From a virus (Duplodnaviria; Heunggongvirae; Uroviricota; Caudoviricetes): 55,233 bases of DNA. Shown piece after piece: positions 1-55,233 of this stretch. The notes beneath the pieces were generated by a model. The model was not told the origin of the DNA, did not search any database, and saw only the letters and a program-made list of their open reading frames with translations. The stretch lies in the IMG/VR virus record IMGVR_UViG_2537561945_000003; one strand, 5' to 3'. A program made the translations under genes and the position numbers. Positions within the stretch are counted from its first letter, which is position 1. The number at the start of each line of letters is the position of its first letter.

Positions 1-1284
1 TTACAGACTTCTGGAAGGTTGCGCAGCTCTTACAACACGCGGTTGATCTTCCGCAGCGTCTTCCAGCGCACTTAAATCACGGTCTTTCACCTCTGGCATT
101 TTCAGCGCAGAGATTAAACCAATCACTGAATATGCCATGATCATAATGGCGATCGGATACCAGGATTCCGTCATGGTGCAGAAAATACCCGCCAGGATAG
201 GACCAAAACCGGAAGCGATAAGACCACCAATTTCTTTAGAAATAGCCATCCGGGTAAAGCGGTTTTTACAGCCGAACATTTCTGCCATGGTAATGTTTTC
301 CAGAGCAAATAATCCCAGCACCGCACAGTTATGAATCACAATCAGTGCAACCATAATGGTGCTCGGGGCATAGCTTTTATCTACAATGATAGAAAGCATT
401 GGCCATGCCAGCACAATCGCGGAGGTATTCATAATAATATACGGGATCCGGCGACCAATTTTATCGGATAACCAACCAAGGAACGGAATGGTCATAAAGC
501 CGAGAATCGAACTGATCATCAATGCATCTGTTGGAATTGCTTTGTTAAACAATAACGTCTGCACTAAATAGCCTGCAAGGAAAGTCTGAATTAACCCGGA
601 GTTACCCGCCTGACCAAAACGCAGCCCTGTTGCCAGCCAGAAGGATTTGCTCTGGAACATGCTACCAGCAGGTGCAGGTTTTGCTGTCGGTTGGTTACTG
701 TCGTTAACCTTCTCAAAGACCGGGCTTTCTTTCAGATTCATACGCAACCAGATAGCAAAGACCATCACGACAACACTCGCCAGGAACGGTATACGCCATC
801 CCCACGCCAGCAGTTCCTCTTTACTGAGAATGAAGAACATAAAGGCCCAGATTGCCGTTGCGCTCAAGGTTCCGCAGTTAGTTCCCATAGCCACAAATGA
901 GGAGATAATTCCGCGCTTACCTTTTGGCGCATATTCCGCCAGCATCGTACCGGCACCGGAAATTTCCGCACCTGCACCCAACCCCTGAATAATACGCAAC
1001 GTCACCAGCAAGATGGGTGCAAAAACACCAATCTGTGCATAGGTCGGTAACACACCAATTAAGGTGGTACAGATCCCCATCATGGTGATGGTAATAAAGA
1101 GCACTTTTTTACGCCCTATTCTGTCGCCCATTTTGCCGAAAATAAATGCTCCGACAATACGCGCCACATAACCTGCACCGTAGGTTCCCATTGCCAGAAT
1201 TAACGCCATTGCCGTTGATGATTCAGGAAAAAATATTTCATGAAACACTAACGCTGCGCCGAGCGAATATAACTGGAAATCCAT
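1..1284 (-). CDS. ydfJ: MFS metabolite:H+ symporter YdfJ, 5-prime-truncated remnant (prophage integration target)
   Basis: 427-aa ORF with multi-TM MFS sequence and GRKK loop motif; first residues MDFQLY align to the WFDF..Y motif inside TM1 of related transporters, so about 30-40 N-terminal residues are missing. Confidence 0.8.
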   Translation of the reverse strand: MDFQLYSLGAALVFHEIFFPESSTAMALILAMGTYGAGYVARIVGAFIFGKMGDRIGRKKVLFITITMMGICTTLIGVLPTYAQIGVFAPILLVTLRIIQGLGAGAEISGAGTMLAEYAPKGKRGIISSFVAMGTNCGTLSATAIWAFMFFILSKEELLAWGWRIPFLASVVVMVFAIWLRMNLKESPVFEKVNDSNQPTAKPAPAGSMFQSKSFWLATGLRFGQAGNSGLIQTFLAGYLVQTLLFNKAIPTDALMISSILGFMTIPFLGWLSDKIGRRIPYIIMNTSAIVLAWPMLSIIVDKSYAPSTIMVALIVIHNCAVLGLFALENITMAEMFGCKNRFTRMAISKEIGGLIASGFGPILAGIFCTMTESWYPIAIMIMAYSVIGLISALKMPEVKDRDLSALEDAAEDQPRVVRAAQPSRSL

Positions 1285-2070
1285 AATTCACAGGTGTTTT
1301 TTCCCATCCTGTGGTTTCCTTGGCGTTTTCTAGGTTTTTTCAGATAGTTGCATTTTTTTAAAAAGCATCCTAAGTTCGATCTCAGTGTCTATCTGGGGCC
1401 TATTTCTGTCCCATATATGCCCCAAAAAAACTCCCCAACAGATAAGTAGTTTTTTCATGGATTTATGCGTAAAATCAAGAACGGCTGGAAATCATTCAAT
1501 ACTCACACTATCGAAAAATTTACCAGCCAATCGCAGCACGTTCTTGCATAAGGCGTGTCTGCGGTTTTTCAACTATTCAGATACATCACTCCCATCACAT
1601 TCATTCCTCCGCATCAAAGGCATATAGGCTATATCACCTTGATATTTTTCTTTTTCAGATAAAAACTGTTATCTATGTATACTTTTAAACCCAATCCGTG
1701 TAGAGTCTCTGCATAAGATAGTTTGCAGTTGCCGCTTCAGCTTGCGCCATAAACCGCCTGATTTTTGCTGCCACCTGTTAGCATTCCTGTATACCTGAAA
1801 CGACAATGTTTATCTACGAACTTTAAGAACACCCAAGATAAAAATTGTCAACTATATCATATATAACACATTACTAATTCGAGGCTATATGAACAGCATA
1901 CTGATAATCACATCTCTCCTTATCATATTCAGCATTTTTAGTCATGCCCTAATAAAATTAGGGATTGGCATATCCAATAACCCAGACAAAACCGATGTAT
2001 AAGTCAACATATCCTGAATCAGACATACAATATCGCAATGAAAATCAATAATATTTTAAGGAATATCTTC

Positions 2071-2304
2071 ATGAAATCAAAAGACACCCTAAAGTGGTTC
2101 CCTGCGCAGCTTCCTGAAGTAAGAATTATCCTAGGGGATGCTGTAGTGGAAGTAGCAAAACAGGGAAGACCTATCAATACCAGAACATTGCTTGATTACA
2201 TTGAAGGAAACATAAAGAAAAAATCATGGCTGGATAACAAAGAATTATTACAAACAGCGATATCAGTTCTTAAAGACAACCAAAATTTAAATGGTAAAAT
2301 GTAA
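2071..2304 (+). CDS. ydfK: Qin-type small cold-shock-associated protein YdfK
   Basis: ORF 2038..2304; internal ATG at 2071 preceded by AAGGAA; product MKSKDTLKWFPAQLPEVR... matches remembered YdfK/YnaE (77 aa). Confidence 0.8.
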   Translation: MKSKDTLKWFPAQLPEVRIILGDAVVEVAKQGRPINTRTLLDYIEGNIKKKSWLDNKELLQTAISVLKDNQNLNGKM

Positions 2305-2620
2305 TATAATAAACTTACTTTTTTATCATTTTTCCACTTTAACAACATTTTGCTCCACTTTTCCACGACCAAACAACTTGAAATCTGGTTAAAATAACAC
2401 GCAACACTATTCTTCTTCCTTGAGTCCGCCCGGAACTCGAAAAACAAACCGAGTTAAAGCCATTTTTCACAAAATCGATTTTGGGTCTCACCAAAATTAC
2501 GGGGTTGCATACGCATTCGTTTATTTTCGAACGTGTACATACAAATATGCACAAAAATAATCATAATTATTTTCTGAGATGCATTATGATATGAACACCA
2601 ATTTCGTATAGAGTCTCACT

Positions 2621-3211
2621 ATGTCTCAAATTTTTGCTTACTGTCGGATATCAACGCTGGATCAGACCACCGAAAATCAACGCCGGGAAATCGAAAGTGC
2701 AGGTTTTAAAATCAAACCTCAGCAAATAATCGAAGAACACATTAGCGGCTCAGCAGCAACCAGTGAGCGTCCTGGTTTTAACCGGTTGCTTGCTCGCCTG
2801 AAATGTGGTGATCAATTGATTGTGACAAAACTGGATCGCCTTGGTTGTAATGCAATGGATATCAGGAAAACAGTGGAACAACTGACCGAAACAGGTATCA
2901 GAGTGCATTGCTTAGCATTGGGGGGCATTGACCTGACCAGTCCAACAGGAAAAATGATGATGCAAGTAATTTCAGCAGTCGCTGAATTTGAACGAGACCT
3001 TTTACTTGAACGCACTCATTCCGGGATAGTAAGAGCCCGCGGCGCAGGGAAACGTTTTGGTCGACCACCTGTGTTAAATGAAGAACAGAAACAGGCGGTA
3101 TTCGAACGAATTAAGTCAGGTGTAAGTATAAGTGCCATTGCCCGGGAATTCAAAACCTCGCGGCAAACCATTTTAAGAGCCAAAGCAAAACTTCAGACAC
3201 CTGACATATAA
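2621..3211 (+). CDS. pin: serine DNA invertase (Pin/Gin/Hin family resolvase-invertase)
   Basis: 196-aa ORF; N-terminal catalytic motif [10 protein letters not shown]-terminal HTH; placed next to tfa/stf as in Qin/Rac. Confidence 0.9.
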
Positions 3212-3308
3212 AAAATAATCTCGGTGTGAGATGCTTTACGTCTTCCAAGCCCCCTTCCTTGCCGTAAATGGAAAGATACATCTAATTATAGAATTTATAT
3301 GTTTTACC

Positions 3309-3884
3309 CTACGGCAGTGCTGGCCATTCAATATCCTGTGCAGTTGACGTATCAACACGGTTCAGCAATACCCGATACTTTTTCCATGCTTCCAGCAACG
3401 AGATTTCTTCCTCCGTTGCAATTTCCAGATCTGCAGCATCCTGAAGCGGCGCAATATGCTCACTGGCTACCTGCATCAGGTTGTTTTTTGTTTCTTCCGC
3501 CTCCCGGATCCGGAACAGTTTTTCTGCTTCCGTATCCTTCACCCAGGCTGTGCCGTTCCACTTCTGAAACTCCCCTTCCGGCGATAACCAGGTAACATTT
3601 TCCGGTAACGGACCGAGTTCAGAAATAAATAACGCGTCGCCGGAAGCCACGTCATAAACCGTTTTACCCCGATGATCTTCAACGAGATGCCACGATGACT
3701 CATCACTGTTGAAAACAGCCACGAAGCCAGCCGGAATATCTGGCGGTGCAATATCGGTACTGTTTGCTGGCAGACCTGTATGAGGCGGAATATATGCATC
3801 ACCTTCACCAATAAATTCATTAGTTCCGGCCAGCAGATTATAAATTTTTATGGTCCGTGGTTGTTCACTCATTCTGAATGCCAT
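3309..3884 (-). CDS. tfa: tail fiber assembly protein Tfa
   Basis: 191-aa ORF directly downstream of stf with ATGA start/stop overlap; lambda Tfa-like sequence. Confidence 0.85.
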
Positions 3885-6800
3885 TATGCAAGCCTCACAA
3901 TATAGTTAAATGCGATGTTTTTGACGGTGTTTTCCGCGTTACCAGCAGCGTTAACGGTGATGGTGTGTCCATGTGAACCAATCGCAACGGAGTGCGTATG
4001 AGCACCAATACCGACAGTATGTGCATGTGCGCCTGCGCTTGCAGCAGTGCCGGACAGCGAGTGGGTATGAGCACCATCTGATGATGTCTTCCCTGCATTA
4101 CGAGTCTGGCCACTACCGCTTGTTGTGCTCATAATCCCCGCGCTTAGATTTGAAATCGCGGTATAACCATTAGGGAAAATGCTCGTGTTCGTGCCACCAA
4201 ATGCACCGGAACTCTTGTGTTGGTGCGCACCGGCACTATTTGCGGTCCCGCTAATACTATGGGTATGCGCCCCGGTGTTATTCGTGGATTTGGTTCCGTA
4301 ATCAAACGACGATGTGGTTTTCGTCCCCAAATCCGTACTGGATGCGCTGGCGCTGTGGGTGTGCGATTTAATGCCGTCCTGTTCCTGAGATAATACGGCC
4401 CGACCACTGGCGGGCTTGCCCTTAATCGTCCAGCCACGCATATCAGGGATCACGCCTGACGGATAAGCAACTGCAAGTTTCGGGTATGCAGATTTGTCAA
4501 AAGTCTGCCCCTGCATCAGGGCATAACCAGACGGAACGGTATCTGATGGCCACGGGATTGGTGCACCGACTGGATAAAACTCTGCAGGAGGATGAGCCGA
4601 GGTGTAAAGCTGCGCCCACGGCGACCAGTTTGCGTCGGTCGTATCCCGTCGTGAACGAATAAATGCCGGAGCATGAGCACCGCTTGTACCACTCCAGCCG
4701 ATGAGTAACTCACCTTCGCCAACGGCTGTCATCCCTTTCAGGTGAATGATATTTCCATACGCTGTTGGATATCCGTTGTTATACACCTCGTATAACTCAA
4801 GACCTGCTGCCCCCTGCGTATTGTCTGTCAGCGCGGTTACCCGACCTTTTGAAGCCAGATTAACTGATGATACTGCTGTTCCACCTGACGGTAACGCCCC
4901 GATCTCTGATGCCGTTGGCTTATTTCTGGAGTTATAGTCCCTTCGCCAGCCAGGTGAATAATCTGTTCCGTGATTAATATAGGTAAACTGGGCGTTAGTT
5001 GTTCCACCACCAGTGGAGGTGGTCGGTGTGGTAATGCGGATCGTCATCGCTGACTTTATCCCCATTACTTCAATGACAGCTCCGGCGAGATGAATATTAC
5101 CGCAGTCAGTATCAGTAATGATTTTATTATTGCCATAAGACCAGGAACCCTTGCACATCCAGTATGGATGGTTAAATGCTCCCTGAGAATCCAGCCACTC
5201 GATAAACTGTGCAGTCGTCCAGTTTCCTGTTGTTGTGCTTACTGACCCACCGAAGGCACGGCAGGCACCAATATTTTTCGTAAAGGTATCTTTGCCAGGG
5301 ATATCCGCACCGTTCTGATCTTTCTGCAGACGTTTCTCAGCATTGTCATTGGCTGCTTTTACTGCCTTTGGTGTCGCGGCAAGCGTTTCAGACGTGCTGT
5401 TGGTCGCGCTGCTTAGCTGGATTATCCCTTTCTGTGCTGTCGTTGCATCCTGTGCGGTGTATTTCCCGTTAGCCAGGTCATACGCGGCCTTAACGGCTTT
5501 TGGTGTTGCCGCCAGTGACTCGGAAGTGCTGTTAGTCGCACTACTGAGCTGTACTATCCCCTTTTTCGTCGTGCTCGCATCCTCAAGCGCCACGGCGGAT
5601 GCAATATCCTCTGCCCGTTTTGCTGCTGTCTCGGCGCGCGTTGCTGCGGATTCTGCCGTACTTTTGCTCTGAGCTGCCGCCGTCGCACTGCCAGCAGCCT
5701 CTGTCGCCTTCGTGGATGCCGTCGTGGCGCTGCTCTTCGCTGCTGACGCTTGTCTGGTCGCCTCATCTTTTGAAGCAGACGCCGATGATGCCGATGACGC
5801 CGCCGAACTGGCTGACGATGCGGCAGCCGTTTTTGAGGATTCTGCGCTGGTTTCCGACGCTTTCGCGTTCGTTTCGGATGTCTTCGCTGCGGAAGCAGAC
5901 CTCGCTGCTGCGCTGGCCTGTTCAGTGGCTTCGCCAGCCTTCGTTGTGGCTGTTGAAGCAGACGATGCGGCGCTTTCTGCCGATTTTCCGGCGGCGGTGG
6001 CACTGGCTGAGGCCTGCCCGGCACTTGTTGACGCTGCACTGGCAGACGACGCAGCCGCTGTTTTTGAGCCTGCCGCAGCCGAGGCGCTCTGTCCCGCTGC
6101 CGTTTCAGAAGACCTGGCGTTCGTCTCTGACGTTTTTGCCGCCTTCGCGGAATTTCCTGCCGCTGTTGCCGAGGAAGCTGCGCTACTGGCGCTCGAGGAT
6201 GCGTTCGTTTCTGATGATTTTGCCGCCTCTTTTGAAGCCGACGCATCCCGGGCTGAGGTGGCAGCTTCTGACGCTTTCGTGGTCGCGGTGGATGCAGAAG
6301 TGGCTGCTGATTGTTGTGACGCTGCAGCATTCGTTTCTGACGTTTTCGCGGCACTGGCACTGGTAGCTGCCGCGCTTTTTGAGGACTCTGCAGCGGCAGC
6401 ACTTTTTGATGCTTCAGTGGCCTTTGTTGATGCCGTTCCTGCGCTGGAAGACGCTGACTGAGCCGACGAAGCGGCCTGTCCGGCTGACGTGCTGGCTGCG
6501 CGTGCTGAGCCTGCAGCATCAGTCGCATGGGTTGCCGCCTCACGGGCAGATGTGCCGGCATCGCCGGCTGACTTCTTCGCGGCTGCCGTGTTCTGTGCCA
6601 CCGCGGACGCGTTACGCGCCACCTCTTCCACCATCAGTTCAAAACGGCGCAGAGCCTCCGGACGGGCATCATCCTCCGTCATGGCACCGAGAAAATCATT
6701 CAGCGTACCGGGTCGGGAATCTTCATACACGGTGATGGTCCCGGCATGTGACGGCGGGAATCCTTCCACCAACAGAATAACGCTGTACTGACCGTACTCA

Positions 6801-6964
6801 ACGTCCATGCTGTAACGCCCGGCTTCATCCGGATTTTCTGAGGCCAGCGTGTTCACCACCACCGCGGTGCTGTTACGTTTTGCTTTCAGCTGGATTGTGC
6901 AGTTCTGTACCGGTTTTCCTGTGCCGTCTTTCAGTACACCTGAAATCTTTACTGCCATATTCAC
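3884..6964 (-). CDS. stf: side tail fiber protein Stf with expanded Ala/Ser/Thr-rich repeat region and C-terminal His-box repeats
   Basis: 1026-aa ORF; N-terminus [26 protein letters not shown] as in lambda Stf (true start probably third codon); long low-complexity central region; C-terminal GAHTHS/GAHAH motifs. Confidence 0.9.
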
Positions 6965-6968
6965 CCCA

Positions 6969-6997
6969 CAAAAAAGCCCGCCTGAACAGGCGGGCTG
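6969..6997 (-). terminator. intrinsic terminator downstream of lom
   Basis: GC hairpin AGCCCGCCTGAACAGGCGGGCT followed on the minus strand by a T-run. Confidence 0.6.
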
Positions 6998-7022
6998 TCA
7001 TAACACTGTGTTACCTGGCTAA

Positions 7023-7622
7023 TCAGAACTTATAACCGACACCCACGATGAAACCGTCAGTGCGCCAGTCGCCACTGCCGGAGCCTTCATAAGCAATATC
7101 AATGGCCACGGATTCGGTCGGGTTAAACTGCACGCCAGCTCCCCACGCCAGAGACGTGTTGCTGTGGCGACCGTCATCACTTCCGGTCAGCACGTCGTGC
7201 GTTTTCCCCTTGTTGTCAGTTACGCGGAGATAATCCCCGGAGAAAGTCGACACACGGCTGTAAGCCATACCCGCCATCGCATACGCGCTGAACCATTCAT
7301 TCACGCGCACAGACGGCCCCACCATCACGCTGAACCAGCGGTTACGCACGGAATCTTCATGCCAGCGGGTATCGCTGTAACGGGTAAGCTGGCGATTCTT
7401 GTCTCCTGCATAGCTGAATGACGTCACCAGCCCCAGTGTGTCCGTAAACTCATAACGGTATTTCACGTTAATCCCGTTAAGATCATCGCTGCCGGGAACG
7501 TTCGTCGAGGCATGAAGATACCCCGCGCTCAGCGTGGACTGATGTTCAGATGCCCATGCAGGCGCACCGGATACGGCCAGACAAATGGCTGCGGACAAAA
7601 TGGCGGCATAAAGTTTACGCAT
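7023..7622 (-). CDS. lom: outer membrane protein Lom (Ail/Lom family beta-barrel)
   Basis: 199-aa ORF, signal peptide, C-terminal GYKF; position between J and stf as in lambda. Confidence 0.9.
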
Positions 7623-7646
7623 AATTACCTCTCGCTTTTCTGCAAT

Positions 7647-7670
7647 AAAAAAGGCACCATTTCTGGTGCC
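7647..7670 (-). terminator. intrinsic terminator between J and lom
   Basis: hairpin GGCACCATTTCTGGTGCC followed on the minus strand by TTTTTT. Confidence 0.55.
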
Positions 7671-7691
7671 CTTATATGGGTTATAACAATT

Positions 7692-10600
7692 TCAACGAAT
7701 ACTGATGCCGGAAGCGGCTTTTTTGGTCACAATCACCGTACAGTCGGTGATATTGCCTGCCCCCTGATTGCCTTTCTGGAAAATCTTAAACTCCAGAGTG
7801 ACGCTACCACCACCACTAGGCATATCAATAACTGCACTGTAACTACCGGGAATGGCCCCTTTAGTTTCTCTGGATGCGATTAATACGCCGTTTTTGCGAA
7901 CTTCAAAACCATAACCCGTGTATCGCGTGCCTCCTGGGTTATTTCCGCTCCCCGGATCGTCATACGCTATACCGTTAAAAATAATGGGCGGAATAATAAT
8001 CTGGCGGTCAAAGTTATGATCATCGCTGATGGTGACTGTAACCGTACCGTTTGGTGTTTCCGTGTTACCCCACGTACCGACTTTTTTCGGGAAGGCTTTT
8101 GATACAGCTTTAACGAAATCCCCTCTGACCTGGGTCGCCTCCAGCATGCCCTTAATCGTACAGTTCTGGTTAATCGTGACATTGTTGAGCGTTCCTGAGT
8201 TCGCATTCACACTACCACTGATATCCGCATTTTTAGCGGTCAGCTTTCCGTCTGATGTCAGGGAAAATACCGGAGGACTGCCACCGCTGGTAATGGTGGG
8301 GGCCGTCAGGCGTTTCAGGAACACTTCATTCATGAATATCTGATCGCCCTGACCAACAAACATCGGCTTTGTGTTGCCATTCGCAGGATTAATCATCGCA
8401 ATCCTGTCTGCTGCCAGCAGCACCTGACTCTGCATGCCGTCAGGGGTGTTCTCAATACCGGCACCGATACCCGCAATATAAAGGCGTCCGTCCTGCATCT
8501 GCTGCAGCTTCACTGCCCACATGCTGTTCAGGTTATTATTTGTATCAACCTGAACCTTCTGTATCTGCTGGATTGCCGCACTCTGGTCTTCCAGTTTCTT
8601 ATTGACGGTCTGTGTTATTTCATTGCTGACATCCGTTATGGACGTCCTGATTTCAGTCAGGTCAGGCGCAAGCTGACCGTTATCAATCTGCGTCCACAGC
8701 TCCTGAGCCAGATGGGTTTTCCCTATCTCGCCTTTGAAAAAATCCAGATAGCCTGATGCATCATCACTCGGCTGACCGACAGCCTCCACGAATGCCGATT
8801 TGCCAACGGTGTTCACACTGCGAACGTAAAAATAATAATCATGGCCCGGTTTGATATTGATACTGGCGGCTATCCAGTACAGTGCCGTACCAAGATAACG
8901 CGCGCTGGTTTCAACCTGCCTGATATCCGCAATCCGTTTTTCCGAGAACCAGAACTCAAACTGTACCGTCGGGTCATAAACCGCAAGATGCGGCGTGGCG
9001 GTTATCTGAAAATAGCCCGGCGTCAGCTCAATCCGCGACGGCGCTGCCGGTGCGGCAATCCGGAACGATACCGACGCCGGATCGCCCTGCTGCCCCCACG
9101 CATTTACTGCCCGGACTGTCAGCCTGTAGTTCCCCAGAGCCAGTTGTGTGAAGCGGTAAGTGGTTTCCGTCGTCCGGGCCGTGCTGACCAGCCGCTCACG
9201 GCCGTCATCCGCTGCCACGGTCAGGCGAAGCAGGAAGCTCACGCCCTTCACCACCTTCGGCGTGTCCCAGCGCGCCAGCACCTGGTATTCCCCGCTGTCT
9301 GCGGTGACTTCTGCGGTCAGGTGCTGCACCGCTGGCGGCGTGACACCATTTACCGTGCCGCTCTGGTCGCCGTCAAAGTGCGCCCCGTTATCCACGATGG
9401 CCTCTTTTTCCGGTACATGCTGCACGGCGGTGATGGCATACGTGCCGTCGTCGTTCTCACGGATACTCACGCAGCGGAACAGGCGCTGGCGCAACGTCGA
9501 CAGCTTCAGCCCCCATACGCTGTATTCAGCAACGCCGTCAGGAACACGGCTCACTTTCACCTTCACGCCGTCGGTGACGGACTGAACCTCCACGCTGACC
9601 GGACTCCCCTGCCCGTCAACCAGGCTTATCAGCGTGGTGCCGGAAGATGGCAGCGTGATTTCACGGTCGAGCGTCAGCGTCCGGGTCTGGCTGTTTACCG
9701 CCAGCACGCGCCCGCCGGTGCGGATACCGGCATAGTCATCATCGCAGATTTCAATGACATCGCCCGGTACATGGCGAAGCCCTTCGGCACCCACGCTGAA
9801 GTCCACGGTCTGCGTTTCCAGCAGTTCTGTTTTAATCAGCCACAGCCCGGCGCGGTGTGCCTGCCCCCGGCTGGTACAGCCAAAAGCATCCATCTTCGTG
9901 ACGTTACGACCGTAACGGGCAATGGCCTGCGTGTCCTCCACAAGCTCTGTCGCCGTCTCCCAGCCGTTATTCGGGTCAATCCAGTTCACCTCAACGGCAT
10001 TATGGCGGTCCTTCAGGGCGCTGAAGCTGTAGCGGAACGGCGCACCATCATCCGGCATCACCACATTACTGCGGTTATAGGTCCACACCTTATCCGACGG
10101 TCGGTCCTGCACGAACGTCAGCGTCTGCCCGTTCCATACCGGCATACAGCGCATCGCAGAGCAGAAATCACTGAGCACATCCCACGCCTTGCGCTGTGTG
10201 GTCAGGTACGCATTACAGGTGATGCGCGGCTCTGTGCCGCCAAAACCGTCCGGCACCGACTGATCGCAATGCTGGCCGATGACATACAGCGCCCATTTGT
10301 CCACATCCGCCGCACCAAGACGTTTCCCCATGCCGTAGCGCGGATGGGTCAGCATATCCCACAGACACCAGGCCATGTTGTTGCTGTATGCTGGCTTAAA
10401 CGTTCCGTCCCAGATACCGCTGTATTGCCGCGTCTGCGGGTTATAGTTCGACGGCACCTGCAGAATGCGCCCGCGCAGATGATAATTACGGCTCACCTGC
10501 TGGCTGCCGAACTGCTCCGAATCCACCTGCACGCCGACCAGTGCCGTGTTCGGGTAGCACTGTTTCACATCGATGATTTCGGTGTATGACGACCAGAGCG

Positions 10601-11189
10601 TTTTGTTCTGCAGCTGGTCTGTGGTGCTGTCCGGCGTCATCCTGCGCATCCGTATATTGAACGGGCGCGGCGGCAGGTTACCCACCACCACCGAGGCCAG
10701 ATACTGCGAGGTGGTTTTGCCCTTAATGGTGATGTCTTTTTCCGTCACCCAGCCACCATTACGCTGGATCTGAACCAGCAGGCGGACTTCCGACGGATTC
10801 CGGTCCCCCTTTGAGGTGGTTTCCACCAGTGCCTGCACGCCGAAGGTAAAGCGCAGACGGTCGATGTTTGCAGACGTAATGGTGCGGGTGATCGGCGTGT
10901 CATATTTCACTTCCGTACCCAGCACCGTCTCGGAGCCGGAGGATTCAAACCCCTCCGGCGGTGTCTGCTCCTGCTCACCGGCACGGAACACCACCGTGAC
11001 ACCGGAGATGTTGGTATTCCCCTCAGTGTCCAGCACCGGCGTACTGTTCAGCAGCACGCTTTTTAATCCATCCACCGGACCTTCAACCGGCCCTTCGCTG
11101 ATGGCATCGATCACACTCAGCAGCTGCGTGGACTTCAGGTTGTCCTTCGCTTCGCGCGGGGTATGCCCCTTACTGCTGCCTTTACCCAT
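7692..11189 (-). CDS. J: tail tip host-specificity protein J
   Basis: 1165-aa ORF; N-terminal about 1000 aa closely resemble remembered lambda J; fibronectin-like repeats. Confidence 0.95.
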
Positions 11190-11249
11190 TCCTCACGCTC
11201 CATAAATGACAAAACCGCCCGCAGGCGGTTTCACATAAAACATTTTGCA

Positions 11250-11921
11250 TCAGCGACCAATCACCACAACCTGACCACCGTCCCCTTCGTCTGCCGTGCT
11301 GATCTCCTGAGAAACCACGCGAGACCCCACGCGCATTTCCCCGTACAGAACAGGCAGAACATTGCCCTGGGCAACCATGTTATCCAGTGAGGAGAAATAG
11401 GTGTTCTGCTTACCGTTATCCGTTGTCTGTGTACGGGGAGTTCTGGCTTTCGGTGCCAGCATCTGCGCCACACCACCGAGCACCATACTGGCACCGAGAG
11501 AAAACAGGATGCCGGTCATACCACCGGTCCCAATGGCTGCCCCCCATGCTGCAAGGGTGGCTCCGGCGGTAAAGAATGATCCGGCAATGGCGGCAGCCCC
11601 CAGGACAATCTGGAATACGCCACCTGACTTGGCCCCGGCGACTCTGGGAACAATATGAATCACAGCGCCATCAGGCAGAGTCTCATGTAACTGCGCCGTT
11701 AACCCGGACGTGCTGACGTCCCGCCCGGCAATCCGTACCTGATACCAGCCGTCGCTCAGTTTCTGACGAAACGCCGGGAGCTGTGTGGCCAGTGCCCGGA
11801 TGGCTTCAGCCCCCGTTTTCACACGAAGGTCGATGCGGCGACCAAATCGTTGTAAATCCCCGTAAAGGCAGATGCGCGCCATGCCCGGTGACGCCAGAGG
11901 GAGTGTGTGCGTCGCTGCCAT
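11250..11921 (-). CDS. I: tail tip assembly protein I
   Basis: 223 aa, same length as lambda I; overlaps K by 103 nt as in lambda. Confidence 0.9.
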   Translation of the reverse strand: MAATHTLPLASPGMARICLYGDLQRFGRRIDLRVKTGAEAIRALATQLPAFRQKLSDGWYQVRIAGRDVSTSGLTAQLHETLPDGAVIHIVPRVAGAKSGGVFQIVLGAAAIAGSFFTAGATLAAWGAAIGTGGMTGILFSLGASMVLGGVAQMLAPKARTPRTQTTDNGKQNTYFSSLDNMVAQGNVLPVLYGEMRVGSRVVSQEISTADEGDGGQVVVIGR

Positions 11922-12562
11922 TTGTCGGTGTACCTCTCTCGTTTGCTCAGTTGTTCAGGAATATGGTGCAGCAGCTCGCCGTCGCCGCAGTAAATTGCGG
12001 CGTGATTCGGCACTGATGAACCAAAACAGCACAGCAGCACATCGCCCGGCTGTGCCGCTGACAACGGCACCTGATACAGCCCCGTCGCCTCCAGATTATC
12101 CAGATAGAGATTCTGGCCGTTACGCCACCAGTCATCCTCACGATAAAAGTCCGGCATCTCAATCCCCGCCAGATGATAAGCATCCCGGAACAGTGTGTAA
12201 CAGTCCGTCACACCGTGCTCAAAGCGCCGCCCGGTGAGATGCGGCACACAGCGGAACTTATGAATCGTCCCCCGGCAGACCAGCCACCACGGCAAATCAC
12301 TCTGCACCTGCAGCCGCCGGTCGGCCTCACTCAGCCAGGGCAGACCACCGGGGTGGCTGTGGACCAGCGCCACAATCTCACCCTGCATTTCTGCCTGCAG
12401 CCAGTCTTCCGGCGACATACGGAAATACGCCTCCGGCTCACCGGAGATATTCACGCAGGGAAAATATCTTTCCCCCTCCGGCGTGCTTACCACGAAGCCG
12501 CACGACTCCGCTGGCGCACATCGCCGGGCGTGCGCCAGAATCGCTGATTCTGTCTGTGTCAT
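11819..12562 (-). CDS. K: tail tip assembly protein K (MPN/JAMM plus NlpC/P60 domains)
   Basis: 247-aa ORF abutting L; HSHP motif and Cys/His NlpC-like region; lambda annotation uses an internal Met giving 199 aa. Confidence 0.85.
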   Translation of the reverse strand: MTQTESAILAHARRCAPAESCGFVVSTPEGERYFPCVNISGEPEAYFRMSPEDWLQAEMQGEIVALVHSHPGGLPWLSEADRRLQVQSDLPWWLVCRGTIHKFRCVPHLTGRRFEHGVTDCYTLFRDAYHLAGIEMPDFYREDDWWRNGQNLYLDNLEATGLYQVPLSAAQPGDVLLCCFGSSVPNHAAIYCGDGELLHHIPEQLSKRERYTDKWQRRTHSLWRHRAWRASAFTGIYNDLVAASTFV

Positions 12563-12567
12563 GGGAT

Positions 12568-13266
12568 TTACTGCGAAAGTTTGTTAATGGAAAGGAAGCT
12601 GCCAAAGTTGCCGACATTATTGCGAAACTTACAGCCACTCAGGCATTTGCTGCATTTATCCTTCGTGATATCGGACGTCGGCTGGTCATATTCATCCGCG
12701 ACCGCCGGACCGCTATAACCGCACTCATCGCCGCGATAGGTCCAGGTGCAGGTGTTGGCCAGCATGATACGTCCCGGAAAAACAGCGCCATCCGTTTCCG
12801 TCGGCGTGGACAGTACAAAGGAGGCACTCACCGCGCTCAGTTCGCTGCACTGCTCAATGCGCCAGCGGCTGATCACCTCCTGCTCCGGATCGGCGTAACT
12901 GTTTCCGTTGACGAAGTTCACCGCATCCAGAAAACGGGCGTAAACCTTACGCCGGACCACCGTTCCGCCGACCAGACTCTGCATATCTTCCGCCATCCCG
13001 GTGACCATACCGTACAGGTTAGAAACCGTCAGCGTGGGGCGCGTACTGGTGCCTTTGCCATTCAGTTCAAAACCGCTCCCCTGAATGGGATACGGCTGAT
13101 ACTGTCGCCCCTGCCAGGTGACCGGCTCACCTTTTTCGTTCTGCTCATTACAGAAAAAATAACGTTCTCCACCGACCTCTGTCAGGTCGATTTCCCAGAG
13201 CACCACGCTGGCCGACTGCTCCGCACGGGTGCATTCATTCAGTGTTTCCTGCCGGATATCCTGCAT
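12568..13266 (-). CDS. L: minor tail protein L
   Basis: 232 aa, lambda L length and order. Confidence 0.9.
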   Translation of the reverse strand: MQDIRQETLNECTRAEQSASVVLWEIDLTEVGGERYFFCNEQNEKGEPVTWQGRQYQPYPIQGSGFELNGKGTSTRPTLTVSNLYGMVTGMAEDMQSLVGGTVVRRKVYARFLDAVNFVNGNSYADPEQEVISRWRIEQCSELSAVSASFVLSTPTETDGAVFPGRIMLANTCTWTYRGDECGYSGPAVADEYDQPTSDITKDKCSKCLSGCKFRNNVGNFGSFLSINKLSQ

Positions 13267-13595
13267 CAGTTCACCACCTGTTCAAACTCTGCGCTGAACT
13301 CAACACGCAACATACTGACCCGCGACGACCATTTTGCGCAGGTCACCTTTATCTGCCGCCACTCATAAGGCGGCGTCCACAGAAAGGATTTCCAGCCCCC
13401 GTGCTCTTCCAGAAACGACTCCAGTACCGTGGCCTCCTCACGGGGGACAGAAAGCGTCACGCTGTACGTTTTCAGGTTGGCATTCAGCCCGGCAGGCGCT
13501 CGCTGAGAATAGCCATCACCAAAGCGCACCTTTCTTACAGAAGGGACCGAAGCCACATCCATACCGGGTTTCACTTTCCAGCGGAAGGTCTTCAT
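13266..13595 (-). CDS. M: minor tail protein M
   Basis: 109 aa, lambda M length and order. Confidence 0.9.
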   Translation of the reverse strand: MKTFRWKVKPGMDVASVPSVRKVRFGDGYSQRAPAGLNANLKTYSVTLSVPREEATVLESFLEEHGGWKSFLWTPPYEWRQIKVTCAKWSSRVSMLRVEFSAEFEQVVN

Positions 13596-16153
13596 CGTCC
13601 ACCTCCGGAGAACAGGCCACCATCACGCATCTGTGTCTGAATTTCATCACGGGCACCCTTGCGGGCCATGTCATACACCGCCTTCAGAGCAGCCGGACCT
13701 ATCTGCCCGTTCGTGCCGTCGTTGTTAATCACCACATGGTTATTCTGCTCAAACGTCCCGGACGCCTGCGACCGGCTGTCTGCCATGCTGCCCGGTGTAC
13801 CGACATAACCGCCGGTGGCATAGCCGCGCATCAGCCGGTAAAGATTCCCCACGCCAATCCGGCTGGTTGCCTCCTTCGTGAAGACAAATTCACCACGGTG
13901 AACAATCCCCGCTGGCTCATATTTGCCGCCGGTTCCCGTAAATCCTCCGGTTGCAAAATGGAATTTCGCCGCAGCGGCCTGAATGGCTGTACCGCCTGAC
14001 GCGGATGCGCCGCCACCAACAGCCCCGCCAATGGCGCTGCCGATACTCCCGACAATCCCCACCATTGCCTGCTTAAGCAGAATTTCTGTCATCATGGACA
14101 GCACGGAACGGGTGAAGCTGCGCCAGTTCTGCTCACTGCCGGTCAGCATCGCCGCCATATTCTGTGCAATACCATCAAAGGTCTGCGTGGCTGCACTTTT
14201 TACCTGCGACATACTGTCCGTGGCGCTCTCTTCCCACTCACTCCAGCCGGACTTCAGGCCTGCCATCCAGCTCCCGCGAAGCTGGTCTTCAGCCGCCCAG
14301 GTCTTTTTCTGCTCTGACATGACGTTATTCAGCGCCAGCGGATTATCGCCATACTGTTCCTTCAGGCGCTGTTCCGTGGCTTCCCGTTCTGCCTGCCGGT
14401 CAGTCAGCCCCCGGCTTTTCGCATCAATGGCGGCCCGTTTTGCCCGTTGCTGCTGTGCGAATTTATCCGCCTGCTGCGCCAGCGCGTTCAGGCGCTCCTG
14501 ATACGTAACCTTGTCGCCAAGTGCAGCCAGCTGGCGTTTGTACTCCAGCGTCTCATCTTTATGCGCCAGCAGGGATTTCTCCTGTGCAGACAGCTGGCGA
14601 CGTTGCGCCGCCTCCTCCAGTACCGCGAACTGACTCTCCGCCTTCCACAAATCCCGGCGCTGCTGGCTGATTTTCTCATTTGCTCCGGCATGCTTCTCCA
14701 GCGTCCGGAGTTCTGCCTGAAGCGTCAGCAGGGCAGCATGAGCACTGTCTTCCTGACGATCGCCCGCAGACACCTTCACGCCGGACTGTTTCGGCTTTTT
14801 CAGCGTCGCTTCATAATCCTTTTTCGCCGCCGCCATCAGCGTGTTGTAATCCGCCTGCAGGATTTTCCCGTCTTTCAGTGCCTTGTTCAGTTCTTCCTGA
14901 CGGGCGGTATATTTCTCCAGCGGCGTCTGCAGGCGTTCATAAGCCTTCTGCGCCTCTTCGGTATATTTCAGCCGTGACGCTTCGGTATCGCTCTGCTGCT
15001 GCGCATTTTTGTCCTGTTGACTCTGCTGCTCAGCCTTCTTTCGGGCGGCTTCAAGCGCAAGACGGGCCTTTTCACGATCATCCCAGTAACGCGCCCGCGC
15101 TTCATCGTTAACAAAATAATCATCCTTGCGCAGATTCCAGATATCGTCCGCTTTCTTAAACGCGGCCTCTGCCTTAATCAGCATCTCCTGCGCGGTATCA
15201 GGACGACCAATATCCAGCACCGCATCCCACATGGATTTGAATGCCCGTGCTGTCCTGTCTGCCCAGGTTTCCAGCGTGCCCATGTTCTCTTTCAGGCGGC
15301 GGGTCTGGTCATCAAACCCTTTCGTTGCGGCCTCGTTCGCCGCCTGCAATGCCCCGGCTTCATCGCCGGAACGCTGCAACTGAGCAACATACGCAATCTG
15401 CTCCGCCGTCACGTTATGGAACTGGCGTGCCATCGCCGTCAGCCCCGACGTCGGGTCTGTGGTCAGCTTCCCGAAGGCTTCAGCGACCTTGTCCACCTCC
15501 ACGCCGGATGCAGAGGAGAAACGCGCCACACTCTGGCTGATGGACGCAATCTGAGCCTCACCGCTTACCCCCGCCTTAACCAGTGCGCTGAGTGACTCGC
15601 TGGTCTGGTTAAACGTCAGCCCTGCCGCCTGCCCGGCTCTGGACAGGACCAGCATACGATCTGCCGTCAGTCCCGCCTGATTGCCGGAAAGGACCAGCGT
15701 TTTGTTGAAATCGGACAGGGTTGAGTTGCCCTGATACCAGGCATACGCCAGCGCTCCGGTCGCCACCGCCAGCGAGGTAGCCCCCACCATCGGCAGGGTG
15801 ATCGCACCGGCAAGCCCCCGGAACATGGGGATCATCCCGCCGAAGGAGTCCTTCACCTGACCCCCCTGTTGCAGCAGGATCAGCCACGGACTTTGCCCGC
15901 CTGCAAGCTGCGTGGCCACGTCGGTGAACTGTGCAGGCAGCATACGCATGGCGGCTTTATACTGCCCGACGGAAATCCCCGCTTTCTGTGCAGCCAGCGC
16001 CTGTCGGCTCAGCGACTGTTCAACGACTGCCGCTGTTTTTTTCGCATCAGTTTCCGTACCGGAAAAATGACGCCTGACTCTGGCCATCTGCTCGTCAAAT
16101 CTGGCCGCATCCAGACTTAAATCAACGACCAGATCGCCTACCGGTTCAGCCAT
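13592..16153 (-). CDS. H: tail tape measure protein H
   Basis: 853 aa, coiled-coil rich, same length as lambda H. Confidence 0.95.
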   Translation of the reverse strand: MAEPVGDLVVDLSLDAARFDEQMARVRRHFSGTETDAKKTAAVVEQSLSRQALAAQKAGISVGQYKAAMRMLPAQFTDVATQLAGGQSPWLILLQQGGQVKDSFGGMIPMFRGLAGAITLPMVGATSLAVATGALAYAWYQGNSTLSDFNKTLVLSGNQAGLTADRMLVLSRAGQAAGLTFNQTSESLSALVKAGVSGEAQIASISQSVARFSSASGVEVDKVAEAFGKLTTDPTSGLTAMARQFHNVTAEQIAYVAQLQRSGDEAGALQAANEAATKGFDDQTRRLKENMGTLETWADRTARAFKSMWDAVLDIGRPDTAQEMLIKAEAAFKKADDIWNLRKDDYFVNDEARARYWDDREKARLALEAARKKAEQQSQQDKNAQQQSDTEASRLKYTEEAQKAYERLQTPLEKYTARQEELNKALKDGKILQADYNTLMAAAKKDYEATLKKPKQSGVKVSAGDRQEDSAHAALLTLQAELRTLEKHAGANEKISQQRRDLWKAESQFAVLEEAAQRRQLSAQEKSLLAHKDETLEYKRQLAALGDKVTYQERLNALAQQADKFAQQQRAKRAAIDAKSRGLTDRQAEREATEQRLKEQYGDNPLALNNVMSEQKKTWAAEDQLRGSWMAGLKSGWSEWEESATDSMSQVKSAATQTFDGIAQNMAAMLTGSEQNWRSFTRSVLSMMTEILLKQAMVGIVGSIGSAIGGAVGGGASASGGTAIQAAAAKFHFATGGFTGTGGKYEPAGIVHRGEFVFTKEATSRIGVGNLYRLMRGYATGGYVGTPGSMADSRSQASGTFEQNNHVVINNDGTNGQIGPAALKAVYDMARKGARDEIQTQMRDGGLFSGGGR

Positions 16154-16580
16154 ACCGGACTCCTCCTGCGATCCCTTCTGATACTGTCATCAGCATTACG
16201 TCATCCTCCGTCATGTCCGCCACATCCGGGGAAGCGGGGATAACTTCATTCCCTTCCGGGCCAAAGCGGACGCCTCCGGCAAGCCCTGCCGCTTTCTGCA
16301 TCAGCACATCATCTTCAGGCTCTTCGTCAGCCTCACGCCGGTTCAGCAGACTGAAATCCAGCGGATGCATATCCGGATCGCTGAAAAACAGGCTGAGCAC
16401 GGTGTACGTCAGCCCGGAAAAGTGCATATCCAGCAGAACATCATGAAAATAATGGGTACTGTAAAAGCGGTGCCAGTCGGCATACTCCGTGGATGACATC
16501 CCGGCAAGCATGGCACGCCAGTCGGGTCGCCCCATCTCTCGCGCCAGTTTCAGGGCAAAACTCAGCTCACCATCGAACAC
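16146..16580 (-). CDS. T: T segment of tail assembly chaperone G-T (made by -1 frameshift from G)
   Basis: ORF in -1 frame relative to G, overlapping the G 3-prime end; slippery GGGAAAG just upstream of the G stop. Confidence 0.8.
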   Translation of the reverse strand: MFDGELSFALKLAREMGRPDWRAMLAGMSSTEYADWHRFYSTHYFHDVLLDMHFSGLTYTVLSLFFSDPDMHPLDFSLLNRREADEEPEDDVLMQKAAGLAGGVRFGPEGNEVIPASPDVADMTEDDVMLMTVSEGIAGGVRYG

Positions 16581-16984
16581 TTTCCCGCAGAAACAGGCTC
16601 TGCAGGCCCGGCGTCCTCTGTCTGTTCAGGAGCATCATTCACCACAAACTCATACATACCGGACAGCCGGTACACCACGTTTTCAGCATGAGAAATTGCC
16701 TCCGTGGGCCAGGTGGTAAGCACTTCCTGCTCAATCTGTTTAACGGCTTCATTCATGGAAGGCAGCTTTGTCTTCTTCGGATGGTTATGCCACAGGGACA
16801 TCGCCACCAGAAACGCGCCGGTTCTGATGGCGTCTTCCACAGTAAACTTCCGGTTGCTGTCTGACTCCGCCTGTTCTGCCTGCCGTTTCATCAGGGCGAG
16901 ATGCTCAATACGCTGCAGGGCTGACAGTTCAGAAAGCGTGACGGTCACACCGTTATGTTCAAATGATTCGGTTTTCAGGAACAT
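16562..16984 (-). CDS. G: tail assembly chaperone G
   Basis: 140 aa, lambda G length and position between V and H. Confidence 0.9.
   Translation of the reverse strand: MFLKTESFEHNGVTVTLSELSALQRIEHLALMKRQAEQAESDSNRKFTVEDAIRTGAFLVAMSLWHNHPKKTKLPSMNEAVKQIEQEVLTTWPTEAISHAENVVYRLSGMYEFVVNDAPEQTEDAGPAEPVSAGKCSMVS
16580..16586 (-). promoter_or_regulatory. programmed -1 ribosomal frameshift slippery heptamer GGGAAAG (G to G-T)
   Basis: forward CTTTCCC = minus-strand G GGA AAG in the G zero frame, 18 nt upstream of the G stop codon. Confidence 0.8.
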
Positions 16985-16999
16985 CTCTGACTCCCCGGA

Positions 17000-17740
17000 T
17001 TAACTGGCGGTGACGGTGATTTCTGCAACCGCAGCAAACTCACCATTACCGGATACAACCGGAATGTTGACCTTGCCTGCAGCAACGCCGTTCACGGTGA
17101 TGGTCATACCACTGACCGACACGGTGGCTTTTGTTTTATCCGCAGACACCGCACGAAAGCTCTTGTCGGTTACGCCCTCCGGCTGGAAGGCCACGGTCAG
17201 CGTGGTGCTCTGCCCTTTCACCACCGAGGTGCTGGCAGGCGTCACGGTCATGCCGGTTGCCGCTGTTACCGTGCTGCGATCTTCTGCCATCGACGGACGT
17301 CCCACATTGGTGACTTTCACCGTGCGGGTGATCACTTCCTTCGCCGTCACCGCCTTACCGATACTGCTGACCCAGCCACGGAACACATCGACCGTGCCGT
17401 TCGGGAAGCGGATTTTATAGGCACGGGTATCGCCTTCATTAAACCACGCCAGCAGCGCCTGCTGCCCCTGCTCTCCGGGCATCCACGCCAGCGTGAAGCT
17501 GGTATCTCCGGCAGATTTCTGCCCCTGCCCGGTCGCAGTCCAGTCTGCATCTTCATCATCGAGATAGCTGTCGTCATAGGACTCAGCGGTCAGTTCGCCG
17601 GGCGTCAGGTCTTTAACTTTTGCCAGACGCGACCAGTCAACGTCTGAAAGCGGATTCGCATAAGGGTCACCGCTCCCCTTATAAACCCACAGGGTGGTCC
17701 CGGCACCTTTCACCGGCATTGTAGGATTTGGTACAGGCAT
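17000..17740 (-). CDS. V: major tail tube protein V (C-terminal Ig-like domain)
   Basis: ORF 17000..17770; internal start [14 protein letters not shown] at 17740 gives 246 aa as in lambda V. Confidence 0.95.
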
Positions 17741-17747
17741 AGCGTCC

Positions 17748-18143
17748 TCACATTTCATAGGTAATGACATAAGTCAGATCGGCTGAACTCCACAGGCCCG
17801 CATCATCGTCGCGCCGGTAGTCATAGCCGCTGGCCACCATACTGGTGATCAAATCTGACAGTGCCGGGATATCGCTCATCACCGGATAAATCCGGGACTC
17901 CATCCACGCATCCAGCTCTGAATCCGGCACCTGAGCAGGCAGGAAAACTTCGATATGCAGCTCCGCCTGCCAGGTATCGCTGTCCAGCTCTTCGCCCGTG
18001 TATTCAGCGCCGGTGAGATAAACGGCAACTGCCGGAAAATCCGCCTCATCAAAAACAGCGGGGCGACCATCAAAAAACGTCGCCCCGGTGTCATGCTTCT
18101 CCAGTGCATCCAGTACGGCTGCACGGAGTTCAGTATGTTTCAT
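17748..18143 (-). CDS. U: tail terminator protein U
   Basis: 131 aa, lambda U length and order. Confidence 0.9.
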
Positions 18144-18718
18144 CGCTTTATTACCATCCTCAGTTGATGCTGCAGCGCATAGCCCAGCTCTTTCGGAAGA
18201 CGTTCACGCCGTATCCGCTCAATATTCTGTTTAAACGCCGTGGTCAGCGGCACCGCCATCGGGATTTTCACCACATCAATGGGGTAACGGTTTTTCCCGG
18301 CCACACGCTGCATGACATGCCACCGGCCATTTTTCAGTTGCTGAATAAACGCGCCGGGAATACGACGGTTACCCACCACAAGCACGCTGCCGCCACCTTT
18401 CAGGGATGAACGCTGCCCCTTTTTACGACGCCTGCGGCGCGAAAGGACAACCCGCGCATTACCCAGCTTGATTACGGGCAAATCCCCCCGGTTAACTTTG
18501 ATTCTGGCCTGCGGATTTTTGACCGTGGCCCTTTTCAGCCTGGCCCTTTCCTTTACCAGTTTCCGGCGTACCTTTGTCTCACGGGCAACTTGTGACGCCG
18601 ACTGCGATATCGCGGATGAAGCAACGCGGTTAATGGCCATTGCGGCGGCACCAGGCACCGCCGTTTTGCTGATACGGCTGAGGTTTTCAACGGCCTGCTC
18701 AAGACCTTTTATGGCCAT
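18140..18718 (-). CDS. Z: tail completion protein Z
   Basis: 192 aa, lambda Z length and order. Confidence 0.9.
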   Translation of the reverse strand: MAIKGLEQAVENLSRISKTAVPGAAAMAINRVASSAISQSASQVARETKVRRKLVKERARLKRATVKNPQARIKVNRGDLPVIKLGNARVVLSRRRRRKKGQRSSLKGGGSVLVVGNRRIPGAFIQQLKNGRWHVMQRVAGKNRYPIDVVKIPMAVPLTTAFKQNIERIRRERLPKELGYALQHQLRMVIKR

Positions 18719-18729
18719 ACATCCCCCTT

Positions 18730-19083
18730 TCAGCGGCGACGGTTAACGGCAGGCGGTACGCCCCGTCCAAGCCAGAGATGACAACTTCCGCCATCATCCG
18801 GCGAAACCCGATCTACCCAGAAATTTTCCTCACCGATGGTCAGCGTGTCTCCACGCCGCAGCTGCCGCACCTCATCAGTCCGGACAAACAGGGACGGGCT
18901 GGAGCCTTCAACGCGCACGCCCTGTCCGGCATAGCTGATATTTTCAGGGTCATCAAAAACACCACGTATCACCGCACCTGACTGCTCACCGGATGTCATG
19001 GTGGCTGACGTTCCCATGTACCCGCGTATCGTTTCATCGGCGCGGGCAATGGCAGCATCGAACAGGTTATCGAAATCAGCCAC
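18730..19083 (-). CDS. FII: head-tail connector protein FII
   Basis: 117 aa, lambda FII length and order. Confidence 0.9.
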   Translation of the reverse strand: MADFDNLFDAAIARADETIRGYMGTSATMTSGEQSGAVIRGVFDDPENISYAGQGVRVEGSSPSLFVRTDEVRQLRRGDTLTIGEENFWVDRVSPDDGGSCHLWLGRGVPPAVNRRR

Positions 19084-19094
19084 AGCGCCTCCCG

Positions 19095-19493
19095 TTATTG
19101 CATTCTGGCCAGGCCGCGCTCTGTCATTTCGGCTGCCACACCGGCAGAGACACGAAACGCCGTTCCCGGCAGCACAAATGCCACAGGTTCATCCCGCGTG
19201 GCGTGAAGTGCATCAGTATGCAGCTTCACCAGTGCCACGACCGTGACCAGTTCAGACGTATCCAGAATCACGGTATCCGGCTGCGCTGATCCCACCTCAT
19301 TTTCATGTCCGGTCAGCACATTTTCCCGGCTGAGAGGGGTGTCCTGACCGGCAGTTTCATCCGTGTCATCAAGCTCCTCTTCCAGCTCTGCCACACGGAG
19401 CGCCAGTTCTTCTTTCGTCCCCGTCAGGCTGACATCACGGTTCAGTTGTTCACCCAGCGAGCGGAGACGGGCAATCAGTTCATCTTTCGTCAT
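19095..19493 (-). CDS. FI: DNA packaging protein FI
   Basis: ORF 19095..19532; internal start MTKDELIARLRSLGEQ at 19493 gives 132 aa as in lambda FI. Confidence 0.9.
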   Translation of the reverse strand: MTKDELIARLRSLGEQLNRDVSLTGTKEELALRVAELEEELDDTDETAGQDTPLSRENVLTGHENEVGSAQPDTVILDTSELVTVVALVKLHTDALHATRDEPVAFVLPGTAFRVSAGVAAEMTERGLARMQ

Positions 19494-19534
19494 GGACTCC
19501 TCCACAGAGAAACAATGGCCCCGAAGGGCCATGA

Positions 19535-20560
19535 TTACGCCAGTTGTACGGACACGAACTCATCAGGGTCAGCCAGCAGCATCAGCGGTGCTGACTGAAT
19601 CATGGTGAACTCACGCGCCGGATCGCCGGTGGTCACCCAGTTTTTCGGGTAACGGGCAGAGGCGTTAATGCCTTCGCGCTGTGCGTCCGCATCCTGAATG
19701 CAGCCATAGGTGCGCAGACCGCGTGCCTGAGTGTTCCCCAGCACCATCGTGTTGTCCGGCAGGAAGTTCTTTTTGACGCCGTTTTCCACGTACTGTCCGG
19801 AATACACGACGATGGCCACATCGCCATACATCCCCTTATAGGACACCGCTTTGCCCAGGTCTTTCACCGCTGTCTCCAGCTCGGAATGAGAGCCACGACG
19901 GGTATCCAGCTTCTCCTTGACGGCTTTGAAGGAACGGAACAGCGCCCAGCCTTTCGGATCGAACACGATGATATTCACCACACCGCTGGCGTTCAGCGCG
20001 TAGGCTTCGATATCGTCGGTCGGGTCATACGTGGACTTGTCACGCTTGCTCCACTCCGTGCCGCCGGACTGCGTGATGTTATTCTCCTCACTGCGGCCCA
20101 TATCCACCTCAACCGGATCGAAGGCTTCACCGGTCATGGTGTATTTGCCCTTAAGCACGGCAGAAACTGCCTGCATCTCTTCGACCTGAGCAATGGCCAG
20201 CTCTTCGTCACGCATGTTCTGCATGATGATGCGACGGCGGCGGTAAGCCGGGTCCGCCAGATTCTGCGGATCTTCATCCGGCAGGCGACGCAGGGTCATC
20301 TGCGGATTCACTTCATGCTTCGGCTTGACATATCCCGGCGTAAATTCAGAGGTGGAGCCGCCACGGGAACGGATAACCTCACCGGAAACAATCGGCGAAA
20401 CGTACAGCGCCATGTTTACCAGTCCCGGAATTTGTGAGAGATAGACTTTCTCCGTGGTGAAGGGATAGCTCTCACGGAAAAAGAGACGCAGAAACAGCGG
20501 ATCAAACTTAAATTTCTGCTCATTTGCCGCCAGCAGTTGGGCGGTTGTGTACATCGACAT
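19535..20560 (-). CDS. E: major capsid protein E
   Basis: 341 aa, lambda E length; sequence MSMYTTAQLLAANEQKF. Confidence 0.95.
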   Translation of the reverse strand: MSMYTTAQLLAANEQKFKFDPLFLRLFFRESYPFTTEKVYLSQIPGLVNMALYVSPIVSGEVIRSRGGSTSEFTPGYVKPKHEVNPQMTLRRLPDEDPQNLADPAYRRRRIIMQNMRDEELAIAQVEEMQAVSAVLKGKYTMTGEAFDPVEVDMGRSEENNITQSGGTEWSKRDKSTYDPTDDIEAYALNASGVVNIIVFDPKGWALFRSFKAVKEKLDTRRGSHSELETAVKDLGKAVSYKGMYGDVAIVVYSGQYVENGVKKNFLPDNTMVLGNTQARGLRTYGCIQDADAQREGINASARYPKNWVTTGDPAREFTMIQSAPLMLLADPDEFVSVQLA

Positions 20561-20616
20561 AAAAAAATCCCGTAAAAAAAAGCCGCACAGGCGGCCTTTA
20601 GTGATGAAGGGTAAAG

Positions 20617-20949
20617 TTAAACGATGCTGATTGCCGTTCCGGCAAACGCGGTCCGTTTTTTCGTCTCGTCGCTGGCAGCCTCCGGCCAGAGCACATCCTC
20701 ATAACGGAACGTGCCGGACTTGTAGAACGTCAGCGTGGTGCTGGTCTGGTCAGCAGCAACCGCAAGAATGCCAACGGCAGCACCGTCGGTGGTGCCATCC
20801 CACGCAACCAGCTTACGGCTGGAGGTGTCCAGCATCAGCGGGGTCATTGCAGGCGCTTTCGCACTCAATCCGCCGGGCGCGGTTGCGGTATGAGCCGGGT
20901 CACTGTTGCCCAGCGGCTGGTAATGGGTAAAGGTTTCTTTGCTCGTCAT
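20617..20949 (-). CDS. D: head decoration protein D
   Basis: start [12 protein letters not shown] (third codon of ORF), 110 aa as in lambda D. Confidence 0.95.
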
Positions 20950-20958
20950 AAACATCCC

Positions 20959-21354
20959 TTACACTGGTGTGTTCAGCAAATCGTTAACGGCATCAGATGC
21001 CGGGTTACCTGCAGCCAGCGGTGCCGGTGCCCCCTGCATCAGACGATCCAGCGCAGTGTCACTGCGCGCCTGTGCACTCTGTGGTGCTGCGGCCAGAATG
21101 CGGCGGGCCGTTTCCACGGTCATACCGGGGGTTTCTGCCAGCACGCGTGCCTGTTCTTCGCGTCCGTGAGCCTCCTCACAGTTGAGGATCCCCATAATGC
21201 GGCTGTTTTCTGCCGCAACCGCTGCGGTGATCTGCGCGTTCACGTCCGGCTGCGCCGCGCTGGCGTTTTCGCCCTCCGTCGCTGGCACCACGTCAGTAAC
21301 GTCAGCCTGCGAAGCAGTGGCTGAAACAGTTGTTGATTGAGTCTCTTTGGTCAT
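20959..21354 (-). CDS. nu3: capsid scaffolding protein Nu3 (in-frame within C 3-prime end)
   Basis: internal ATG at 21352-21354 in the C frame; 131 aa MTKETQSTTVSATASQ...LLNTPV. Confidence 0.85.
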   Translation of the reverse strand: MTKETQSTTVSATASQADVTDVVPATEGENASAAQPDVNAQITAAVAAENSRIMGILNCEEAHGREEQARVLAETPGMTVETARRILAAAPQSAQARSDTALDRLMQGAPAPLAAGNPASDAVNDLLNTPV

Positions 21355-22258
21355 TCGCCCTCCTGAGAGACGGGATTTACGTGCATCCAGTGCATCACGC
21401 ATGACGGTGATCGCATCGGTGCTGTTAACAAGTTCATCAGCCAGTCCGGCATCAATGGCCTCCTGACCGCTGTACACTGCAGCCTCGGTATCCAGCACAG
21501 CCTGCACGGACAGGCCGGTATATGCCGACACCTTCTGCGCAAACATCTGGCGGGTTGCGTCCATCCGGGACTGCAGTGTCTCCCGGACGTCATCCGGAAG
21601 ATGGCTGTAGGGGTTGCCATCCACCTTATGGCTGCCGCTGTAAATCAGAGTGATTTCCACACCCTGTTTCTCCAGCGCAGCACCGTAATTACTGTGAGCC
21701 ATCATGACGCCGATGGAGCCTGTCCGGGCGGTCTGCGTGACCAGACGCCGGGAGGCGGCACTGGCAAGCAGCTGACCTGCACTGCAGTTCATGTCGTTGG
21801 CCAGCGCCCATACCGGTTTTATGTCACGCACACGGGCGATGATGTCAGCGCAGTCAAATGCCCCCGCCACCATCCCGCCGGGCGTGTCCATATCGAGCAG
21901 AATGCCGTCCACCATCGGATCGCTGGCAGCCTGTTGCAGACGGGCGATAATGCCGTTGTAACCGGTCATCCCCGAGTACGGCTGCAGCGCCCGCGTCCGG
22001 CTGACCAGCGTGCCGGACACCGGCAGCACGGCGATGCCGTTCATGACCTGATAACTGCGGGCCTGTCGTGGTCCGTCATCATCACCGGATAATGCCAGCG
22101 TCGCGAGTGCCTCCTGGGCAGTCAGGCTGTCGCCGGACACCGCATCCATCAGGCGGCTGATCCCAAGCTGGCCTGCAAGCGCACAAAAGAAAACCCGCGC
22201 ATAGGCGGGTTCAAGCATCAGCGGCTCATTAAAAGCCATGCTGGCAATATGCGGGAGA

Positions 22259-22278
<20 letters not shown>
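20959..22278 (-). CDS. C: prohead protease C
   Basis: six-frame ORF runs to 22413, but GTG at 22276-22278 gives VTAELRNLPHIASMAFNEPLML (439 aa) and overlaps the portal stop by about 20 nt as in lambda. Confidence 0.9.
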
Positions 22279-25959
<3,681 letters not shown>

Positions 25960-25985
<26 letters not shown>

Positions 25986-26505
25986 TCAGCAACCCCGGTA
26001 TCAGTTCATCCAGCGCGGCTGCTTTGTTCATGGCTTTGATGATATCCCGTTTCAGGAAATCAACATGTCGGTTTTCCAGTTCCGGAAAACGCCGCTGCAC
26101 CGACAGGGGGATCCCGTCGAGAATACTGGCAATTTCACCTGCGATCCGCGACAGCACGAAAGTACAGAATGCGGTTTCCACCACTTCAGCGGAGTCTCTG
26201 GCATTTTTCAGCTCCTGTGCGTCGGCCTGCGCACGCGTAAGTCGATGGCGTTCGTACTCAATAGTCCCTGGCTGGAGATCTGTCTCGCTGGCCTGCCGCA
26301 GTTCTTCAACTTCCCGGCGCAGCTTTTCGTTCTCAATTTCAGCATCCCTTTCGGCATACCATCTTATAACGGCGGCAGAGTCATAAAGCACCTCATTACC
26401 CTTGCCACCGCCTCGCAGAACGGGCATTCCCTGTTCCTGCCAGTTCTGAATGGTACGGATACTCGCACCGAAAATGTCAGCCAGCTGCTTTTTGTTGACT
26501 TCCAT
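25960..26505 (-). CDS. nu1: terminase small subunit Nu1
   Basis: 181 aa MEVNKKQLADIFGASIRTIQNWQEQGMP, winged-HTH N-terminus; overlaps A start. Confidence 0.95.
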
Positions 26506-26682
26506 TGTTCATTCCACGGCCAAAAACAGAGAAAGGAAACGACAGAGGCCCAAAAGCTCGTTTTCAGCACCTGTCGTTTCCTTTCTTTTCAGGGGGTATT
26601 TTAAATAAAAACATTAAGTTACGACGAAGAAGAACGGAAATGCCTTAAACCGGAAAATTTTCATAAATAGCGAAAACCCGCG

Positions 26683-26694
26683 AGGTCGCCGCCC
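26683..26694 (-). other. cosN cohesive-end site (minus-strand GGGCGGCGACCT); cosB lies between it and nu1
   Basis: forward AGGTCGCCGCCC followed by CGTAAC; minus strand reads GTTACG|GGGCGGCGACCTCGCGGGTTTTCGCTATTTATGAAAATTTTCCGG, matching remembered lambda right-end/left-end junction. Confidence 0.85.
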
Positions 26695-26893
26695 CGTAAC
26701 CTGTCGGATCGCCGGAAAGGACCCGCAAAATGATAATAATTATCATCTGCATGTCACAACGTGCATCTACGCCATCAAACCACGTCAAATAATCAATTAT
26801 GACGCAGGTATCATATTAATTGATCTGCATCAACTTAACGTAAAAACAACTTCAGACAATACAAATCAGCGACACTGAATACGGGGCAACCTC

Positions 26894-27127
26894 ATGTCAA
26901 CGAAGAACAGAACCCGCAGAACAACAACCCGCAACATCCGCTTTCCTAACCAAATGATTGAACAAATTAACATCGCTCTTGAGCAAAAAGGGTCCGGGAA
27001 TTTCTCAGCCTGGGTCATTGAAGCCTGCCGCCGGAGACTGTGCTCAGAAAAAAGAGTTTCTTCTGAAGCAAACAAAGAAAAGAGTGACATTACTGAATTG
27101 CTCAGAAAACAGGTCAGACCAGATTGA
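26894..27127 (+). CDS. small ribbon-helix-helix-like protein (YlcI/DUF3950-like)
   Basis: 77-aa ORF MSTKNRTRRTTTRNIRFPNQMIEQINIAL...; family assignment from memory. Confidence 0.55.
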   Translation: MSTKNRTRRTTTRNIRFPNQMIEQINIALEQKGSGNFSAWVIEACRRRLCSEKRVSSEANKEKSDITELLRKQVRPD

Positions 27128-27184
27128 AGCAATTTAGATAATCGTGCAGACTACGCCCCCTCATATCACATGGAAGGTTTATCT

Positions 27185-27595
27185 ATGGATCAGGTAGTCA
27201 TTTTTAAACAAATATTTGATAAAGTTCGAAACGATTTAAACTATCAATGGTTTTATTCTGAGCTAAAACGTCACAATGTCTCACATTACATTTACTATTT
27301 AGCCACAGAGAATGTTCATATTGTATTAAAAAATGATAATACAGTGTTATTAAAGGGCCTAAAAAACATTGTGTCTGTCAAATTTTCAAAGGATAGGCAT
27401 CTTATAGAAACGACCTCTAATAAGCTGAAATCCAGAGAGATCACATTTCAGGAATACAGAAGAAACCTTGCTAAAGCAGGAGTTTTTCGGTGGGTTACAA
27501 ATATCCACGAACAAAAAAGATATTACTATACCTTTGATAATTCATTACTATTTACTGAAAGCATCCAGAAAACTACACAGATCTTACCACGCTAA
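27185..27595 (+). CDS. ydfO: DUF1398 family prophage protein YdfO
   Basis: ORF 27170..27595; second ATG at 27185 ([24 protein letters not shown]) has a GGAAGG SD. Confidence 0.75.
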
Positions 27596-27746
27596 ACCAT
27601 AACGTCCGGCTTCTCTCACTCCTGAGCCGGACTGCATTGGTTTAATAAAAACCATCAACAATTGTGATTTAGATATTCGGAACCATTCAAATATAACAAA
27701 ACCCCGTAAAAACGAGGTTTATGGATAAATTTTATTATTGAATACA

Positions 27747-27920
27747 TCAGATTAAATTAATCTTGACATCATAGCTTTCAAGACCCGTCATTTTTTCCCG
27801 TGCGGTAAACTGAATACTGGTAACTTCTTTCCCGGTCTTTTTCTTAAGTTCAATAATTTTTTTTGTTATATATTCAGAAATATCTGCTTCTGCTTTTGTT
27901 TTTAAGTTTTCAATATTCAT
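27747..27920 (-). CDS. gnsB: GnsB (suppressor of secG/fabA phenotypes, GnsA/GnsB family)
   Basis: 57-aa ORF found by hand (below the 60-aa track cutoff): MNIENLKTKAEADISEYITKKIIELKKKTGKEVTSIQFTAREKMTGLESYDVKINLI. Confidence 0.8.
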   Translation of the reverse strand: MNIENLKTKAEADISEYITKKIIELKKKTGKEVTSIQFTAREKMTGLESYDVKINLI

Positions 27921-28091
27921 CATTTCCTCTTTTAGTCTGTTATGACTTTCCAGTTACACAGTAAGTCGATTATATGGTGCAAACGTGTAAAAGATAAGAT
28001 GAAACATCGCAATAATCAACATACGATAGTCTAAATTTTACACAAACAGACAAAGAGAATTTTCCTGAATTATCAATGCAATAGCATCAAA

Positions 28092-28364
28092 TCAACTCAA
28101 GAGCCTTATTGCTGCTTCCAGAATTTCTTCTGAAGTAACATGTCGATCCGCGGCTACATAAATGACTTTATGATCTCCGGTCAGAGATGGAAACCCTGCG
28201 GCCATTACAGTAAGGTGTGTTTTTTCGCCATTTGGATATTCACGCATGATGGTGTTAACTCCAGTCATCGCTGGCACTACCACTGCTGGTTCAGAGTTAA
28301 AAAAAACTATGATTTTTTTCATGATGTTACCGTAGTATGTGAGTATCCATCGAATAGACACCAA
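28092..28364 (-). CDS. hypothetical small protein
   Basis: 90-aa ORF (or 76 aa from MKKIIVFF at 28322); non-repetitive composition; no family recognised. Confidence 0.35.
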   Translation of the reverse strand: MVSIRWILTYYGNIMKKIIVFFNSEPAVVVPAMTGVNTIMREYPNGEKTHLTVMAAGFPSLTGDHKVIYVAADRHVTSEEILEAAIRLLS

Positions 28365-28593
28365 GCAAAAAAGCTCCCGAAGGAGCCTTCATTTTCACTT
28401 TTTTAAATCCAACGACAGACGGCTGGCATTTAAGTATTGTGAAATATTATCAAATGTAATCATCATTGATTTACAAAAGATACATTTTGCCCCGAAAGGA
28501 TTCATGTCAGAAACATCAAAAGATGATGTTCTATACTGGGAACCATGACAACACGGGCATCTAAAGTGAATATGGTTTGTAATATTGTCTACC

Positions 28594-28806
28594 TCAAAGC
28601 GCCACTACATGAACAGCGGCAGGACCTTTAGGTCCGTTCTCAATACCAAATTCAACTTCCTGATTCTCAGTTAATGTTTTGAAATCGTTGCTCTGAATTG
28701 CTGAGAAATGGACAAACACATCTTTGCTGCCATCTTTCGGCGTGATGAAACCAAAACCTTTTTCAGGGTTAAACCATTTCACTAAACCAGTCATTTTGTT
28801 AGACAT
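28594..28806 (-). CDS. cspI: cold-shock protein CspI (CspA family)
   Basis: 70 aa [23 protein letters not shown]... with RNP1/RNP2 motifs. Confidence 0.9.
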
Positions 28807-29168
28807 AATTATTACCTTTTGAAGAAATTAGCCCTTGGGCAGAATGGTCCGAAAAAAAATATCAGAGAGAAAAACCAACAAGGAAATCTCAAGAGGTACA
28901 AATAATAAAATTATAACAATGACTGCTTCAGATAAATTTGTAACAAACCAGAACACCATTAACGCATGATTAACCACCCATAGCAAGGATTACTTTTGTA
29001 AAGAAAAACACAGCAATGAAAGAATAGCTTTATTTATTAATAAAACGTGTCATTCTGATTAAGACCTTTTATCTTACCCTTAAGATTTCAGGAATTTTGG
29101 CTCATGGAAGAGTCCTTTTTATTTAAATTTTACATTCCGCGATGTAAATGTTCCGATTTAATATTACC

Positions 29169-30192
<1,024 letters not shown>

Positions 30193-30196
<4 letters not shown>

Positions 30197-30504
30197 AGAT
30201 ATTTATGATGAGGACGCTCGTGCTTATTGGCAGGATTTTCAATCTTAAAGGAGTACTGATGCTGCAGATAAGACTCAACTTTTTCTGACAATTTTTCTGC
30301 TACTTCCAGGAAGACTTGCCGGACGCTCCTTCTGGCTGCTGCCTCATAAAACTCCAGCGCAGCTCCTTCAACACGGTCCATGGCGACATCCAGGTCAAAA
30401 ATTTCACCGTCAAAGCGTTCTTTGTCCTGTAAGGCTACAGTTACCGTAACTTTATTCTCAAAATTACGGACTCCTTTCACAACCAGTTCATAGTCTTGAG
30501 TCAT
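30193..30504 (-). CDS. ydfR: YdfR-like protein (DUF1327) between holin and endolysin
   Basis: 103-aa ORF at the position and size of Qin ydfR. Confidence 0.65.
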
Positions 30505-30508
30505 TGGA

Positions 30509-30724
30509 TTACTCTCCTCTCGCAGCCTTACGCCTGTCTTCTTTAATCTTGAAATAAAGATTTGTCAGATACGTCAGCAGGCCAAAAACCAGGCTACCCA
30601 GCACACCGATTGCAGCCCACTGTGACGGAGTTACTTTATCGAGTAACTGCAATGCCCAGAAACCAGCATTACCCGCCGATGTGCCATAGGCAACACCTGT
30701 TGTTAACTTATCCATTGATTTCAT
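30509..30724 (-). CDS. class II pinholin (S21 / EssQ-like) with dual-start motif
   Basis: start [26 protein letters not shown] at 30724 preceded by GGTGAGG SD; two TM segments; 71 aa. Confidence 0.85.
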
Positions 30725-30943
30725 ATCCTCACCCCGATGTACACGGATGGTGCAATATGTTTGAAAAGATCGGAGTCTACGGGGTAGTTTTGACAGCACA
30801 CGTTGTTCTCAACGGCGCTAAAAAAACATACACATTAAAAATGTGGGTAATTATTTTGAAAGAAAGTCATATATAAAATAATAATACGAGAAATGTTTTC
30901 ATATTTAGTGTACTGTATACGGCCATTTATACAGGAAAAGCCT

Positions 30944-31114
30944 ATGTCAGAACGTAAAAACTCAAAATCACGCCGTAATTATCTCGTTAAATGTTCCTGC
31001 CCAAACTGCACCCAAGAGTCAGAACACAGTTTTTCAAGAGTACAAAAAGGTGCCCTTTTGATCTGCCCTCATTGCAACAAAGTATTCCAGACAAATCTTA
31101 AAGCTGTAGCCTGA
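30944..31114 (+). CDS. small zinc-ribbon protein (CxxC...CxxC), possibly YnfN-like
   Basis: ORF 30893..31114; ATG at 30944 with AGGAAAAG SD; product MSERKNSKSRRNYLVKCSCPNCTQ...CPHCNK. Confidence 0.55.
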   Translation: MSERKNSKSRRNYLVKCSCPNCTQESEHSFSRVQKGALLICPHCNKVFQTNLKAVA

Positions 31115-31173
31115 TTGATTTTATTAGTAACAAGTATTTTTTATATTTTAATAATATATTTAAAGCAGATAAT

Positions 31174-31193
31174 AAAAAACCCGCCTGAGCGGG
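31174..31193 (-). terminator. intrinsic terminator downstream of cspB
   Basis: hairpin CCCGCCTGAGCGGG followed on the minus strand by TTTTTT. Confidence 0.6.
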
Positions 31194-31477
31194 TTTGAGA
31201 TTGTGGTGCTTTTTGTGGGAGTCATCCACTTACGCACTTTGTTTTGCCATGCCAGCAGTTAGCTTCTGCTGTAAAACTATTCATGCAGCAAACCTGCACT
31301 TCACCACAATGGTTAGCATACTTTTCCTGATTAAGATTTTGCCAAATATGCTAGCCATTGTTTCATGTATTGGACCTCCTTACTTTTTATTAAAGAGATC
31401 CAATATTCACTACTCTGTCCGTATCTCTACTCAGGCATCAGCCTTCTTCGTTATCGTATACAGACGAGCGATGAATT

Positions 31478-31693
31478 TTAATCAGTAATGATGACATTTG
31501 CTGCTGCAGGACCTTTAGCACCACTCTCTATAGAGAAGGTAACCTTTTGACCTTCAAATAAGGTTCGATAATTATCATTCTGAATCGCAGAAAAATGCAC
31601 AAACACATCTTTACTACCATCAACAGGAGAAATAAAGCCGAAACCTTTATCAGCGTTAAACCATTTTACTAAACCAGTCATTTTATTTGACAT
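31478..31693 (-). CDS. cspB: cold-shock protein CspB
   Basis: 71 aa [34 protein letters not shown]. Confidence 0.9.
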
Positions 31694-31993
31694 TCTACAT
31701 TCCTTAACTTGAGCCTTTCGGCATAAATGGTTTGCATAACAGAAACGACTTCGTACTTAATTGGAGAGACTCAAAGAAGGAATAAGTGAATAACACCTGA
31801 AATGAGAACTGCTTTAGTAAACTACTTCGTATATCGTCTGTTCTTCAAACCGACGCAATCATTAACGCATAGTTGAACATATGAAGCAATGTTTATTTTA
31901 GACATCCAGCCATCTTCAACCCCATCAAAAAACTATAGCTTTCTTCAGGAACGTGTGTATAGTGCGCCAAGTTATCAGTATTAAGGAATTTTT

Positions 31994-32206
31994 TTGTCCC
32001 GTAAAATGACAGGAATTGTCAAAACCTTTGACGGCAAAAGCGGCAAGGGTCTTATCACCCCATCCGATGGTCGTATCGATGTCCAGCTTCATGTTTCAGC
32101 GCTCAATCTCCGCGATGCAGAAGAAATTACCACCGGATTACGCGTGGAATTTTGCCGGATAAATGGTCTGCGTGGCCCTTCAGCTGCCAATGTTTACCTT
32201 TCATGA
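31994..32206 (+). CDS. cspF: CspF/CspH-type cold-shock-domain protein (lacks canonical aromatic RNP residues)
   Basis: 70 aa [37 protein letters not shown]. Confidence 0.8.
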
Positions 32207-32498
32207 GCTATATTAAAGCTTTAATTTCAGGCCCCATCGGATCACACATGGAGAGTTTTTATGAATAACCCCGTCTGTCTTGATGACTGGTTGATTGGCT
32301 TTAAAAGCTTATGCTGTACTTTGGCCGTAATAGCTCTGCTAATAATATAATAAGCAGACTCATTGTGTTTAGGGACATTGTACTGGAAGAAAACATTTTA
32401 AACATCAGGCAAATAACCAAGTCACCAGCTAAATAATAAGTTAACAGACATGAGTCCCGGGATGAGATTCAACATTACCATTGCCCCATTTAAAGCAC

Positions 32499-32522
32499 AA
32501 AACCCGCTCATCAGCGGGTTTT
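32499..32522. terminator. bidirectional-looking intrinsic terminator (candidate tR-prime downstream of Q; also downstream of cspF)
   Basis: AAAA-CCCGC-TCATCA-GCGGG-TTTT hairpin with T-runs on both strands, about 110 nt downstream of Q. Confidence 0.5.
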
Positions 32523-32627
32523 CTACTTTTTCTTAACGTCGGGTATACAAAGCCCATCGTTGAAAAAATTTTATCCATATTTTTTGAAAAATGCAAACAT
32601 CATGTCGCCATCTTCAGCAAAAATCAT

Positions 32628-33380
32628 TTATCTCGTCACCTTCCTCAATTGCGCTTCCGCGTATGCTTCTTCCTGCCAGCACTTTGTTACCAGTTTACCA
32701 ATGACGTCCGCATACCCCTTATACCACTGATAATCGGTCAGGTCTGGTACCAGCTTCTGGACATGACGTCGTGCCAGCGTGGTCGGTAAACGACTAAACC
32801 GGTTTCCATTACAACGCCCACAAATCTTATATACCGGTACGCCATGAAACCGGGTTCTTTTTTCATCCAGAACAATCCCTTTACCCTTACACCCTCTGCA
32901 CGCTGTGCTGGCTTCGCCCTTACCATGGCAATGCTGACATAGTTCCTTCACCCATTCTTCCTTGATTACAGATTCCCCGCGTCTGTAGTGTTTCACCACT
33001 TCGCGCAATACATTATAAAATCCCGTACCTGAACAATGCTCACAGCGAGCCTTACTTGCCGCAGACCTGGAGTAATCAGCAAAGGCAAAACTCACGAGGT
33101 AAGGAATAATCTGTAACCGGATTTCTTCACTCAATTTGTTCAATGTCGGGTTATCCAGTGCCATCGCGTAATTTAGCAGGCCTTCAATCGCAAACTGAGG
33201 GTCCTGAACACCAACTTTTGCCAGAAATAAGGCCAACCCAAGTGGTGCTTTCGACTGCACCATCCCCTGCGCTGCCATTACATCCGTAATTGTTAAACAA
33301 CCGGTGCCTGTCGCTGGAGCGTCATCGCTCAATTTTGGAGATTTTGGGGAGTAATATTTTGGTAAGGCTTCAAGGTTCAT
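32628..33380 (-). CDS. quuQ: late-gene antiterminator Q (phage 21/82 Q-type, zinc-binding)
   Basis: ORF 32628..33410; start MNLEALPKYY at 33380 gives 250 aa; multiple CxxC motifs. Confidence 0.85.
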   Translation of the reverse strand: MNLEALPKYYSPKSPKLSDDAPATGTGCLTITDVMAAQGMVQSKAPLGLALFLAKVGVQDPQFAIEGLLNYAMALDNPTLNKLSEEIRLQIIPYLVSFAFADYSRSAASKARCEHCSGTGFYNVLREVVKHYRRGESVIKEEWVKELCQHCHGKGEASTACRGCKGKGIVLDEKRTRFHGVPVYKICGRCNGNRFSRLPTTLARRHVQKLVPDLTDYQWYKGYADVIGKLVTKCWQEEAYAEAQLRKVTR

Positions 33381-33393
33381 GCTCGTTCTCCAC

Positions 33394-34482
33394 TTACGCC
33401 AGTACGCCAATTGTCAGCGCGCGATCGATAAAACGAAATATCAGCTCCAGTTGGGAGCCATACTTATCTTCAAATGCCACTGTATCCGTATGCAGCTCGT
33501 TGTGATGCTTTCTGCACAAAGGCAACACAAAGAGATCATGTGCTTTTGTTCCCATTCCGCCCTGCCCGTGACCAATCAGATGATGCGGATCGTCGGCTGG
33601 CATACCGCAGCAAGCACACGGCTGTGTCTTAACCCAACGTGTGTATTTCTCCTTAACCCAGCGGCGACGTTTAGGCAGCTTCATGAAAGATTCCGGAGAC
33701 TCTGGATCAACGGTGATGCTTACCACCGTCTTTTCCTGTGGTGATTTTTGTTGCTGGTGGGCGTAAGGCAACGGTGCAAGATTTTTTGTGCGTTGTTTCA
33801 ATATGCTGGTGGCGGTCTGCTCTCCCGGTACGATGTCGCTTTCGCGGTACACCGAGCAGATTTTTTCCGCTGGTAATCCCAGCGAACGACGCGATACAGC
33901 CTCAGGTAGTGCATCCACCACCTGATTGCAGACCGCCCACCAGGATAATTCAGCCAAAGATAATTCCCGCTCCTGCGTACCGCTTATTGCGTGACGGATG
34001 ACGTCAATCACCCATGCTGTCAGATTTTGTTGAGCAAGCAGCTCCAGTGATTCCGATGTCTGGTCACGCAGTTGGTTGTCGCAGTGCCAGCACAACACCA
34101 TTGCGCCGGTACCATAACGGTGAATGACTGTTTCAGTGTGATGGTAATCGCCATTAGGCCACTGGCAGGATGTAACATGACGTAATAGCCAGTCGGACAA
34201 TGCGCCAACGCCGCCAGCAGCACGAATCACCCGTTCGTTACTAAAAAACGGCAGCAATGTTTTGTCTTCCGCCAGCGGCTGGCGAACGGCAGGAACGACT
34301 CCGGATGGCAGATTACGCATGCTTTTTGGTTCCGGTTCCACCAGCACTCGAGGATTATGAAATATCTGTATGGATTCACGGCCCGGCTTAAGGACCACCA
34401 GCCCAAGCTCAGGCACCAGAACAGGTCTAAGTAATACCCGCACGTTACCTCCAGATCCGTTGCTGGAAAGTGCGGGACGCAC
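33394..34482 (-). CDS. ydfU: DUF968 family protein YdfU (C-terminal HNH-like Cys/His motif)
   Basis: 362-aa ORF; motif CACCGMPADDPHHLIGHGQGG...CRKHHNELH. Confidence 0.75.
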   Translation of the reverse strand: MRPALSSNGSGGNVRVLLRPVLVPELGLVVLKPGRESIQIFHNPRVLVEPEPKSMRNLPSGVVPAVRQPLAEDKTLLPFFSNERVIRAAGGVGALSDWLLRHVTSCQWPNGDYHHTETVIHRYGTGAMVLCWHCDNQLRDQTSESLELLAQQNLTAWVIDVIRHAISGTQERELSLAELSWWAVCNQVVDALPEAVSRRSLGLPAEKICSVYRESDIVPGEQTATSILKQRTKNLAPLPYAHQQQKSPQEKTVVSITVDPESPESFMKLPKRRRWVKEKYTRWVKTQPCACCGMPADDPHHLIGHGQGGMGTKAHDLFVLPLCRKHHNELHTDTVAFEDKYGSQLELIFRFIDRALTIGVLA

Positions 34483-34723
34483 GTGGTGGGCGTTCGGAAT
34501 AAGGCAGCCTGACAGAGATTATCCAGTGCCGATAGTCGAGACTGAGAGCTTTCTTAACCTCGAACCCGCGCCTGCGGTAAGAATGAATCAGCCATTCGGC
34601 CTGTTCTGCAGTGCATGGAGGGTGCTGGAACCATTCAGACTTGAATGCGTGAGAATACCGCCCGTGCGTGCAGGCAAGAACGGGCGAATTATCAGAATTG
34701 TAATATTTTGCGTTGCGTGCCAT
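34445..34723 (-). CDS. hypothetical protein overlapping the ydfU start
   Basis: 92-aa ORF MARNAKYYNSDNSPVLACTHGRY...; may be a real small gene or a displaced N-terminal part of ydfU. Confidence 0.35.
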   Translation of the reverse strand: MARNAKYYNSDNSPVLACTHGRYSHAFKSEWFQHPPCTAEQAEWLIHSYRRRGFEVKKALSLDYRHWIISVRLPYSERPPRASRTFQQRIWR

Positions 34724-34789
34724 CGGTTTTCTCCGGTGGCACGGTGTTACTCAGCGGGAGTTCAGCCCCGCGCAAGATTGTAGATGAGT

Positions 34790-35041
34790 TTATTCTCCTG
34801 AAAAAGCAGAAAAGCCAGCTTTTATTCCGATCTCTTTCAATGCCTGTAATGAAGTGACAAACTCACCTTCGCGCAAGATAAATCCGTCCGTGACCCGAGC
34901 ATCCACAAAATTAATTAACGCAGCCCCATTCTTTCGCAAACACATAATGCGGTAATGACTAACAAGATTTCCATTTTCAACGCACACAGCATAGAGGCCA
35001 TCTTCACAAAAAATTTTACGCAGTTCTTCGATGTTCATCAT
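34790..35041 (-). CDS. rem: Rem-like small protein
   Basis: 83-aa ORF in the Qin rem position between ydfU and hokD; identity inferred from size and context. Confidence 0.55.
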   Translation of the reverse strand: MMNIEELRKIFCEDGLYAVCVENGNLVSHYRIMCLRKNGAALINFVDARVTDGFILREGEFVTSLQALKEIGIKAGFSAFSGE

Positions 35042-35257
35042 CAGAATCCTTCCGGATAATTAGCTCTCCCCTTTAAGGGACCATCCCTCTTATCCCTGCG
35101 CGCTACTTAAGTATTTTTGATTCTATTCCGGCACCGTCCAGAACTTCAAACGCGTTGAAAATAAAAACAAAAACCCGCCGAAGCGGGTTAAGTGCGGGTG
35201 CGTTGAGGATGCCTGCCACATCAGAGGTGGCGAGGGATTTCTCCCCCGCCGGGTCTC

Positions 35258-35413
35258 TTACTCCTCAGGTTCGTAAGCTGTGAAGACAGCGACCTCCGTC
35301 TGGCCGGTTCGGATTCGTACCTCGCAGAGGTCTTTCCTCGTTACCAGTGCCGTCACTATGACGGTTAAACAGATGACGATCAGGGCGATTAACATCGCCT
35401 TTTGCTGCTTCAT
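35258..35413 (-). CDS. hokD: Hok-family type I toxin HokD (RelF)
   Basis: 51-aa ORF found by hand: MKQQKAMLIALIVICLTVIVTALVTRKDLCEVRIRTGQTEVAVFTAYEPEE; terminator-like hairpin CCCGCCGAAGCGGG downstream. Confidence 0.9.
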   Translation of the reverse strand: MKQQKAMLIALIVICLTVIVTALVTRKDLCEVRIRTGQTEVAVFTAYEPEE

Positions 35414-35484
35414 AGCCTGCTTCTCCTGTCAACGCAAAGCAGAAGTGTCACCTTCGGTGCGAAACAGAGATGTCATGCTTTGGT

Positions 35485-35590
35485 TCAGAGAATGCGTTTG
35501 ACCGCCTCGCTATATACTTCCGAGCGTTCTCTTTTCCCAACAGAAATCACGAAAACGACAACTTTCTCGTCTATAACCTGGTATACAAGG
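35485..35590 (-). pseudogene. relE: relE toxin, C-terminal fragment (gene split by IS629)
   Basis: encodes (L)VYQVIDEKVVVFVISVGKRERSEVYSEAVKRIL, the RelE C-terminus, fused in-frame to IS-derived codons. Confidence 0.9.
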
Positions 35591-35632
35591 TGAACCGCCC
35601 CGGGTTTCCTGGAGAGTGTTTTATCTGTGAAC

Positions 35633-36523
35633 TCAGGCTGCCAGATCATTGTTTCCGATGGAAGCATAATAAGCTTTTTCTGCTTCTGCCGGAGGAGTAT
35701 GGCCCAGCCTTCCCAGCAATCGTCGATTGTTATACCAGTCCACCCACGTTAGTGTGGCCAGTTCCACTTCTGCACGGTTTTTCCAGCTCTTACGGTGTAT
35801 TACCTCCGCTTTGTAAAGACCATTGATGCTCTCAGCCATCGCGTTGTCATACGAGTCGCCTGTACTCCCTGTTGATGCCAGTAATCCGGCTTCTTTTAGT
35901 CGCTCCGTATAGGCCAGTGACACATACTGAGAGCCTTTATCGCTGTGATGGATGGTGCCAGACGGACGACGGGCCCACAACGCCTGCTCCAGCGCATCCA
36001 GCACGAATGTCGTTTCCATAGACGATGAGACCCGCCACCCCACGATGTATCCGGCAAACACATCAATGATGAACGCCACATAGACGAAGCCCCGCCATGT
36101 GCTGACGTAAGTAAAATCAGCCACCCACAGCTGGTCAGGTCGTTCTGCCACGAACTGACGGTTTACGCGGTCGCCTGCGGCAACGGCTTTCCGGCTGATG
36201 GTCGTACGGACCTTTTTACCCCGGAGAACACCGGCAAGTCCCATAACCGCCATGAGGCGCGCCACTGTACATCTGGCCACCCTGATTCCTTCCCGTAACA
36301 ACTGACGCCAGACTTTACGCACACCGTACACCTGATGATTTTCATCGTATACGCGCTGTATCTCTCTCTTCAGCCAGTCATCGTGCTGCGCACGGGCACT
36401 GCGTTTATCCGGATGATGTCGCTGTTGCTGACAATGGTAATACGTTGACGGGGCAATATGCAGTTCGCTGCATACCGGTCCGACCCCGTACTGCTCACGC
36501 AGCTTATCCAGCAGTGGCATCAT
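35633..36523 (-). CDS. IS629 transposase OrfB (DDE integrase core)
   Basis: 296-aa ORF with DDE/rve domain, made as OrfAB fusion by -1 frameshift in IS3 family. Confidence 0.9.
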
Positions 36524-36846
36524 TTTTTCCAGAGGCGGTCGAACTCCGCCTTCGCAAAATAAGCGGAAGCCTGGCGAAGGATATCGTTACTGCGGCGCAG
36601 TTCACGATTTTCACGTTCCAGCTCTTTCAGACGCTGACGTTCAGCGCTGGTGAGCCCACCATCACCGCCCCCGGTATCCCGCTCATGCTGGCGAACCCAG
36701 ACACGCAGAGTCTCCGGCGTACAGCCAATCTTTGGGGCAATGGAACAAATTGCCGCCCACTGTGAGTCATATTCATCCTGACTTTCCAGAACCATACGAA
36801 TCGCCCGCTGACGGACTTCGGGGGAAAAACGAGTATTTTTAGTCAT
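36520..36846 (-). CDS. IS629 transposase OrfA (HTH, leucine zipper)
   Basis: 108 aa [41 protein letters not shown]; ends LWKK with A-run at the frameshift window. Confidence 0.9.
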
Positions 36847-36900
36847 CCTGTTTACCTCTTTCTCAGGGAGTTTAGTCTCCAGGATTTCCGGGGCGGTTCA

Positions 36901-37085
36901 AGGCGATAGCCTGAAGACCGGAGCTTAATCTTGTAACAATCAGGCATACCACGGAGCTTGTTTGCTTCAATCCGGGGTGACTCAAGTACTTCAACCAGCT
37001 TCTTTTTCAACTGTTCACGTACCGTCGAGCCCAGCTTTCGCCATTCCTTTAGTGCCCGCTCGTCAAAATCCAGAAAATACGCCAT
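36901..37085 (-). pseudogene. relE: relE toxin, N-terminal fragment (gene split by IS629)
   Basis: MAYFLDFDERALKEWRKLGSTVREQLKKKLVEVLESPRIEANKLRGMPDCYKIKLRSSGYRL, then reads into the IS. Confidence 0.9.
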
Positions 37086-37324
37086 CAGAGTTCATCCAGC
37101 GTCACACGTACTGGCTTAGGATTACGAAGCCGTTCTTTCACTATCTCCACAAGTTCAGCATCTTCATCACTCAGGAGTGTCTGTTTGAACGGCAAGCGTT
37201 CATTGTCAGCGATATACTCGAGCATGAGACGAAGCGCTTCAGAAGGAGTTACACCCATTTTTTCAAGCGCGGCGTAAGAACGCGCTTTAAGTTCATCGTC
37301 AATACGCAGGTTAATGCTACCCAT
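37085..37324 (-). CDS. relB: RelB antitoxin (intact)
   Basis: 79 aa MGSINLRIDDELKARSYAALEKMGVTPSEALRLMLEYIADNERLPF... Confidence 0.9.
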   Translation of the reverse strand: MGSINLRIDDELKARSYAALEKMGVTPSEALRLMLEYIADNERLPFKQTLLSDEDAELVEIVKERLRNPKPVRVTLDEL

Positions 37325-37348
37325 GTCTTACACCTCTTGTAATTACAA

Positions 37349-37654
37349 ATGTCATTACAAGTATCGCACTACAACATGCTTAGGGCAAGTCACGAAGGAA
37401 GTCAGAAAGTAGTCGTAAGAACGGTGATCACTGTCCGCTTTGTGCCAGGAGCAGCCATTGCTAAGTCCATCCTGTATTGTGCAGGTCAGCTCGTTTTTAA
37501 AGAGTCCGGCCATCATCTTACTGGTACAGACACCATATACTTTGTGACGGTCAGGCTACATATGCACAACTCAACTTATTCATCTATTTTTTGCTTTAGC
37601 ATGTCAGTGTTGCTTTCTCGTCGGCGGGTGAGCGGTGACCTGACCTGTCGATAA
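37349..37654 (+). CDS. hypothetical protein, possibly YdfV-like
   Basis: 101-aa ORF at the Qin ydfV position and size; sequence not recognised. Confidence 0.3.
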   Translation: MSLQVSHYNMLRASHEGSQKVVVRTVITVRFVPGAAIAKSILYCAGQLVFKESGHHLTGTDTIYFVTVRLHMHNSTYSSIFCFSMSVLLSRRRVSGDLTCR

Positions 37655-37889
37655 AGGAACGTAACACGTTTTATGCAACACCCGCATGCGGCAGAAAATT
37701 ATTGCCGAACGTTTACCCCTGTCAACAAGCTTTACTTTCTGAGGCGCGCCAGCCCGCGAGGAAAACAATCTGAACATCAAACAATTAATGACACAAGAAA
37801 TACGATTAAAGATTTTTTGTAAGCGTACAGCCTGAACCGTCTGGTCAGAATCTGACGAATTAGACAAAGTGGTGTCCACCAAATAAGTA

Positions 37890-38291
37890 GTGGGAACCAA
37901 AGTATCAGATATGCAGAAAAATGTGACTCCCGGCAGGCGAAAAGGCTGCCCTAATTATCCTCCCGAATTTAAACAGCAGCTCGTTGCTGCCTCCTGTGAA
38001 CCCGGGATATCCATCTCAAAACTTGCTCTTGAAAATGGCATTAACGCCAATCTGTTGTTCAAATGGCGACAACAATGGCGCGAGGGAAAACTGCTATTAC
38101 CTTCTTCAGAGAGCCCCCAGCTACTTCCTGTGACTCTCGATGCAGCTGCCGAACAGCCAGAATCGCTCGCAGAGGACCCGGAAACCCTCAGTATCAGCTG
38201 TGAGGTAACGTTCCGGCACGGGACGCTCCGCTTCAATGGCAATGTCAGCGAAAAGCTCCTGACTCTGCTGATACAGGAACTGAAGCGATGA
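37890..38291 (+). CDS. IS66-family accessory protein OrfA (TnpA)
   Basis: 133-aa ORF, first of the IS66 triplet. Confidence 0.85.
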   Translation: MGTKVSDMQKNVTPGRRKGCPNYPPEFKQQLVAASCEPGISISKLALENGINANLLFKWRQQWREGKLLLPSSESPQLLPVTLDAAAEQPESLAEDPETLSISCEVTFRHGTLRFNGNVSEKLLTLLIQELKR

Positions 38292-38635
38292 TCCCGTTAC
38301 CTTCCGGGACCAAAATTTGGCTGGTTGCCGGTATCACCGATATGAGAAATGGCTTCAACGGCCTGGCTGCGAAAGTACAAACGGCGCTGAAAGACGATCC
38401 CATGTCCGGCCATGTTTTCATTTTCCGGGGCCGCAGCGGCAGTCAGGTTAAACTGCTGTGGTCCACCGGTGACGGACTGTGCCTCCTGACCAAACGGCTG
38501 GAGCGTGGGCGCTTCGCCTGGCCGTCAGCCCGTGATGGCAAAGTGTTCCTTACGCAGGCGCAGCTGGCGATGCTGCTGGAAGGTATCGACTGGCGACAGC
38601 CTAAGCGGCTGCTGCCCTCCCTGACCATGCTGTAA
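38288..38635 (+). CDS. IS66-family accessory protein OrfB (TnpB)
   Basis: 115 aa [26 protein letters not shown]... Confidence 0.9.
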
Positions 38636-38684
38636 ATCTCTTTATCCTGGTTGTCACAGAATAAGCCCGGTAAAATACGGGCTT

Positions 38685-40223
38685 ATGAACGACATCTCTT
38701 CTGACGACATCTTCCTGCTGAAACAGCGCCTGGCCGAACAGGAAGCGCTGATCCACGCCCTGCAGGAAAAGCTGAGCAACCGGGAGCGCGAAATAGACCA
38801 TCTGCAGGCGCAGTTGGATAAACTCCGCCGGATGAACTTCGGCAGTCGTTCCGAAAAAGTCTCCCGCCGTATCGCACAAATGGAAGCCGATCTGAACCGG
38901 CTTCAGAAAGAGAGCGATACGCTGACTGGTAGGGTGTATGACCCGGCAGTACAGCGTCCGTTGCGTCAGACCCGCACCCGTAAGCCGTTCCCTGAATCAC
39001 TACCCCGTGACGAAAAGCGACTGTTGCCTGCGGCGCCGTGCTGCCCGAACTGCGGCGGTTCACTGAGCTATCTGGGCGAGGATACCGCCGAACAGCTGGA
39101 GTTGATGCGTAGCGCCTTCCGGGTTATCCGGACGGTACGGGAAAAACATGCCTGTACTCAGTGCGATGCCATCGTGCAGGCACCTGCACCTTCGCGGCCC
39201 ATCGAGCGGGGTATCGCCGGACCGGGGCTGCTGGCCCGCGTGCTGACCTCGAAGTATGCAGAGCACACCCCGCTGTATCGCCAGTCAGAAATATACGGCC
39301 GGCAAGGTGTGGAGCTGAGGCGTTCACTGCTGTCGGGCTGGGTGGATGCATGCTGCCGGCTGCTGTCTCCGCTGGAAGAGGCGCTTCATGGCTATGTCAT
39401 GACTGACGGCAAACTCCATGCCGATGATACCCCGGTCCAGGTACTGCTGCCGGGTAATAAGAAGACGAAGACCGGGCGGTTGTGGGCGTATGTTCGTGAT
39501 GACCGCAATGCCGGGTCAGCGTTGGCACCTGCAGTGTGGTTCGCTTACAGCCCGGACAGAAAAGGCATCCATCCGCAGACTCATCTTGCCTGCTTCAGCG
39601 GTGTGCTGCAAGCGGATGCGTACGCCGGGTTCAACGAGCTTTATCGCAATGGTGGGATAACGGAAGCTGCCTGCTGGGCTCATGCCCGCCGAAAGATCCA
39701 CGATGTGCACGTCCGCATCCCGTCAGCACTGACGGAAGAAGCCCTGGAGCAGATCGGTCAGTTGTACGCCATAGAGGCGGATATAAGGGGAATGCCGGCA
39801 GAGCAGCGGCTTGCTGAACGTCAGCGAAAAACGAAACCGTTGTTGAAATCCCTGGAAAGCTGGTTGCGTGAAAAGATGAAGACCCTGTCGCGACACTCAG
39901 AGTTGGCGAAGGCGTTCGCGTACGCACTTAACCAGTGGCCGGCACTGACGTACTATGCGAACGATGGCTGGGTGGAAATCGACAACAACATCGCTGAAAA
40001 TGCCCTGCGGGCGGTCAGTCTGGGTCGTAAAAACTTCCTGTTCTTCGGCTCTGACCATGGTGGTGAGCGGGGAGCGCTACTGTACAGCCTGATCGGGACG
40101 TGCAAACTGAATGACGTGGATCCAGAAAGCTACCTTCGCCATGTGCTTGGCGTCATAGCAGACTGGCCGGTCAACCGGGTCAGCGAACTGCTTCCGTGGC
40201 GCATAGCACTGCCAGCTGAATAA
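38685..40223 (+). CDS. IS66-family transposase OrfC
   Basis: 512 aa with CxxC zinc-ribbon and DDE region. Confidence 0.9.
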
Positions 40224-40306
40224 CACATCCCCGTCAATACGGCCCTCGCTGTACGCTTACGATTTTTTTGTGCATGCCGATAGTGCTTTTTTAAAAGGAG
40301 AAATCT

Positions 40307-40639
40307 ATGTCTGTCACAATTCAGGGAAATACCTCAACCGTTATTTCAAACAACTCCGCCCCGGAAGGAACATCAGAAATAGCCAAAATCACAAGACAAA
40401 TTCAGGTGCTGACTGAAAAGCTTGGGAAAATCTCATCGGAAGAGGGGATGACGACACAGCAGAAAAAAGAAATGGCTGCATTGGTACAGAAGCAAATTGA
40501 AAGCCTCTGGGCTCAACTGGAGCAGTTGTTAAGGCAGCAGGCAGAGAAAAAGAATGAAGACGCGACAGTTCAGCCTGATAAAAAAGAAGAGAAAAAAGAC
40601 GATACAAATACCGCTGGCACCATTGATATTTACGTCTAA
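40307..40639 (+). CDS. flxA: FlxA (FliA-regulated protein)
   Basis: 110 aa MSVTIQGNTSTVISNNSAPEGTSEIAKITRQIQVLTEKLG...; sigma-28 -10-like GCCGATAG about 25 nt upstream. Confidence 0.85.
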   Translation: MSVTIQGNTSTVISNNSAPEGTSEIAKITRQIQVLTEKLGKISSEEGMTTQQKKEMAALVQKQIESLWAQLEQLLRQQAEKKNEDATVQPDKKEEKKDDTNTAGTIDIYV

Positions 40640-41075
40640 GTGACAGCCGTATTGTGGCCCTCATCGGGCCACTTTTCGCCATCAGCCTTTTCTTTAAAGA
40701 CATATTATCTTTGTATCATTTCTGATAGTTAACATTACAAGATATAAGTAATGGACGCACTCCCAATTAGTCTATTTAAATCGCCACGAGTTTAACTGAC
40801 AACCCATGATCAATTATGAATTGCAACTATTTCTGTAGTCACTTTTGTGGGGACAGTCCACAAAACTGCCAACTTCCGCTTCTTGCTCTTAGCGGACATT
40901 AGCATAGGCTATTTACCATAACGCCTCATTACGCGCACCGCCCAGACTGACTCAGCGCGTTTCTGGCATATCCCCGGTAAAACAAGTAACAAACCACCCG
41001 AAAATGAACACCAGAAACGCGACTTAAGAATCTACCCTATGAATGGATATGCACTCAACCGAATCGATCTTGGTT

Positions 41076-42368
41076 TCAATCTTTTTTATCGGGATCAGGC
41101 TTCTTTTTAGGTAACTTCGGGGGCTTAACTTGCTGATGACTTTGCGTTCGGCGCGTAAGCCAGGGATGGTCAGCTTTAGGTTTAACATAGTATTTTGAGC
41201 GTAAATCAATACGGGCATTATCCACTCGTTCATGGACACTCTTTTCATCATCCAGTGGTATAGGCTCCGGGCCATCAACATACTTTTCCCAGCCCAGCGC
41301 TTTCCCGTCATACAGAACGTTAATTTCACCGTCAAAGTTCTCGCATACAGTAACAACCGAATGCCTAAGTCGATATCCCCGGCCCTCACTGCGTACCTGA
41401 AACGCACTGCTTTTGTACTGGAAAGTGAGATTTTTAGACAGAACGCGCTTCGCCTGTAGGCTGAAGATATAACCCAGTTCCTCTTCAGAATGGTGCACAT
41501 CAAGATGAGCATTATCAGTAGTACGAGGCGACGTAGCGAACCGGTTGTTATAGGCTTCAATAAAGGTCGGCAACCATGCATTTGCTGTTTCAATATCACT
41601 GATATTCTGAAGCCGCATTTCTTTGACCAGCCTGTCCTGTAGTGTCTGATTGGCGCGCTCTACCCGCCCTTTTGCCTGCGGGCTGTTGGCATGGATTGGC
41701 TCGATGCCCAGTGTCTTTATCGCACGAGTGAACTGGGTCAGCTCACCTTCCCGCTCTGGGTTATTTACCCTGAATATACTGTGTCTATCAGAGTAGAGAG
41801 CGAGCGGTACGCCATGATCATTAAGGTAACCCCGGAGGGTTTCCATGTAAGCCCGGGTTGTTTCAGCAGGCACAAAACGCAACGCCATCAACGCACTGGT
41901 GGCATCATCAATGAAAACGATCAGTGTACATCTGGGGCCTCGATTTTCAAACCAGTCATGAGGTGAGCCATCAATCTGGATCAGTTCACCGTAAGATGGT
42001 CGTCGCATGCGGCGTTGATATATACGGGCAATTTTACGACGGCGTTCACGCCATAACCCCTCTTCTATCATCCACTTTCTGAGAGTTTCAACGGATAAAG
42101 ATAAACCGTGTATCTCGCGCAATTTTTCGCACGCAAACGTAGGTCCAAAATCAGCGTAACGGCCTTTGAGGAGTGAAATTACTGTTGCTCTGAATTCAGT
42201 AGAAAAGGAATTATTAGGACGCTTTCCACGTCGGTGGGAAACCAGACCAGAAGGCCCTTCATTTCTATACCGTTGCACCAGACGTTTAACCTGCCGAATA
42301 GAAATGCCAATGCGTGCCGCAGCTTGTTCCTGAATAATCTGAAGTCGGTGGAGTTCCTTATGACTCAT
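41076..42368 (-). CDS. DDE-type transposase (rve/integrase-core; IS481- or ISNCY-like)
   Basis: ORF 41076..42389, likely start MSHKELHRLQ at 42368; N-terminal HTH then D..D..E core (IQIDGS, FIDDATS, GRVERAN); IS ends not determined. Confidence 0.8.
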   Translation of the reverse strand: MSHKELHRLQIIQEQAAARIGISIRQVKRLVQRYRNEGPSGLVSHRRGKRPNNSFSTEFRATVISLLKGRYADFGPTFACEKLREIHGLSLSVETLRKWMIEEGLWRERRRKIARIYQRRMRRPSYGELIQIDGSPHDWFENRGPRCTLIVFIDDATSALMALRFVPAETTRAYMETLRGYLNDHGVPLALYSDRHSIFRVNNPEREGELTQFTRAIKTLGIEPIHANSPQAKGRVERANQTLQDRLVKEMRLQNISDIETANAWLPTFIEAYNNRFATSPRTTDNAHLDVHHSEEELGYIFSLQAKRVLSKNLTFQYKSSAFQVRSEGRGYRLRHSVVTVCENFDGEINVLYDGKALGWEKYVDGPEPIPLDDEKSVHERVDNARIDLRSKYYVKPKADHPWLTRRTQSHQQVKPPKLPKKKPDPDKKD

Positions 42369-42723
42369 CGTAACAGTCTCTTTGATCATGAAAAATCCCC
42401 CAGAGAATTGTCTGGGGACATTTTAGAATGGTTCAAAGGGGACATTACAGCTTGGTGTTAACAATAGCCTGCTTCTCCGTGCCTTTCGGCACGTAAGAGG
42501 CTAACCTACATGTGTCTAGCATGAAATTGGCCTCAGATTAATGTTAAGCGTCTTGCAGGACGCGTAATGTTAACTGGGGCTTTTCTCTATCTGCCGTTGG
42601 TGTCCATGCCCGAGGCAGATAGCCTCAAGCACCCGCAGTCATTCTACTTAACTAAGATTTCCCCGCAAACCGTTTTTGTCCAGCACAGTAAATATCCAAC
42701 TAAACCAATGGAGTTCGCTGTAT

Positions 42724-42903
42724 TTACCGCCAGTATTCAATGCACATGACCGCCATGAACACCCCTAAAAAAAGGGCATTTATATATCCAAATATTAATA
42801 TCAAAACATCAACTTTTTCCATATACCTTGCTGTGAAGATGATGGGCATACATGATGCGAACAACCAGAACGCAACAAACAAAAACTGCAATGCGTTTTT
42901 CAT
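42724..42903 (-). CDS. hypothetical small membrane protein (59 aa, two predicted TM helices)
   Basis: ATG at 42903 preceded by GGAGGA at ideal spacing; MKNALQFLFVAFWLFASCMPIIFTARYMEKVDVLILIFGYINALFLGVFMAVMCIEYWR; sits in an AT-rich islet. Confidence 0.4.
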   Translation of the reverse strand: MKNALQFLFVAFWLFASCMPIIFTARYMEKVDVLILIFGYINALFLGVFMAVMCIEYWR

Positions 42904-43666
42904 TATTCCTCCTACAATCAATGTGCAATTACATTTAAACACACCTCAATTTGGCCGGACATATAAATATCTAAACCAGAAAAAATCACTTACATAGCGT
43001 TACAAACTCTTTAGTCTAAAGGTTCATCGTAAAACATTCCCCATACTTATCAGTCCGTTCCGCGCCAGGTAGCTCATTGCCTTATCTGGCAACCTGTAAT
43101 CAGGTTTCCGCTTTTTCAGTTGGCTGGTCGTTTAACCGACATAGTTAATCCATTAATCTAGTTGCCGGATGTTGGTGGATTTTCGCGTTTTAGTTGTTCA
43201 TAAAAGTGCACAGCTTTAACCAGTTCTTCTGATGTAACTGGGACTGGTGAGGCAGTGAATAAGGCCTGAATTTGATAGTTCGGCCTGTCGTTACAATCCT
43301 CTTTTTTCGGTACATATTTCCAGTCACCAGACCACTACTTCCCCTGAAAGTCCGTAACGCCTTTTTTCACGTAGCGATATCGCCATGCCACTGGTTTTGC
43401 TTGCCCCGCCGTTTCATGCCCTTCCTGATAATTAATCTCGCTCATTCATCGCCCCACTCATCACAATATGCTTCGACCGGAGTTTTTCCCGCTTCATAGT
43501 CATCACGCTAGGATTCGACATCAGCAGCACTTCCACCGCGTAACTCACCATAGTCCATTAATAGTTCATCCCGCTCTTCAAAACTGTAAGCGTCGTCTCA
43601 GCACCGTCTGGCAGATCCTGAAATTCCTGAGAGAATAGTGGACACCAAATATGGTGGACGCAATCC

Positions 43667-44071
43667 ATGAAATCATTAACCGCAGTGCGTAAAAAAAGCC
43701 CTAATTATCCCGTTGAGTTCAAAATCAAAATGGTTGAACTCTCGCATCGACCAGAGATCTCCGTAGCGCAACTCGCTCGTGAGCATGGGATCAACGATAA
43801 TTTGCTGTTCAAGTGGCGCCAGTACTGGCGCGAAGGAAAACTACGTCCTCCTTCAACAACAGAAAACAACGTGCCTGAGCTGCTCCCGATAACACTTGAT
43901 GCCGAAGATGTTGTCCCTACAACCTCCCCCCGGTCACAACCTGTAGCTGCTGCGACACCTGAATCACTCAATATCAGCTGTGAAGTGACGTTCCGGCACG
44001 GATCACTCCGTCTGAATGGTGCCATCAGCGAAAATATCCTGAACCTGCTGATACGGGAGCTCAAACGTTGA
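43667..44071 (+). CDS. IS66-family OrfA
   Basis: 134-aa ORF. Confidence 0.85.
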   Translation: MKSLTAVRKKSPNYPVEFKIKMVELSHRPEISVAQLAREHGINDNLLFKWRQYWREGKLRPPSTTENNVPELLPITLDAEDVVPTTSPRSQPVAAATPESLNISCEVTFRHGSLRLNGAISENILNLLIRELKR

Positions 44072-44415
44072 TCCCATTACCATCAGGGACAAAGATCTGG
44101 CTGGTCGCTGGCATCACCGATATGAGAAACGGCTTCAACGGCCTGGCGGCAAAGGTGCAGACGACGCTGAAAGACGATCCGATGTCAGGTCACGTTTTTA
44201 TCTTCCGTGGGCGTAATGGCAGTCAGGTAAAGCTCCTCTGGTCTACCGGCGATGGACTGTGTCTGCTGACCAAACGGCTGGAGCGCGGCCGCTTCGCCTG
44301 GCCGTCAGCCCGGGATGGCAAAGTGTTCCTCACACCGGCACAGCTGGCGATGCTGCTGGAAGGTATCGACTGGCGGCAGCCTAAAAGACTGCTTACGTCC
44401 CTGACTATGTTGTAA
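44068..44415 (+). CDS. IS66-family OrfB
   Basis: 115-aa ORF. Confidence 0.9.
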   Translation: MIPLPSGTKIWLVAGITDMRNGFNGLAAKVQTTLKDDPMSGHVFIFRGRNGSQVKLLWSTGDGLCLLTKRLERGRFAWPSARDGKVFLTPAQLAMLLEGIDWRQPKRLLTSLTML

Positions 44416-44463
44416 GCCTCTTTATCCTGGTCGACGCTGAATGAGCCTGGTAATATACCCGGT

Positions 44464-45999
44464 ATGAGCAGCTCACTTCCTGACGATATCAATGCACTGA
44501 AACGTCTCCTTGCCGAACAGGAGGCGCTGAACCGTGCCCTGCAGGAAAAGCTGAACGAGCGTGAACGCGAAATAGACCATCTGCAGGCACAGCTGGATAA
44601 GCTGCGCCGGATGAACTTCGGCAGCCGCTCGGAAAAAGTCTCCCGTCGTATCGCACAGATGGAAGCTGACCTGAAGGCACTTCAGAAAGAAAGTGATACC
44701 CTTACCGGTCGGGTTGACGACCCGGCCGTGCAGCGCCCGCTGCGTCAAACCCGCACCCGCAAACCGTTCCCCGAATCACTCCCCCGCGATGAAAAACGGC
44801 TGCTGCCGGCAGCGTCATGCTGCCCGGAATGTGGAGGCTCGCTGAGCTATCTGGGTGAGGATGCCGCCGAACAGCTGGAGCTGATGCGCAGCGCCTTCCG
44901 GGTTATCCGGACTGTACGTGAAAAGCATGCCTGTACTCAGTGCGATGCCATCGTGCAGGCCCCCGCGCCTTCACGGCCCATCGAGCGGGGTATCGCAGGA
45001 CCGGGGCTGCTGGCCCGCGTGCTGATCTCAAAGTATGCAGAGCACACCCCGCTGTACCGCCAGTCTGAAATGTACGGCCGCCAGGGCGTGGAGCTGAGTC
45101 GTTCACTGCTGTCGGGCTGGGTGGATGCATGCTGCCGGCTACTGTCACCGCTGGAAGAAGCGCTTCAGGACTATGTGCTGACTGACGGTAAGCTCCATGC
45201 TGATGACACGCCTGTCCCGGTGCTGTTGCCAGGCAATAAGAAAACGAAGACCGGGCGGTTATGGACCTACGTTCGTGACGACCGTAACGCCGGGTCAACG
45301 CTGGCGCCGGCGGTGTGGTTCGCTTACAGCCCGGACAGAAAAGGCATCCATCCGCAGACCCATCTTGCGGGGTTCAGTGGTGTACTGCAGGCGGATGCAT
45401 ACGCCGGGTTCAACGAGCTGTACCGGGATGGCCGGATAACGGAAGCCGCCTGTTGGGCTCACGCCCGCCGTAAAATCCACGATGTGCACGTTCGCACCCC
45501 GTCAGCCCTGACGGAGGAAGCGCTGAAACGGATCGGCGAACTGTACGCCATCGAGGCAGAGATAAGGGGAATGACGGCGGAGCAGCGCCTTGCCGAACGT
45601 CAGTTGAAAACGAAACCGCTGCTGAAATCCCTGGAAAGCTGGCTGCGTGAAAAGATGAAAACCCTGTCGCGACACTCAGAACTGGCGAAAGCGTTCGCAT
45701 ACGCCCTGAACCAGTGGCCGGCGCTGACGTACTATGCAGATGATGGCTGGGCTGAGGCGGACAATAACATCGCTGAAAATGCGTTGCGGATGGTCAGTCT
45801 GGGCCGCAAAAACTACCTGTTCTTCGGTTCGGATCATGGAGGAGAGCGGGGAGCGCTGCTGTACAGCCTGATCGGGACGTGCAAACTGAACGGAGTGGAG
45901 CCAGAAAGCTACCTCCGCTATGTCCTTGACGTCATAGCCGACTGGCCGATAAACCGGGTCGGCGAACTGCTCCCCCTGGCGCGTAGCACTGCCGACTGA
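44464..45999 (+). CDS. IS66-family transposase OrfC
   Basis: 511-aa ORF. Confidence 0.9.
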
Positions 46000-46518
46000 A
46001 TAACACATCCCCGTCAATACGGTTCTTGCTGCACGCTTACTCAAAACTGATGTTATATTTAGCTGAACAAAAATCAGCCACTTTGTTCTTCCTCATCGTC
46101 TTTTATTTCGTGGTATGAGTAATTGCAGTAGTTAAAGAAAATTTCTTATGCTCCGTCATGAATTTCCTCAGGTGTTGCGTCATCGTCCACTTCGAATACA
46201 TCCTCAAAATCTCCACCAGCTATTCCCGTTTCAATAATAATTTTGAACTTTCGCATTTCACTACCGCCCTTTCGGGCGGCCTCCTGATGTTCTGAGGGTG
46301 CAGAAATCCATCCGGTTAAGGATTAAATTTTATTTACAGAACTGAATTTAATTATTCAGATATACGTATCTGTAGCCTTACGAATCTACTCACTGGATGC
46401 CTCTTTCATAAAAATAATCCAGTGGGTTTTATCGTTTTTTCCCTGTTCGTTGACAGATAACAGGTTTTCTGTCTGTCAGTGCCAGAATCTGGCTTACCGG
46501 TATTTGCGTTTCATTCCA

Positions 46519-46875
46519 TTAAAAAATCAGAACGCCGTGCGGCCTCAACACCCGAAAGGCTTCTTTAAATCTCTGTCGCGAATCATCACGCCAGGCATCT
46601 TTATTCAGCCGTCCATATTTCTTTCCCATCCAGGCGTTATCACCAACACTCTCAAGATGCGGAGGGTCTAATACAACCATCGAAAAAGATGCGTCTGCAA
46701 ATGATAATGCACGAAAATCTGCGATAATGTCAGGGCTGATAATCAAGCGTCTCCCATTGCGTAATGTGTATCCTTCTTTTCTGATATCGCTGAATATCGC
46801 CCGTTCGTCAGACTTATCGAACCAGAACATGCGGCTGCCACAGCACATATCAAGAATGGTTGCCGGTGCACTCAC
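46519..46875 (-). CDS. small putative SAM-dependent methyltransferase (DPPH motif; possibly truncated)
   Basis: 118 aa; LDMCCGSRMF (motif I-like), VVLDPPH (motif IV-like), LRPHGVLIF; start overlaps stop of the upstream ORF (ATGA). Confidence 0.5.
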   Translation of the reverse strand: MSAPATILDMCCGSRMFWFDKSDERAIFSDIRKEGYTLRNGRRLIISPDIIADFRALSFADASFSMVVLDPPHLESVGDNAWMGKKYGRLNKDAWRDDSRQRFKEAFRVLRPHGVLIF

Positions 46876-47294
46876 TGCGCCACGTCCTGAAAATTACCCT
46901 GATAGAAAGCCAGTATGCGCTGCATAACTTCGCTCTTCCGGCACTCGCGACAGATTATGTTTAGGCGACTGTCGTAGCGACGTATTTCTCCGTCAGGTGA
47001 TGACCAGATAAGGTCCGGATCAACCACAGCAGGTTTCTTCACCTTTGCCCTCGAGAGTTTTTTGCGGGCGTTTTGCCAGTCCTTACGCGCCTGTTCAGAG
47101 GGGAATAACCCGTAGCCGGAGTTGTATACATCGCCACTGGCTACCAGCTCTCTGGCAAGAACGCTCATCAGATATCTAGTCGCACCTGTTTTAGCTTCCA
47201 GTTGCCGTAACGTCTCACGGCCGCTCTGGCGCACGAGTTCCACCACCTGCCATTTAATTTTTTCCCGCTCTTCTTGTGTAAAAACTTTTGCCAC
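46872..47294 (-). CDS. hypothetical phage protein
   Basis: 140-aa ORF translationally coupled to the downstream methyltransferase-like ORF. Confidence 0.45.
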   Translation of the reverse strand: MAKVFTQEEREKIKWQVVELVRQSGRETLRQLEAKTGATRYLMSVLARELVASGDVYNSGYGLFPSEQARKDWQNARKKLSRAKVKKPAVVDPDLIWSSPDGEIRRYDSRLNIICRECRKSEVMQRILAFYQGNFQDVAQ

Positions 47295-47334
47295 AAGTCC
47301 CCCTTAAAATTACCTCATGACCTGAAATCAACAC

Positions 47335-48681
47335 TTATCCTCTGAAACCAGGCGGAATTTCTGTATCCGGTTCAGAAATATGATTAACACAACGCTGTAC
47401 AGGTGAACGTCCCAGGCGGATGACCAGTTCGTCCCATTTTTCGCGGAGCTTTGACGGGCTCATGATGTTTTTTACCCAGAATGGATCTCGCTGAACCCGA
47501 CCAAACATTTCGCAAATTTGTCTGTGGCTTCTGCCATCCAGCATCCGCATTGTGCGCACGTCATTGGCCCAGGCAGTCCAGTTAGGCTCTTTTGGTCGCA
47601 TGATCTCGCCATCATCACTGGCTGCCTGTTCGTAGAGACCCACGATCCGCCCCCAGATCCACTGCGCACACGCCAAATCCTCCCTGCTACCCCACTGGCG
47701 TTTTTTCGCACTAAACACAACCGCGTCGGAGTTCCGGGTTAAAAAATCCTGTTCAGTCGTCTGCGGGTCCGGTTGCGAAGCTTCCGGACGAAAAGTGTTT
47801 TTATTCTCTGTAGTAATCTCTGTTGTATTCTCTGTAAGATCATCAGGCCATTTTGACCCGATGACATTGGGTCGTTTTGAACCAATGGAGCGTTTCATTT
47901 TGACCTCTTCCATCGTGTCATTTTGACCTGATGGAGCGGCGCATTTTGAACCGATGGATTCGCTCAATTTGCCACCATCTAAAAGCTCGCTCCCATAGTT
48001 GATCGTGTAGAAATTGGTCATATCGCGCTTTGATTTATTGAGCTTTTCACAACGCAAAAGCCCCAGCGTTTTCAGACTTGCAAACGCGCGCTTTAACGTT
48101 GACTCTGACCAGAATGGGAACTGTTCCAGCCATTGTTCCGTTGTGTTATAAATCCAGCGAACACCATCACATTCCATGCCGGAGTTGGTATCTCTCAACC
48201 AGTAGTGCAGTTGTTGCAAAACAATGGCTTCGTTTAAGCCAATTTTCATTGCCAGCTGCGTGTTTATAACCAGTGGACGTTCAGCAAAAAGCAGTCCGGA
48301 CTCCACCACATCGCCATATTCTTTGTTTAACCCGGCGATCATGCACGTGATGCTTTTTCCGTCAGTAATTTCACGATACAACCTGAAATCATTAATCCGG
48401 ATAGCCTCCATAATTGCAGGCACTAGCGCCGTGAACTTTTCACGCTTATCCCTGGTGTCGATAGCCTTCCAGCGTTCAAATATCTTCACTCGATTAACGC
48501 CAAGCGCTCGCTGATCAATCGCGCCACCTTCATATGTGACACGCTGAACATCGATGTTCGGGCGCTCTTTCAAAGCCCAGAATGCTTCAGTGATTAATAT
48601 CGTCGCCTGCTCCTGTGTCATTCCTGGTCGACATATCCAGGCATCCAGAGCCTCACGAGCCTGTTCAGGAGTGATTTTCAT
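47335..48681 (-). CDS. replication initiator (lambda O-like replisome organiser) containing the iteron origin
   Basis: 448-aa ORF directly downstream of the cro-like dicC; array of 5-6 iterons inside the gene encodes a repeated IGSK linker. Confidence 0.7.
   Translation of the reverse strand: MKITPEQAREALDAWICRPGMTQEQATILITEAFWALKERPNIDVQRVTYEGGAIDQRALGVNRVKIFERWKAIDTRDKREKFTALVPAIMEAIRINDFRLYREITDGKSITCMIAGLNKEYGDVVESGLLFAERPLVINTQLAMKIGLNEAIVLQQLHYWLRDTNSGMECDGVRWIYNTTEQWLEQFPFWSESTLKRAFASLKTLGLLRCEKLNKSKRDMTNFYTINYGSELLDGGKLSESIGSKCAAPSGQNDTMEEVKMKRSIGSKRPNVIGSKWPDDLTENTTEITTENKNTFRPEASQPDPQTTEQDFLTRNSDAVVFSAKKRQWGSREDLACAQWIWGRIVGLYEQAASDDGEIMRPKEPNWTAWANDVRTMRMLDGRSHRQICEMFGRVQRDPFWVKNIMSPSKLREKWDELVIRLGRSPVQRCVNHISEPDTEIPPGFRG
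47849..47980. repeat. iteron array (candidate ori): 5-6 direct repeats of about 20 bp, consensus CATTTTGA(A/C)C..ATGG, spaced about 23 bp
   Basis: ccattttgacccgatg / cgttttgaaccaatgg / cattttgacctcttcc / cattttgacctgatgg / cattttgaaccgatgg / caatttgccaccatc. Confidence 0.7.
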
Positions 48682-48895
48682 TGTTCAACCGCCCCGCCCG
48701 CTTCGTCTTACGATATTCATCATAAACTTTGGGATCATACTGAAGCTCCCCGCCAGATGCCTCCTGTAGACGCATCGCGCGACCTTCGGGAACTAAATCC
48801 CCTTTCCAGCTATAAAGCGAAGCCAAACGAATACCTGCTGCTTGTGCAAGTTTTGTTTTTGAACCGAAATACAAAAGAGCGTCAGTTTTAAGCAT
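48665..48895 (-). CDS. dicC: DicC (Cro-like regulator)
   Basis: 76 aa MLKTDALLYFGSKTKLAQAAGIRLASLYSWKGDLVPEG...; divergent from dicA. Confidence 0.9.
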   Translation of the reverse strand: MLKTDALLYFGSKTKLAQAAGIRLASLYSWKGDLVPEGRAMRLQEASGGELQYDPKVYDEYRKTKRAGRLNNENHS

Positions 48896-48909
48896 TTAAA
48901 ACACCTTTA

Positions 48910-48929
48910 TTGTTAGTCATAACTAACAA
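48910..48929. promoter_or_regulatory. candidate operator palindrome in the dicC-dicA intergenic region
   Basis: TTGTTAGT-CATA-ACTAACAA (perfect 8-bp inverted repeat); related TGTTAG(C/T) motifs recur at about 49421 and 49456. Confidence 0.55.
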
Positions 48930-48978
48930 GATAGATGTTAACAAAAACATAGTCAATACGATTTAGCATTAGCTAACT

Positions 48979-49386
48979 ATGGAAACAAAAAATTTAACTA
49001 TCGGCGAACGCATCAGGTATCGTCGGAAAAACCTCAAACACACCCAAAGGTCTCTTGCTAAAGCCCTGAAAATCTCCCATGTGTCTGTATCACAATGGGA
49101 ACGGGGTGATAGTGAACCTACAGGGAAGAACCTTTTTGCCCTCAGCAAAGTATTGCAATGCTCACCAACATGGATTCTATTTGGCGATGAAGACAAGCAA
49201 CCAACACCACCTGTTGAGAAGCCAGTTGCCTTATCCCCCAAAGAACTAGAGCTCCTTGAGCTGTTTAATGCACTGCCAGAATCAGAACAGGATACCCAGC
49301 TCGCCGAAATGCGAGCTCGAGTAAAAAACTTCAATAAACTCTTTGAAGAATTACTAAAAGCCCGTCAGCGGACAAATAAAAGATAA
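48979..49386 (+). CDS. dicA: DicA repressor (XRE-family HTH)
   Basis: 135 aa METKNLTIGERIRYRRKNLKHTQRSLAKALKISHVSVSQWERGD... Confidence 0.95.
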   Translation: METKNLTIGERIRYRRKNLKHTQRSLAKALKISHVSVSQWERGDSEPTGKNLFALSKVLQCSPTWILFGDEDKQPTPPVEKPVALSPKELELLELFNALPESEQDTQLAEMRARVKNFNKLFEELLKARQRTNKR

Positions 49387-49552
49387 CATCATCAATGAGT
49401 TATCTTTTACCACATCAATTATGTTAGCTATAGCATACAAAATCACTTGACCGATATGTTAGTCATGGCTAATCTTGTTTGCATCAACACACCGCACGGT
49501 GTTCTCAGCAAACAGTTCCGCTACCCCAGCGTTAAGGGGAAATGAGGTCAGC

Positions 49553-49708
49553 ATGGATACTATCGATCTTGGCAACAACGAATCTCTGGTGTACGGCGTG
49601 TTTCCAAACCAGGACGGCACGTTCACCGCAATGACGTATACCAAAAGCAAAACGTTTAAAACCGAAAATGGTGCCCGTCGCTGGCTGGAAAGAAACTCAG
49701 GTGAGTGA
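49553..49708 (+). CDS. ydfA: YdfA
   Basis: ORF 49475..49708; start MDTIDLGNNESLVYGVFPNQDG at 49553, 51 aa. Confidence 0.8.
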   Translation: MDTIDLGNNESLVYGVFPNQDGTFTAMTYTKSKTFKTENGARRWLERNSGE

Positions 49709-49709
49709 T

Positions 49710-49838
49710 ATGGATTTCGACACAATCATGGAAAAGGCTTACGAAGAATACTTCGAAGGCCTTGCCGAAGGCGAAGAAGCTCTCAGCTTCAGTGAGTTTA
49801 AACAGGCGCTTTCCAGTTCGGCAAAATCTAACGGCTGA
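49710..49838 (+). CDS. ydfB: YdfB
   Basis: 42-aa ORF found by hand: MDFDTIMEKAYEEYFEGLAEGEEALSFSEFKQALSSSAKSNG. Confidence 0.75.
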   Translation: MDFDTIMEKAYEEYFEGLAEGEEALSFSEFKQALSSSAKSNG

Positions 49839-49867
49839 TAAGCGAAACAGCACCGCGAGGAATCAGT

Positions 49868-50086
49868 ATGCAGAAACGAGAACCCGTCATCATCGCGCCA
49901 GACTATACCGATGATGAACTTTATGAGTGGATGCGCCAGAAAATTAATGCAGCGCAGGATCTGAAATGGGCTAATGAAGCCAGGGCTAAGCAGGCTGAAA
50001 ATCTGTCCGCTCTGGAGCAGGATATCACCAATCTGGAAAAAGCAGCGGCATTAAGCATTGCCAGAATGATTACATACCCGCGTTAG
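49868..50086 (+). CDS. ydfC: YdfC
   Basis: 72 aa MQKREPVIIAPDYTDDELYEWMRQKINAAQDLKW... Confidence 0.85.
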   Translation: MQKREPVIIAPDYTDDELYEWMRQKINAAQDLKWANEARAKQAENLSALEQDITNLEKAAALSIARMITYPR

Positions 50087-50426
50087 TAGCTAATCAACAA
50101 AGCTAAGGTTAGTAATTAAGGAGTTCTCCACGGGTGAGGTGGAGTGCGTGCGCCGGACACGGGTGCGCATCCGGAACTGACAGTTTACTGAAAGGATATT
50201 TCCCTGAAAAGTCAGACCATAACGCGAAAGCGCACGGCGAGGTAGCTGGTTCATAGATAGCCTGTCGTTAAATTTTCGTCGACCGTGCGCTTCCGGTTGT
50301 GGCAACCCGCGAAATGGCGCGGCGGTAAGTATGGCGGGGTTATTCCTTCCCCGTTGAGGACACCGGGTTGTCAGGTTGACCATACGCTTAAGTGACAACC
50401 CCGCTGCAACGCCCTCTGTTATCAAT

Positions 50427-50484
50427 TTTCTGGTGACGTTTGGCGGTATCAGTTTTACTCCGTGACTGCTCTGCCGCCCTTTTT
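50427..50484 (+). ncRNA. dicF: DicF small RNA (Hfq-dependent, targets ftsZ mRNA), ending in its intrinsic terminator
   Basis: TTTCTGGTGACGTTTGGCGGTATCAGTTTTACTCCGTGACTGCTCTGCCGCCCTTTTT matches remembered DicF; located between ydfC and dicB. Confidence 0.85.
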
Positions 50485-50653
50485 AAAGTGAATTTTGTGA
50501 TGTGGTGAATGCGGCTGAGCGCACGCGGAACAGTTAAAACCAAAAACAGTGTTATGGGTGGATTCTCTGTATCCGGCGTTAATTGTTAACTAGTTAACGT
50601 CACCTGGAGGCACCAGGCACTGCATCACAAAATTCATTGTTGAGGACGCGATA

Positions 50654-50842
50654 ATGAAAACGTTATTACCAAACGTTAATACGTCTGAAGGTTGTTTTGA
50701 AATTGGTGTCACTATCAGTAACCCAGTATTTACTGAAGATGCCATTAACAAGAGAAAACAAGAACGGGAGCTATTAAATAAAATATGCATTGTTTCAATG
50801 CTGGCTCGTTTACGTCTGATGCCAAAAGGATGTGCACAATGA
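50654..50842 (+). CDS. dicB: DicB cell-division inhibitor (MinC-dependent)
   Basis: 62 aa MKTLLPNVNTSEGCFEIGVTISNPVFTEDAINKRKQERELL... Confidence 0.95.
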   Translation: MKTLLPNVNTSEGCFEIGVTISNPVFTEDAINKRKQERELLNKICIVSMLARLRLMPKGCAQ

Positions 50843-51030
50843 ATTCAGCATTTGTGCTTGTTCTGACAGTTTTTCTTGTTTCCGGAGAGCCAGTTGATAT
50901 TGCAGTCAGTGTTCACAGGACAATGCAGGAGTGTATGACTGCAGCAACCGAACAGAAAATTCCCGGTAACTGTTACCCGGTCGATAAAGTTATTCACCAG
51001 GATAATATCGAAATCCCGGCAGGTCTTTAA
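50839..51030 (+). CDS. ydfD: YdfD small membrane lysis-associated protein
   Basis: ORF 50785..51030; start MNSAFVLVLTVFLVSGEPVD at 50839 with AAGGA SD; start overlaps the dicB stop. Confidence 0.8.
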   Translation: MNSAFVLVLTVFLVSGEPVDIAVSVHRTMQECMTAATEQKIPGNCYPVDKVIHQDNIEIPAGL

Positions 51031-51122
51031 AACAGTTCCGTAATAAATATCCGGTTTCATTCTTATATGCCAGCAATGGCAGGGATTTGTTCATCCTTAA
51101 ATCTGTCATGAGGTTAAAACAA

Positions 51123-53594
51123 ATGAGTAAAGTCTTTATTTGCGCCGCTATTCCTGACGAACTGGCAACAAGGGAAGAAGGCGCTGTGGCTGTAGCCACA
51201 GCCATTGAAGCTGGCGACGAACGCCGTGCTCGAGCAAAATTTCACTGGCAATTCCTGGAACATTATCCGGCTGCTCAGGACTGCGCTTATAAATTTATTG
51301 TCTGCGAGGATAAACCTGGCATACCCCGCCCTGCCCTCGATTCATGGGATGCTGAATATATGCAGGAAAACCGCTGGGATGAGGAGTCTGCTTCTTTTGT
51401 CCCGGTTGAGACTGAATCCGATCCGATGAACGTCACTTTTGACAAGCTGGCCCCTGAAGTACAGAACGCTGTCATGGTTAAGTTCGACACATGTGAAAAC
51501 ATCACCGTTGATATGGTTATTAGCGCACAGGAATTGTTGCAGGAAGACATGGCAACATTCGACGGACATATCGTTGAAGCGTTGATGAAAATGCCAGAAG
51601 TTAACGCCATGTATCCGGAGCTTAAGTTGCACGCCATTGGGTGGGTTAAGCATAAATGTATTCCTGGTGCTAAATGGCCCGAAATTCAGGCAGAGATGCG
51701 CATCTGGAAAAAACGTCGCGAAGGTGAACGCAAGGAAACCGGAAAATACACGTCTGTTGTTGATCTCGCCCGCGCCAGAGCCAATCAACAGTACACTGAA
51801 AATTCAACAGGAAAAATCAGCCCGGTCATTGCTGCCATTCATCGCGAATACAAGCAGACATGGAAAACACTGGATGACGAACTGGCCTACGCTCTCTGGC
51901 CTAGTGATGTGGATGCCGGAAACATTGACGGCAGCATCCATCGCTGGGCAAAAAAAGAAGTTATCGACAACGACCGCGAAGACTGGAAGCGTATCTCGGC
52001 ATCAATGCGCAAACAGCCTGATGCCCTTCGCTACGACCGCCAAACTATTTTTGGCCTTGTCCGTGAGCGTCCGATCGACATTCACAAAGATCCCGTAGCA
52101 CTGAACAAATATATCTGCGAATACCTGACGACAAAGGGCGTGTTTGAGAATGAAGAAACAGACCTGGGCACTGTTGATGTTCTCCAGTCATCAGAAACAC
52201 AAACTGATGCAGTGGAAACTGAGGTATCTGATATCCCAAAAAATGAAACCGCGCCGGAAGCTGAACCATCTGTAGAGCGTGAGGGGCCGTTCTATTTCCT
52301 CTTCGCAGATAAGGACGGAGAAAAATACGGTCGCGCAAACAAACTCTCTGGTCTGGATAAGGCACTGGCTGCTGGCGCCACTGAAATCACAAAAGAAGAA
52401 TATTTTGCCCGAAAAAATGGCACATACACGGGCTTACCGCAAAATGTAGATACCGCTGAAGATTCAGAACAACCAGAGCCGATAAAAGTTACCGCTGACG
52501 AAGTAAACAAAATTATGCAGGCAGCCAATATCAGCCAGCCTGACGCCGATAAGTTGCTTGCTGCATCACGTGGTGAATTTGTTGAAGGGATTAGTGACCC
52601 GAATGATCCGAAATGGGTTAAGGGGCTCCAGACCCGCGATTCTGTGAACCAGAACCAGCATGAATCGGAACGGAACTACCAAAAAGCGGAACAAAACAGT
52701 CCAAATGCGTTACAAAACGAGCCAGAAACGAAACAGCCTGAACCAGTAGCGCAACAGGAAGTGGAAAAAGTCTGCACCGCCTGCGGTCAGACCGGCGGCG
52801 GCAACTGCCCTGATTGTGGCGCGGTGATGGGCGACGCAACATACCAAGAAACATTCGATGAAGAGTATCAGGTTGAAGTTCAGGAAGATGATCCGGAGGA
52901 AATGGAAGGCGCTGAACATCCACACAAGGAGAACACTGGCGGCAATCAGCATCACAATAGCGATAATGAAACTGGCGAGACGGCAGATCACCCAATTAAG
53001 GTGAACGGTCATCACGAAATCACATCCACCAGCAGGACGTGTGACCATCTAATGATCGACCTTGAAACCATGGGAAAAAATCCTGATGCCCCGATCATCT
53101 CAATAGGTGCAATATTTTTCGATCCGCAAACCGGAGATATGGGACCGGAATTTAGTAAGACTATCGATCTGGAAACTGCTGGCGGAGTCATTGATCGGGA
53201 CACCATTAAATGGTGGCTTAAGCAATCACGCGAAGCGCAATCTGCCATTATGACCGATGAAATCCCGTTAGATGATGCACTGTTACAATTGCGAGAATTT
53301 ATCGACGAAAACTCCGGTGAATTTTTTGTTCAGGTTTGGGGAAATGGAGCCAACTTCGACAACACGATTTTGCGCCGTTCATACGAACGGCAGGGGATCC
53401 CCTGCCCGTGGCGTTACTACAACGATCGCGATGTACGCACAATCGTTGAGCTGGGGAAAGCCATAGACTTCGATGCCAGAACGGCTATTCCATTCGAAGG
53501 TGAGCGCCATAATGCACTTGATGACGCCCGTTACCAGGCAAAATACGTTTCAGTTATCTGGCAAAAACTGATCCCGAGTCAGGCTGATTCTTAA
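51123..53594 (+). CDS. ydfE: YdfE-domain protein fused to a C4 zinc ribbon and a C-terminal DEDDh (DnaQ-like) 3-prime-5-prime exonuclease domain
   Basis: ORF 51087..53594; start MSKVFICAAIPDELATREEG at 51123 with GAGG SD; CTACGQTGGGNCPDCG ribbon; exonuclease motifs DLETMG, WGNGANFD, HNALDDARYQAK. Confidence 0.8.
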   Translation: MSKVFICAAIPDELATREEGAVAVATAIEAGDERRARAKFHWQFLEHYPAAQDCAYKFIVCEDKPGIPRPALDSWDAEYMQENRWDEESASFVPVETESDPMNVTFDKLAPEVQNAVMVKFDTCENITVDMVISAQELLQEDMATFDGHIVEALMKMPEVNAMYPELKLHAIGWVKHKCIPGAKWPEIQAEMRIWKKRREGERKETGKYTSVVDLARARANQQYTENSTGKISPVIAAIHREYKQTWKTLDDELAYALWPSDVDAGNIDGSIHRWAKKEVIDNDREDWKRISASMRKQPDALRYDRQTIFGLVRERPIDIHKDPVALNKYICEYLTTKGVFENEETDLGTVDVLQSSETQTDAVETEVSDIPKNETAPEAEPSVEREGPFYFLFADKDGEKYGRANKLSGLDKALAAGATEITKEEYFARKNGTYTGLPQNVDTAEDSEQPEPIKVTADEVNKIMQAANISQPDADKLLAASRGEFVEGISDPNDPKWVKGLQTRDSVNQNQHESERNYQKAEQNSPNALQNEPETKQPEPVAQQEVEKVCTACGQTGGGNCPDCGAVMGDATYQETFDEEYQVEVQEDDPEEMEGAEHPHKENTGGNQHHNSDNETGETADHPIKVNGHHEITSTSRTCDHLMIDLETMGKNPDAPIISIGAIFFDPQTGDMGPEFSKTIDLETAGGVIDRDTIKWWLKQSREAQSAIMTDEIPLDDALLQLREFIDENSGEFFVQVWGNGANFDNTILRRSYERQGIPCPWRYYNDRDVRTIVELGKAIDFDARTAIPFEGERHNALDDARYQAKYVSVIWQKLIPSQADS

Positions 53595-53666
53595 TGTTCA
53601 ACTGTCGCCGGTTGTGACTGGTATTCTGCAACCGGCGCTCGTCTGATGTAAGAGATAAAGAAATCG

Positions 53667-53918
53667 ATGAGCGAAGTAATCATGATTGTCTCTCCCGGCA
53701 AATGGGTATCCGAAGAGCAGTTAATTGCGCTGAAAGGAATAAAAAAAGGTACGTTAAAAAAGGCCCGGGAAAAATCGTTTATGGAAGGAAGGGAATATAA
53801 GCATGTCGCTCATGACGGTATGCCATGGGATAACAGTCCATGCTTTTACAACCTGGAAGAAATTGATCGCTGGATTGAGCGCCAGGCATCAGCGAGACCA
53901 AGACGTCATCTTACTTGA
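53667..53918 (+). CDS. xis: putative excisionase / small DNA-binding protein upstream of int
   Basis: 83-aa ORF immediately upstream of the integrase; role inferred from position. Confidence 0.5.
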   Translation: MSEVIMIVSPGKWVSEEQLIALKGIKKGTLKKAREKSFMEGREYKHVAHDGMPWDNSPCFYNLEEIDRWIERQASARPRRHLT

Positions 53919-53937
53919 CTAAAAGCCACACTAACTA

Positions 53938-55233
53938 ATGAGAGAAGTTGAAATGAAATATCCGACAGGCGTGGAAAACCATGGAGGGAAATTACGTATC
54001 TGGTTTGTTTATAAAGACGTAAGAGTCAGGGAAAATCTGGGGGTTCCTGACACAGCAAAAAACAGGCGCGTTGCAGGTGAACTACGCTCCTCTGTTTGTT
54101 ACGCAATAAAAACTGGTGTTTTCGACTATGCAAAACAGTTTCCCTCCTCACGCAATCTGGAAAAATTTGGTGAGGCCCGACAAGATTTAACCATAAAAGA
54201 ACTGGCTGAAAAATTTCTGGCACTGAAAGAAACTGAAGTCGCCAAAACATCACTCAACACATACCGTGCCGTCATCAAAAATATCCTGAGCATAATCGGT
54301 GAAAAAAATCTTGCCTCATCGATTAATAAAGAAAAATTACTGGAGGTTCGTAAAGAGTTACTGACTGGATACCAGATCCCCAAAAGTAACTATATTGTTA
54401 CACAACCAGGGAGATCGGCTGTAACTGTAAATAATTACATGACAAATCTTAACGCCGTGTTCCAGTTTGGTGTTGATAACGGTTACCTGGCAGATAATCC
54501 GTTTAAGGGGATCTCGCCATTAAAGGAATCAAGAACCATTCCGGATCCTCTTTCGCGGGAAGAATTTATCCGTCTTATCGATGCGTGCAGAAATCAGCAA
54601 GCAAAAAATTTATGGTGTGTTTCTGTTTATACTGGAGTTCGCCCTGGTGAGCTGTGTGCACTTGGATGGGAGGACATAGATCTGAAAAATGGAACAATGA
54701 TGATCAGGAGAAATTTAGCAAAAGACCGTTTCACGGTACCAAAAACACAGGCGGGAACCAATCGGGTCATTCATCTTATTAAGCCAGCAATCGACGCTCT
54801 CCGGAGTCAGATGACATTAACGAGACTGAGCAAAGAGCATATCATTGATGTTCACCTCAGAGAGTATGGCAGAACAGAAAAACAAAAATGCACCTTTGTT
54901 TTTCAACCTGAAGTGTCAGCGAGAGTAAAAAATTATGGTGACCATTTTACCGTTGACTCAATAAGGCAGATGTGGGACGCAGCGATAAAACGTGCCGGAC
55001 TCCGCCATCGAAAATCATATCAGTCGAGACATACTTATGCCTGCTGGTCGCTGACAGCTGGTGCTAACCCGGCATTTATAGCAAACCAGATGGGCCATGC
55101 AGATGCGCAAATGGTATTTCAGGTATACGGAAAATGGATGTCTGAAAACAATAATGCACAGGTAGCTTTGTTAAATACACAGTTAAGCGAGTTTGCCCCA
55201 ACCATGCCCCATAACGAAGCAATGAAAAATTAA
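53938..55233 (+). CDS. int: tyrosine site-specific integrase
   Basis: 431-aa ORF ending at the window edge; C-terminal R...HxxR...Y catalytic signature. Confidence 0.9.
   Translation: MREVEMKYPTGVENHGGKLRIWFVYKDVRVRENLGVPDTAKNRRVAGELRSSVCYAIKTGVFDYAKQFPSSRNLEKFGEARQDLTIKELAEKFLALKETEVAKTSLNTYRAVIKNILSIIGEKNLASSINKEKLLEVRKELLTGYQIPKSNYIVTQPGRSAVTVNNYMTNLNAVFQFGVDNGYLADNPFKGISPLKESRTIPDPLSREEFIRLIDACRNQQAKNLWCVSVYTGVRPGELCALGWEDIDLKNGTMMIRRNLAKDRFTVPKTQAGTNRVIHLIKPAIDALRSQMTLTRLSKEHIIDVHLREYGRTEKQKCTFVFQPEVSARVKNYGDHFTVDSIRQMWDAAIKRAGLRHRKSYQSRHTYACWSLTAGANPAFIANQMGHADAQMVFQVYGKWMSENNNAQVALLNTQLSEFAPTMPHNEAMKN

Follow-up and report, generated by a model that had tools for sequence, protein, structure and literature searches.

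IS629 insertion in the relE toxin gene of a Qin-like Escherichia coli prophage with an intact relB antitoxin gene

Introduction

Toxin-antitoxin modules usually decay by losing the toxin first, the one viable sequence of loss for such a pair. In Escherichia coli K-12 the genes relB, relE and hokD (relF) belong to Qin, a prophage remnant of about 20 kb. The relBEF genes are expressed as a single transcript from the promoter PrelBEF (PMC3598666). RelB alone represses, yet its binding to the operator relO is weak, and RelE serves as co-repressor, raising the affinity for relO more than 10-fold, introducing cooperativity and shielding RelB from Lon (PMC2812701, PMC3507626). With regard to the toxin itself, R81A is the standard non-toxic variant of RelE (PMC2812701), and Tyr87 is critical to RelE catalysis (PMC3507626).

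The insertion sequence IS629, of which IS1203 is an isoform, duplicates 3-4 bp of its target and has no known target consensus; 62% of the IS629 copies in E. coli O157 are located in prophages (PMC3271280), and O157 Sakai possesses 23 copies (PMC9943667). Here, we describe a relBEF locus in which a copy of this element divides relE, and compare it with relBEF of K-12, with IS629 of O157:H7 and with other degenerate toxin-antitoxin loci.

Results

The window, which is the entire stretch of DNA analyzed (55,233 bp), is 100% identical to positions 2350029-2405261 of the E. coli F41 chromosome (NZ_CM135134.3, reverse strand). The prophage is Qin-like and lambdoid, spans about 53 kb, encodes integrase, dicABC, replication, Q, lysis, head and tail genes, and adjoins a truncated ydfJ. 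Its relBEF region is arranged as in K-12 Qin, with relB-relE-hokD in this order and ydfV, flxA, rem and ydfU nearby, and relB, relO and the restored relE are identical in sequence to those of K-12; it differs from K-12 in that relE is interrupted and in that the surrounding prophage has the size and the gene content given above. The RefSeq/PGAP annotation of F41 lists two relE pseudogene fragments on either side of an IS3-family transposase, together with intact relB and hokD, and as this public record shows the split relE, the event itself is already known. A literature search combining IS629 and relE yielded no description of the allele, the co-mentions being coincidental.

The genes on either side of the toxin are preserved. 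The antitoxin gene relB (37085-37324, minus strand) encodes 79 amino acids, is annotated as RelB (WP_000534858.1), scores 133 bits against NF008412 (cutoff 96) and matches PF04221 over positions 1-79 (1e-32). It is identical to K-12 relB at 240 of 240 positions, confirming the earlier view that the antitoxin gene is intact, and its stop codon overlaps the relE ATG as TGATG, an arrangement in line with membership of the RelB family. The operator relO (37337-37360, minus strand), which overlaps the relBEF promoter, is likewise intact: its minus-strand sequence TTGTAATGACATTTGTAATTACAA corresponds exactly to the two half-sites TTGTAATGACAT and TTGTAATTACAA given in the literature (PMC2812701), and the cognate operator with its four hexad repeats overlapping the promoter is present. 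The third gene of the operon, hokD (35258-35413, minus strand; WP_000813254.1), is intact as well and codes for a Hok/Gef peptide of about 50 amino acids matching HOK_GEF (PF01848, 82.9 bits, cutoff 22), and is now 1.3 kb more distant from the promoter. A terminator-like hairpin, AACCCGCTTCGGCGGGTT followed by a T-run, lies 3' of hokD (35172-35189, minus strand), and an isrK-like Rfam match downstream of hokD remained below threshold (25 versus 50 bits).

The toxin gene is divided into a 5' fragment with codons 1-61 and two bases of codon 62 (36901-37085, minus strand; PGAP pseudogene, 'missing C-terminus') and a 3' fragment that repeats Leu62 and continues through codons 63-95 to the stop codon (35485-35589, minus strand; PGAP pseudogene, 'missing N-terminus'). 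At the nucleotide level the break separates the second and third bases of codon 62. A T at the start of the IS supplies the missing base, giving CTT and keeping Leu62, and the placement of the break after codon 62 by the first-pass annotation was therefore right at the protein level. Comparison of the flanks identified identical copies of AGG directly beside the element, at 36901-36903 and at 35588-35590. In silico excision of the IS (35591-36900) plus one AGG, which had been proposed as a check, restored the frame and yielded a relE of 288 bp coding for 95 amino acids. The restored gene is 100% identical to relE of K-12 MG1655, its product is RELE_ECOLI, and it is identical at 288 of 288 positions to the annotated intact relE of strain 05_3471. 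Excision of the IS alone gave an in-frame protein of 96 amino acids with a doubled leucine. The target duplication had been described as 3-4 bp (AGG/AAGG), of which the 3-bp AGG holds. The 4-bp AAGG was ruled out, since deleting 4 bp along with the IS causes a frameshift (66 amino acids) and the additional A is the symmetrical end of the IS, which had been counted twice.

From the relE start an open reading frame of 77 codons runs into the element (36852-37085, minus strand), fusing RelE residues 1-62 to 15 IS-encoded residues. Against the RelE/StbE model TIGR02385 this fusion is aligned over model positions 2-66 with a score of 27.3 bits, below the cutoff of 27.9 bits, while the restored frame passes with 54.7 bits. 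Full-length E. coli RelE has about 95 amino acids, with the residues required for mRNA cleavage, R81 and Y87, in its C-terminal part; the fusion has neither residue, both being encoded in the 3' fragment, and as it stands the gene does not qualify as relE. The 3' fragment itself contains no start codon, and the only one in frame with it is an ATG within the IS, at 35667. The hybrid frame of 60 amino acids beginning there (35485-35667, minus strand) was treated as a chance ORF, having no family match and no Shine-Dalgarno-like sequence before its ATG.

The inserted element comprises 1310 bp (35591-36900, minus strand), and its transposase has the same orientation as relBE (minus strand). Its termini TGAACCGCCCCGG and CCGGGGCGGTTCA are perfect 13-bp inverted repeats (13/13), with 22 of the first 25 positions in agreement between the left, transposase-proximal repeat (36876-36900, minus strand) and the right repeat (35591-35615, plus strand). 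The ends read 5'-TG...CA-3', as in IS629 and the IS3 family, and the terminal 13-mer occurs at two places only in the window (chance expectation 0.14); a search of the window for a further IS629 copy found none. Two overlapping reading frames, joined by a programmed -1 frameshift as is typical of the IS3 family, fill the interior. The first, orfA (36520-36846, minus strand; 108 amino acids), encodes a helix-turn-helix protein (PF01527 HTH_Tnp_1, 2.4e-12) that covers positions 1-86 of NF033516 (transpos_IS3), and the second, orfB (35633-36523, minus strand; 296 amino acids), encodes the DDE/rve catalytic domain (NF033516, 315 bits, cutoff 160; PF00665 rve, 1.6e-27). A -1 shift at GGAAAAAATGA opens an OrfAB frame of 404 amino acids without interruption, and the A-run slippery site together with the frameshift-stimulating ALIL pseudoknot (36449-36565, minus strand) matches the full Rfam model RF01497 with 121.5 bits (gathering threshold 50). 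RefSeq/PGAP also calls the transposase intact with a programmed frameshift (WP_169016933.1).

Identity to annotated copies places the element with the IS1203-like isoform of IS629. Over 1310 of 1310 bp it is 99.5% identical to phage features annotated 'insertion sequence:IS629' (AJ304858.2); the same value was obtained for the IS629 OrfA/OrfB regions of O157 Stx phages, and identity to PGAP-labelled 'IS1203 family' copies in other E. coli was 99.4-99.5%. The element shares with IS629 of O157:H7 and Stx prophages its length of 1310 bp, the 13-bp repeat TGAACCGCCCCGG, the TG...CA ends, the -1 frameshift between orfA and orfB, the ALIL pseudoknot, the DDE/rve domain and a site in a lambdoid prophage. 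The 3-bp AGG duplication is shared too, and falls within the 3-4 bp range of IS629. It differs from the compared copies at 6-7 bases. The host differs as well, being a non-O157, bovine-associated E. coli with about 3-5 IS629-like places per chromosome compared to the 23 copies of O157 Sakai (PMC9943667). Judged by these sequence features the IS629 label given in the first-pass annotation, which had described an IS3-family element of 1310 bp with inverted repeats, is justified. With intact ORFs, ends and frameshift signal, this copy looks transposition-competent. The anatomy nowhere departs from that of IS629 or relBEF, and at the level of the sequence the locus is a textbook IS-mediated gene disruption.

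The distribution of the allele was analyzed with junction-specific queries of 140 bp against 5,426 complete E. coli genomes. Both junctions were present as a single contiguous match in three of the 5,426: F41 and K99S, both from South Korea, and EC24.26, of bovine origin. A fourth genome that reached the coverage threshold in each search proved to be a joined two-piece match with the IS elsewhere in the locus. All 40,034 positions compared agree between the window, K99S and EC24.26, those of the adjacent ISEc8 and ISEc22 insertions among them; given this identity over 40 kb, F41, K99S and EC24.26 represent one clone and one event. An exact-protein look-up of the 77-residue fusion in a public index added about five contigs (GCA_031886325.1, GCA_037196945.1, GCA_002467195.1, SRR26082296). 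Three of these draft contigs are 100% identical to the window. Another one (L011, from GCA_037196945.1) has the same upstream junction and differs by six substitutions and one gap in about 3.1 kb, as well as by the absence of ISEc8 between ydfV and flxA, suggesting a history slightly more complex than that of one tight clone. Either the allele is older than the ISEc8 insertion or it was moved by recombination; an independent insertion at the same base is less likely. Exact junction searches of JGI metagenome contigs and IMG/VR returned no match.

Among the E. coli genomes, full-length relB was found in 1,247 and the relE allele likewise in 1,247, and in 1,200 of the latter 80% or more of the relE length was contiguous. 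In about 47 genomes (3.8% of carriers) relB is kept and relE is broken, and the genome counts gave no sign of the reverse pattern of a kept relE with a broken relB. This excess of relB over contiguous relE fits the usual toxin-first decay. Two other broken relE alleles that were inspected, in HH107 and on plasmid pPEC1003, are deletions with relB intact. The locus shares with degenerate toxin-antitoxin loci that have an orphan antitoxin the intact antitoxin and operator and the inactivated toxin, and differs in that the lesion is a clean and, in principle, reversible insertion, not a deletion or point mutation. The same relBE allele was moreover encountered at 90 places on plasmids. Finally, other strains have IS629/IS1203 at different points of the locus: in 05_3471 a copy lies about 75 bp upstream of relB, and DXMF6-3R has one between relE and hokD. 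Such copies are consistent with the reported bias of the element towards prophages (PMC3271280).

Discussion

The locus is, with high confidence, a simple, recent and lineage-restricted insertional pseudogene, formed when IS629 entered relE of the relB-relE-hokD operon in a Qin-like prophage. An active-looking IS629 transposed into relE, duplicating 3 bp (AGG), and the resulting allele was passed on by clonal descent within a small, bovine-associated lineage of E. coli. The insertion is recent, as judged by the perfect duplication and by flanking sequence without any additional change from K-12.

Two other accounts concern the origin of the split. IS629 is a multi-copy repeat with about 3-4 IS629-like places in F41, and draft assemblies are interrupted at it, L011 and L013 both terminating within the IS; repeat-bounded contigs might accordingly have been misjoined, placing the IS inside a relE that is really intact. 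We regard such an artefact as exceedingly improbable, given that a misjoin would not yield a perfect 3-bp duplication around a complete element of 1310 bp, and that the same two junctions recur in three chromosome-level assemblies and several independent draft and Logan assemblies; in addition, a 3-kb contig (L012) extends from relB through the relE 5' part and the whole IS to its far end, the downstream relE fragment not being included. Unlikely, if less so, is a hot spot that IS629 has hit repeatedly, in which case the carriers would not share one descent and the inactivation of relE would be recurrently selected. The L011 contig, which combines the shared upstream junction with the missing ISEc8 and its few substitutions, could be taken in this sense, as could the IS629/IS1203 copies elsewhere in the same small locus in 05_3471 and DXMF6-3R. 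Nevertheless, descent is the simplest explanation for carriers that agree in the nucleotide hit, in orientation and in fusion protein, ISEc8 having been acquired later or the allele having moved by prophage recombination; moreover, the junction is present in only 3 of the 1,247 complete genomes that carry relBE, and IS629 lacks a known target consensus (PMC3271280).

The remaining alternatives accept the insertion and concern its effect. The truncated RelE, residues 1-62 with the 15-residue tail, might keep RelB binding and co-repression and leave autoregulation essentially unchanged. It matches the RelE/StbE model over positions 2-66 and still includes Glu14, a residue that touches the RelB helix in the complex (PMC3507626), and the fusion could in principle still bind RelB. 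A stable fold is unlikely, however, because residues 63-95, about one third of RelE, are gone and the ordered core in the crystal comprises residues 2-80 (PMC3507626), and the fusion also falls short of the family cutoff (27.3 versus 27.9 bits); hence we consider retained co-repression very unlikely. Functional rewiring, in which the relBE promoter drives the transposase through coupling to the relE 5' part, or in which RelB is kept as a defence against incoming relBE plasmids and phages, is given an equally low probability. The arrangement has features that would suit it: the IS is in sense orientation, the fusion ends with TAA 5 nt upstream of the orfA ATG, and the GAGG of orfA is within the last codons of the fusion. 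Between PrelBEF and orfA there is no terminator-like site, the sole minus-strand site in the IS being a weak one in orfB (36133-36118), and the junction RNA, when folded, gave no significant structure (z = 0.29) that might mask the ribosome-binding site, a result that is neutral on occlusion of that site. The 90 plasmid places of the same relBE allele would suit an anti-addiction role. On the other hand, the argument is purely positional, one of the three frames entering any IS629 insertion ends at that very stop codon, and the allele, which is both rare and young, gives no hint of spread or selection. A sigma-70 consensus scan of 35150-37500 found 0 sites versus 1.8 expected; it misses the known relBE promoter and is uninformative on outward IS promoters. 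In its most specific form, the proposal would make IS629 the third cistron of a relB-relE' message, with the starvation-inducible relBE promoter driving the transposase and RelB possibly acting against addiction, which is marginally more doubtful still. If it were true, the Lon- and RelB-controlled relBE promoter, less tightly held without RelE as co-repressor, would provide a natural case of stress-coupled IS activity, and the kept RelB could counter addiction to plasmids bearing relBE.

For the simple insertional pseudogene that we favour, published work on RelBE predicts several consequences. Active RelE would no longer be made by the cell. RelB would persist, with weaker self-repression and more exposure to Lon, and the orphan RelB is expected to be a leakier and shorter-lived autorepressor because its co-repressor and protector RelE is lost. 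The first-pass description of an orphan antitoxin and autorepressor thus stands as to the kept RelB; an unchanged repressor is not expected, the published RelBE work pointing to a poorer and less stable one. Transcription from PrelBEF would enter the IS in the sense direction, expression of the transposase by read-through is conceivable from this arrangement, and expression of hokD would depend on read-through over 1.3 kb of IS.

The locus provides a clean, datable case of a toxin-antitoxin module decaying toxin-first via IS insertion, and, on a small scale, the 47 of 1,247 relB carriers that lack a contiguous relE put a figure on the expected asymmetry; outside strain bookkeeping it matters little. 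Here, the allele can be used as a lineage marker for the small bovine-associated E. coli clone represented by F41, K99S, EC24.26 and a few drafts. NCBI nr holds the 77-residue fusion as 'RelE/ParE family toxin' despite the absent catalytic C-terminus, a label that calls for caution in annotation.

Insertions and deletions around relBE

In the ecoli_genomes collection of 5,426 complete E. coli genomes, full-length relB was found in 1,247 genomes and contiguous relE in only 1,200. Two further broken relE alleles that were inspected, from HH107 and plasmid pPEC1003, are both deletions that kept relB; in HH107, relE is fused to a gene further downstream, and hokD and rem are gone. The relBE allele counted here is also present on plasmids, at 90 places.

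Other strains have IS629 or its isoform IS1203 at different positions within this small locus. In strain 05_3471 the element (2892-4200 of the extracted locus) interrupts ydfV at a point approximately 75 bp upstream of the start of relB, while in strain DXMF6-3R it is located between relE and hokD (2269-3578 of the extracted locus). Both strains retain an intact relE, and the two insertions are independent events. A different element, ISEc8 of the IS66 family (tnpA, tnpB and transposase; about 37819-40251 in the window), is inserted between ydfV and flxA. The draft genome GCA_037196945.1 carries the relE::IS629 junction without ISEc8 and otherwise matches the window; the histories of the ISEc8 and IS629 insertions are therefore separable.

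Truncated RelE forms in protein records

The 77-aa read-through product in which RelE residues 1-62 are joined to 15 residues from the end of IS629 (36852-37085, minus strand) is present in NCBI nr as HDX7278878.1 and HDX7299105.1, where it is named 'type II toxin-antitoxin system RelE/ParE family toxin'. This product lacks the catalytic C-terminal third of RelE, making the toxin name a pitfall for annotation. In addition, the RelE protein cluster (P0004) includes a 66-aa form ending in RLVYQV, labelled 'partial' and found on 31 contigs, which may reflect either truncation at the ends of contigs or a further recurrent break point, four codons 3' of the IS629 break.

Prophage context and decay of the early region

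The window (1-55233) represents a near-complete, Qin-like lambdoid prophage of approximately 53 kb, whereas Qin of K-12 is merely a remnant of about 20 kb. Its gene content comprises integrase/excisionase, dicABC, replication O, antiterminator Q, lysis, terminase, head and tail genes and pinQ, together with numerous cold-shock paralogues (cspB, cspF, cspI, ydfK), and its integration site adjoins a 5'-truncated ydfJ. Decay of the early region is under way via several independent lesions: a second IS66-family element, ISEc22 (about 43600-46000; 9231-11567 in the separately numbered stretch L004), has a frameshifted transposase, and close to it lie a fragment of an ISNCY transposase, a ydaT-family toxin gene that is truncated, and a DUF7167 gene interrupted by a stop codon.

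Immediately 3' of hokD (35258-35413), Rfam gives a weak hit to the Hfq-binding sRNA isrK (35168-35249, minus strand; E = 0.019), which at 25.1 bits stays below the gathering score of 50. The hit overlaps the hokD stop codon, and the terminator hairpin falls inside it.

Follow-up and report, generated by a model that had tools for sequence, protein, structure and literature searches.

An ISEc8 element within the flxA sigma-28 promoter of a Qin-type prophage, probably an instance of neutral decay

A mobile element directly in front of a flagellar-regulon gene raises the question of whether that gene has been cut off from flagellar control, and whether the loss matters to the strain that carries it. 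The question arises for flxA in a 55,233-nt stretch of viral DNA (the window, by which we mean the whole of this stretch), where an earlier note had placed a 2442-bp IS66-family element, bracketed by an 8-bp duplication, inside the likely FliA promoter of flxA and had predicted that the gene is uncoupled from flagellar regulation. The element and the genes around it are arranged as follows.

37349..37654, plus strand: ydfV, intact, the upstream neighbour in a Qin-type prophage (open reading frame; ydfV in the 100%-identical F41 record)
37811..37818, no strand: target-site duplication, left copy GATTTTTT, an exact 8-bp direct repeat
37819..40260, plus strand: complete ISEc8 (IS66 family), 2442 bp, genes co-oriented with flxA
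37819..37840, no strand: left terminal inverted repeat (GTAAGCGTACAGCCTGAACCGT), 22 nt, 82% complementary to 40239-40260
37911..38291, plus strand: tnpA, IS66 accessory protein with helix-turn-helix (Pfam HTH_Tnp_1, E=1.6e-12; tnpA in the F41 annotation)
38288..38635, plus strand: tnpB, IS66 Orf2 (Pfam TnpB_IS66, E=1.2e-38)
38685..40223, plus strand: tnpC, DDE transposase of 512 aa (Pfam DDE_Tnp_IS66, E=2.1e-106)
40239..40260, no strand: right terminal inverted repeat, 22 nt, pairing with 37819-37840
40261..40268, no strand: target-site duplication, right copy GATTTTTT, an exact 8-bp direct repeat
40307..40639, plus strand: flxA, an intact 110-aa open reading frame with an AAAGGAG ribosome-binding site (Pfam FlxA, E=2.3e-14; flxA in the F41 annotation)

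The family, length and duplication given in the earlier note all stood, and the element can be named more closely. The segment 37819-40260 is specifically ISEc8 of the IS66 family, being 100% identical over 2442/2442 bp to ISEc8 copies at unrelated loci; the name itself was assigned through the RefSeq/PGAP label "IS66-like element ISEc8 family" on those identical copies. The element begins with GTAAGCG and ends with CGCTTAC, and it has the imperfect terminal inverted repeats of ~20–30 bp beginning GTAAGCG that mark IS66 elements, with the arms at the exact element ends. Its transposase is of the IS66 DDE type (TnpC; Pfam), with DDE_Tnp_IS66 covering 283/284 profile positions and with zf-IS66, LZ_Tnp_IS66 and DDE_Tnp_IS66_C also detected, while tnpA and tnpB, which overlap by 4 nt, lie upstream of and co-directional with tnpC in the IS66 manner. 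The 8-bp duplication typical of the family is present as GATTTTTT on either side, and the chance of a match for one fixed 8-mer pair is 4^-8 (~1.5e-5). Five further IS66-type copies likewise carry 8-bp duplications: TCAAAACT for the one within the window, GAAGGAAC twice, GAAAAGCT, TATTTTTT, and AGATATTC. ISEc8, first described in E. coli O157:H7, is an element of 2442 bp with an 8-bp duplication. When compared with ISEc8 elsewhere, the present copy has the same tnpA-tnpB-tnpC set, the same ends and the same length of duplication; the insertion site alone differs, and the element itself is unchanged. ISEc8 is common in E. coli, where it forms a multi-copy repeat. A further three IS elements lie in the window, and relE is disrupted by one of them.

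Removal of the element together with one duplication copy yielded TAAAGATTTTTTTGTGCATGCCGATAGT, which is the FliA motif reported for flxA in K-12, where the site was recovered by ChIP-seq (FAT 16) and RNA-seq expression of the gene dropped from 280 to 2 in a fliA deletion (PMC4183435 Table 2). A sigma-F regulon table likewise gives −28.4-fold for flxA upon deletion (PMC1935009). The reconstructed empty site, TAAAGATTTTTTTGTGCATGCCGATAG, contains 7 T, the seventh being the T of the right flank at 40269, and shows the canonical spacing TAAAGATT-N11-GCCGATAG. The joined flanks as written out earlier had recovered the FliA promoter but were one T short (six written, seven actual), and the 6-T string gives an N10 spacing and 10.9 bits, versus 19.9–20.0 bits for the 7-T site. 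Over 600 nt the empty site is identical to K-12 MG1655 (600/600), and at least 80% of this 600-nt sequence is covered in ~1175 E. coli genomes. With regard to architecture, each octamer of the pre-insertion site agrees with the sigma-28 consensus TAAAGTTT-N11-GCCGATAA (PMC2859248) at 7/8 positions, and the spacer is 11 nt long. The score, 19.9 bits, ranks 9/52 among ChIP-bound FliA sites using a position weight matrix (PWM) for FliA built from 51 ChIP-seq sites. Between the end of the −10 octamer (40283) and the flxA ATG (40307) lie 23 nt, in fair agreement with the "about 25 nt" previously estimated.

What had been described as a resemblance to a FliA promoter is in fact identity with the K-12 FliA site defined by ChIP-seq and RNA-seq, and in the comparison with the uninterrupted K-12 locus the empty site does form a sigma-28 promoter. 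The joined site and its flanks are base-for-base equal to the class-3-type sigma-28 promoter of K-12 flxA (Ide and Kutsukake 1997; Fitzgerald et al. 2014, PMC4183435). That promoter is unbroken in K-12, whereas in the present allele the 28-nt motif is split after position 12. Judged by the K-12 data for an identical sequence, the element splits an experimentally proven sigma-28 promoter. Two pieces are left.

37807..37818, plus strand: orphaned upstream promoter half, with the −35 octamer TAAAGATT (37807-37814) and the first 4 spacer T (K-12 motif positions 1-12)
40257..40284, plus strand: putative hybrid remnant promoter, with −35 TTACGATT, spacer TTTTTGTGCAT and the intact −10 GCCGATAG at 40276-40283 (PWM)

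The TAAA core is displaced by 2.45 kb, in agreement with the 2.4-kb parting of −35 from −10 noted before. The −35 of the hybrid is composed of 4 nt of the IS end and GATT from the duplication, with TTAC in place of TAAA (2/4 TAAA bases altered), and within 40257-40284 no TAAA core is correctly spaced from the −10. The motif score fell from 19.9 bits in the intact site to 11.6 bits in the hybrid, with the −35 half falling from 9.1 to 0.7 bits and the −10 half steady at 11.6 bits (PWM). Since GATT of the −35 and the whole −10 remain in place thanks to the duplication, a weak candidate hybrid site persists. At the aer sigma-28 promoter, single −35 substitutions lower activity 4.5- to 10-fold, near the FliA-less level (PMC2859248 Table 1). 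Because the TAAA core has been moved away and its counterpart in the hybrid is half-altered, the sigma-28 promoter is expected to be severely weakened, not necessarily to zero. FliA-driven expression of the transposase through the orphaned −35 was also considered and rejected, as the 28-mer reading into the IS scores −9.2 bits.

The consequences of such weakening depend on the strain. Positions 6263-55233 of the window showed 100.000% identity to the chromosome of the bovine ETEC strain F41, and the exact filled junction was found in only 3/5426 genomes (F41, K99S, and EC24.26); a search of metagenome_contigs with an exact 36-mer from the right junction returned 0 matches. These three strains represent a single bovine ETEC lineage, the one to which the allele belongs. 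Compared with K-12, F41 lacks fliE-fliR between yedK and yedP, and the deletion site is occupied by ybcL and ybcM. Neither fliF nor fliP was found chromosome-wide in F41, K99S, and EC24.26 using BLAST with internal positive controls (a chimeric query of two 360-nt probes, run at megablast sensitivity against the chromosome records, together with the local annotation of F41). Relocated fli genes were sought in the DLP12/argU region of F41 and none was found; DLP12 is also absent there. Intact in F41 are flhDC, fliA, mot, che, flh, and flgA-N including flgM.

In the FlgM/FliA assembly checkpoint, FlgM is exported through the completed hook-basal body, by which sigma-28 is freed (summarised in PMC4183435). 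F41 has kept flhDC, fliA, and flgM and lost fliE-fliR, a gene content under which the checkpoint would keep sigma-28 inactive. In basal-body mutants the block imposed by FlgM is strong, not absolute. Given that fliE-fliR were lost while flgM was kept, sigma-28 is probably inactive, or FlgM-held, in the F41 lineage as judged by gene content. It is probable that the flxA promoter was already silent, or became so, and with sigma-28 probably inactive the uncoupling of flxA from flagellar regulation that the earlier note foresaw would be largely moot in the carrier lineage.

Several other readings of the locus need to be weighed against this. If the long −10 is what sigma-28 chiefly depends on, the hybrid TTACGATT-N11-GCCGATAG could still be FliA-dependent and flxA could remain coupled at a reduced level. 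We consider this quite improbable, even though the −10 half retains all of its bits, the GATT of the −35 octamer was restored by the duplication, and the ChIP-bound sites of ves, yafY, and fliAYZ, with −35 halves equally poor (−0.6, −0.1, and 2.4 bits, respectively; PWM), are strongly bound (FAT 24-91), indicating that a good −10 by itself can recruit FliA holoenzyme. Those three sites carry a perfect GCCGATAAC, however, from which the flxA −10 (GCCGATAGT) differs. The hybrid total also lies below 46/52 bound K-12 FliA sites and is the fifth-best 28-mer in the 55-kb window with both strands counted, which is background level, four other chance 28-mers scoring at least as high. Moreover, single changes in the TAAAG core almost abolish activity of the aer promoter (PMC2859248), and in the carrier lineage FlgM probably keeps sigma-28 sequestered in any case. 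A further reading is that flxA was rewired, either by joining the ISEc8 transcript as its fourth gene or through an outward promoter at the IS end, to low constitutive expression independent of flagella. This is unlikely as the main account. In its favour, tnpA, tnpB, tnpC, and flxA are co-directional, just 83 nt lie between the tnpC stop (40223) and the flxA ATG (40307), a plus-strand scan found no intrinsic terminator between the two genes, the RNA across the junction is no more stably folded than its shuffled counterparts (z = +1.1), and the flxA ribosome-binding site is intact. Against rewiring, a plus-strand search of the IS-flxA junction and of the DNA in and around the IS right end yielded no sigma-70-like promoter with 9/12 or more matches (the best candidate by eye reached only ~7/12), and IS transposase promoters are generally weak. 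The minimum-free-energy fold also places a U7 tract at the junction after an irregular long stem, which might terminate some transcripts. As no terminator was found between tnpC and flxA, residual flxA transcription would most likely be weak read-through of the co-directional tnpA-tnpB-tnpC transcript, and to this extent rewiring is compatible with neutral decay as a minor component.

Insertions at flxA recur in other genomes. IS66-family elements were found at three sites within ~125 bp of the flxA promoter or 5' end, in at least 3–4 lineages and in one orientation, and IS1 lies inside flxA in 5 further genomes. Where the flxA locus is present, such insertions occur in 4/13 genomes in which fliF is absent and in 3/~1197 in which it is present (Fisher P = 3e-7 by genome and ~0.01 by lineage, the genomes not being phylogenetically independent). 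This can suggest, though we hold it doubtful, that flxA is a recurrent IS66 landing site whose disruption is enriched with fliF loss, and that the gene is selected only in flagellate cells. If true, flxA, an orphan gene of the FliA regulon, would have a flagellum-linked function, and a real ISEc8 preference for (G/T)ATTTTTT-type T-tracts would be suggested. The recurrence and the association with fliF loss could also be read as adaptive, the silencing of flxA being advantageous in the carrier lineage or, more broadly, flxA being a preferred target with adaptive loss, but we regard this as very improbable. Relaxed selection together with IS expansion in IS-rich genomes predicts the pattern equally, and the genomes in the association count share phylogeny. 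In addition, the T-tract target resembles that of the pO157 ISEc8 copy (TATTTTTT then TG, near-identical to the flxA-promoter target), which points to target preference and not to selection. The gene is reportedly dispensable for motility, to go by the title of the 1997 paper of Ide and Kutsukake. As for an assembly artefact, in which the IS was misplaced through repeat collapse or mis-joining, the multi-copy nature of ISEc8 and the CM-type chromosome assemblies behind the three public records would allow it, but its probability is next to negligible considering that the junctions are clean, that the perfect 8-bp duplication restores the K-12 sequence exactly, and that the identical junction appears in three separately deposited genomes.

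Our preferred reading, to which we give a probability of roughly 80%, is that ISEc8 split the FliA promoter of flxA and that the split represents neutral decay of a dispensable prophage gene and not regulatory rewiring. A complete ISEc8 would have transposed into the T-tract spacer of the promoter and duplicated its target, carrying the TAAA core of the −35 away from the −10 and leaving the hybrid beside flxA, with any remaining flxA transcripts supplied by weak read-through from the element. Lacking the basal-body export apparatus, the carrier would leave FlgM unsecreted and sigma-28 inactive, and the insertion would be one more step in the neutral decay of a Qin-type prophage gene. Both the element and the promoter are known, and the event is likely ordinary prophage decay of little consequence; its overall significance is small, and it opens no new testable question. 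The locus nonetheless offers a clean example of an IS parting the −35 from the −10 of an experimentally defined alternative-sigma promoter, and a natural hybrid-promoter allele usable for gauging how far sigma-28 depends on the −35. It is also of some value for annotation of the bovine ETEC F41/K99 lineage, in which the flxA promoter and relE are disrupted and fliE-fliR is deleted.

A parallel is found in K-12 stocks, in which IS1 or IS5 upstream of flhDC activate motility (discussed in PMC4183435 and PMC11237407). In both cases an IS lies in regulatory DNA of the flagellar regulon and alters promoter architecture. The flhDC insertions, however, activate the master regulator and have clear selected phenotypes, whereas the ISEc8 insertion at flxA would disable a peripheral, dispensable member of the regulon in what is probably a non-flagellate strain.

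The element between ydfV and flxA is a standard, already known ISEc8 (IS66 family), and the copy is apparently intact. Its left border (37818/37819) reads ...ACGATTAAAGATTTTTT / GTAAGCGTACAG... and its right border (40260/40261) reads ...CTGTACGCTTAC / GATTTTTTTGTGCATGCCGATAGTGC..., with the following layout:

37811-37818 and 40261-40268, exact 8-bp direct repeat GATTTTTT, one copy on each flank of the element
37819-40260, ISEc8 element, 2442 bp by the border reading

The termini are imperfect inverted repeats of 22 nt. An earlier note had described an IS66-family element of this length bracketed by an 8-bp duplication, and the borders, inverted repeats and exact repeat bear this out. The three ORFs are co-directional and match Pfam HTH_Tnp_1 (tnpA), TnpB_IS66 (tnpB; E=1.2e-38) and DDE_Tnp_IS66 (tnpC; E=2.1e-106, with the zinc-finger, leucine-zipper and C-terminal IS66 domains also matched). 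Other E. coli have copies at unrelated loci, labelled 'IS66-like element ISEc8 family' in RefSeq, that match all 2442 bp at 100% identity, and 3375 of 5426 complete genomes hold a copy at an element coverage of at least 80%.

Removing the element and one repeat yields the empty site TAAAGATTTTTTTGTGCATGCCGATAG, in which seven T residues (the seventh at 40269, directly 3' of the right-hand repeat) leave the canonical 11-nt spacer between the octamers. The earlier reading of the joined flanks as a FliA-like (sigma-28) promoter stands, but the six-T string given for them does not; six T would leave a 10-nt spacer and a motif score of 10.9 bits, compared with 19.9-20.0 bits with seven. When compared with the uninterrupted locus of K-12 MG1655, the reconstructed empty site was 100% identical over 600 nt, with the sigma-28 promoter formed. 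Approximately 1175 genomes cover at least 80% of these 600 nt, located there between ydfV and flxA. The flxA FliA motif determined by ChIP-seq in MG1655 is TAAAGATTTTTTTGTGCATGCCGATAGT, with a peak 16-fold above threshold and flxA expression of 280 in the motile wild type versus 2 in a fliA deletion (Fitzgerald et al. 2014, PMC4183435, Table 2). flxA is also in the sigma-F regulon table of Zhao et al. 2007 (PMC1935009; -28.4-fold on deletion, 8.2-fold on overexpression), and was first described as FliA-dependent and dispensable for motility (Ide and Kutsukake 1997). Since the reconstructed empty site matches the K-12 motif base for base, the insertion splits an experimentally defined and already known sigma-28 promoter after position 12 of 28, which goes beyond the 'likely' promoter originally proposed. 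In strain O17_K12a, the flxA promoter spacer holds only six T (TAAAGATTTTTTGTGCATGCCGATAG; spacer 10 nt; locus L002, 3741-3766) and scores 10.9 bits when aligned on the -10, which may be a naturally shortened spacer or a sequencing error in the homopolymer.

Duplication of GATTTTTT means that the flxA-side copy reads TTACGATT-TTTTTGTGCAT-GCCGATAG at 40257-40283. In this hybrid the spacer length is unchanged, as are the -10 octamer and the final four bases of the -35 octamer; the -35 core changes from TAAA to TTAC. Both versions were scored with a position weight matrix built from the other 51 ChIP-bound FliA sites of PMC4183435 Table 2. The intact site reached 19.9 bits (rank 9 of 52; -35 half 9.1, -10 half 11.6) and the hybrid 11.6 bits (below 46 of the 52 bound sites; -35 half 0.7, -10 half 11.6). 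Four unrelated 28-mers score as high or higher in a scan of both strands of the window, which places the hybrid at background level. Changing one base of the TAAAG core in the aer sigma-28 promoter lowers activity by a factor of 4.5 to 10, which brings it close to that measured without FliA (PMC2859248, Table 1). Nonetheless, ves, yafY and fliAYZ are well-bound K-12 sites with -35 halves as poor as that of the hybrid, and some degree of FliA recognition might therefore conceivably persist; unlike flxA with its GCCGATAGT, those sites carry a perfect GCCGATAAC. The orphaned left -35, considered as a sigma-28 promoter reading into the element, was rejected at -9.2 bits. The top FliA-motif match of the window (17.4 bits; 28-mer TCCAGTCTTCGCGGTCGTTGTCGATAAC at 51987, minus strand) lies antisense within a prophage 3'-5' exonuclease gene and resembles many intragenic K-12 FliA sites.

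Transcription of flxA could also come from the element itself. The ISEc8 genes and flxA share one direction, 83 nt separate the tnpC stop (40223) from the flxA ATG (40307), and neither a terminator-like hairpin nor a sigma-70 consensus was found on the plus strand of this interval. Folding of the junction RNA gives no more structure than shuffled sequence does. Weak read-through into flxA is therefore possible on these features. The ydfV-flxA intergenic region also holds a near-consensus sigma-70-type promoter (37725-37698, minus strand; TTGACA-16-AATAAT, 11/12 matches), which points antisense into ydfV and towards relB, ~375 nt upstream of the relB start. Overall, the earlier observation is confirmed and its structural interpretation supported, and it is reasonable to expect that the insertion would uncouple flxA from flagellar regulation, a change that is probably moot in the non-flagellate lineage that carries it.

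Window positions 6263-55233 are 100.000% identical, without gaps over 48,971 nt, to the chromosome of E. coli F41 (NZ_CM135134.3), which carries O101-type O-antigen genes. Only three complete genomes out of 5426 carry the exact filled junction, namely F41, K99S and the cattle isolate EC24.26; the names of the strains and the O-antigen type point towards bovine K99/F41 ETEC. F41 has IS26 copies on both sides of its O89/O101/O162-type O-antigen genes (wzm, wzt, glycosyltransferases) and of wcaM', galF and galE, a set that sits beside ybdK and nfsB, far from the usual galF-gnd position (L007, chromosome ~3429862-3448060); either an IS26-mediated move or a fault in the assembly could account for this.

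The F41 annotation shows flhDC, motAB-cheAW, tar-tap-cheRBYZ, flhBAE, flgA through flgN (including the anti-sigma gene flgM), fliA, fliZ, fliC and fliDST intact. The fliE-fliFGHIJK-fliLMNOPQR-rcsA-dsrB-yodD block, found between yedK and yedP in K-12, is missing, and an IS200/IS605 remnant, an insQ-type tnpB, ybcM, ybcL and IS1B take its place (L006, chromosome 1985663-1992252). With every other flagellar operon annotated as intact, a recent IS-associated loss of flagella is suggested. Relocation of the fli genes was checked by counting matching places per chromosome for the 500-nt junction alone and for a chimeric query with 360 nt each of fliF and fliP added. The count rose in the controls O17_K12a (6 to 8) and GPEC1446 (5 to 7), and K-12 gave 3 with the chimeric query. 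It stayed at 2 in F41, K99S and EC24.26; neither 360-nt probe had a match on these chromosomes, and fliF and fliP are therefore absent from them. Export of FlgM frees sigma-28 at the flagellar checkpoint (summarised in PMC4183435). Lacking the MS ring, C ring and export gate, this lineage would not export FlgM, and sigma-28 would stay bound to it, leaving the flxA promoter mostly silent, split or not.

IS66-family elements also lie inside the flxA ORF in four other genomes, all oriented as in the window, and IS1 lies in flxA in five more. The IS66-family insertions are:

O17_K12a and its duplicate record OZ259269, element with an ISEc22-like right end, duplication GAAGGAAC, at ~codon 22
GPEC1446, ISEc8, same site and duplication as in O17_K12a
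2017.06.04CC (L003), ISEc22-type element, duplication GAAAAGCT, at ~codon 39

The insertions at L002 (3853/6296) and L004 (3854/6297), from human and chicken isolates, share site, duplication (GAAGGAAC) and orientation, but one right end is ISEc22-like and the other that of ISEc8; the site may be a hot spot for insertion, or a single ancestral insertion may have been altered by recombination between IS copies. Strain 2017.06.04CC matches neither fliF nor fliP (2 places with either query) and adds an independent second lineage that combines flxA disruption with fli gene loss. fliF was found in 5191 of 5426 genomes, the flxA locus in 1210 and either one in 5204, so that only 13 genomes with the flxA locus lack fliF. 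Four of these 13 (the three ETEC genomes and 2017.06.04CC) carry an IS66-type insertion in flxA or its promoter, compared with 3 of ~1197 with fliF (Fisher P = 3e-7 by genome, the genomes not being phylogenetically independent; ~0.01 by a conservative lineage count). IS-rich genomes are expected to show both deletions and insertions, and we regard the association as a hint of relaxed selection rather than a result.

The window also holds these IS elements and affected genes:

35591-36900, IS3-family element, 1310 bp, 3-bp duplication AGG, splitting the relE toxin gene
~35485-35589 and 36900-37085, relE fragments
37085-37324, relB antitoxin gene, intact
43586-46040, second IS66-family element, ISEc22-like, 2455 bp, duplication TCAAAACT

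With relE split and relB intact, it is the toxin side of the Qin RelBE toxin-antitoxin system that is disabled. The second IS66-family element is 85% identical to ISEc8 in the same orientation, and the F41 annotation marks its transposase as frameshifted. The two bracket flxA, ydfW and an ISNCY remnant, also in the window, like a composite structure.

In decaying prophages it is commonplace for promoters to be disrupted by IS elements. Three public genomes carry the flxA-promoter::ISEc8 allele in annotated form, and no discussion of it was apparent in the literature searched; combining a known element, a known promoter and a commonplace event, the allele is of low interest. With regard to target choice, CATTTTTTC precedes another ISEc8 copy, and AGATATTC, GAAGGAAC, GAAAAGCT and TCAAAACT are further IS66-type duplications. 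It is plausible that the T7 tract of the promoter spacer is a preferred ISEc8 target, six sites being too few to establish a preference. The ISEc8 copy of the pO157-type plasmid p2571-1 (L013; 2403-2410 and 4850-4857) is flanked by the duplication TATTTTTT followed by TG, nearly alike to GATTTTTT followed by TG in the flxA promoter, and this likeness hints at a preference for T tracts.

What the first reader, a model, noticed from the sequence alone, without database searches (positions are those of the whole stretch)
42560..43020. Small membrane protein gene with a strong RBS in an AT-rich islet
A 59-aa ORF with two hydrophobic segments is preceded by GGAGGA at ideal spacing, in a markedly AT-rich patch between the transposase and the second IS66. 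Size and hydrophobicity are compatible with a type I toxin or small regulatory membrane protein; no antisense partner was identified.
Basis: seen in the sequence. Interest (0 to 1): 0.45.

Follow-up and report, generated by a model that had tools for sequence, protein, structure and literature searches.

The report
Unannotated prophage small membrane protein gene
The 59-codon reading frame is a real, conserved but unannotated gene for a tiny two-helix membrane protein of E. coli Qin-type prophages; it is probably not a toxin itself, but it sits directly upstream of a classic hok/sok toxin–antitoxin locus that a transposon has split in this strain.

Summary
A 59-aa ORF lies on the minus strand (42903..42724), preceded by AGGAGGA 3-4 nt before the ATG. 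It sits in a 37-38% GC patch between an ISNCY/IS1202-family transposase and ISEc22, inside a decayed Qin-type lambdoid prophage.

The ORF is a genuine gene. A second E. coli lineage (41% identity, same length, no indels, dN/dS ~0.24) lies in an island between ttcA and uspF. Only this frame is open in both lineages. AlphaFold2 predicts a helical hairpin.

No Pfam, PHROG, NCBIfam, PADLOC or PDB match was found, and RefSeq does not annotate the ORF. The family has only these two lineages, both in Escherichia/Shigella sequences.

The type I toxin reading is not supported. I found no conserved antisense promoter or terminator, the leader folds no better than shuffles, and the SD is unpaired.

The real type I module is the neighbour. 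Rfam sok/hok-leader scores 104 bits at 42634..42463, truncated at the hok ATG by a relBE-carrying transposon. In 162/162 loci the ORF is followed by hok or a hok remnant.

Function is unknown. My best guess is an oligomerising accessory ("moron") membrane protein. Interest is modest.

The parts
42724..42903 (-). CDS of the 59-aa two-helix membrane protein (includes the stop codon)
   Evidence: Conserved in a second lineage with the same length and no indels, dN/dS 0.24. All 176 full-length copies sampled are intact.
42907..42913 (-). Shine-Dalgarno AGGAGGA, 3-4 nt before the ATG
   Evidence: Unpaired in the MFE fold.
42904..43038 (-). About 135-nt upstream region that belongs to the same module (leader and/or promoter, undefined)
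   Evidence: Aligns at about 61% identity with the second lineage. Mosaic breakpoints among 85 loci lie at -117 to -195. No sigma70-like promoter called.
43009..43021 (.). 13-nt palindrome CTTTAGACTAAAG. The second lineage has CTTCAGTCTGAAG, i.e. a two-sided change that keeps the symmetry.
   Evidence: alignment. Forms a small hairpin in both folds. Function unknown.
42680..42723 (-). 3' flank of the ORF module, up to the boundary with the hok module
   Evidence: Similarity to the second lineage runs about 45 nt past the stop. Similarity to the Stx-phage hokW loci begins at 42680.
42641..42668 (-). Inferred hok promoter: TTGCGG, 16 nt, TAGAAT, 6 nt before the hok mRNA 5' end
   Evidence: Read. 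The position is inferred from the Rfam hit start. Not called by the strict scan.
42463..42634 (-). hok mRNA 5' leader (with the mok 5' part), truncated exactly at the hok start codon
   Evidence: Rfam RF01794, 104 bits, E 1e-22, full model. Collinear with the intact hok locus of phage vB_EcoS-640R1 down to 42464.
42479..42584 (+). Inferred orphan Sok antisense gene: -35 GTGCCT at 42479-84, -10 TAACCT at 42502-07, RNA at about 42514-42584
   Evidence: Mapped by position from the annotated sokW of phage 933W onto the sequence. Inference, not shown.
42464..42478 (.). 15-bp target-site duplication, copy 1 (minus strand GGAGAAGCAGGCTAT = hok SD through 'AT' of the ATG)
35412..35426 (.). 15-bp target-site duplication, copy 2, directly in front of hokD
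35427..42463 (-). IS1202/ISNCY-family transposon: tnp (42389..41076), flxA, ydfV, relB, relE. Later interrupted by ISEc8 (about 37819-40260) and an IS3-family element (about 35591-36900).
   Evidence: Ends are TGTTAACACCAAGCTGTAATGTCCCC and TGTCAACGCAAAGCAGAAGTGTCACC, 19/26 identical with TGT termini. The empty site is seen in L004. Annotation. The 15-17 bp DR subgroup is described in bioRxiv 10.1101/2022.12.17.520857.
35258..35413 (-). hokD CDS, the displaced toxin gene of the split hok/sok locus
   Evidence: 98% identical to the hok of L004.
43024..43445 (-). Upstream nin-region gene, here a frameshifted pseudogene
   Evidence: RefSeq annotation of identical sequence
43587..46040 (+). ISEc22 (IS66 family) insertion. 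It cuts the ORF off from the prophage early-right operon.

Best explanation
The ORF is a genuine protein-coding gene for a 59-aa helical-hairpin (two-pass) inner-membrane protein. It is carried on a roughly 360-bp AT-rich accessory module of Qin-type lambdoid prophages, in the region between the replication genes and the Q antiterminator, on the same strand as those genes. [quoted passage not shown]

In this window the hok/sok locus has been split by a relBE-carrying IS1202-family transposon. The ORF is therefore now followed by an orphan hok promoter, hok leader and Sok gene, and then by the transposase.

Inferred mechanism (not shown): the protein inserts N-in/C-in. It self-associates or docks onto a host membrane protein through its conserved small and polar face (S17-C18, P20, T24 in helix 1; G39-x3-A43-x3-G47 with N42 in helix 2; E56, W58-R59 at the C-terminus). 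It then acts as a prophage accessory ('moron'-type) envelope factor, for example in exclusion or modulation of a membrane function. It would be translated efficiently from an exposed strong SD whenever the region is transcribed. It is not an antisense-controlled type I toxin.
For: Real gene:
- A second lineage (P0042/P0037) is 59 aa, 41% identical and has no indel. NG86 gives dN 0.47 and dS 1.98. Only this one of six frames is open in both lineages.
- Flanking non-coding alignment has many gaps; the ORF has none.
- Polymorphism is 5/180 sites in the ORF, against about 8% in the immediate flanks, among 85 Qin-type loci.
- The lineage-2 ORF is identical in DNA-sampled genomes whose flanks differ by 1-1.5% and carry a 68-bp deletion.
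- 176/176 full-length copies are intact.

Membrane hairpin: hydropathy and AlphaFold2 helices 2-26 and 28-58.

Module and prophage context. Boundaries. GC.

hok linkage: 141/141 Qin-type loci with enough sequence have the hok leader downstream (78 with intact hok, 63 with the transposon). 21/21 lineage-2 loci have a hok 3' remnant at +67.

Not type I-like.
Against: - No expression data are available. No sigma70-like promoter was found upstream in either lineage. In this window ISEc22 separates the ORF from the phage early operon.
- Within lineages the distinct substitutions are 10 nonsynonymous to 1 synonymous. That gives no sign of current purifying selection at the amino-acid level, although all common changes are conservative hydrophobic swaps.
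- The family is confined to two lineages, both in Escherichia/Shigella sequences.
- NCBI's pipeline does not call the gene.
- The proposed function rests on analogy only. No homologue of known function exists.
Confidence: 0.55

Rival explanations
1. It is itself a type I toxin whose antisense RNA was not recognised. Overexpression would depolarise or permeabilise the membrane, and a cis-encoded sRNA over the conserved 135-nt leader would block its translation.
For: The protein is small and very hydrophobic (GRAVY 1.27). It has a conserved ~135-nt upstream region. One terminator-like hairpin lies on the opposite strand at 43091-43106. It sits next to another type I system. Lineage 2 has promoter-like hexamers on the antisense strand inside the ORF.
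Against: The terminator-like stem is broken in phage 640R1 and absent in lineage 2. The antisense promoter-like sites of lineage 2 have no counterpart in the window. The leader folding z-scores are about 0 and the strong SD is unpaired, unlike known type I toxin mRNAs. Two TM helices are atypical. The ORF stays intact in about 1000 genomes inside a fully decayed island with no visible partner.
Confidence: 0.1
2. It is a functional partner of Hok: a protein component of the hok/sok cassette, for example one that modulates Hok insertion or oligomerisation, or that dampens Hok.
For: Adjacency is invariant. In 162/162 loci from both lineages the ORF is followed by hok or a hok remnant, in the same orientation and about 70-90 nt away. 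The ORF was never found without hok.
Against: The two lineages may simply descend from one ancestral arrangement, so this is effectively a single observation. hok/sok modules occur without the ORF, and in Stx phages the similarity stops at the module boundary. The ORF is retained intact where hok is destroyed (lineage 2) or moved 7 kb away (this window). The hok mRNA has its own promoter downstream of the ORF.
Confidence: 0.1
3. It is a non-functional relic: an ORF that was once coding, or is merely open, and is now drifting in cryptic prophage DNA.
For: The N:S ratio is 10:1 within lineages. No promoter was found. PGAP does not call it. Its surroundings are pseudogenes and IS elements. IS1-disrupted and frameshifted variants exist.
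Against: Zero indels and zero stops across about 42% nucleotide divergence, with a chance open frame at P about 0.009. Its polymorphism is lower than in the flanks. Polar and small residues in the helices are conserved. Disrupted alleles are rare compared with the intact alleles, which are seen on at least 1000 contigs each. It is present in inducible phages.
Confidence: 0.15
4. It is a holin-like or lysis-timing protein (pinholin or antiholin type) acting with the phage lysis system.
For: It is a small phage-borne protein with two TM helices and a glycine-zipper-like G-x3-A-x3-G motif. Weak, non-significant structural neighbours include holins (E > 1).
Against: It is not in the lysis cassette. 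In phage 640R1 the holin, endolysin and Rz lie about 6 kb away, beyond Q. It matches no holin family in Pfam or PHROGs. It is retained in remnants that lack any lysis genes.
Confidence: 0.05

Closest known systems
[quoted passage not shown]
   Same: This is the immediate genomic neighbour. The Rfam RF01794 leader starts about 90 nt after the ORF stop. In uninterrupted phages the ORF is followed by a hok encoding a protein identical to HokD. Both are small hydrophobic membrane peptides carried as accessory cargo.
   Different: The ORF product has two TM helices and no Hok/Gef similarity. It lies outside the hok transcript, upstream of the hok promoter. It has no mok-like overlapping frame, no fold-back leader and no antisense gene of its own.
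Prophage 'morons' encoding small envelope proteins (e.g. lambda bor/lom, sie/exclusion genes). From general knowledge, not tested here.
   Same: It is a discrete module with GC content far from that of its neighbours, inserted between genes of a phage operon. It is found in only some relatives, with sharp mosaic boundaries, and it encodes a membrane protein.
   Different: The own promoter and terminator that define a moron were not found. No phenotype is known. There is no sequence relationship to any named moron product.
Chromosomal type I toxins of E. coli (TisB, LdrD, IbsC, ShoB, DinQ, ZorO). From general knowledge.
   Same: Under 60 aa, strongly hydrophobic, alpha-helical, encoded in intergenic-looking DNA.
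   Different: Those have one TM helix, structured leaders that hide the SD or a standby site, and a defined antisense or divergent sRNA. Here there are two helices, an exposed consensus SD and no sRNA signal.
Class II holins / pinholins (e.g. S21, 71 aa, two TMDs). From general knowledge.
   Same: Phage-encoded, about 60-70 aa, two TM helices, small-residue helix-packing motif.
   Different: The genomic position is wrong: nin-type region rather than the lysis cassette. There is no family match. It persists in prophage remnants without lysis genes.
Small regulatory inner-membrane proteins of E. coli (AcrZ, MgtS, MgrB, etc.). From general knowledge.
   Same: Tiny hydrophobic proteins missed by annotation. 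They act by binding larger membrane proteins.
   Different: Those are core-genome, mostly single-pass, and have known partners and regulons. This one is prophage-borne, two-pass, absent from K-12 and has no known partner.

Membership tests
Type I toxin-antitoxin system (the ORF as toxin) | Small hydrophobic membrane peptide | tested here: met
   59 aa, GRAVY 1.27, two hydrophobic segments
Type I toxin-antitoxin system (the ORF as toxin) | Cognate antisense or divergent sRNA gene with promoter and terminator, conserved with the toxin | tested here: not met
   No promoter-like site on either strand of 42400-43300. The single terminator-like hairpin is not conserved. Lineage-2 antisense hexamers are not shared. 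The simple scans are insensitive, so this is not absolute.
Type I toxin-antitoxin system (the ORF as toxin) | Toxin mRNA leader structure that restrains translation (sequestered SD) | tested here: not met
   Fold z-scores are +0.22 and -0.41. The SD is unpaired in the MFE structure.
Type I toxin-antitoxin system (the ORF as toxin) | Toxicity on expression, neutralised by the RNA | not testable with these tools
   Needs inducible expression
Hok/Gef protein family | Sequence match to the Hok/Gef family; single N-terminal TM plus a periplasmic tail with conserved Cys | tested here: not met
   No Pfam or NCBIfam hit at E <= 10. The architecture is two helices.
hok/sok locus (the neighbouring element at 42463-42634) | hok mRNA leader / Sok region matching the covariance model | tested here: met
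   RF01794, 104.1 bits against a gathering score of 59, full-length model
hok/sok locus (the neighbouring element at 42463-42634) | Contiguous mok/hok reading frames downstream of the leader | tested here: not met
   The leader ends at the transposon IRL at 42463. The hokD CDS is at 35258-35413, behind the second copy of the 15-bp duplication. Contiguous in 78 of 141 related loci.
Moron (autonomous accessory module in a phage genome) | Atypical base composition and sharp mosaic boundaries relative to related phages | tested here: met
   GC 0.37-0.38 against about 0.46-0.50. Boundaries at about -117 to -195 and at 42680.
Moron (autonomous accessory module in a phage genome) | Own promoter and terminator allowing expression from the repressed prophage | tested here: inconclusive
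   None detected by consensus scan. The conserved upstream 135 nt could hold a non-consensus promoter.
Class II holin / pinholin | Located in the lysis cassette next to endolysin; match to a holin family | tested here: not met
   The lysis genes of phage 640R1 are about 6 kb away, beyond Q. No PHROG or Pfam holin hit.
IS1202 family, ISTde1-type subgroup (the adjacent transposon) | 15-17 bp direct target repeat, imperfect IRs starting TGT, HTH + DDE transposase, optional passenger genes | tested here: met
   15-bp DR. IRs are 19/26 identical and both start with TGT. HTH_32/HTH_29 + rve_3 domains. Subgroup assignment by transposase phylogeny was not tested.

The most novel reading that the evidence does not exclude
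The two-helix protein is a third, proteinaceous component of a hok/sok cassette, for example a membrane partner that tunes or licenses Hok killing, or that protects the lysogen. This would explain why it has never been found apart from hok or a hok remnant in 162 loci from two lineages that have diverged to 41% identity.
Probability: 0.08. Interest if true: 0.7.

Novelty: new member of a known kind. Interest (0 to 1): 0.3.

Why it matters
If expressed, this is one more unannotated small membrane protein of E. coli. It is present in roughly a quarter to a half of complete genomes: the Qin-type copy in about 1545 records and the ttcA-island paralogue in 1045 of 5426 genomes. It is absent from K-12, so the K-12 small-protein surveys could not have seen it.

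Its fixed position in front of hok/sok offers a simple test of whether prophage type I toxins have protein partners.

The work also corrects two annotations. Phage records annotate the opposite-strand frame ('hornerin'), which is not conserved. RefSeq annotates nothing at this position.

As a by-product, the locus suggests how the relB-relE-hokD operon arose. A relBE-carrying IS1202-family transposon landed between the hok leader and the hok start codon. This cannot be seen in K-12, because K-12 has deleted the left junction.

Tried and rejected
- Family searches. Pfam, PHROGs, NCBIfam and PADLOC gave no hits with the single sequence and its paralogue P0037, and Pfam was repeated on every alignment member. 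The only thing seen was DUF4212 at E 0.03 for lineage 2, which is not significant. A PDB profile search found nothing. Foldseek against BFVD found nothing below E = 1. The afdb50 library was unavailable.
- Homologue searches. An exhaustive phmmer search of 1.84 billion representatives found only the two lineages. So did the GTDB genome scan, the IMG/VR scan, the metagenome scan, and the plasmid and phage tblastn searches.
- A wrong turn. I first took the lineage-2 contigs L005 and L090 for a degenerate endosymbiont genome because of their fragmented genes. I rejected this: their synteny (dgcM-zntB-dbpA-ttcA ... uspF-ompN-ydbK) is E. coli, and L090 is an indel-rich assembly.
- The weak plus-strand Rfam 'sok' hit (18.9 bits) only reflects the palindromic stem of the leader.
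- A full-text literature search for the peptide sequences returned nothing.
- Promoter hunting by eye in the conserved upstream block gave no convincing -35/-10 pair.
- The 72-aa GTG-initiated version annotated in some GenBank records is rejected. The SD lies inside it, and lineage 2 has no in-frame upstream start.

Full report
**Where we are.** The window is E. coli chromosome, 100% identical over 17 kb to strains F41, K99S and EC24.26. The finding lies in a decayed Qin-type lambdoid prophage. On the minus strand the gene order is as follows:
- dicC (cro-like), a ydaT-like gene, the O replication gene, DUF977, a methyltransferase and DUF7167;
- [ISEc22 insertion];
- a frameshifted small gene, then the ORF of the finding;
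- an ISNCY-family transposase/ydfW, flxA, [ISEc8], ydfV, relB, relE [interrupted by an IS3-family element], hokD, rem, ydfU and the Q-like antiterminator ydfT.

**The observation.** The ORF runs 42903..42724 on the minus strand and encodes 59 aa.
- AGGAGGA ends 3 nt before the ATG (AGGAGG is 4 nt away). This is a consensus SD at a slightly short spacing.
- GC is 0.37-0.38 across 42650-43100, against 0.44-0.50 around it and 0.55-0.64 in the IS66-family elements.
- Hydropathy shows two hydrophobic stretches separated by the loop ARYMEKVD. AlphaFold2 on a 9-sequence alignment gives two helices, 2-26 and 28-58, at pLDDT 74.
- SD + ATG + an ORF of at least 50 aa occurs 5 times in the window, against 1.7 +/- 1.4 in shuffles. 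A 59-codon open frame at local composition has P about 0.009.

The pattern is therefore suggestive but not decisive on its own.

**Is it a gene?** Close homologues (at least 92% identity) are all from E. coli or Shigella. They are named only 'hypothetical' or 'membrane protein'. RefSeq's pipeline does not annotate the ORF in any record I inspected. GenBank phage records instead annotate the opposite-strand 85-aa frame, once as 'hornerin'.

An exhaustive phmmer search, followed by a profile search, revealed a second lineage (P0037/P0042). It is exactly 59 aa, 41% identical, and aligns without a gap. Comparing the two lineages:
- The DNA is 58% identical, with differences of 25/18/31 at codon positions 1/2/3.
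- NG86 gives dN 0.47 and dS 1.98, a ratio of about 0.24, with dS near saturation.
- Only this one of the six frames is open in both. The 'hornerin' frame is full of stops in lineage 2.
- About 135 nt upstream and about 45 nt downstream also align at about 61% identity, but with many gaps. The ORF has none.
- Invariant residues are M1, L5, L8, W13, S17, C18, P20, I21, I22, T24, L36, F38, G39, N42, A43, L44, E56, W58 and R59. They include a G39-x3-A43-x3-G47 small-residue face with a mid-helix Asn.

Lineage 2 lies in a fixed chromosomal island between ttcA and uspF. The island contains an integrase fragment, a DUF1627 fragment, the ORF, a hok 3' remnant and a sitD fragment. It is present in 1045 of 5426 complete genomes, including CFT073 and the type strain. 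The Qin-type 801-bp region is covered at 80% or more in 1545 records. K-12 MG1655 has neither copy.

**Population data are mixed.**
- Among 85 Qin-type loci the ORF has 5 segregating sites in 180 nt. The 116 nt upstream have 9, the 90-nt spacer to hok has 7, and the hok leader has 26 in 155 nt.
- In lineage 2 the ORF is identical across haplotypes that differ at about 2.7% of flanking sites. This includes three genomes picked by DNA similarity alone, one of which has a 68-bp deletion just downstream.
- All 176 full-length copies are intact. Disrupted alleles (IS1 insertions, frameshifts) exist but are rare.
- However, the distinct substitutions within lineages are 10 nonsynonymous to 1 synonymous. 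The common ones are A16V, V31I, I37M and Y40H, all conservative, and two of them move toward the lineage-2 residue. Present-day amino-acid constraint is therefore not demonstrated.

I conclude that the ORF is, or recently was, a protein-coding gene. I leave a 15% chance that it is now only a relic.

**What sits next to it.** Rfam's sok model (RF01794) matches 42634..42463 on the minus strand at 104 bits, over the full length of the model. The match begins GGGUGCUUGAGG and ends at the hok SD and start codon, so it has the orientation of the hok mRNA leader. By position relative to the annotated sokW of phage 933W, the Sok RNA itself would be made from the plus strand at about 42514-42584, with -35 GTGCCT and -10 TAACCT at 42479-42507. 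This is inference.

A plausible hok promoter (TTGCGG, 16 nt, TAGAAT; 42668-42641) lies between the ORF stop and the leader. The ORF is therefore outside the hok transcript.

In phage vB_EcoS-640R1 the same ORF (one substitution, A16V) is followed by an intact leader, mok and hok. The hok product is identical to HokD.

Across all loci with enough sequence, 78 have this intact arrangement and 63 have the interruption seen in the window. All 21 lineage-2 loci carry a hok 3' remnant 67 nt after the stop. The ORF has thus never been seen without hok or its remains.

The reverse does not hold. The Stx-phage hokW loci share the hok module only up to window position 42680 and have a different gene upstream.

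**The interruption (outside the finding, but it explains the locus).** The hok leader stops at 42463/42464.
- The 15 nt GGAGAAGCAGGCTAT (hok SD through 'AT' of the ATG) occur again at 35426..35412, directly in front of hokD.
- The 7037 bp between the two copies end in TGTTAACACCAAGCTGTAATGTCCCC and, at the other end in inverted orientation, TGTCAACGCAAAGCAGAAGTGTCACC. These are 19/26 identical and both start with TGT.
- Without the later ISEc8 and IS3-family insertions the unit is about 3.3 kb. It comprises a transposase (437 aa, HTH + rve_3), flxA, ydfV and relBE.
- A 15-17-bp target duplication, TGT termini and passenger genes are the described hallmarks of one subgroup of the IS1202 family (bioRxiv 10.1101/2022.12.17.520857).
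- Phage 640R1 shows the empty site.

So a relBE-carrying transposon inserted between the hok leader and the hok ATG. This created the relB-relE-hokD arrangement and left an orphan hok promoter, leader and Sok next to our ORF. I did not find this described, but the Gerdes-era literature is not in the searchable library.

**Type I toxin?**
- The consensus scans find no promoter-like site on either strand of 42400-43300.
- The one terminator-like hairpin, on the plus strand at 43091-43106, has a broken stem in phage 640R1 and no counterpart in lineage 2.
- Antisense promoter-like hexamers inside the lineage-2 ORF are not shared by the window.
- The 177-nt and 188-nt leaders of the two lineages fold no better than shuffles (z = +0.22 and -0.41), and the SD is single-stranded.

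These features, together with the two TM helices, differ from those of known type I toxins. Toxicity as such remains untested.

**Mechanism.** Shown:
- a conserved two-helix hydrophobic protein with a consensus SD;
- a roughly 360-bp AT-rich module with mosaic boundaries;
- invariant linkage to hok;
- location in the replication-to-Q region, on the strand of the early-right operon.

Inferred:
- N-in/C-in topology. Lineage 2 has R2 K3 at the N-terminus, an acidic loop (E26, E30) and R59 at the C-terminus.
- Helix packing or oligomerisation through the conserved small and polar face.
- Expression by read-through of delayed-early transcription, or from an unrecognised promoter in the conserved 135 nt.
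- A role as an accessory envelope factor of the prophage.

In this particular window ISEc22 cuts the ORF off from the phage operon. Only an own promoter could therefore express it here.

**Verdict.** The ORF founds a small, E. coli/Shigella-restricted, function-unknown family of prophage small membrane proteins. That makes it a new member of a familiar kind, and of modest interest unless the hok linkage proves functional.

Noticed in passing
window 35412-42478: relB-relE, ydfV, flxA and the ISNCY-family transposase/ydfW form one ~3.3-kb IS1202-family transposon (7037 bp here, after later ISEc8 and IS3-family insertions). It is bounded by 26-nt imperfect IRs with TGT ends and a 15-bp target duplication. 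It inserted between the hok leader and the hok ATG, which would explain the origin of the relB-relE-hokD(relF) operon. Phage 640R1 shows the empty site.
   Followed up: partly
window 42463-42668: An orphan hok promoter, a truncated hok/mok leader and a Sok gene now point into the transposon IRL and the transposase gene (start at 42389). Read-through from the hok promoter, possibly modulated by Sok, could drive transposase expression. The Sok -35 is GTGCCT here, against TTGCCT in phage 640R1.
   Followed up: no
window 42740-42997 (+): The opposite-strand 85-aa ORF is annotated as a CDS in GenBank phage records ('hornerin' in ON470612/ON470619, 'hypothetical protein' in PV340562). That frame is closed by many stops in the second lineage, so the annotation is probably on the wrong strand.
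   Followed up: yes
window 43009-43021: A 13-nt palindrome CTTTAGACTAAAG lies about 105 nt upstream of the ATG. The diverged lineage has CTTCAGTCTGAAG, a two-sided change that preserves the symmetry. It could be a protein operator or a small RNA hairpin.
   Followed up: partly
window 37819-40260 and 43587-46040: Two different IS66-family elements (ISEc8 and a frameshifted ISEc22), both on the plus strand, bracket the segment 40261-43586 that holds flxA, the transposase, the hok leader and the ORF.
   Followed up: no
L092 5000-7200 (E. coli chromosome between ttcA and uspF; also CFT073, L104): This is a decayed island at the Rac attachment gene ttcA. It holds an integrase fragment, a DUF1627 fragment, the intact 59-aa paralogue, a hok 3' remnant and a frameshifted sitD-like permease. 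It is present in 1045/5426 complete genomes. The paralogue is the only intact reading frame in it and is not annotated by RefSeq.
   Followed up: partly
ORF alleles across 176 loci: Within-lineage substitutions are 10 nonsynonymous to 1 synonymous, although overall polymorphism is low and the between-lineage dN/dS is about 0.24. The common I37M and Y40H changes move toward the residues of the other lineage. Unexplained: it could be relaxed constraint, recombination or diversifying selection.
   Followed up: partly
L003 (phage PhiR42_1, PV340562): A phage recovered from ECOR13 and deposited as a complete genome carries the transposon-interrupted arrangement (transposase, flxA, relBE, hokD). The interrupted Qin-type genome may therefore still be a viable phage.
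   Followed up: no
window 28567-28952, 31462-31854, 50428-50479, 3343-3541: Other Rfam hits in the window are two cspA-type thermoregulator leaders, DicF sRNA and IS009. These are expected Qin prophage features.
   Followed up: no

Follow-up and report, generated by a model that had tools for sequence, protein, structure and literature searches.

A Qin-type lambdoid prophage of Escherichia coli with a probable lambda-style replication origin in its O-like initiator gene

Does a cluster of short direct repeats, lying within a long open reading frame (ORF) downstream of dicC, mark a replication origin of the kind that phage lambda carries in its O gene? The window analysed here is the whole of a 55,233-nucleotide stretch of viral DNA (IMG/VR record IMGVR_UViG_2537561945_000003). 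Its initial annotation had described five to six direct repeats with a period of about 23 bp inside a 448-aa ORF, where they encode a reiterated IGSK linker; by comparison with lambda O and ori-lambda, the repeats had been proposed as a candidate ori and the ORF as its initiator, and a repeat-finder search of the region had been suggested.

Such a search bore out the repeats. Tandem Repeats Finder called a period-23 array at 47875-47958, and a search for 23-mers recovered six units in register, spaced 24, 23, 23, 23 and 23 bp apart along the + strand (Table 1). Five of these units are good and one is degenerate, the latter being the unit most distant from an adjoining AT-rich stretch. The core CATTTTGAMC occurs five times between 47849 and 47951, with 0-1 mismatch and always on the same strand, while the remaining 11 matches to it across the 55-kb window are isolated. 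Autocorrelation of the array gave 59/92 matches at period 23, a value that tops all periods from 12 to 40 throughout the window; it was reached in none of 1000 codon shuffles and none of 300 dinucleotide shuffles, the maxima of which were 46 and 44, respectively (z ~12). The same repeat tool, applied to lambda as a control, recovered the four annotated ori-lambda iterons (O nt 349-435, spacing 20/24/23). A period-21 signal at ~52645, within an exonuclease gene, was a weak two-copy match and was dropped. The array is contained in the 448-aa ORF, downstream of dicC.

Table 1. Features of the origin region and the basis on which each was assigned (window coordinates)
Feature	Position	Strand	Basis
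448-aa ORF, in-frame fusion of cII-like YdaT (N-terminal ~130 aa) and O-like initiator (last 319 aa)	47335..48681	-	ORF list, profiles
Last 21 aa, VQRCVNHISEPDTEIPPGFRG, similar to the C-terminal end of E. coli DnaT	47338..47400	-	NCBIfam, PDB
Helical C-terminal domain, homologous to the lambda O C-domain	47410..47754	-	tblastn, AlphaFold2
AT-rich stretch, putative DNA-unwinding element	47796-47840	.	GC, 12-bp repeats, third-position identity
Iteron array, six 23-bp units	47841-47979	.	repeat finding, core matches, autocorrelation
Units in coding order	47957-79 (degenerate), 47934-56, 47911-33, 47888-910, 47865-87, 47841-63		
Predicted winged-helix N-domain of the O-like part (aa 12-98 of 319), putatively iteron-binding	48001..48261	-	AlphaFold2, module conservation
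121-bp deletion junction, remaining single copy of the 11-bp direct repeat TCAGCAAAAAG (+ strand)	48281..48291	.	allele comparison
dicC (Cro-like), first gene of the rightward operon containing the origin	48665..48895	-	Pfam P22_Cro, E 1.7e-11
Promoter-like site TTGACT-17-TATCTT, dicA-dicC intergenic	48928..48956	-	consensus scan only

On the coding strand, the iteron consensus is CATCGGGTC-AAAAT-GACCCGATG, a perfect 9-5-9 palindrome; two units, those at 47957-79 and 47888-910, are only poorly palindromic (4/9 arm positions). The AT-rich stretch directly flanks the iterons, downstream in the direction of O transcription, and this polarity is identical in lambda, where the corresponding GC content is 0.24. 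It is 45 bp long, has a GC content of 0.29-0.30 as compared with 0.48 for the ORF, and contains the lowest 40-nt GC of the ORF. Its coding strand is A-rich (24 A, 8 T), three 12-bp units (TATTCTCTGTAG on the + strand) lie within it, and a single-strand fold prediction left it unpaired. Rfam detected no RNA family at the origin; its only results, further right, were DicF and a sub-threshold match to STnc100.

The protein encoded around the array has two predicted folded parts. The AlphaFold2 model of the O-like part is of low overall confidence (mean pLDDT 56.6, built from 13 shallow sequences); within it, the N-domain is modelled as helices with a beta-hairpin wing, at a pLDDT of about 66-85. 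The top Foldseek matches of this moderate-confidence part in the PDB are winged-helix DNA-binding domains, including the plasmid initiator N-domains 4pql, 5kbj and 4pt7, at E values that are not significant (0.03-0.15; TM by target 0.41-0.51). No Pfam or NCBIfam family matched the N-domain. PF04492, the N-domain family of lambda O, gave no match to the O-like part even at E values up to 10, as against 5.7e-36 for lambda O itself. For the O-like part as a whole, Pfam and NCBIfam returned no family except the DnaT tail considered below, and a sequence search of the PDB returned this tail and a chance match to YteR only. In the C-domain, aa 170-294 match lambda 39157-39495 by tblastn (36% identity, E 2e-16), with similar matches in phages 434, 21, H-19B and HK225, and AlphaFold2 predicts helices over aa 181-295. 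Homologues of the C-domain number roughly 2900. Residues 107-173, encoded by the iterons and the AT-rich stretch, are predicted to be disordered (pLDDT 23-28), forming a linker between the N-domain (12-98) and the helical C-domain (181-295).

The layout of N-domain, iterons and AT-rich stretch is shared by phages of Klebsiella, Hafnia, Staphylococcus and Bacillus. At 97-98% identity, the module is also present in the viable phages HannyBb and mEp460_ev081, and both lytic and lysogenic growth have been reported for an mEp460 isolate (PMC9836094). Klebsiella phages keep all three elements and have a different C-domain (Phg_2220_C). In Hafnia phage yong2 the N-domain has diverged, and the spacing is kept with the core changed to GGGACAAATTGTCC. 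The N-domains of StauST398-3 and BMBtp2 are 46% and 39% identical, respectively, to that in the window, and are followed by units GGACAAAATG and GTCAAAATGA, 22-23 bp apart, and then by a stretch rich in ACAGAGA. Where O-like proteins have another N-domain (689R6, 716R3, ST405phi1.2 and HK225), the repeats in the equivalent place are different as well. Natural variants of 290 aa lack four of the units. Among the phages compared, the iteron sequence covaries with the type of initiator N-domain; judged by these alignments, N-domain and iterons travel together across phages as one module.

We conclude that the repeats are very probably iterons: they would belong to a lambda-style origin that a Qin-type lambdoid prophage of E. 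coli carries within its gene for an O-like initiator. Comparative and compositional evidence strongly supports the candidate ori. If it acts like lambda O, SPP1 G38P and comparable initiators, the protein would bind the palindromic iterons through dimers of its N-domain and form a bent nucleoprotein complex; this complex would melt the adjoining AT-rich element, helped by transcription from the dicA/dicC promoter region, and the C-domain and tail would then recruit the host helicase. We found no description of this particular origin in the literature, and regard the finding as real but largely ordinary.

The ORF that contains the origin is itself unusual. PHROG 163, ‘CII-like’, matches aa 1-138 and Pfam YdaT_toxin aa 59-129, while PHROG 391, ‘replication initiation O-like’, matches aa 145-448 (E 4e-91, profile positions 13-298 of 298). 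Intact alleles have two separate genes at this place, encoding 173 aa and 321 aa (WP_000054512.1 for the latter), and carry two copies of the 11-bp repeat TCAGCAAAAAG, of which the window retains one. When aligned with E. coli 88-3493, the ORF is identical over its initial 957 nt and its final 401 nt, two segments that overlap by 11 nt. On this allele comparison the 448-aa ORF is a deletion-made ydaT/O chimera and not the native initiator; the proposal of the ORF as initiator would apply to its O-like part, the ORF as such being a rare ydaT::O fusion. The alleles were told apart by a 41-bp junction query, a 71-bp query having failed to do so because the two flanks were merged. The junction 41-mer is present in 3/5426 complete E. 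coli genomes and in 0/80 IMG/VR loci. The related loci on viral contigs are all 98-100% identical; they were used for polymorphism counts and are unsuitable for estimates of diversity.

The cis-acting origin, read from its sequence, is intact in the window, while the initiator gene is fused, and autonomous firing of the origin in this prophage is doubtful. With a fused initiator and several insertion sequences, the origin here may be a silent relic. It could be an origin by descent that is now dead, YdaT::O being unable to initiate in a decaying prophage, so that the iterons are idle or at best titrate O protein from a superinfecting relative. Consistent with this, the deletion joins ydaT to O, the junction allele is rare, in identical genomes PGAP treats ydaT as a pseudogene and places the start of O at an internal Met (a 304-aa product), and the prophage carries copies of ISEc22, ISEc8, ISNCY and IS3 as well as several pseudogenes. 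Nevertheless, the O part of the fusion lacks only its first two residues, from an N-terminus predicted to be unstructured, phage PhiR42_1 has exactly the same origin DNA, and the fusion allele persists, as seen from its presence on 56 contigs. We consider the chances of loss and retention of activity in this prophage to be about even.

The gene context raises a further alternative to an origin. RefSeq annotates dicC under that name in identical genomes, and the promoter-like site upstream of it, in a position equivalent to lambda pR, would serve dicC and ydaT::O and send transcription through the origin, a function deduced from its consensus and place. The repeats might be operators bound by some other immunity-region regulator (the cII-like YdaT, DicA or DicC), governing transcription through O rather than replication. 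In favour of this, operators too are palindromic, and the array follows dicC and ydaT in the rightward operon. However, the iteron bears no relation to the published operator of YdaT, TTGATTN6AATCAA (PMC9986795), and a motif search found no copy of that operator in or near the array. Moreover, the array accompanies the O-like N-domain in phages where DicA, DicC and YdaT are quite different or absent (Klebsiella MC05, Hafnia yong2, Staphylococcus StauST398-3 and Bacillus BMBtp2). A role of the repeats as operators is thus very improbable.

Selection on the repeats acts on the DNA. In coding order, the units are translated in frames 1, 0, 2, 1, 0 and 0, all three frames being used; IGSK appears only three times because only three units share a reading frame, and the others give GGKLSES, PSGQND and EEVKMK. 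In comparisons of the window with mEp460_4F5 and with Klebsiella phages, identity in the N-domain was 0.75-0.78 for amino acids and 0.40-0.47 at third positions, while the iteron region showed 0.64-0.66 at the amino acid level, 0.82 at the nucleotide level and 0.81-0.85 at third positions; in the AT-rich stretch, third-codon identity was 100%. The conservation of synonymous sites, together with the use of three reading frames, indicates selection on the DNA and not on the IGSK peptide. Recent mosaic exchange could partly explain why relatives are so alike in nucleotide sequence at the origin, although the excess of nucleotide over amino acid identity argues against exchange being the whole explanation. 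The reiterated IGSK linker of the initial annotation is correct in that IGSK occurs three times, and incorrect in that the other units encode unrelated peptides; the view that the repeats serve to encode it is contradicted by the three frames, the conserved synonymous positions and the varying peptide. That the protein needs a repetitive, flexible IGSK linker, the DNA periodicity being a by-product of peptide duplication, would fit the threefold IGSK and the predicted disorder of the segment, but it is hardly credible given that 23 bp is not a multiple of 3, that the DNA is better conserved than the peptide (81-100% at synonymous positions as compared with 40-47% in the adjoining folded domain), that the units are palindromes, and that the phages of Staphylococcus and Bacillus have this core and spacing although their peptides differ.

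If the repeats are iterons, as we believe, the question arises of how a helicase would be brought to the origin. The 21-aa tail of the initiator, predicted to be disordered, matches the NCBIfam DnaT profile NF002770 at positions 160-179, and is identical at 14/21 residues to the last 21 residues of the DnaT chains 2ru8, 6aep and 9zbt in the PDB; the phage protein and DnaT both end IPPGFRG. The likeness is confined to these residues: the DnaT N- and C-domains are missing from the phage protein, and the whole protein falls far short of the NF002770 cut-off (16.2 bits against 201, with tail positions only). RAST-type annotations name the phage protein ‘Primosomal protein I’. In the window, HannyBb, PhiR42_1 and mEp460_ev081, O is directly followed by genes for DUF977 and a methyltransferase, with no P gene adjacent, and these phages lack P, DnaC-like and DnaB-like genes; a close relative with a lambda-type tail does carry Phage_lambda_P. 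The lack of such genes, taken with the DnaT-like tail, suggests that recruitment would probably proceed via a host primosome or helicase-loading partner of DnaT and not via a phage P protein.

We therefore put forward, tentatively and at somewhat less than even probability, the idea that P-less O-like initiators acquired the tail of host DnaT (..[IV]PxGFRG-COOH) as a short docking motif, through which the complex at the origin would load the helicase by plugging directly into a host DnaT partner (PriA/PriB or DnaB-DnaC). Which tail is present would depend on P: DnaT-like in its absence, lambda-like (..DW..G..) in its presence. The link of DnaT to DnaB/DnaC has been stated to be unknown (PMC13377028), and, as far as the text was accessible, the literature establishes no host protein that contacts the extreme C-terminal tail of DnaT. 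If the idea is correct, these phages mark the DnaT tail as a functional handle in replication restart.

These observations assign a probable replication origin and a probable initiator to a prophage module that is very common in E. coli: ∼1500/5426 complete E. coli genomes carry most of the sequence, in which RefSeq labels the intact protein ‘hypothetical protein’ and gives no origin feature. An origin-specificity module of N-domain, iterons and unwinding stretch that is common to enterobacterial and Gram-positive phages offers a simple sequence rule for origin annotation. The copy of the DnaT tail in P-less initiators may bear on helicase recruitment by these phages, and perhaps on DnaT itself. 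For the window, the consequence is that the ORF is a deletion-made chimera in a prophage that appears to be decaying.

The arrangement may be compared with known systems. StauST398-3 gp16, a ‘DnaD-like helicase loader’, and BMBtp2 gp32 have in common with the window the N-domain, the iteron core, its spacing and its position after the N-domain. Neither has a DnaT-like tail, and their C-domains (DnaB_2/DnaD-like in StauST398-3, without a Pfam match in BMBtp2) are unlike the lambda-O-like C-domain of the window; StauST398-3 also encodes its own helicase loader and a DnaB-type helicase alongside. RepA_N plasmids have iterons placed centrally in repA. The N-domains of SPP1 G38P and of RepA_N initiators (for example pSK41 RepA; 4pql, 5kbj and 4pt7) are winged-helix domains and provide the top, non-significant Foldseek matches noted above, but no sequence similarity to them was detected, and they have other hosts and partner proteins. 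In SPP1, oriL is located within gene 38, and, as proposed here, the initiator G38P binds direct repeats contained in the gene that encodes it, beside an AT-rich unwinding element (PMC6316719).

Lambdoid origins lie in the middle of O and comprise iterons and an AT-rich tract, with four iterons in lambda and six in Stx phages (PMC7466680). The Stx phages 933W and P27 resemble the window in having six iterons and an AT-rich tract inside O (PMC7466680); their distal iterons bind weakly, and the distal unit of the window is degenerate. They differ in their lambda-type O N-domains and iterons, the sequences of which are unrelated to those of the window, and in having a P gene. In lambda itself, four iterons of ∼19 bp, as against six of 23 bp here, lie at O nt 349-435, as against 320-460, so that in both cases the origin is in the middle of the initiator gene. 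The iterons of both are palindromes with a central A-tract (TCCCTC-AAAAC-GAGGGA in lambda, the 9-5-9 consensus CATCGGGTC-AAAAT-GACCCGATG here), are spaced by ∼23 bp and have an AT-rich stretch, A-rich on the coding strand, on their downstream side. Both origins lie within a Cro-cII-O operon, and the C-domains are homologous. In contrast, lambda has the PF04492 N-domain, a P gene and the tail ..DWIYGVDL, whereas the N-domain here matches neither PF04492 nor any other Pfam family and the initiator has a DnaT-like tail and no P. The parallel with lambda O and ori-lambda thus holds for position, spacing, polarity and C-domain homology, and fails for the N-domain family and P; as far as sequence comparison can tell, the resemblance is one of architecture and a shared C-domain rather than of full family membership.

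The repeats within the O-like gene very probably constitute a replication origin that lies, as in lambda, inside the gene for the initiator, and computationally this reading is well supported. Direct repeats with a period of ~23 bp had been proposed in the 448-aa open reading frame (ORF), and they proved to be real: Tandem Repeats Finder recovers an array of period 23 at 47875-47958, and a repeat search gives six units, which occupy nt 320-460 in the O-like gene. Autocorrelation at period 23 scores 59 of 92 matches, the top value in the 55-kb window among periods 12-40; this score was reached by none of 1000 codon shuffles and none of 300 dinucleotide shuffles of the ORF (z about 12). The core 10-mer CATTTTGAMC is present in five copies on a single strand (47849-47951), its 11 further matches in the window being scattered singles. 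The five good copies, read on the coding (minus) strand, yield the consensus CATCGGGTC-AAAAT-GACCCGATG, which forms a perfect 9-5-9 palindrome, and the best palindromes are the three units closest to the AT-rich stretch (7-8 of 9 arm positions).

The GC content of the AT-rich stretch is 0.29, as compared with 0.48 for the ORF, and is the minimum 40-nt value within it; on the coding strand, A outnumbers T by 24 to 8. The stretch is built from three 12-bp units (+ strand: TATTCTCTGTAG), which encode TENTTEITTEN. Where the stretch meets the last iteron, the window, mEp460_4F5 and the Klebsiella sequences all have a GATC. Across 80 near-identical viral contigs, one locus has five substitutions in the 196-bp origin and all others have 0-2. 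Natural 290-aa O-like variants (P0016-P0021), when aligned, lack 31 aa, or 93 bp, exactly four iteron units (SES joined to IGSKWP); they probably arose by inter-iteron recombination, with two units remaining.

The initial annotation held that the repeats encode a reiterated IGSK linker, which is true of three units. Because the period is 23 bp, successive units fall in differing reading frames (1, 0, 2, 1, 0, 0); IGSK is confined to the three frame-0 units, while the others read GGKLSES, PSGQND and EEVKMK, and IGSK recurs only as a side effect of frame. When the window gene was compared with those of mEp460_4F5 and two Klebsiella phages, the folded N-domain showed an amino-acid identity of 0.75-0.78 and a third-position identity of only 0.40-0.47. 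In the iteron stretch, identity fell to 0.64-0.66 for amino acids but rose to 0.82 for nucleotides and to 0.81-0.85 at third positions, with 89-96% identical codons at conserved degenerate residues; third-position identity in the AT-rich stretch was 1.00. These alignments indicate that selection in the iteron region targets DNA rather than peptide. An AlphaFold2 model of the O-like part (shallow alignment depth, mean pLDDT 56.6, yet clear domain contrast) has a winged helix at aa 12-98 and a helical domain at aa 181-295; aa 107-173 in between are unstructured (pLDDT 23-28), and the tail is disordered. The iterons and AT-rich stretch therefore sit in the region coding for a predicted disordered linker, where DNA-level constraints could be tolerated.

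The 448-aa ORF, put forward earlier as the candidate initiator, is not an initiator as such but a rare, deletion-made YdaT::O chimera. It matches two unrelated families, CII-like/YdaT over aa 1-138 and PHROG 391 ('replication initiation O-like', E 4e-91) over aa 145-448. The locus measures 1347 bp in the window and 1468 bp in most E. coli genomes and in phages PhiR42_1, HannyBb and mEp460_ev081; in intact 1468-bp alleles, ydaT (173 aa) overlaps a separate O-like gene (321 aa). Set directly beside an intact allele, the window is 121 bp short: of the two 11-bp repeat copies that border the lost segment, one is left, and YdaT residues 1 to ~130 are thereby joined in frame with O residues 3-321. 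Of 5426 complete E. coli genomes, three carry the junction 41-mer (F41, K99S, EC24.26), and all 80 IMG/VR loci lack it; the fusion protein is on record from 56 contigs. In window-identical genomes, PGAP calls ydaT a truncated pseudogene and takes an internal Met as the start of 'phage replication protein O'. Judged against the CP-933P YdaT structure (PMC9986795), what is left of YdaT may still contain both the DNA-binding POU domain and the tetramerising helix. We consider the chances that the origin fires from this prophage today to be roughly even.

Taken as a whole, the window is a prophage of the Qin type, with the gene order int, xis, exonuclease, dicB, DicF RNA, dicA, dicC, ydaT::O, DUF977, methyltransferase, relBE, Q, lysis, head, tail. 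The match to DicF and a sub-threshold match to STnc100 (33.7 bits versus 47) after it fit this assignment. Several insertion sequences and pseudogenes, mapped from L016, lie at ~27300-46100, and the 118-aa methyltransferase aligns to no more than positions 52-165 of a PHROG profile 229 positions long.

Coordinates of features at the candidate origin, in the surrounding prophage and in related phage loci
Feature	Position	Strand	Remark
Iteron units	47841-63, 47865-87, 47888-910, 47911-33, 47934-56, 47957-79		Six 23-mers in register; repeat search
AT-rich stretch	47796-47840		Directly downstream of iterons in transcription direction
12-bp units of AT-rich stretch	47799-47837
448-aa ORF	47335-48681	minus
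DnaT-like tail	47338-47400	minus
Remaining 11-bp repeat copy	48281-48291
Promoter-like site	48956-48928	minus	Upstream of dicC; consensus match only
DUF977	46872-47294	minus
Methyltransferase	46519-46875
DicF sRNA	50428-50479	+	76.7 bits, exceeds gathering score
STnc100 match	50477-50686	+
ISEc22	~44464-46003		Frameshifted copy
ISEc8; truncated ISNCY; IS3 inside relE	within ~27300-46100
Module in StauST398-3	L011:2820-2900		Gram-positive phage locus
Module in BMBtp2	L012:2808-2962		Gram-positive phage locus

In the window, HannyBb and mEp460_ev081, O is followed by DUF977 and then the methyltransferase. Since no P gene is encoded here, O directly preceding DUF977, helicase recruitment cannot proceed via a P protein. 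The C-terminal 21 residues of the O-like protein, VQRCVNHISEPDTEIPPGFRG, match the very C-terminal end of E. coli DnaT with 14 of 21 residues identical; the tail, ..SEPDTEIPPGFRG, nearly duplicates the final 21 residues of the host protein. The motif ..[IV]PxGFR[GSNT] also ends the proteins of Klebsiella MC05, Hafnia yong2, 689R6, 716R3, mEp460_4F5 and ST405phi1.2 and the O-like relatives P0048 and P0038, carriers that include proteins with differing C-domains or N-domains, and no P, DnaC-like or DnaB-like gene was found near such proteins in about nine contexts. Tails of the form ..DW..G.. are found in lambda, HK225 and P0036, each followed by a Phage_lambda_P gene (three of three contexts). 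P0036 is closely related to the window protein, with which it shares N-domain and iterons, and its locus, L014, has the order O-P-DUF977, which rules out DUF977 as a substitute for P. The DUF977 protein ('LygF'; PHROG 'Ren-like exclusion protein') adjoins O here and P in L014, and so holds the position of lambda ren. The DnaT-type motif ends 11 to 13 of 97 near-full-length 50%-cluster representatives carrying a lambda-O-like C-domain. In preprimosome structures of 2026, the DnaT C-terminal domain docks on PriA, and DnaB/DnaC recruitment is stated to be unknown (PMC13377028). A role for the tail as a link to a host partner in place of P is somewhat less likely than not, the tally being small and its lineages non-independent. 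Of the leads from this locus, the association of DnaT-type tails with P loss most deserves follow-up.

The iteron/AT-rich arrangement is itself textbook and the module is common in E. coli; no published description of an origin for it turned up in the literature searched. Anatomy, homology and conservation bear out the likeness to lambda O and ori-lambda first suggested for this array. If the module works as lambda O (PMC7466680) and SPP1 G38P (PMC6316719) do, N-domain dimers would bind the palindromic, A-tract-centred iterons and build a bent complex that melts the adjoining AT-rich stretch, with transcription from the promoter-like site crossing the origin (cf. lambda pR).

The N-domain matched no Pfam family; its relatives elsewhere are each followed by a similar array. 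Klebsiella phages MC05 and Kp4884-3 (N-domain identity 72-73%; C-domain Phg_2220_C) share the core, the 23/23/23/23/24 spacing and the AT-rich stretch of the window. Hafnia phage yong2 (49%) has unchanged spacing and a core altered to GGGACAAATTGTCC; Staphylococcus phage StauST398-3 (46%; DnaB_2-type C-domain) has three GGACAAAATGGCCCGAC units 22-23 bp apart, and Bacillus phage BMBtp2 (39%) has GTGTCAAAATGAATCAATG units at 23 bp, then ACAGAGAATACCAGAGACT repeats. The N-domain, TCAAAATG-core iterons (22-23 bp) and ACAGAGA-type AT-rich repeats are common to enterobacterial and Gram-positive phages, and lambda-O-like, Phg_2220_C and DnaB_2 C-domains are swapped behind this module. O-like proteins with other N-domains have different repeats at the equivalent place: 15-bp CGTCAAAATCTGA units in 689R6 and 716R3, 22-bp GGCTCAAGAGCCGAATG palindromes in ST405-OXA48phi1.2 and 21-bp CCGAAAACGGGAA units in HK225. 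Such pairing is the pattern expected if the N-domain were the iteron-binding determinant of origin specificity. That the array is instead bound by YdaT, DicA or DicC is hard to reconcile with arrays that follow N-domain type across phages; furthermore, the YdaT operator, TTGATTN6AATCAA (PMC9986795), bears no relation to the iteron and does not occur in this region.

Applied to lambda as a control, the identical tool recovers the four annotated ori-lambda iterons (gene O nt 349-435, spacing 20/24/23), and these too precede an AT-rich stretch whose coding strand is rich in A. The window N-domain, unlike that of lambda O, is not PF04492. The C-domains of the window protein (aa 170-294) and lambda O share 36% identity (E 2e-16).
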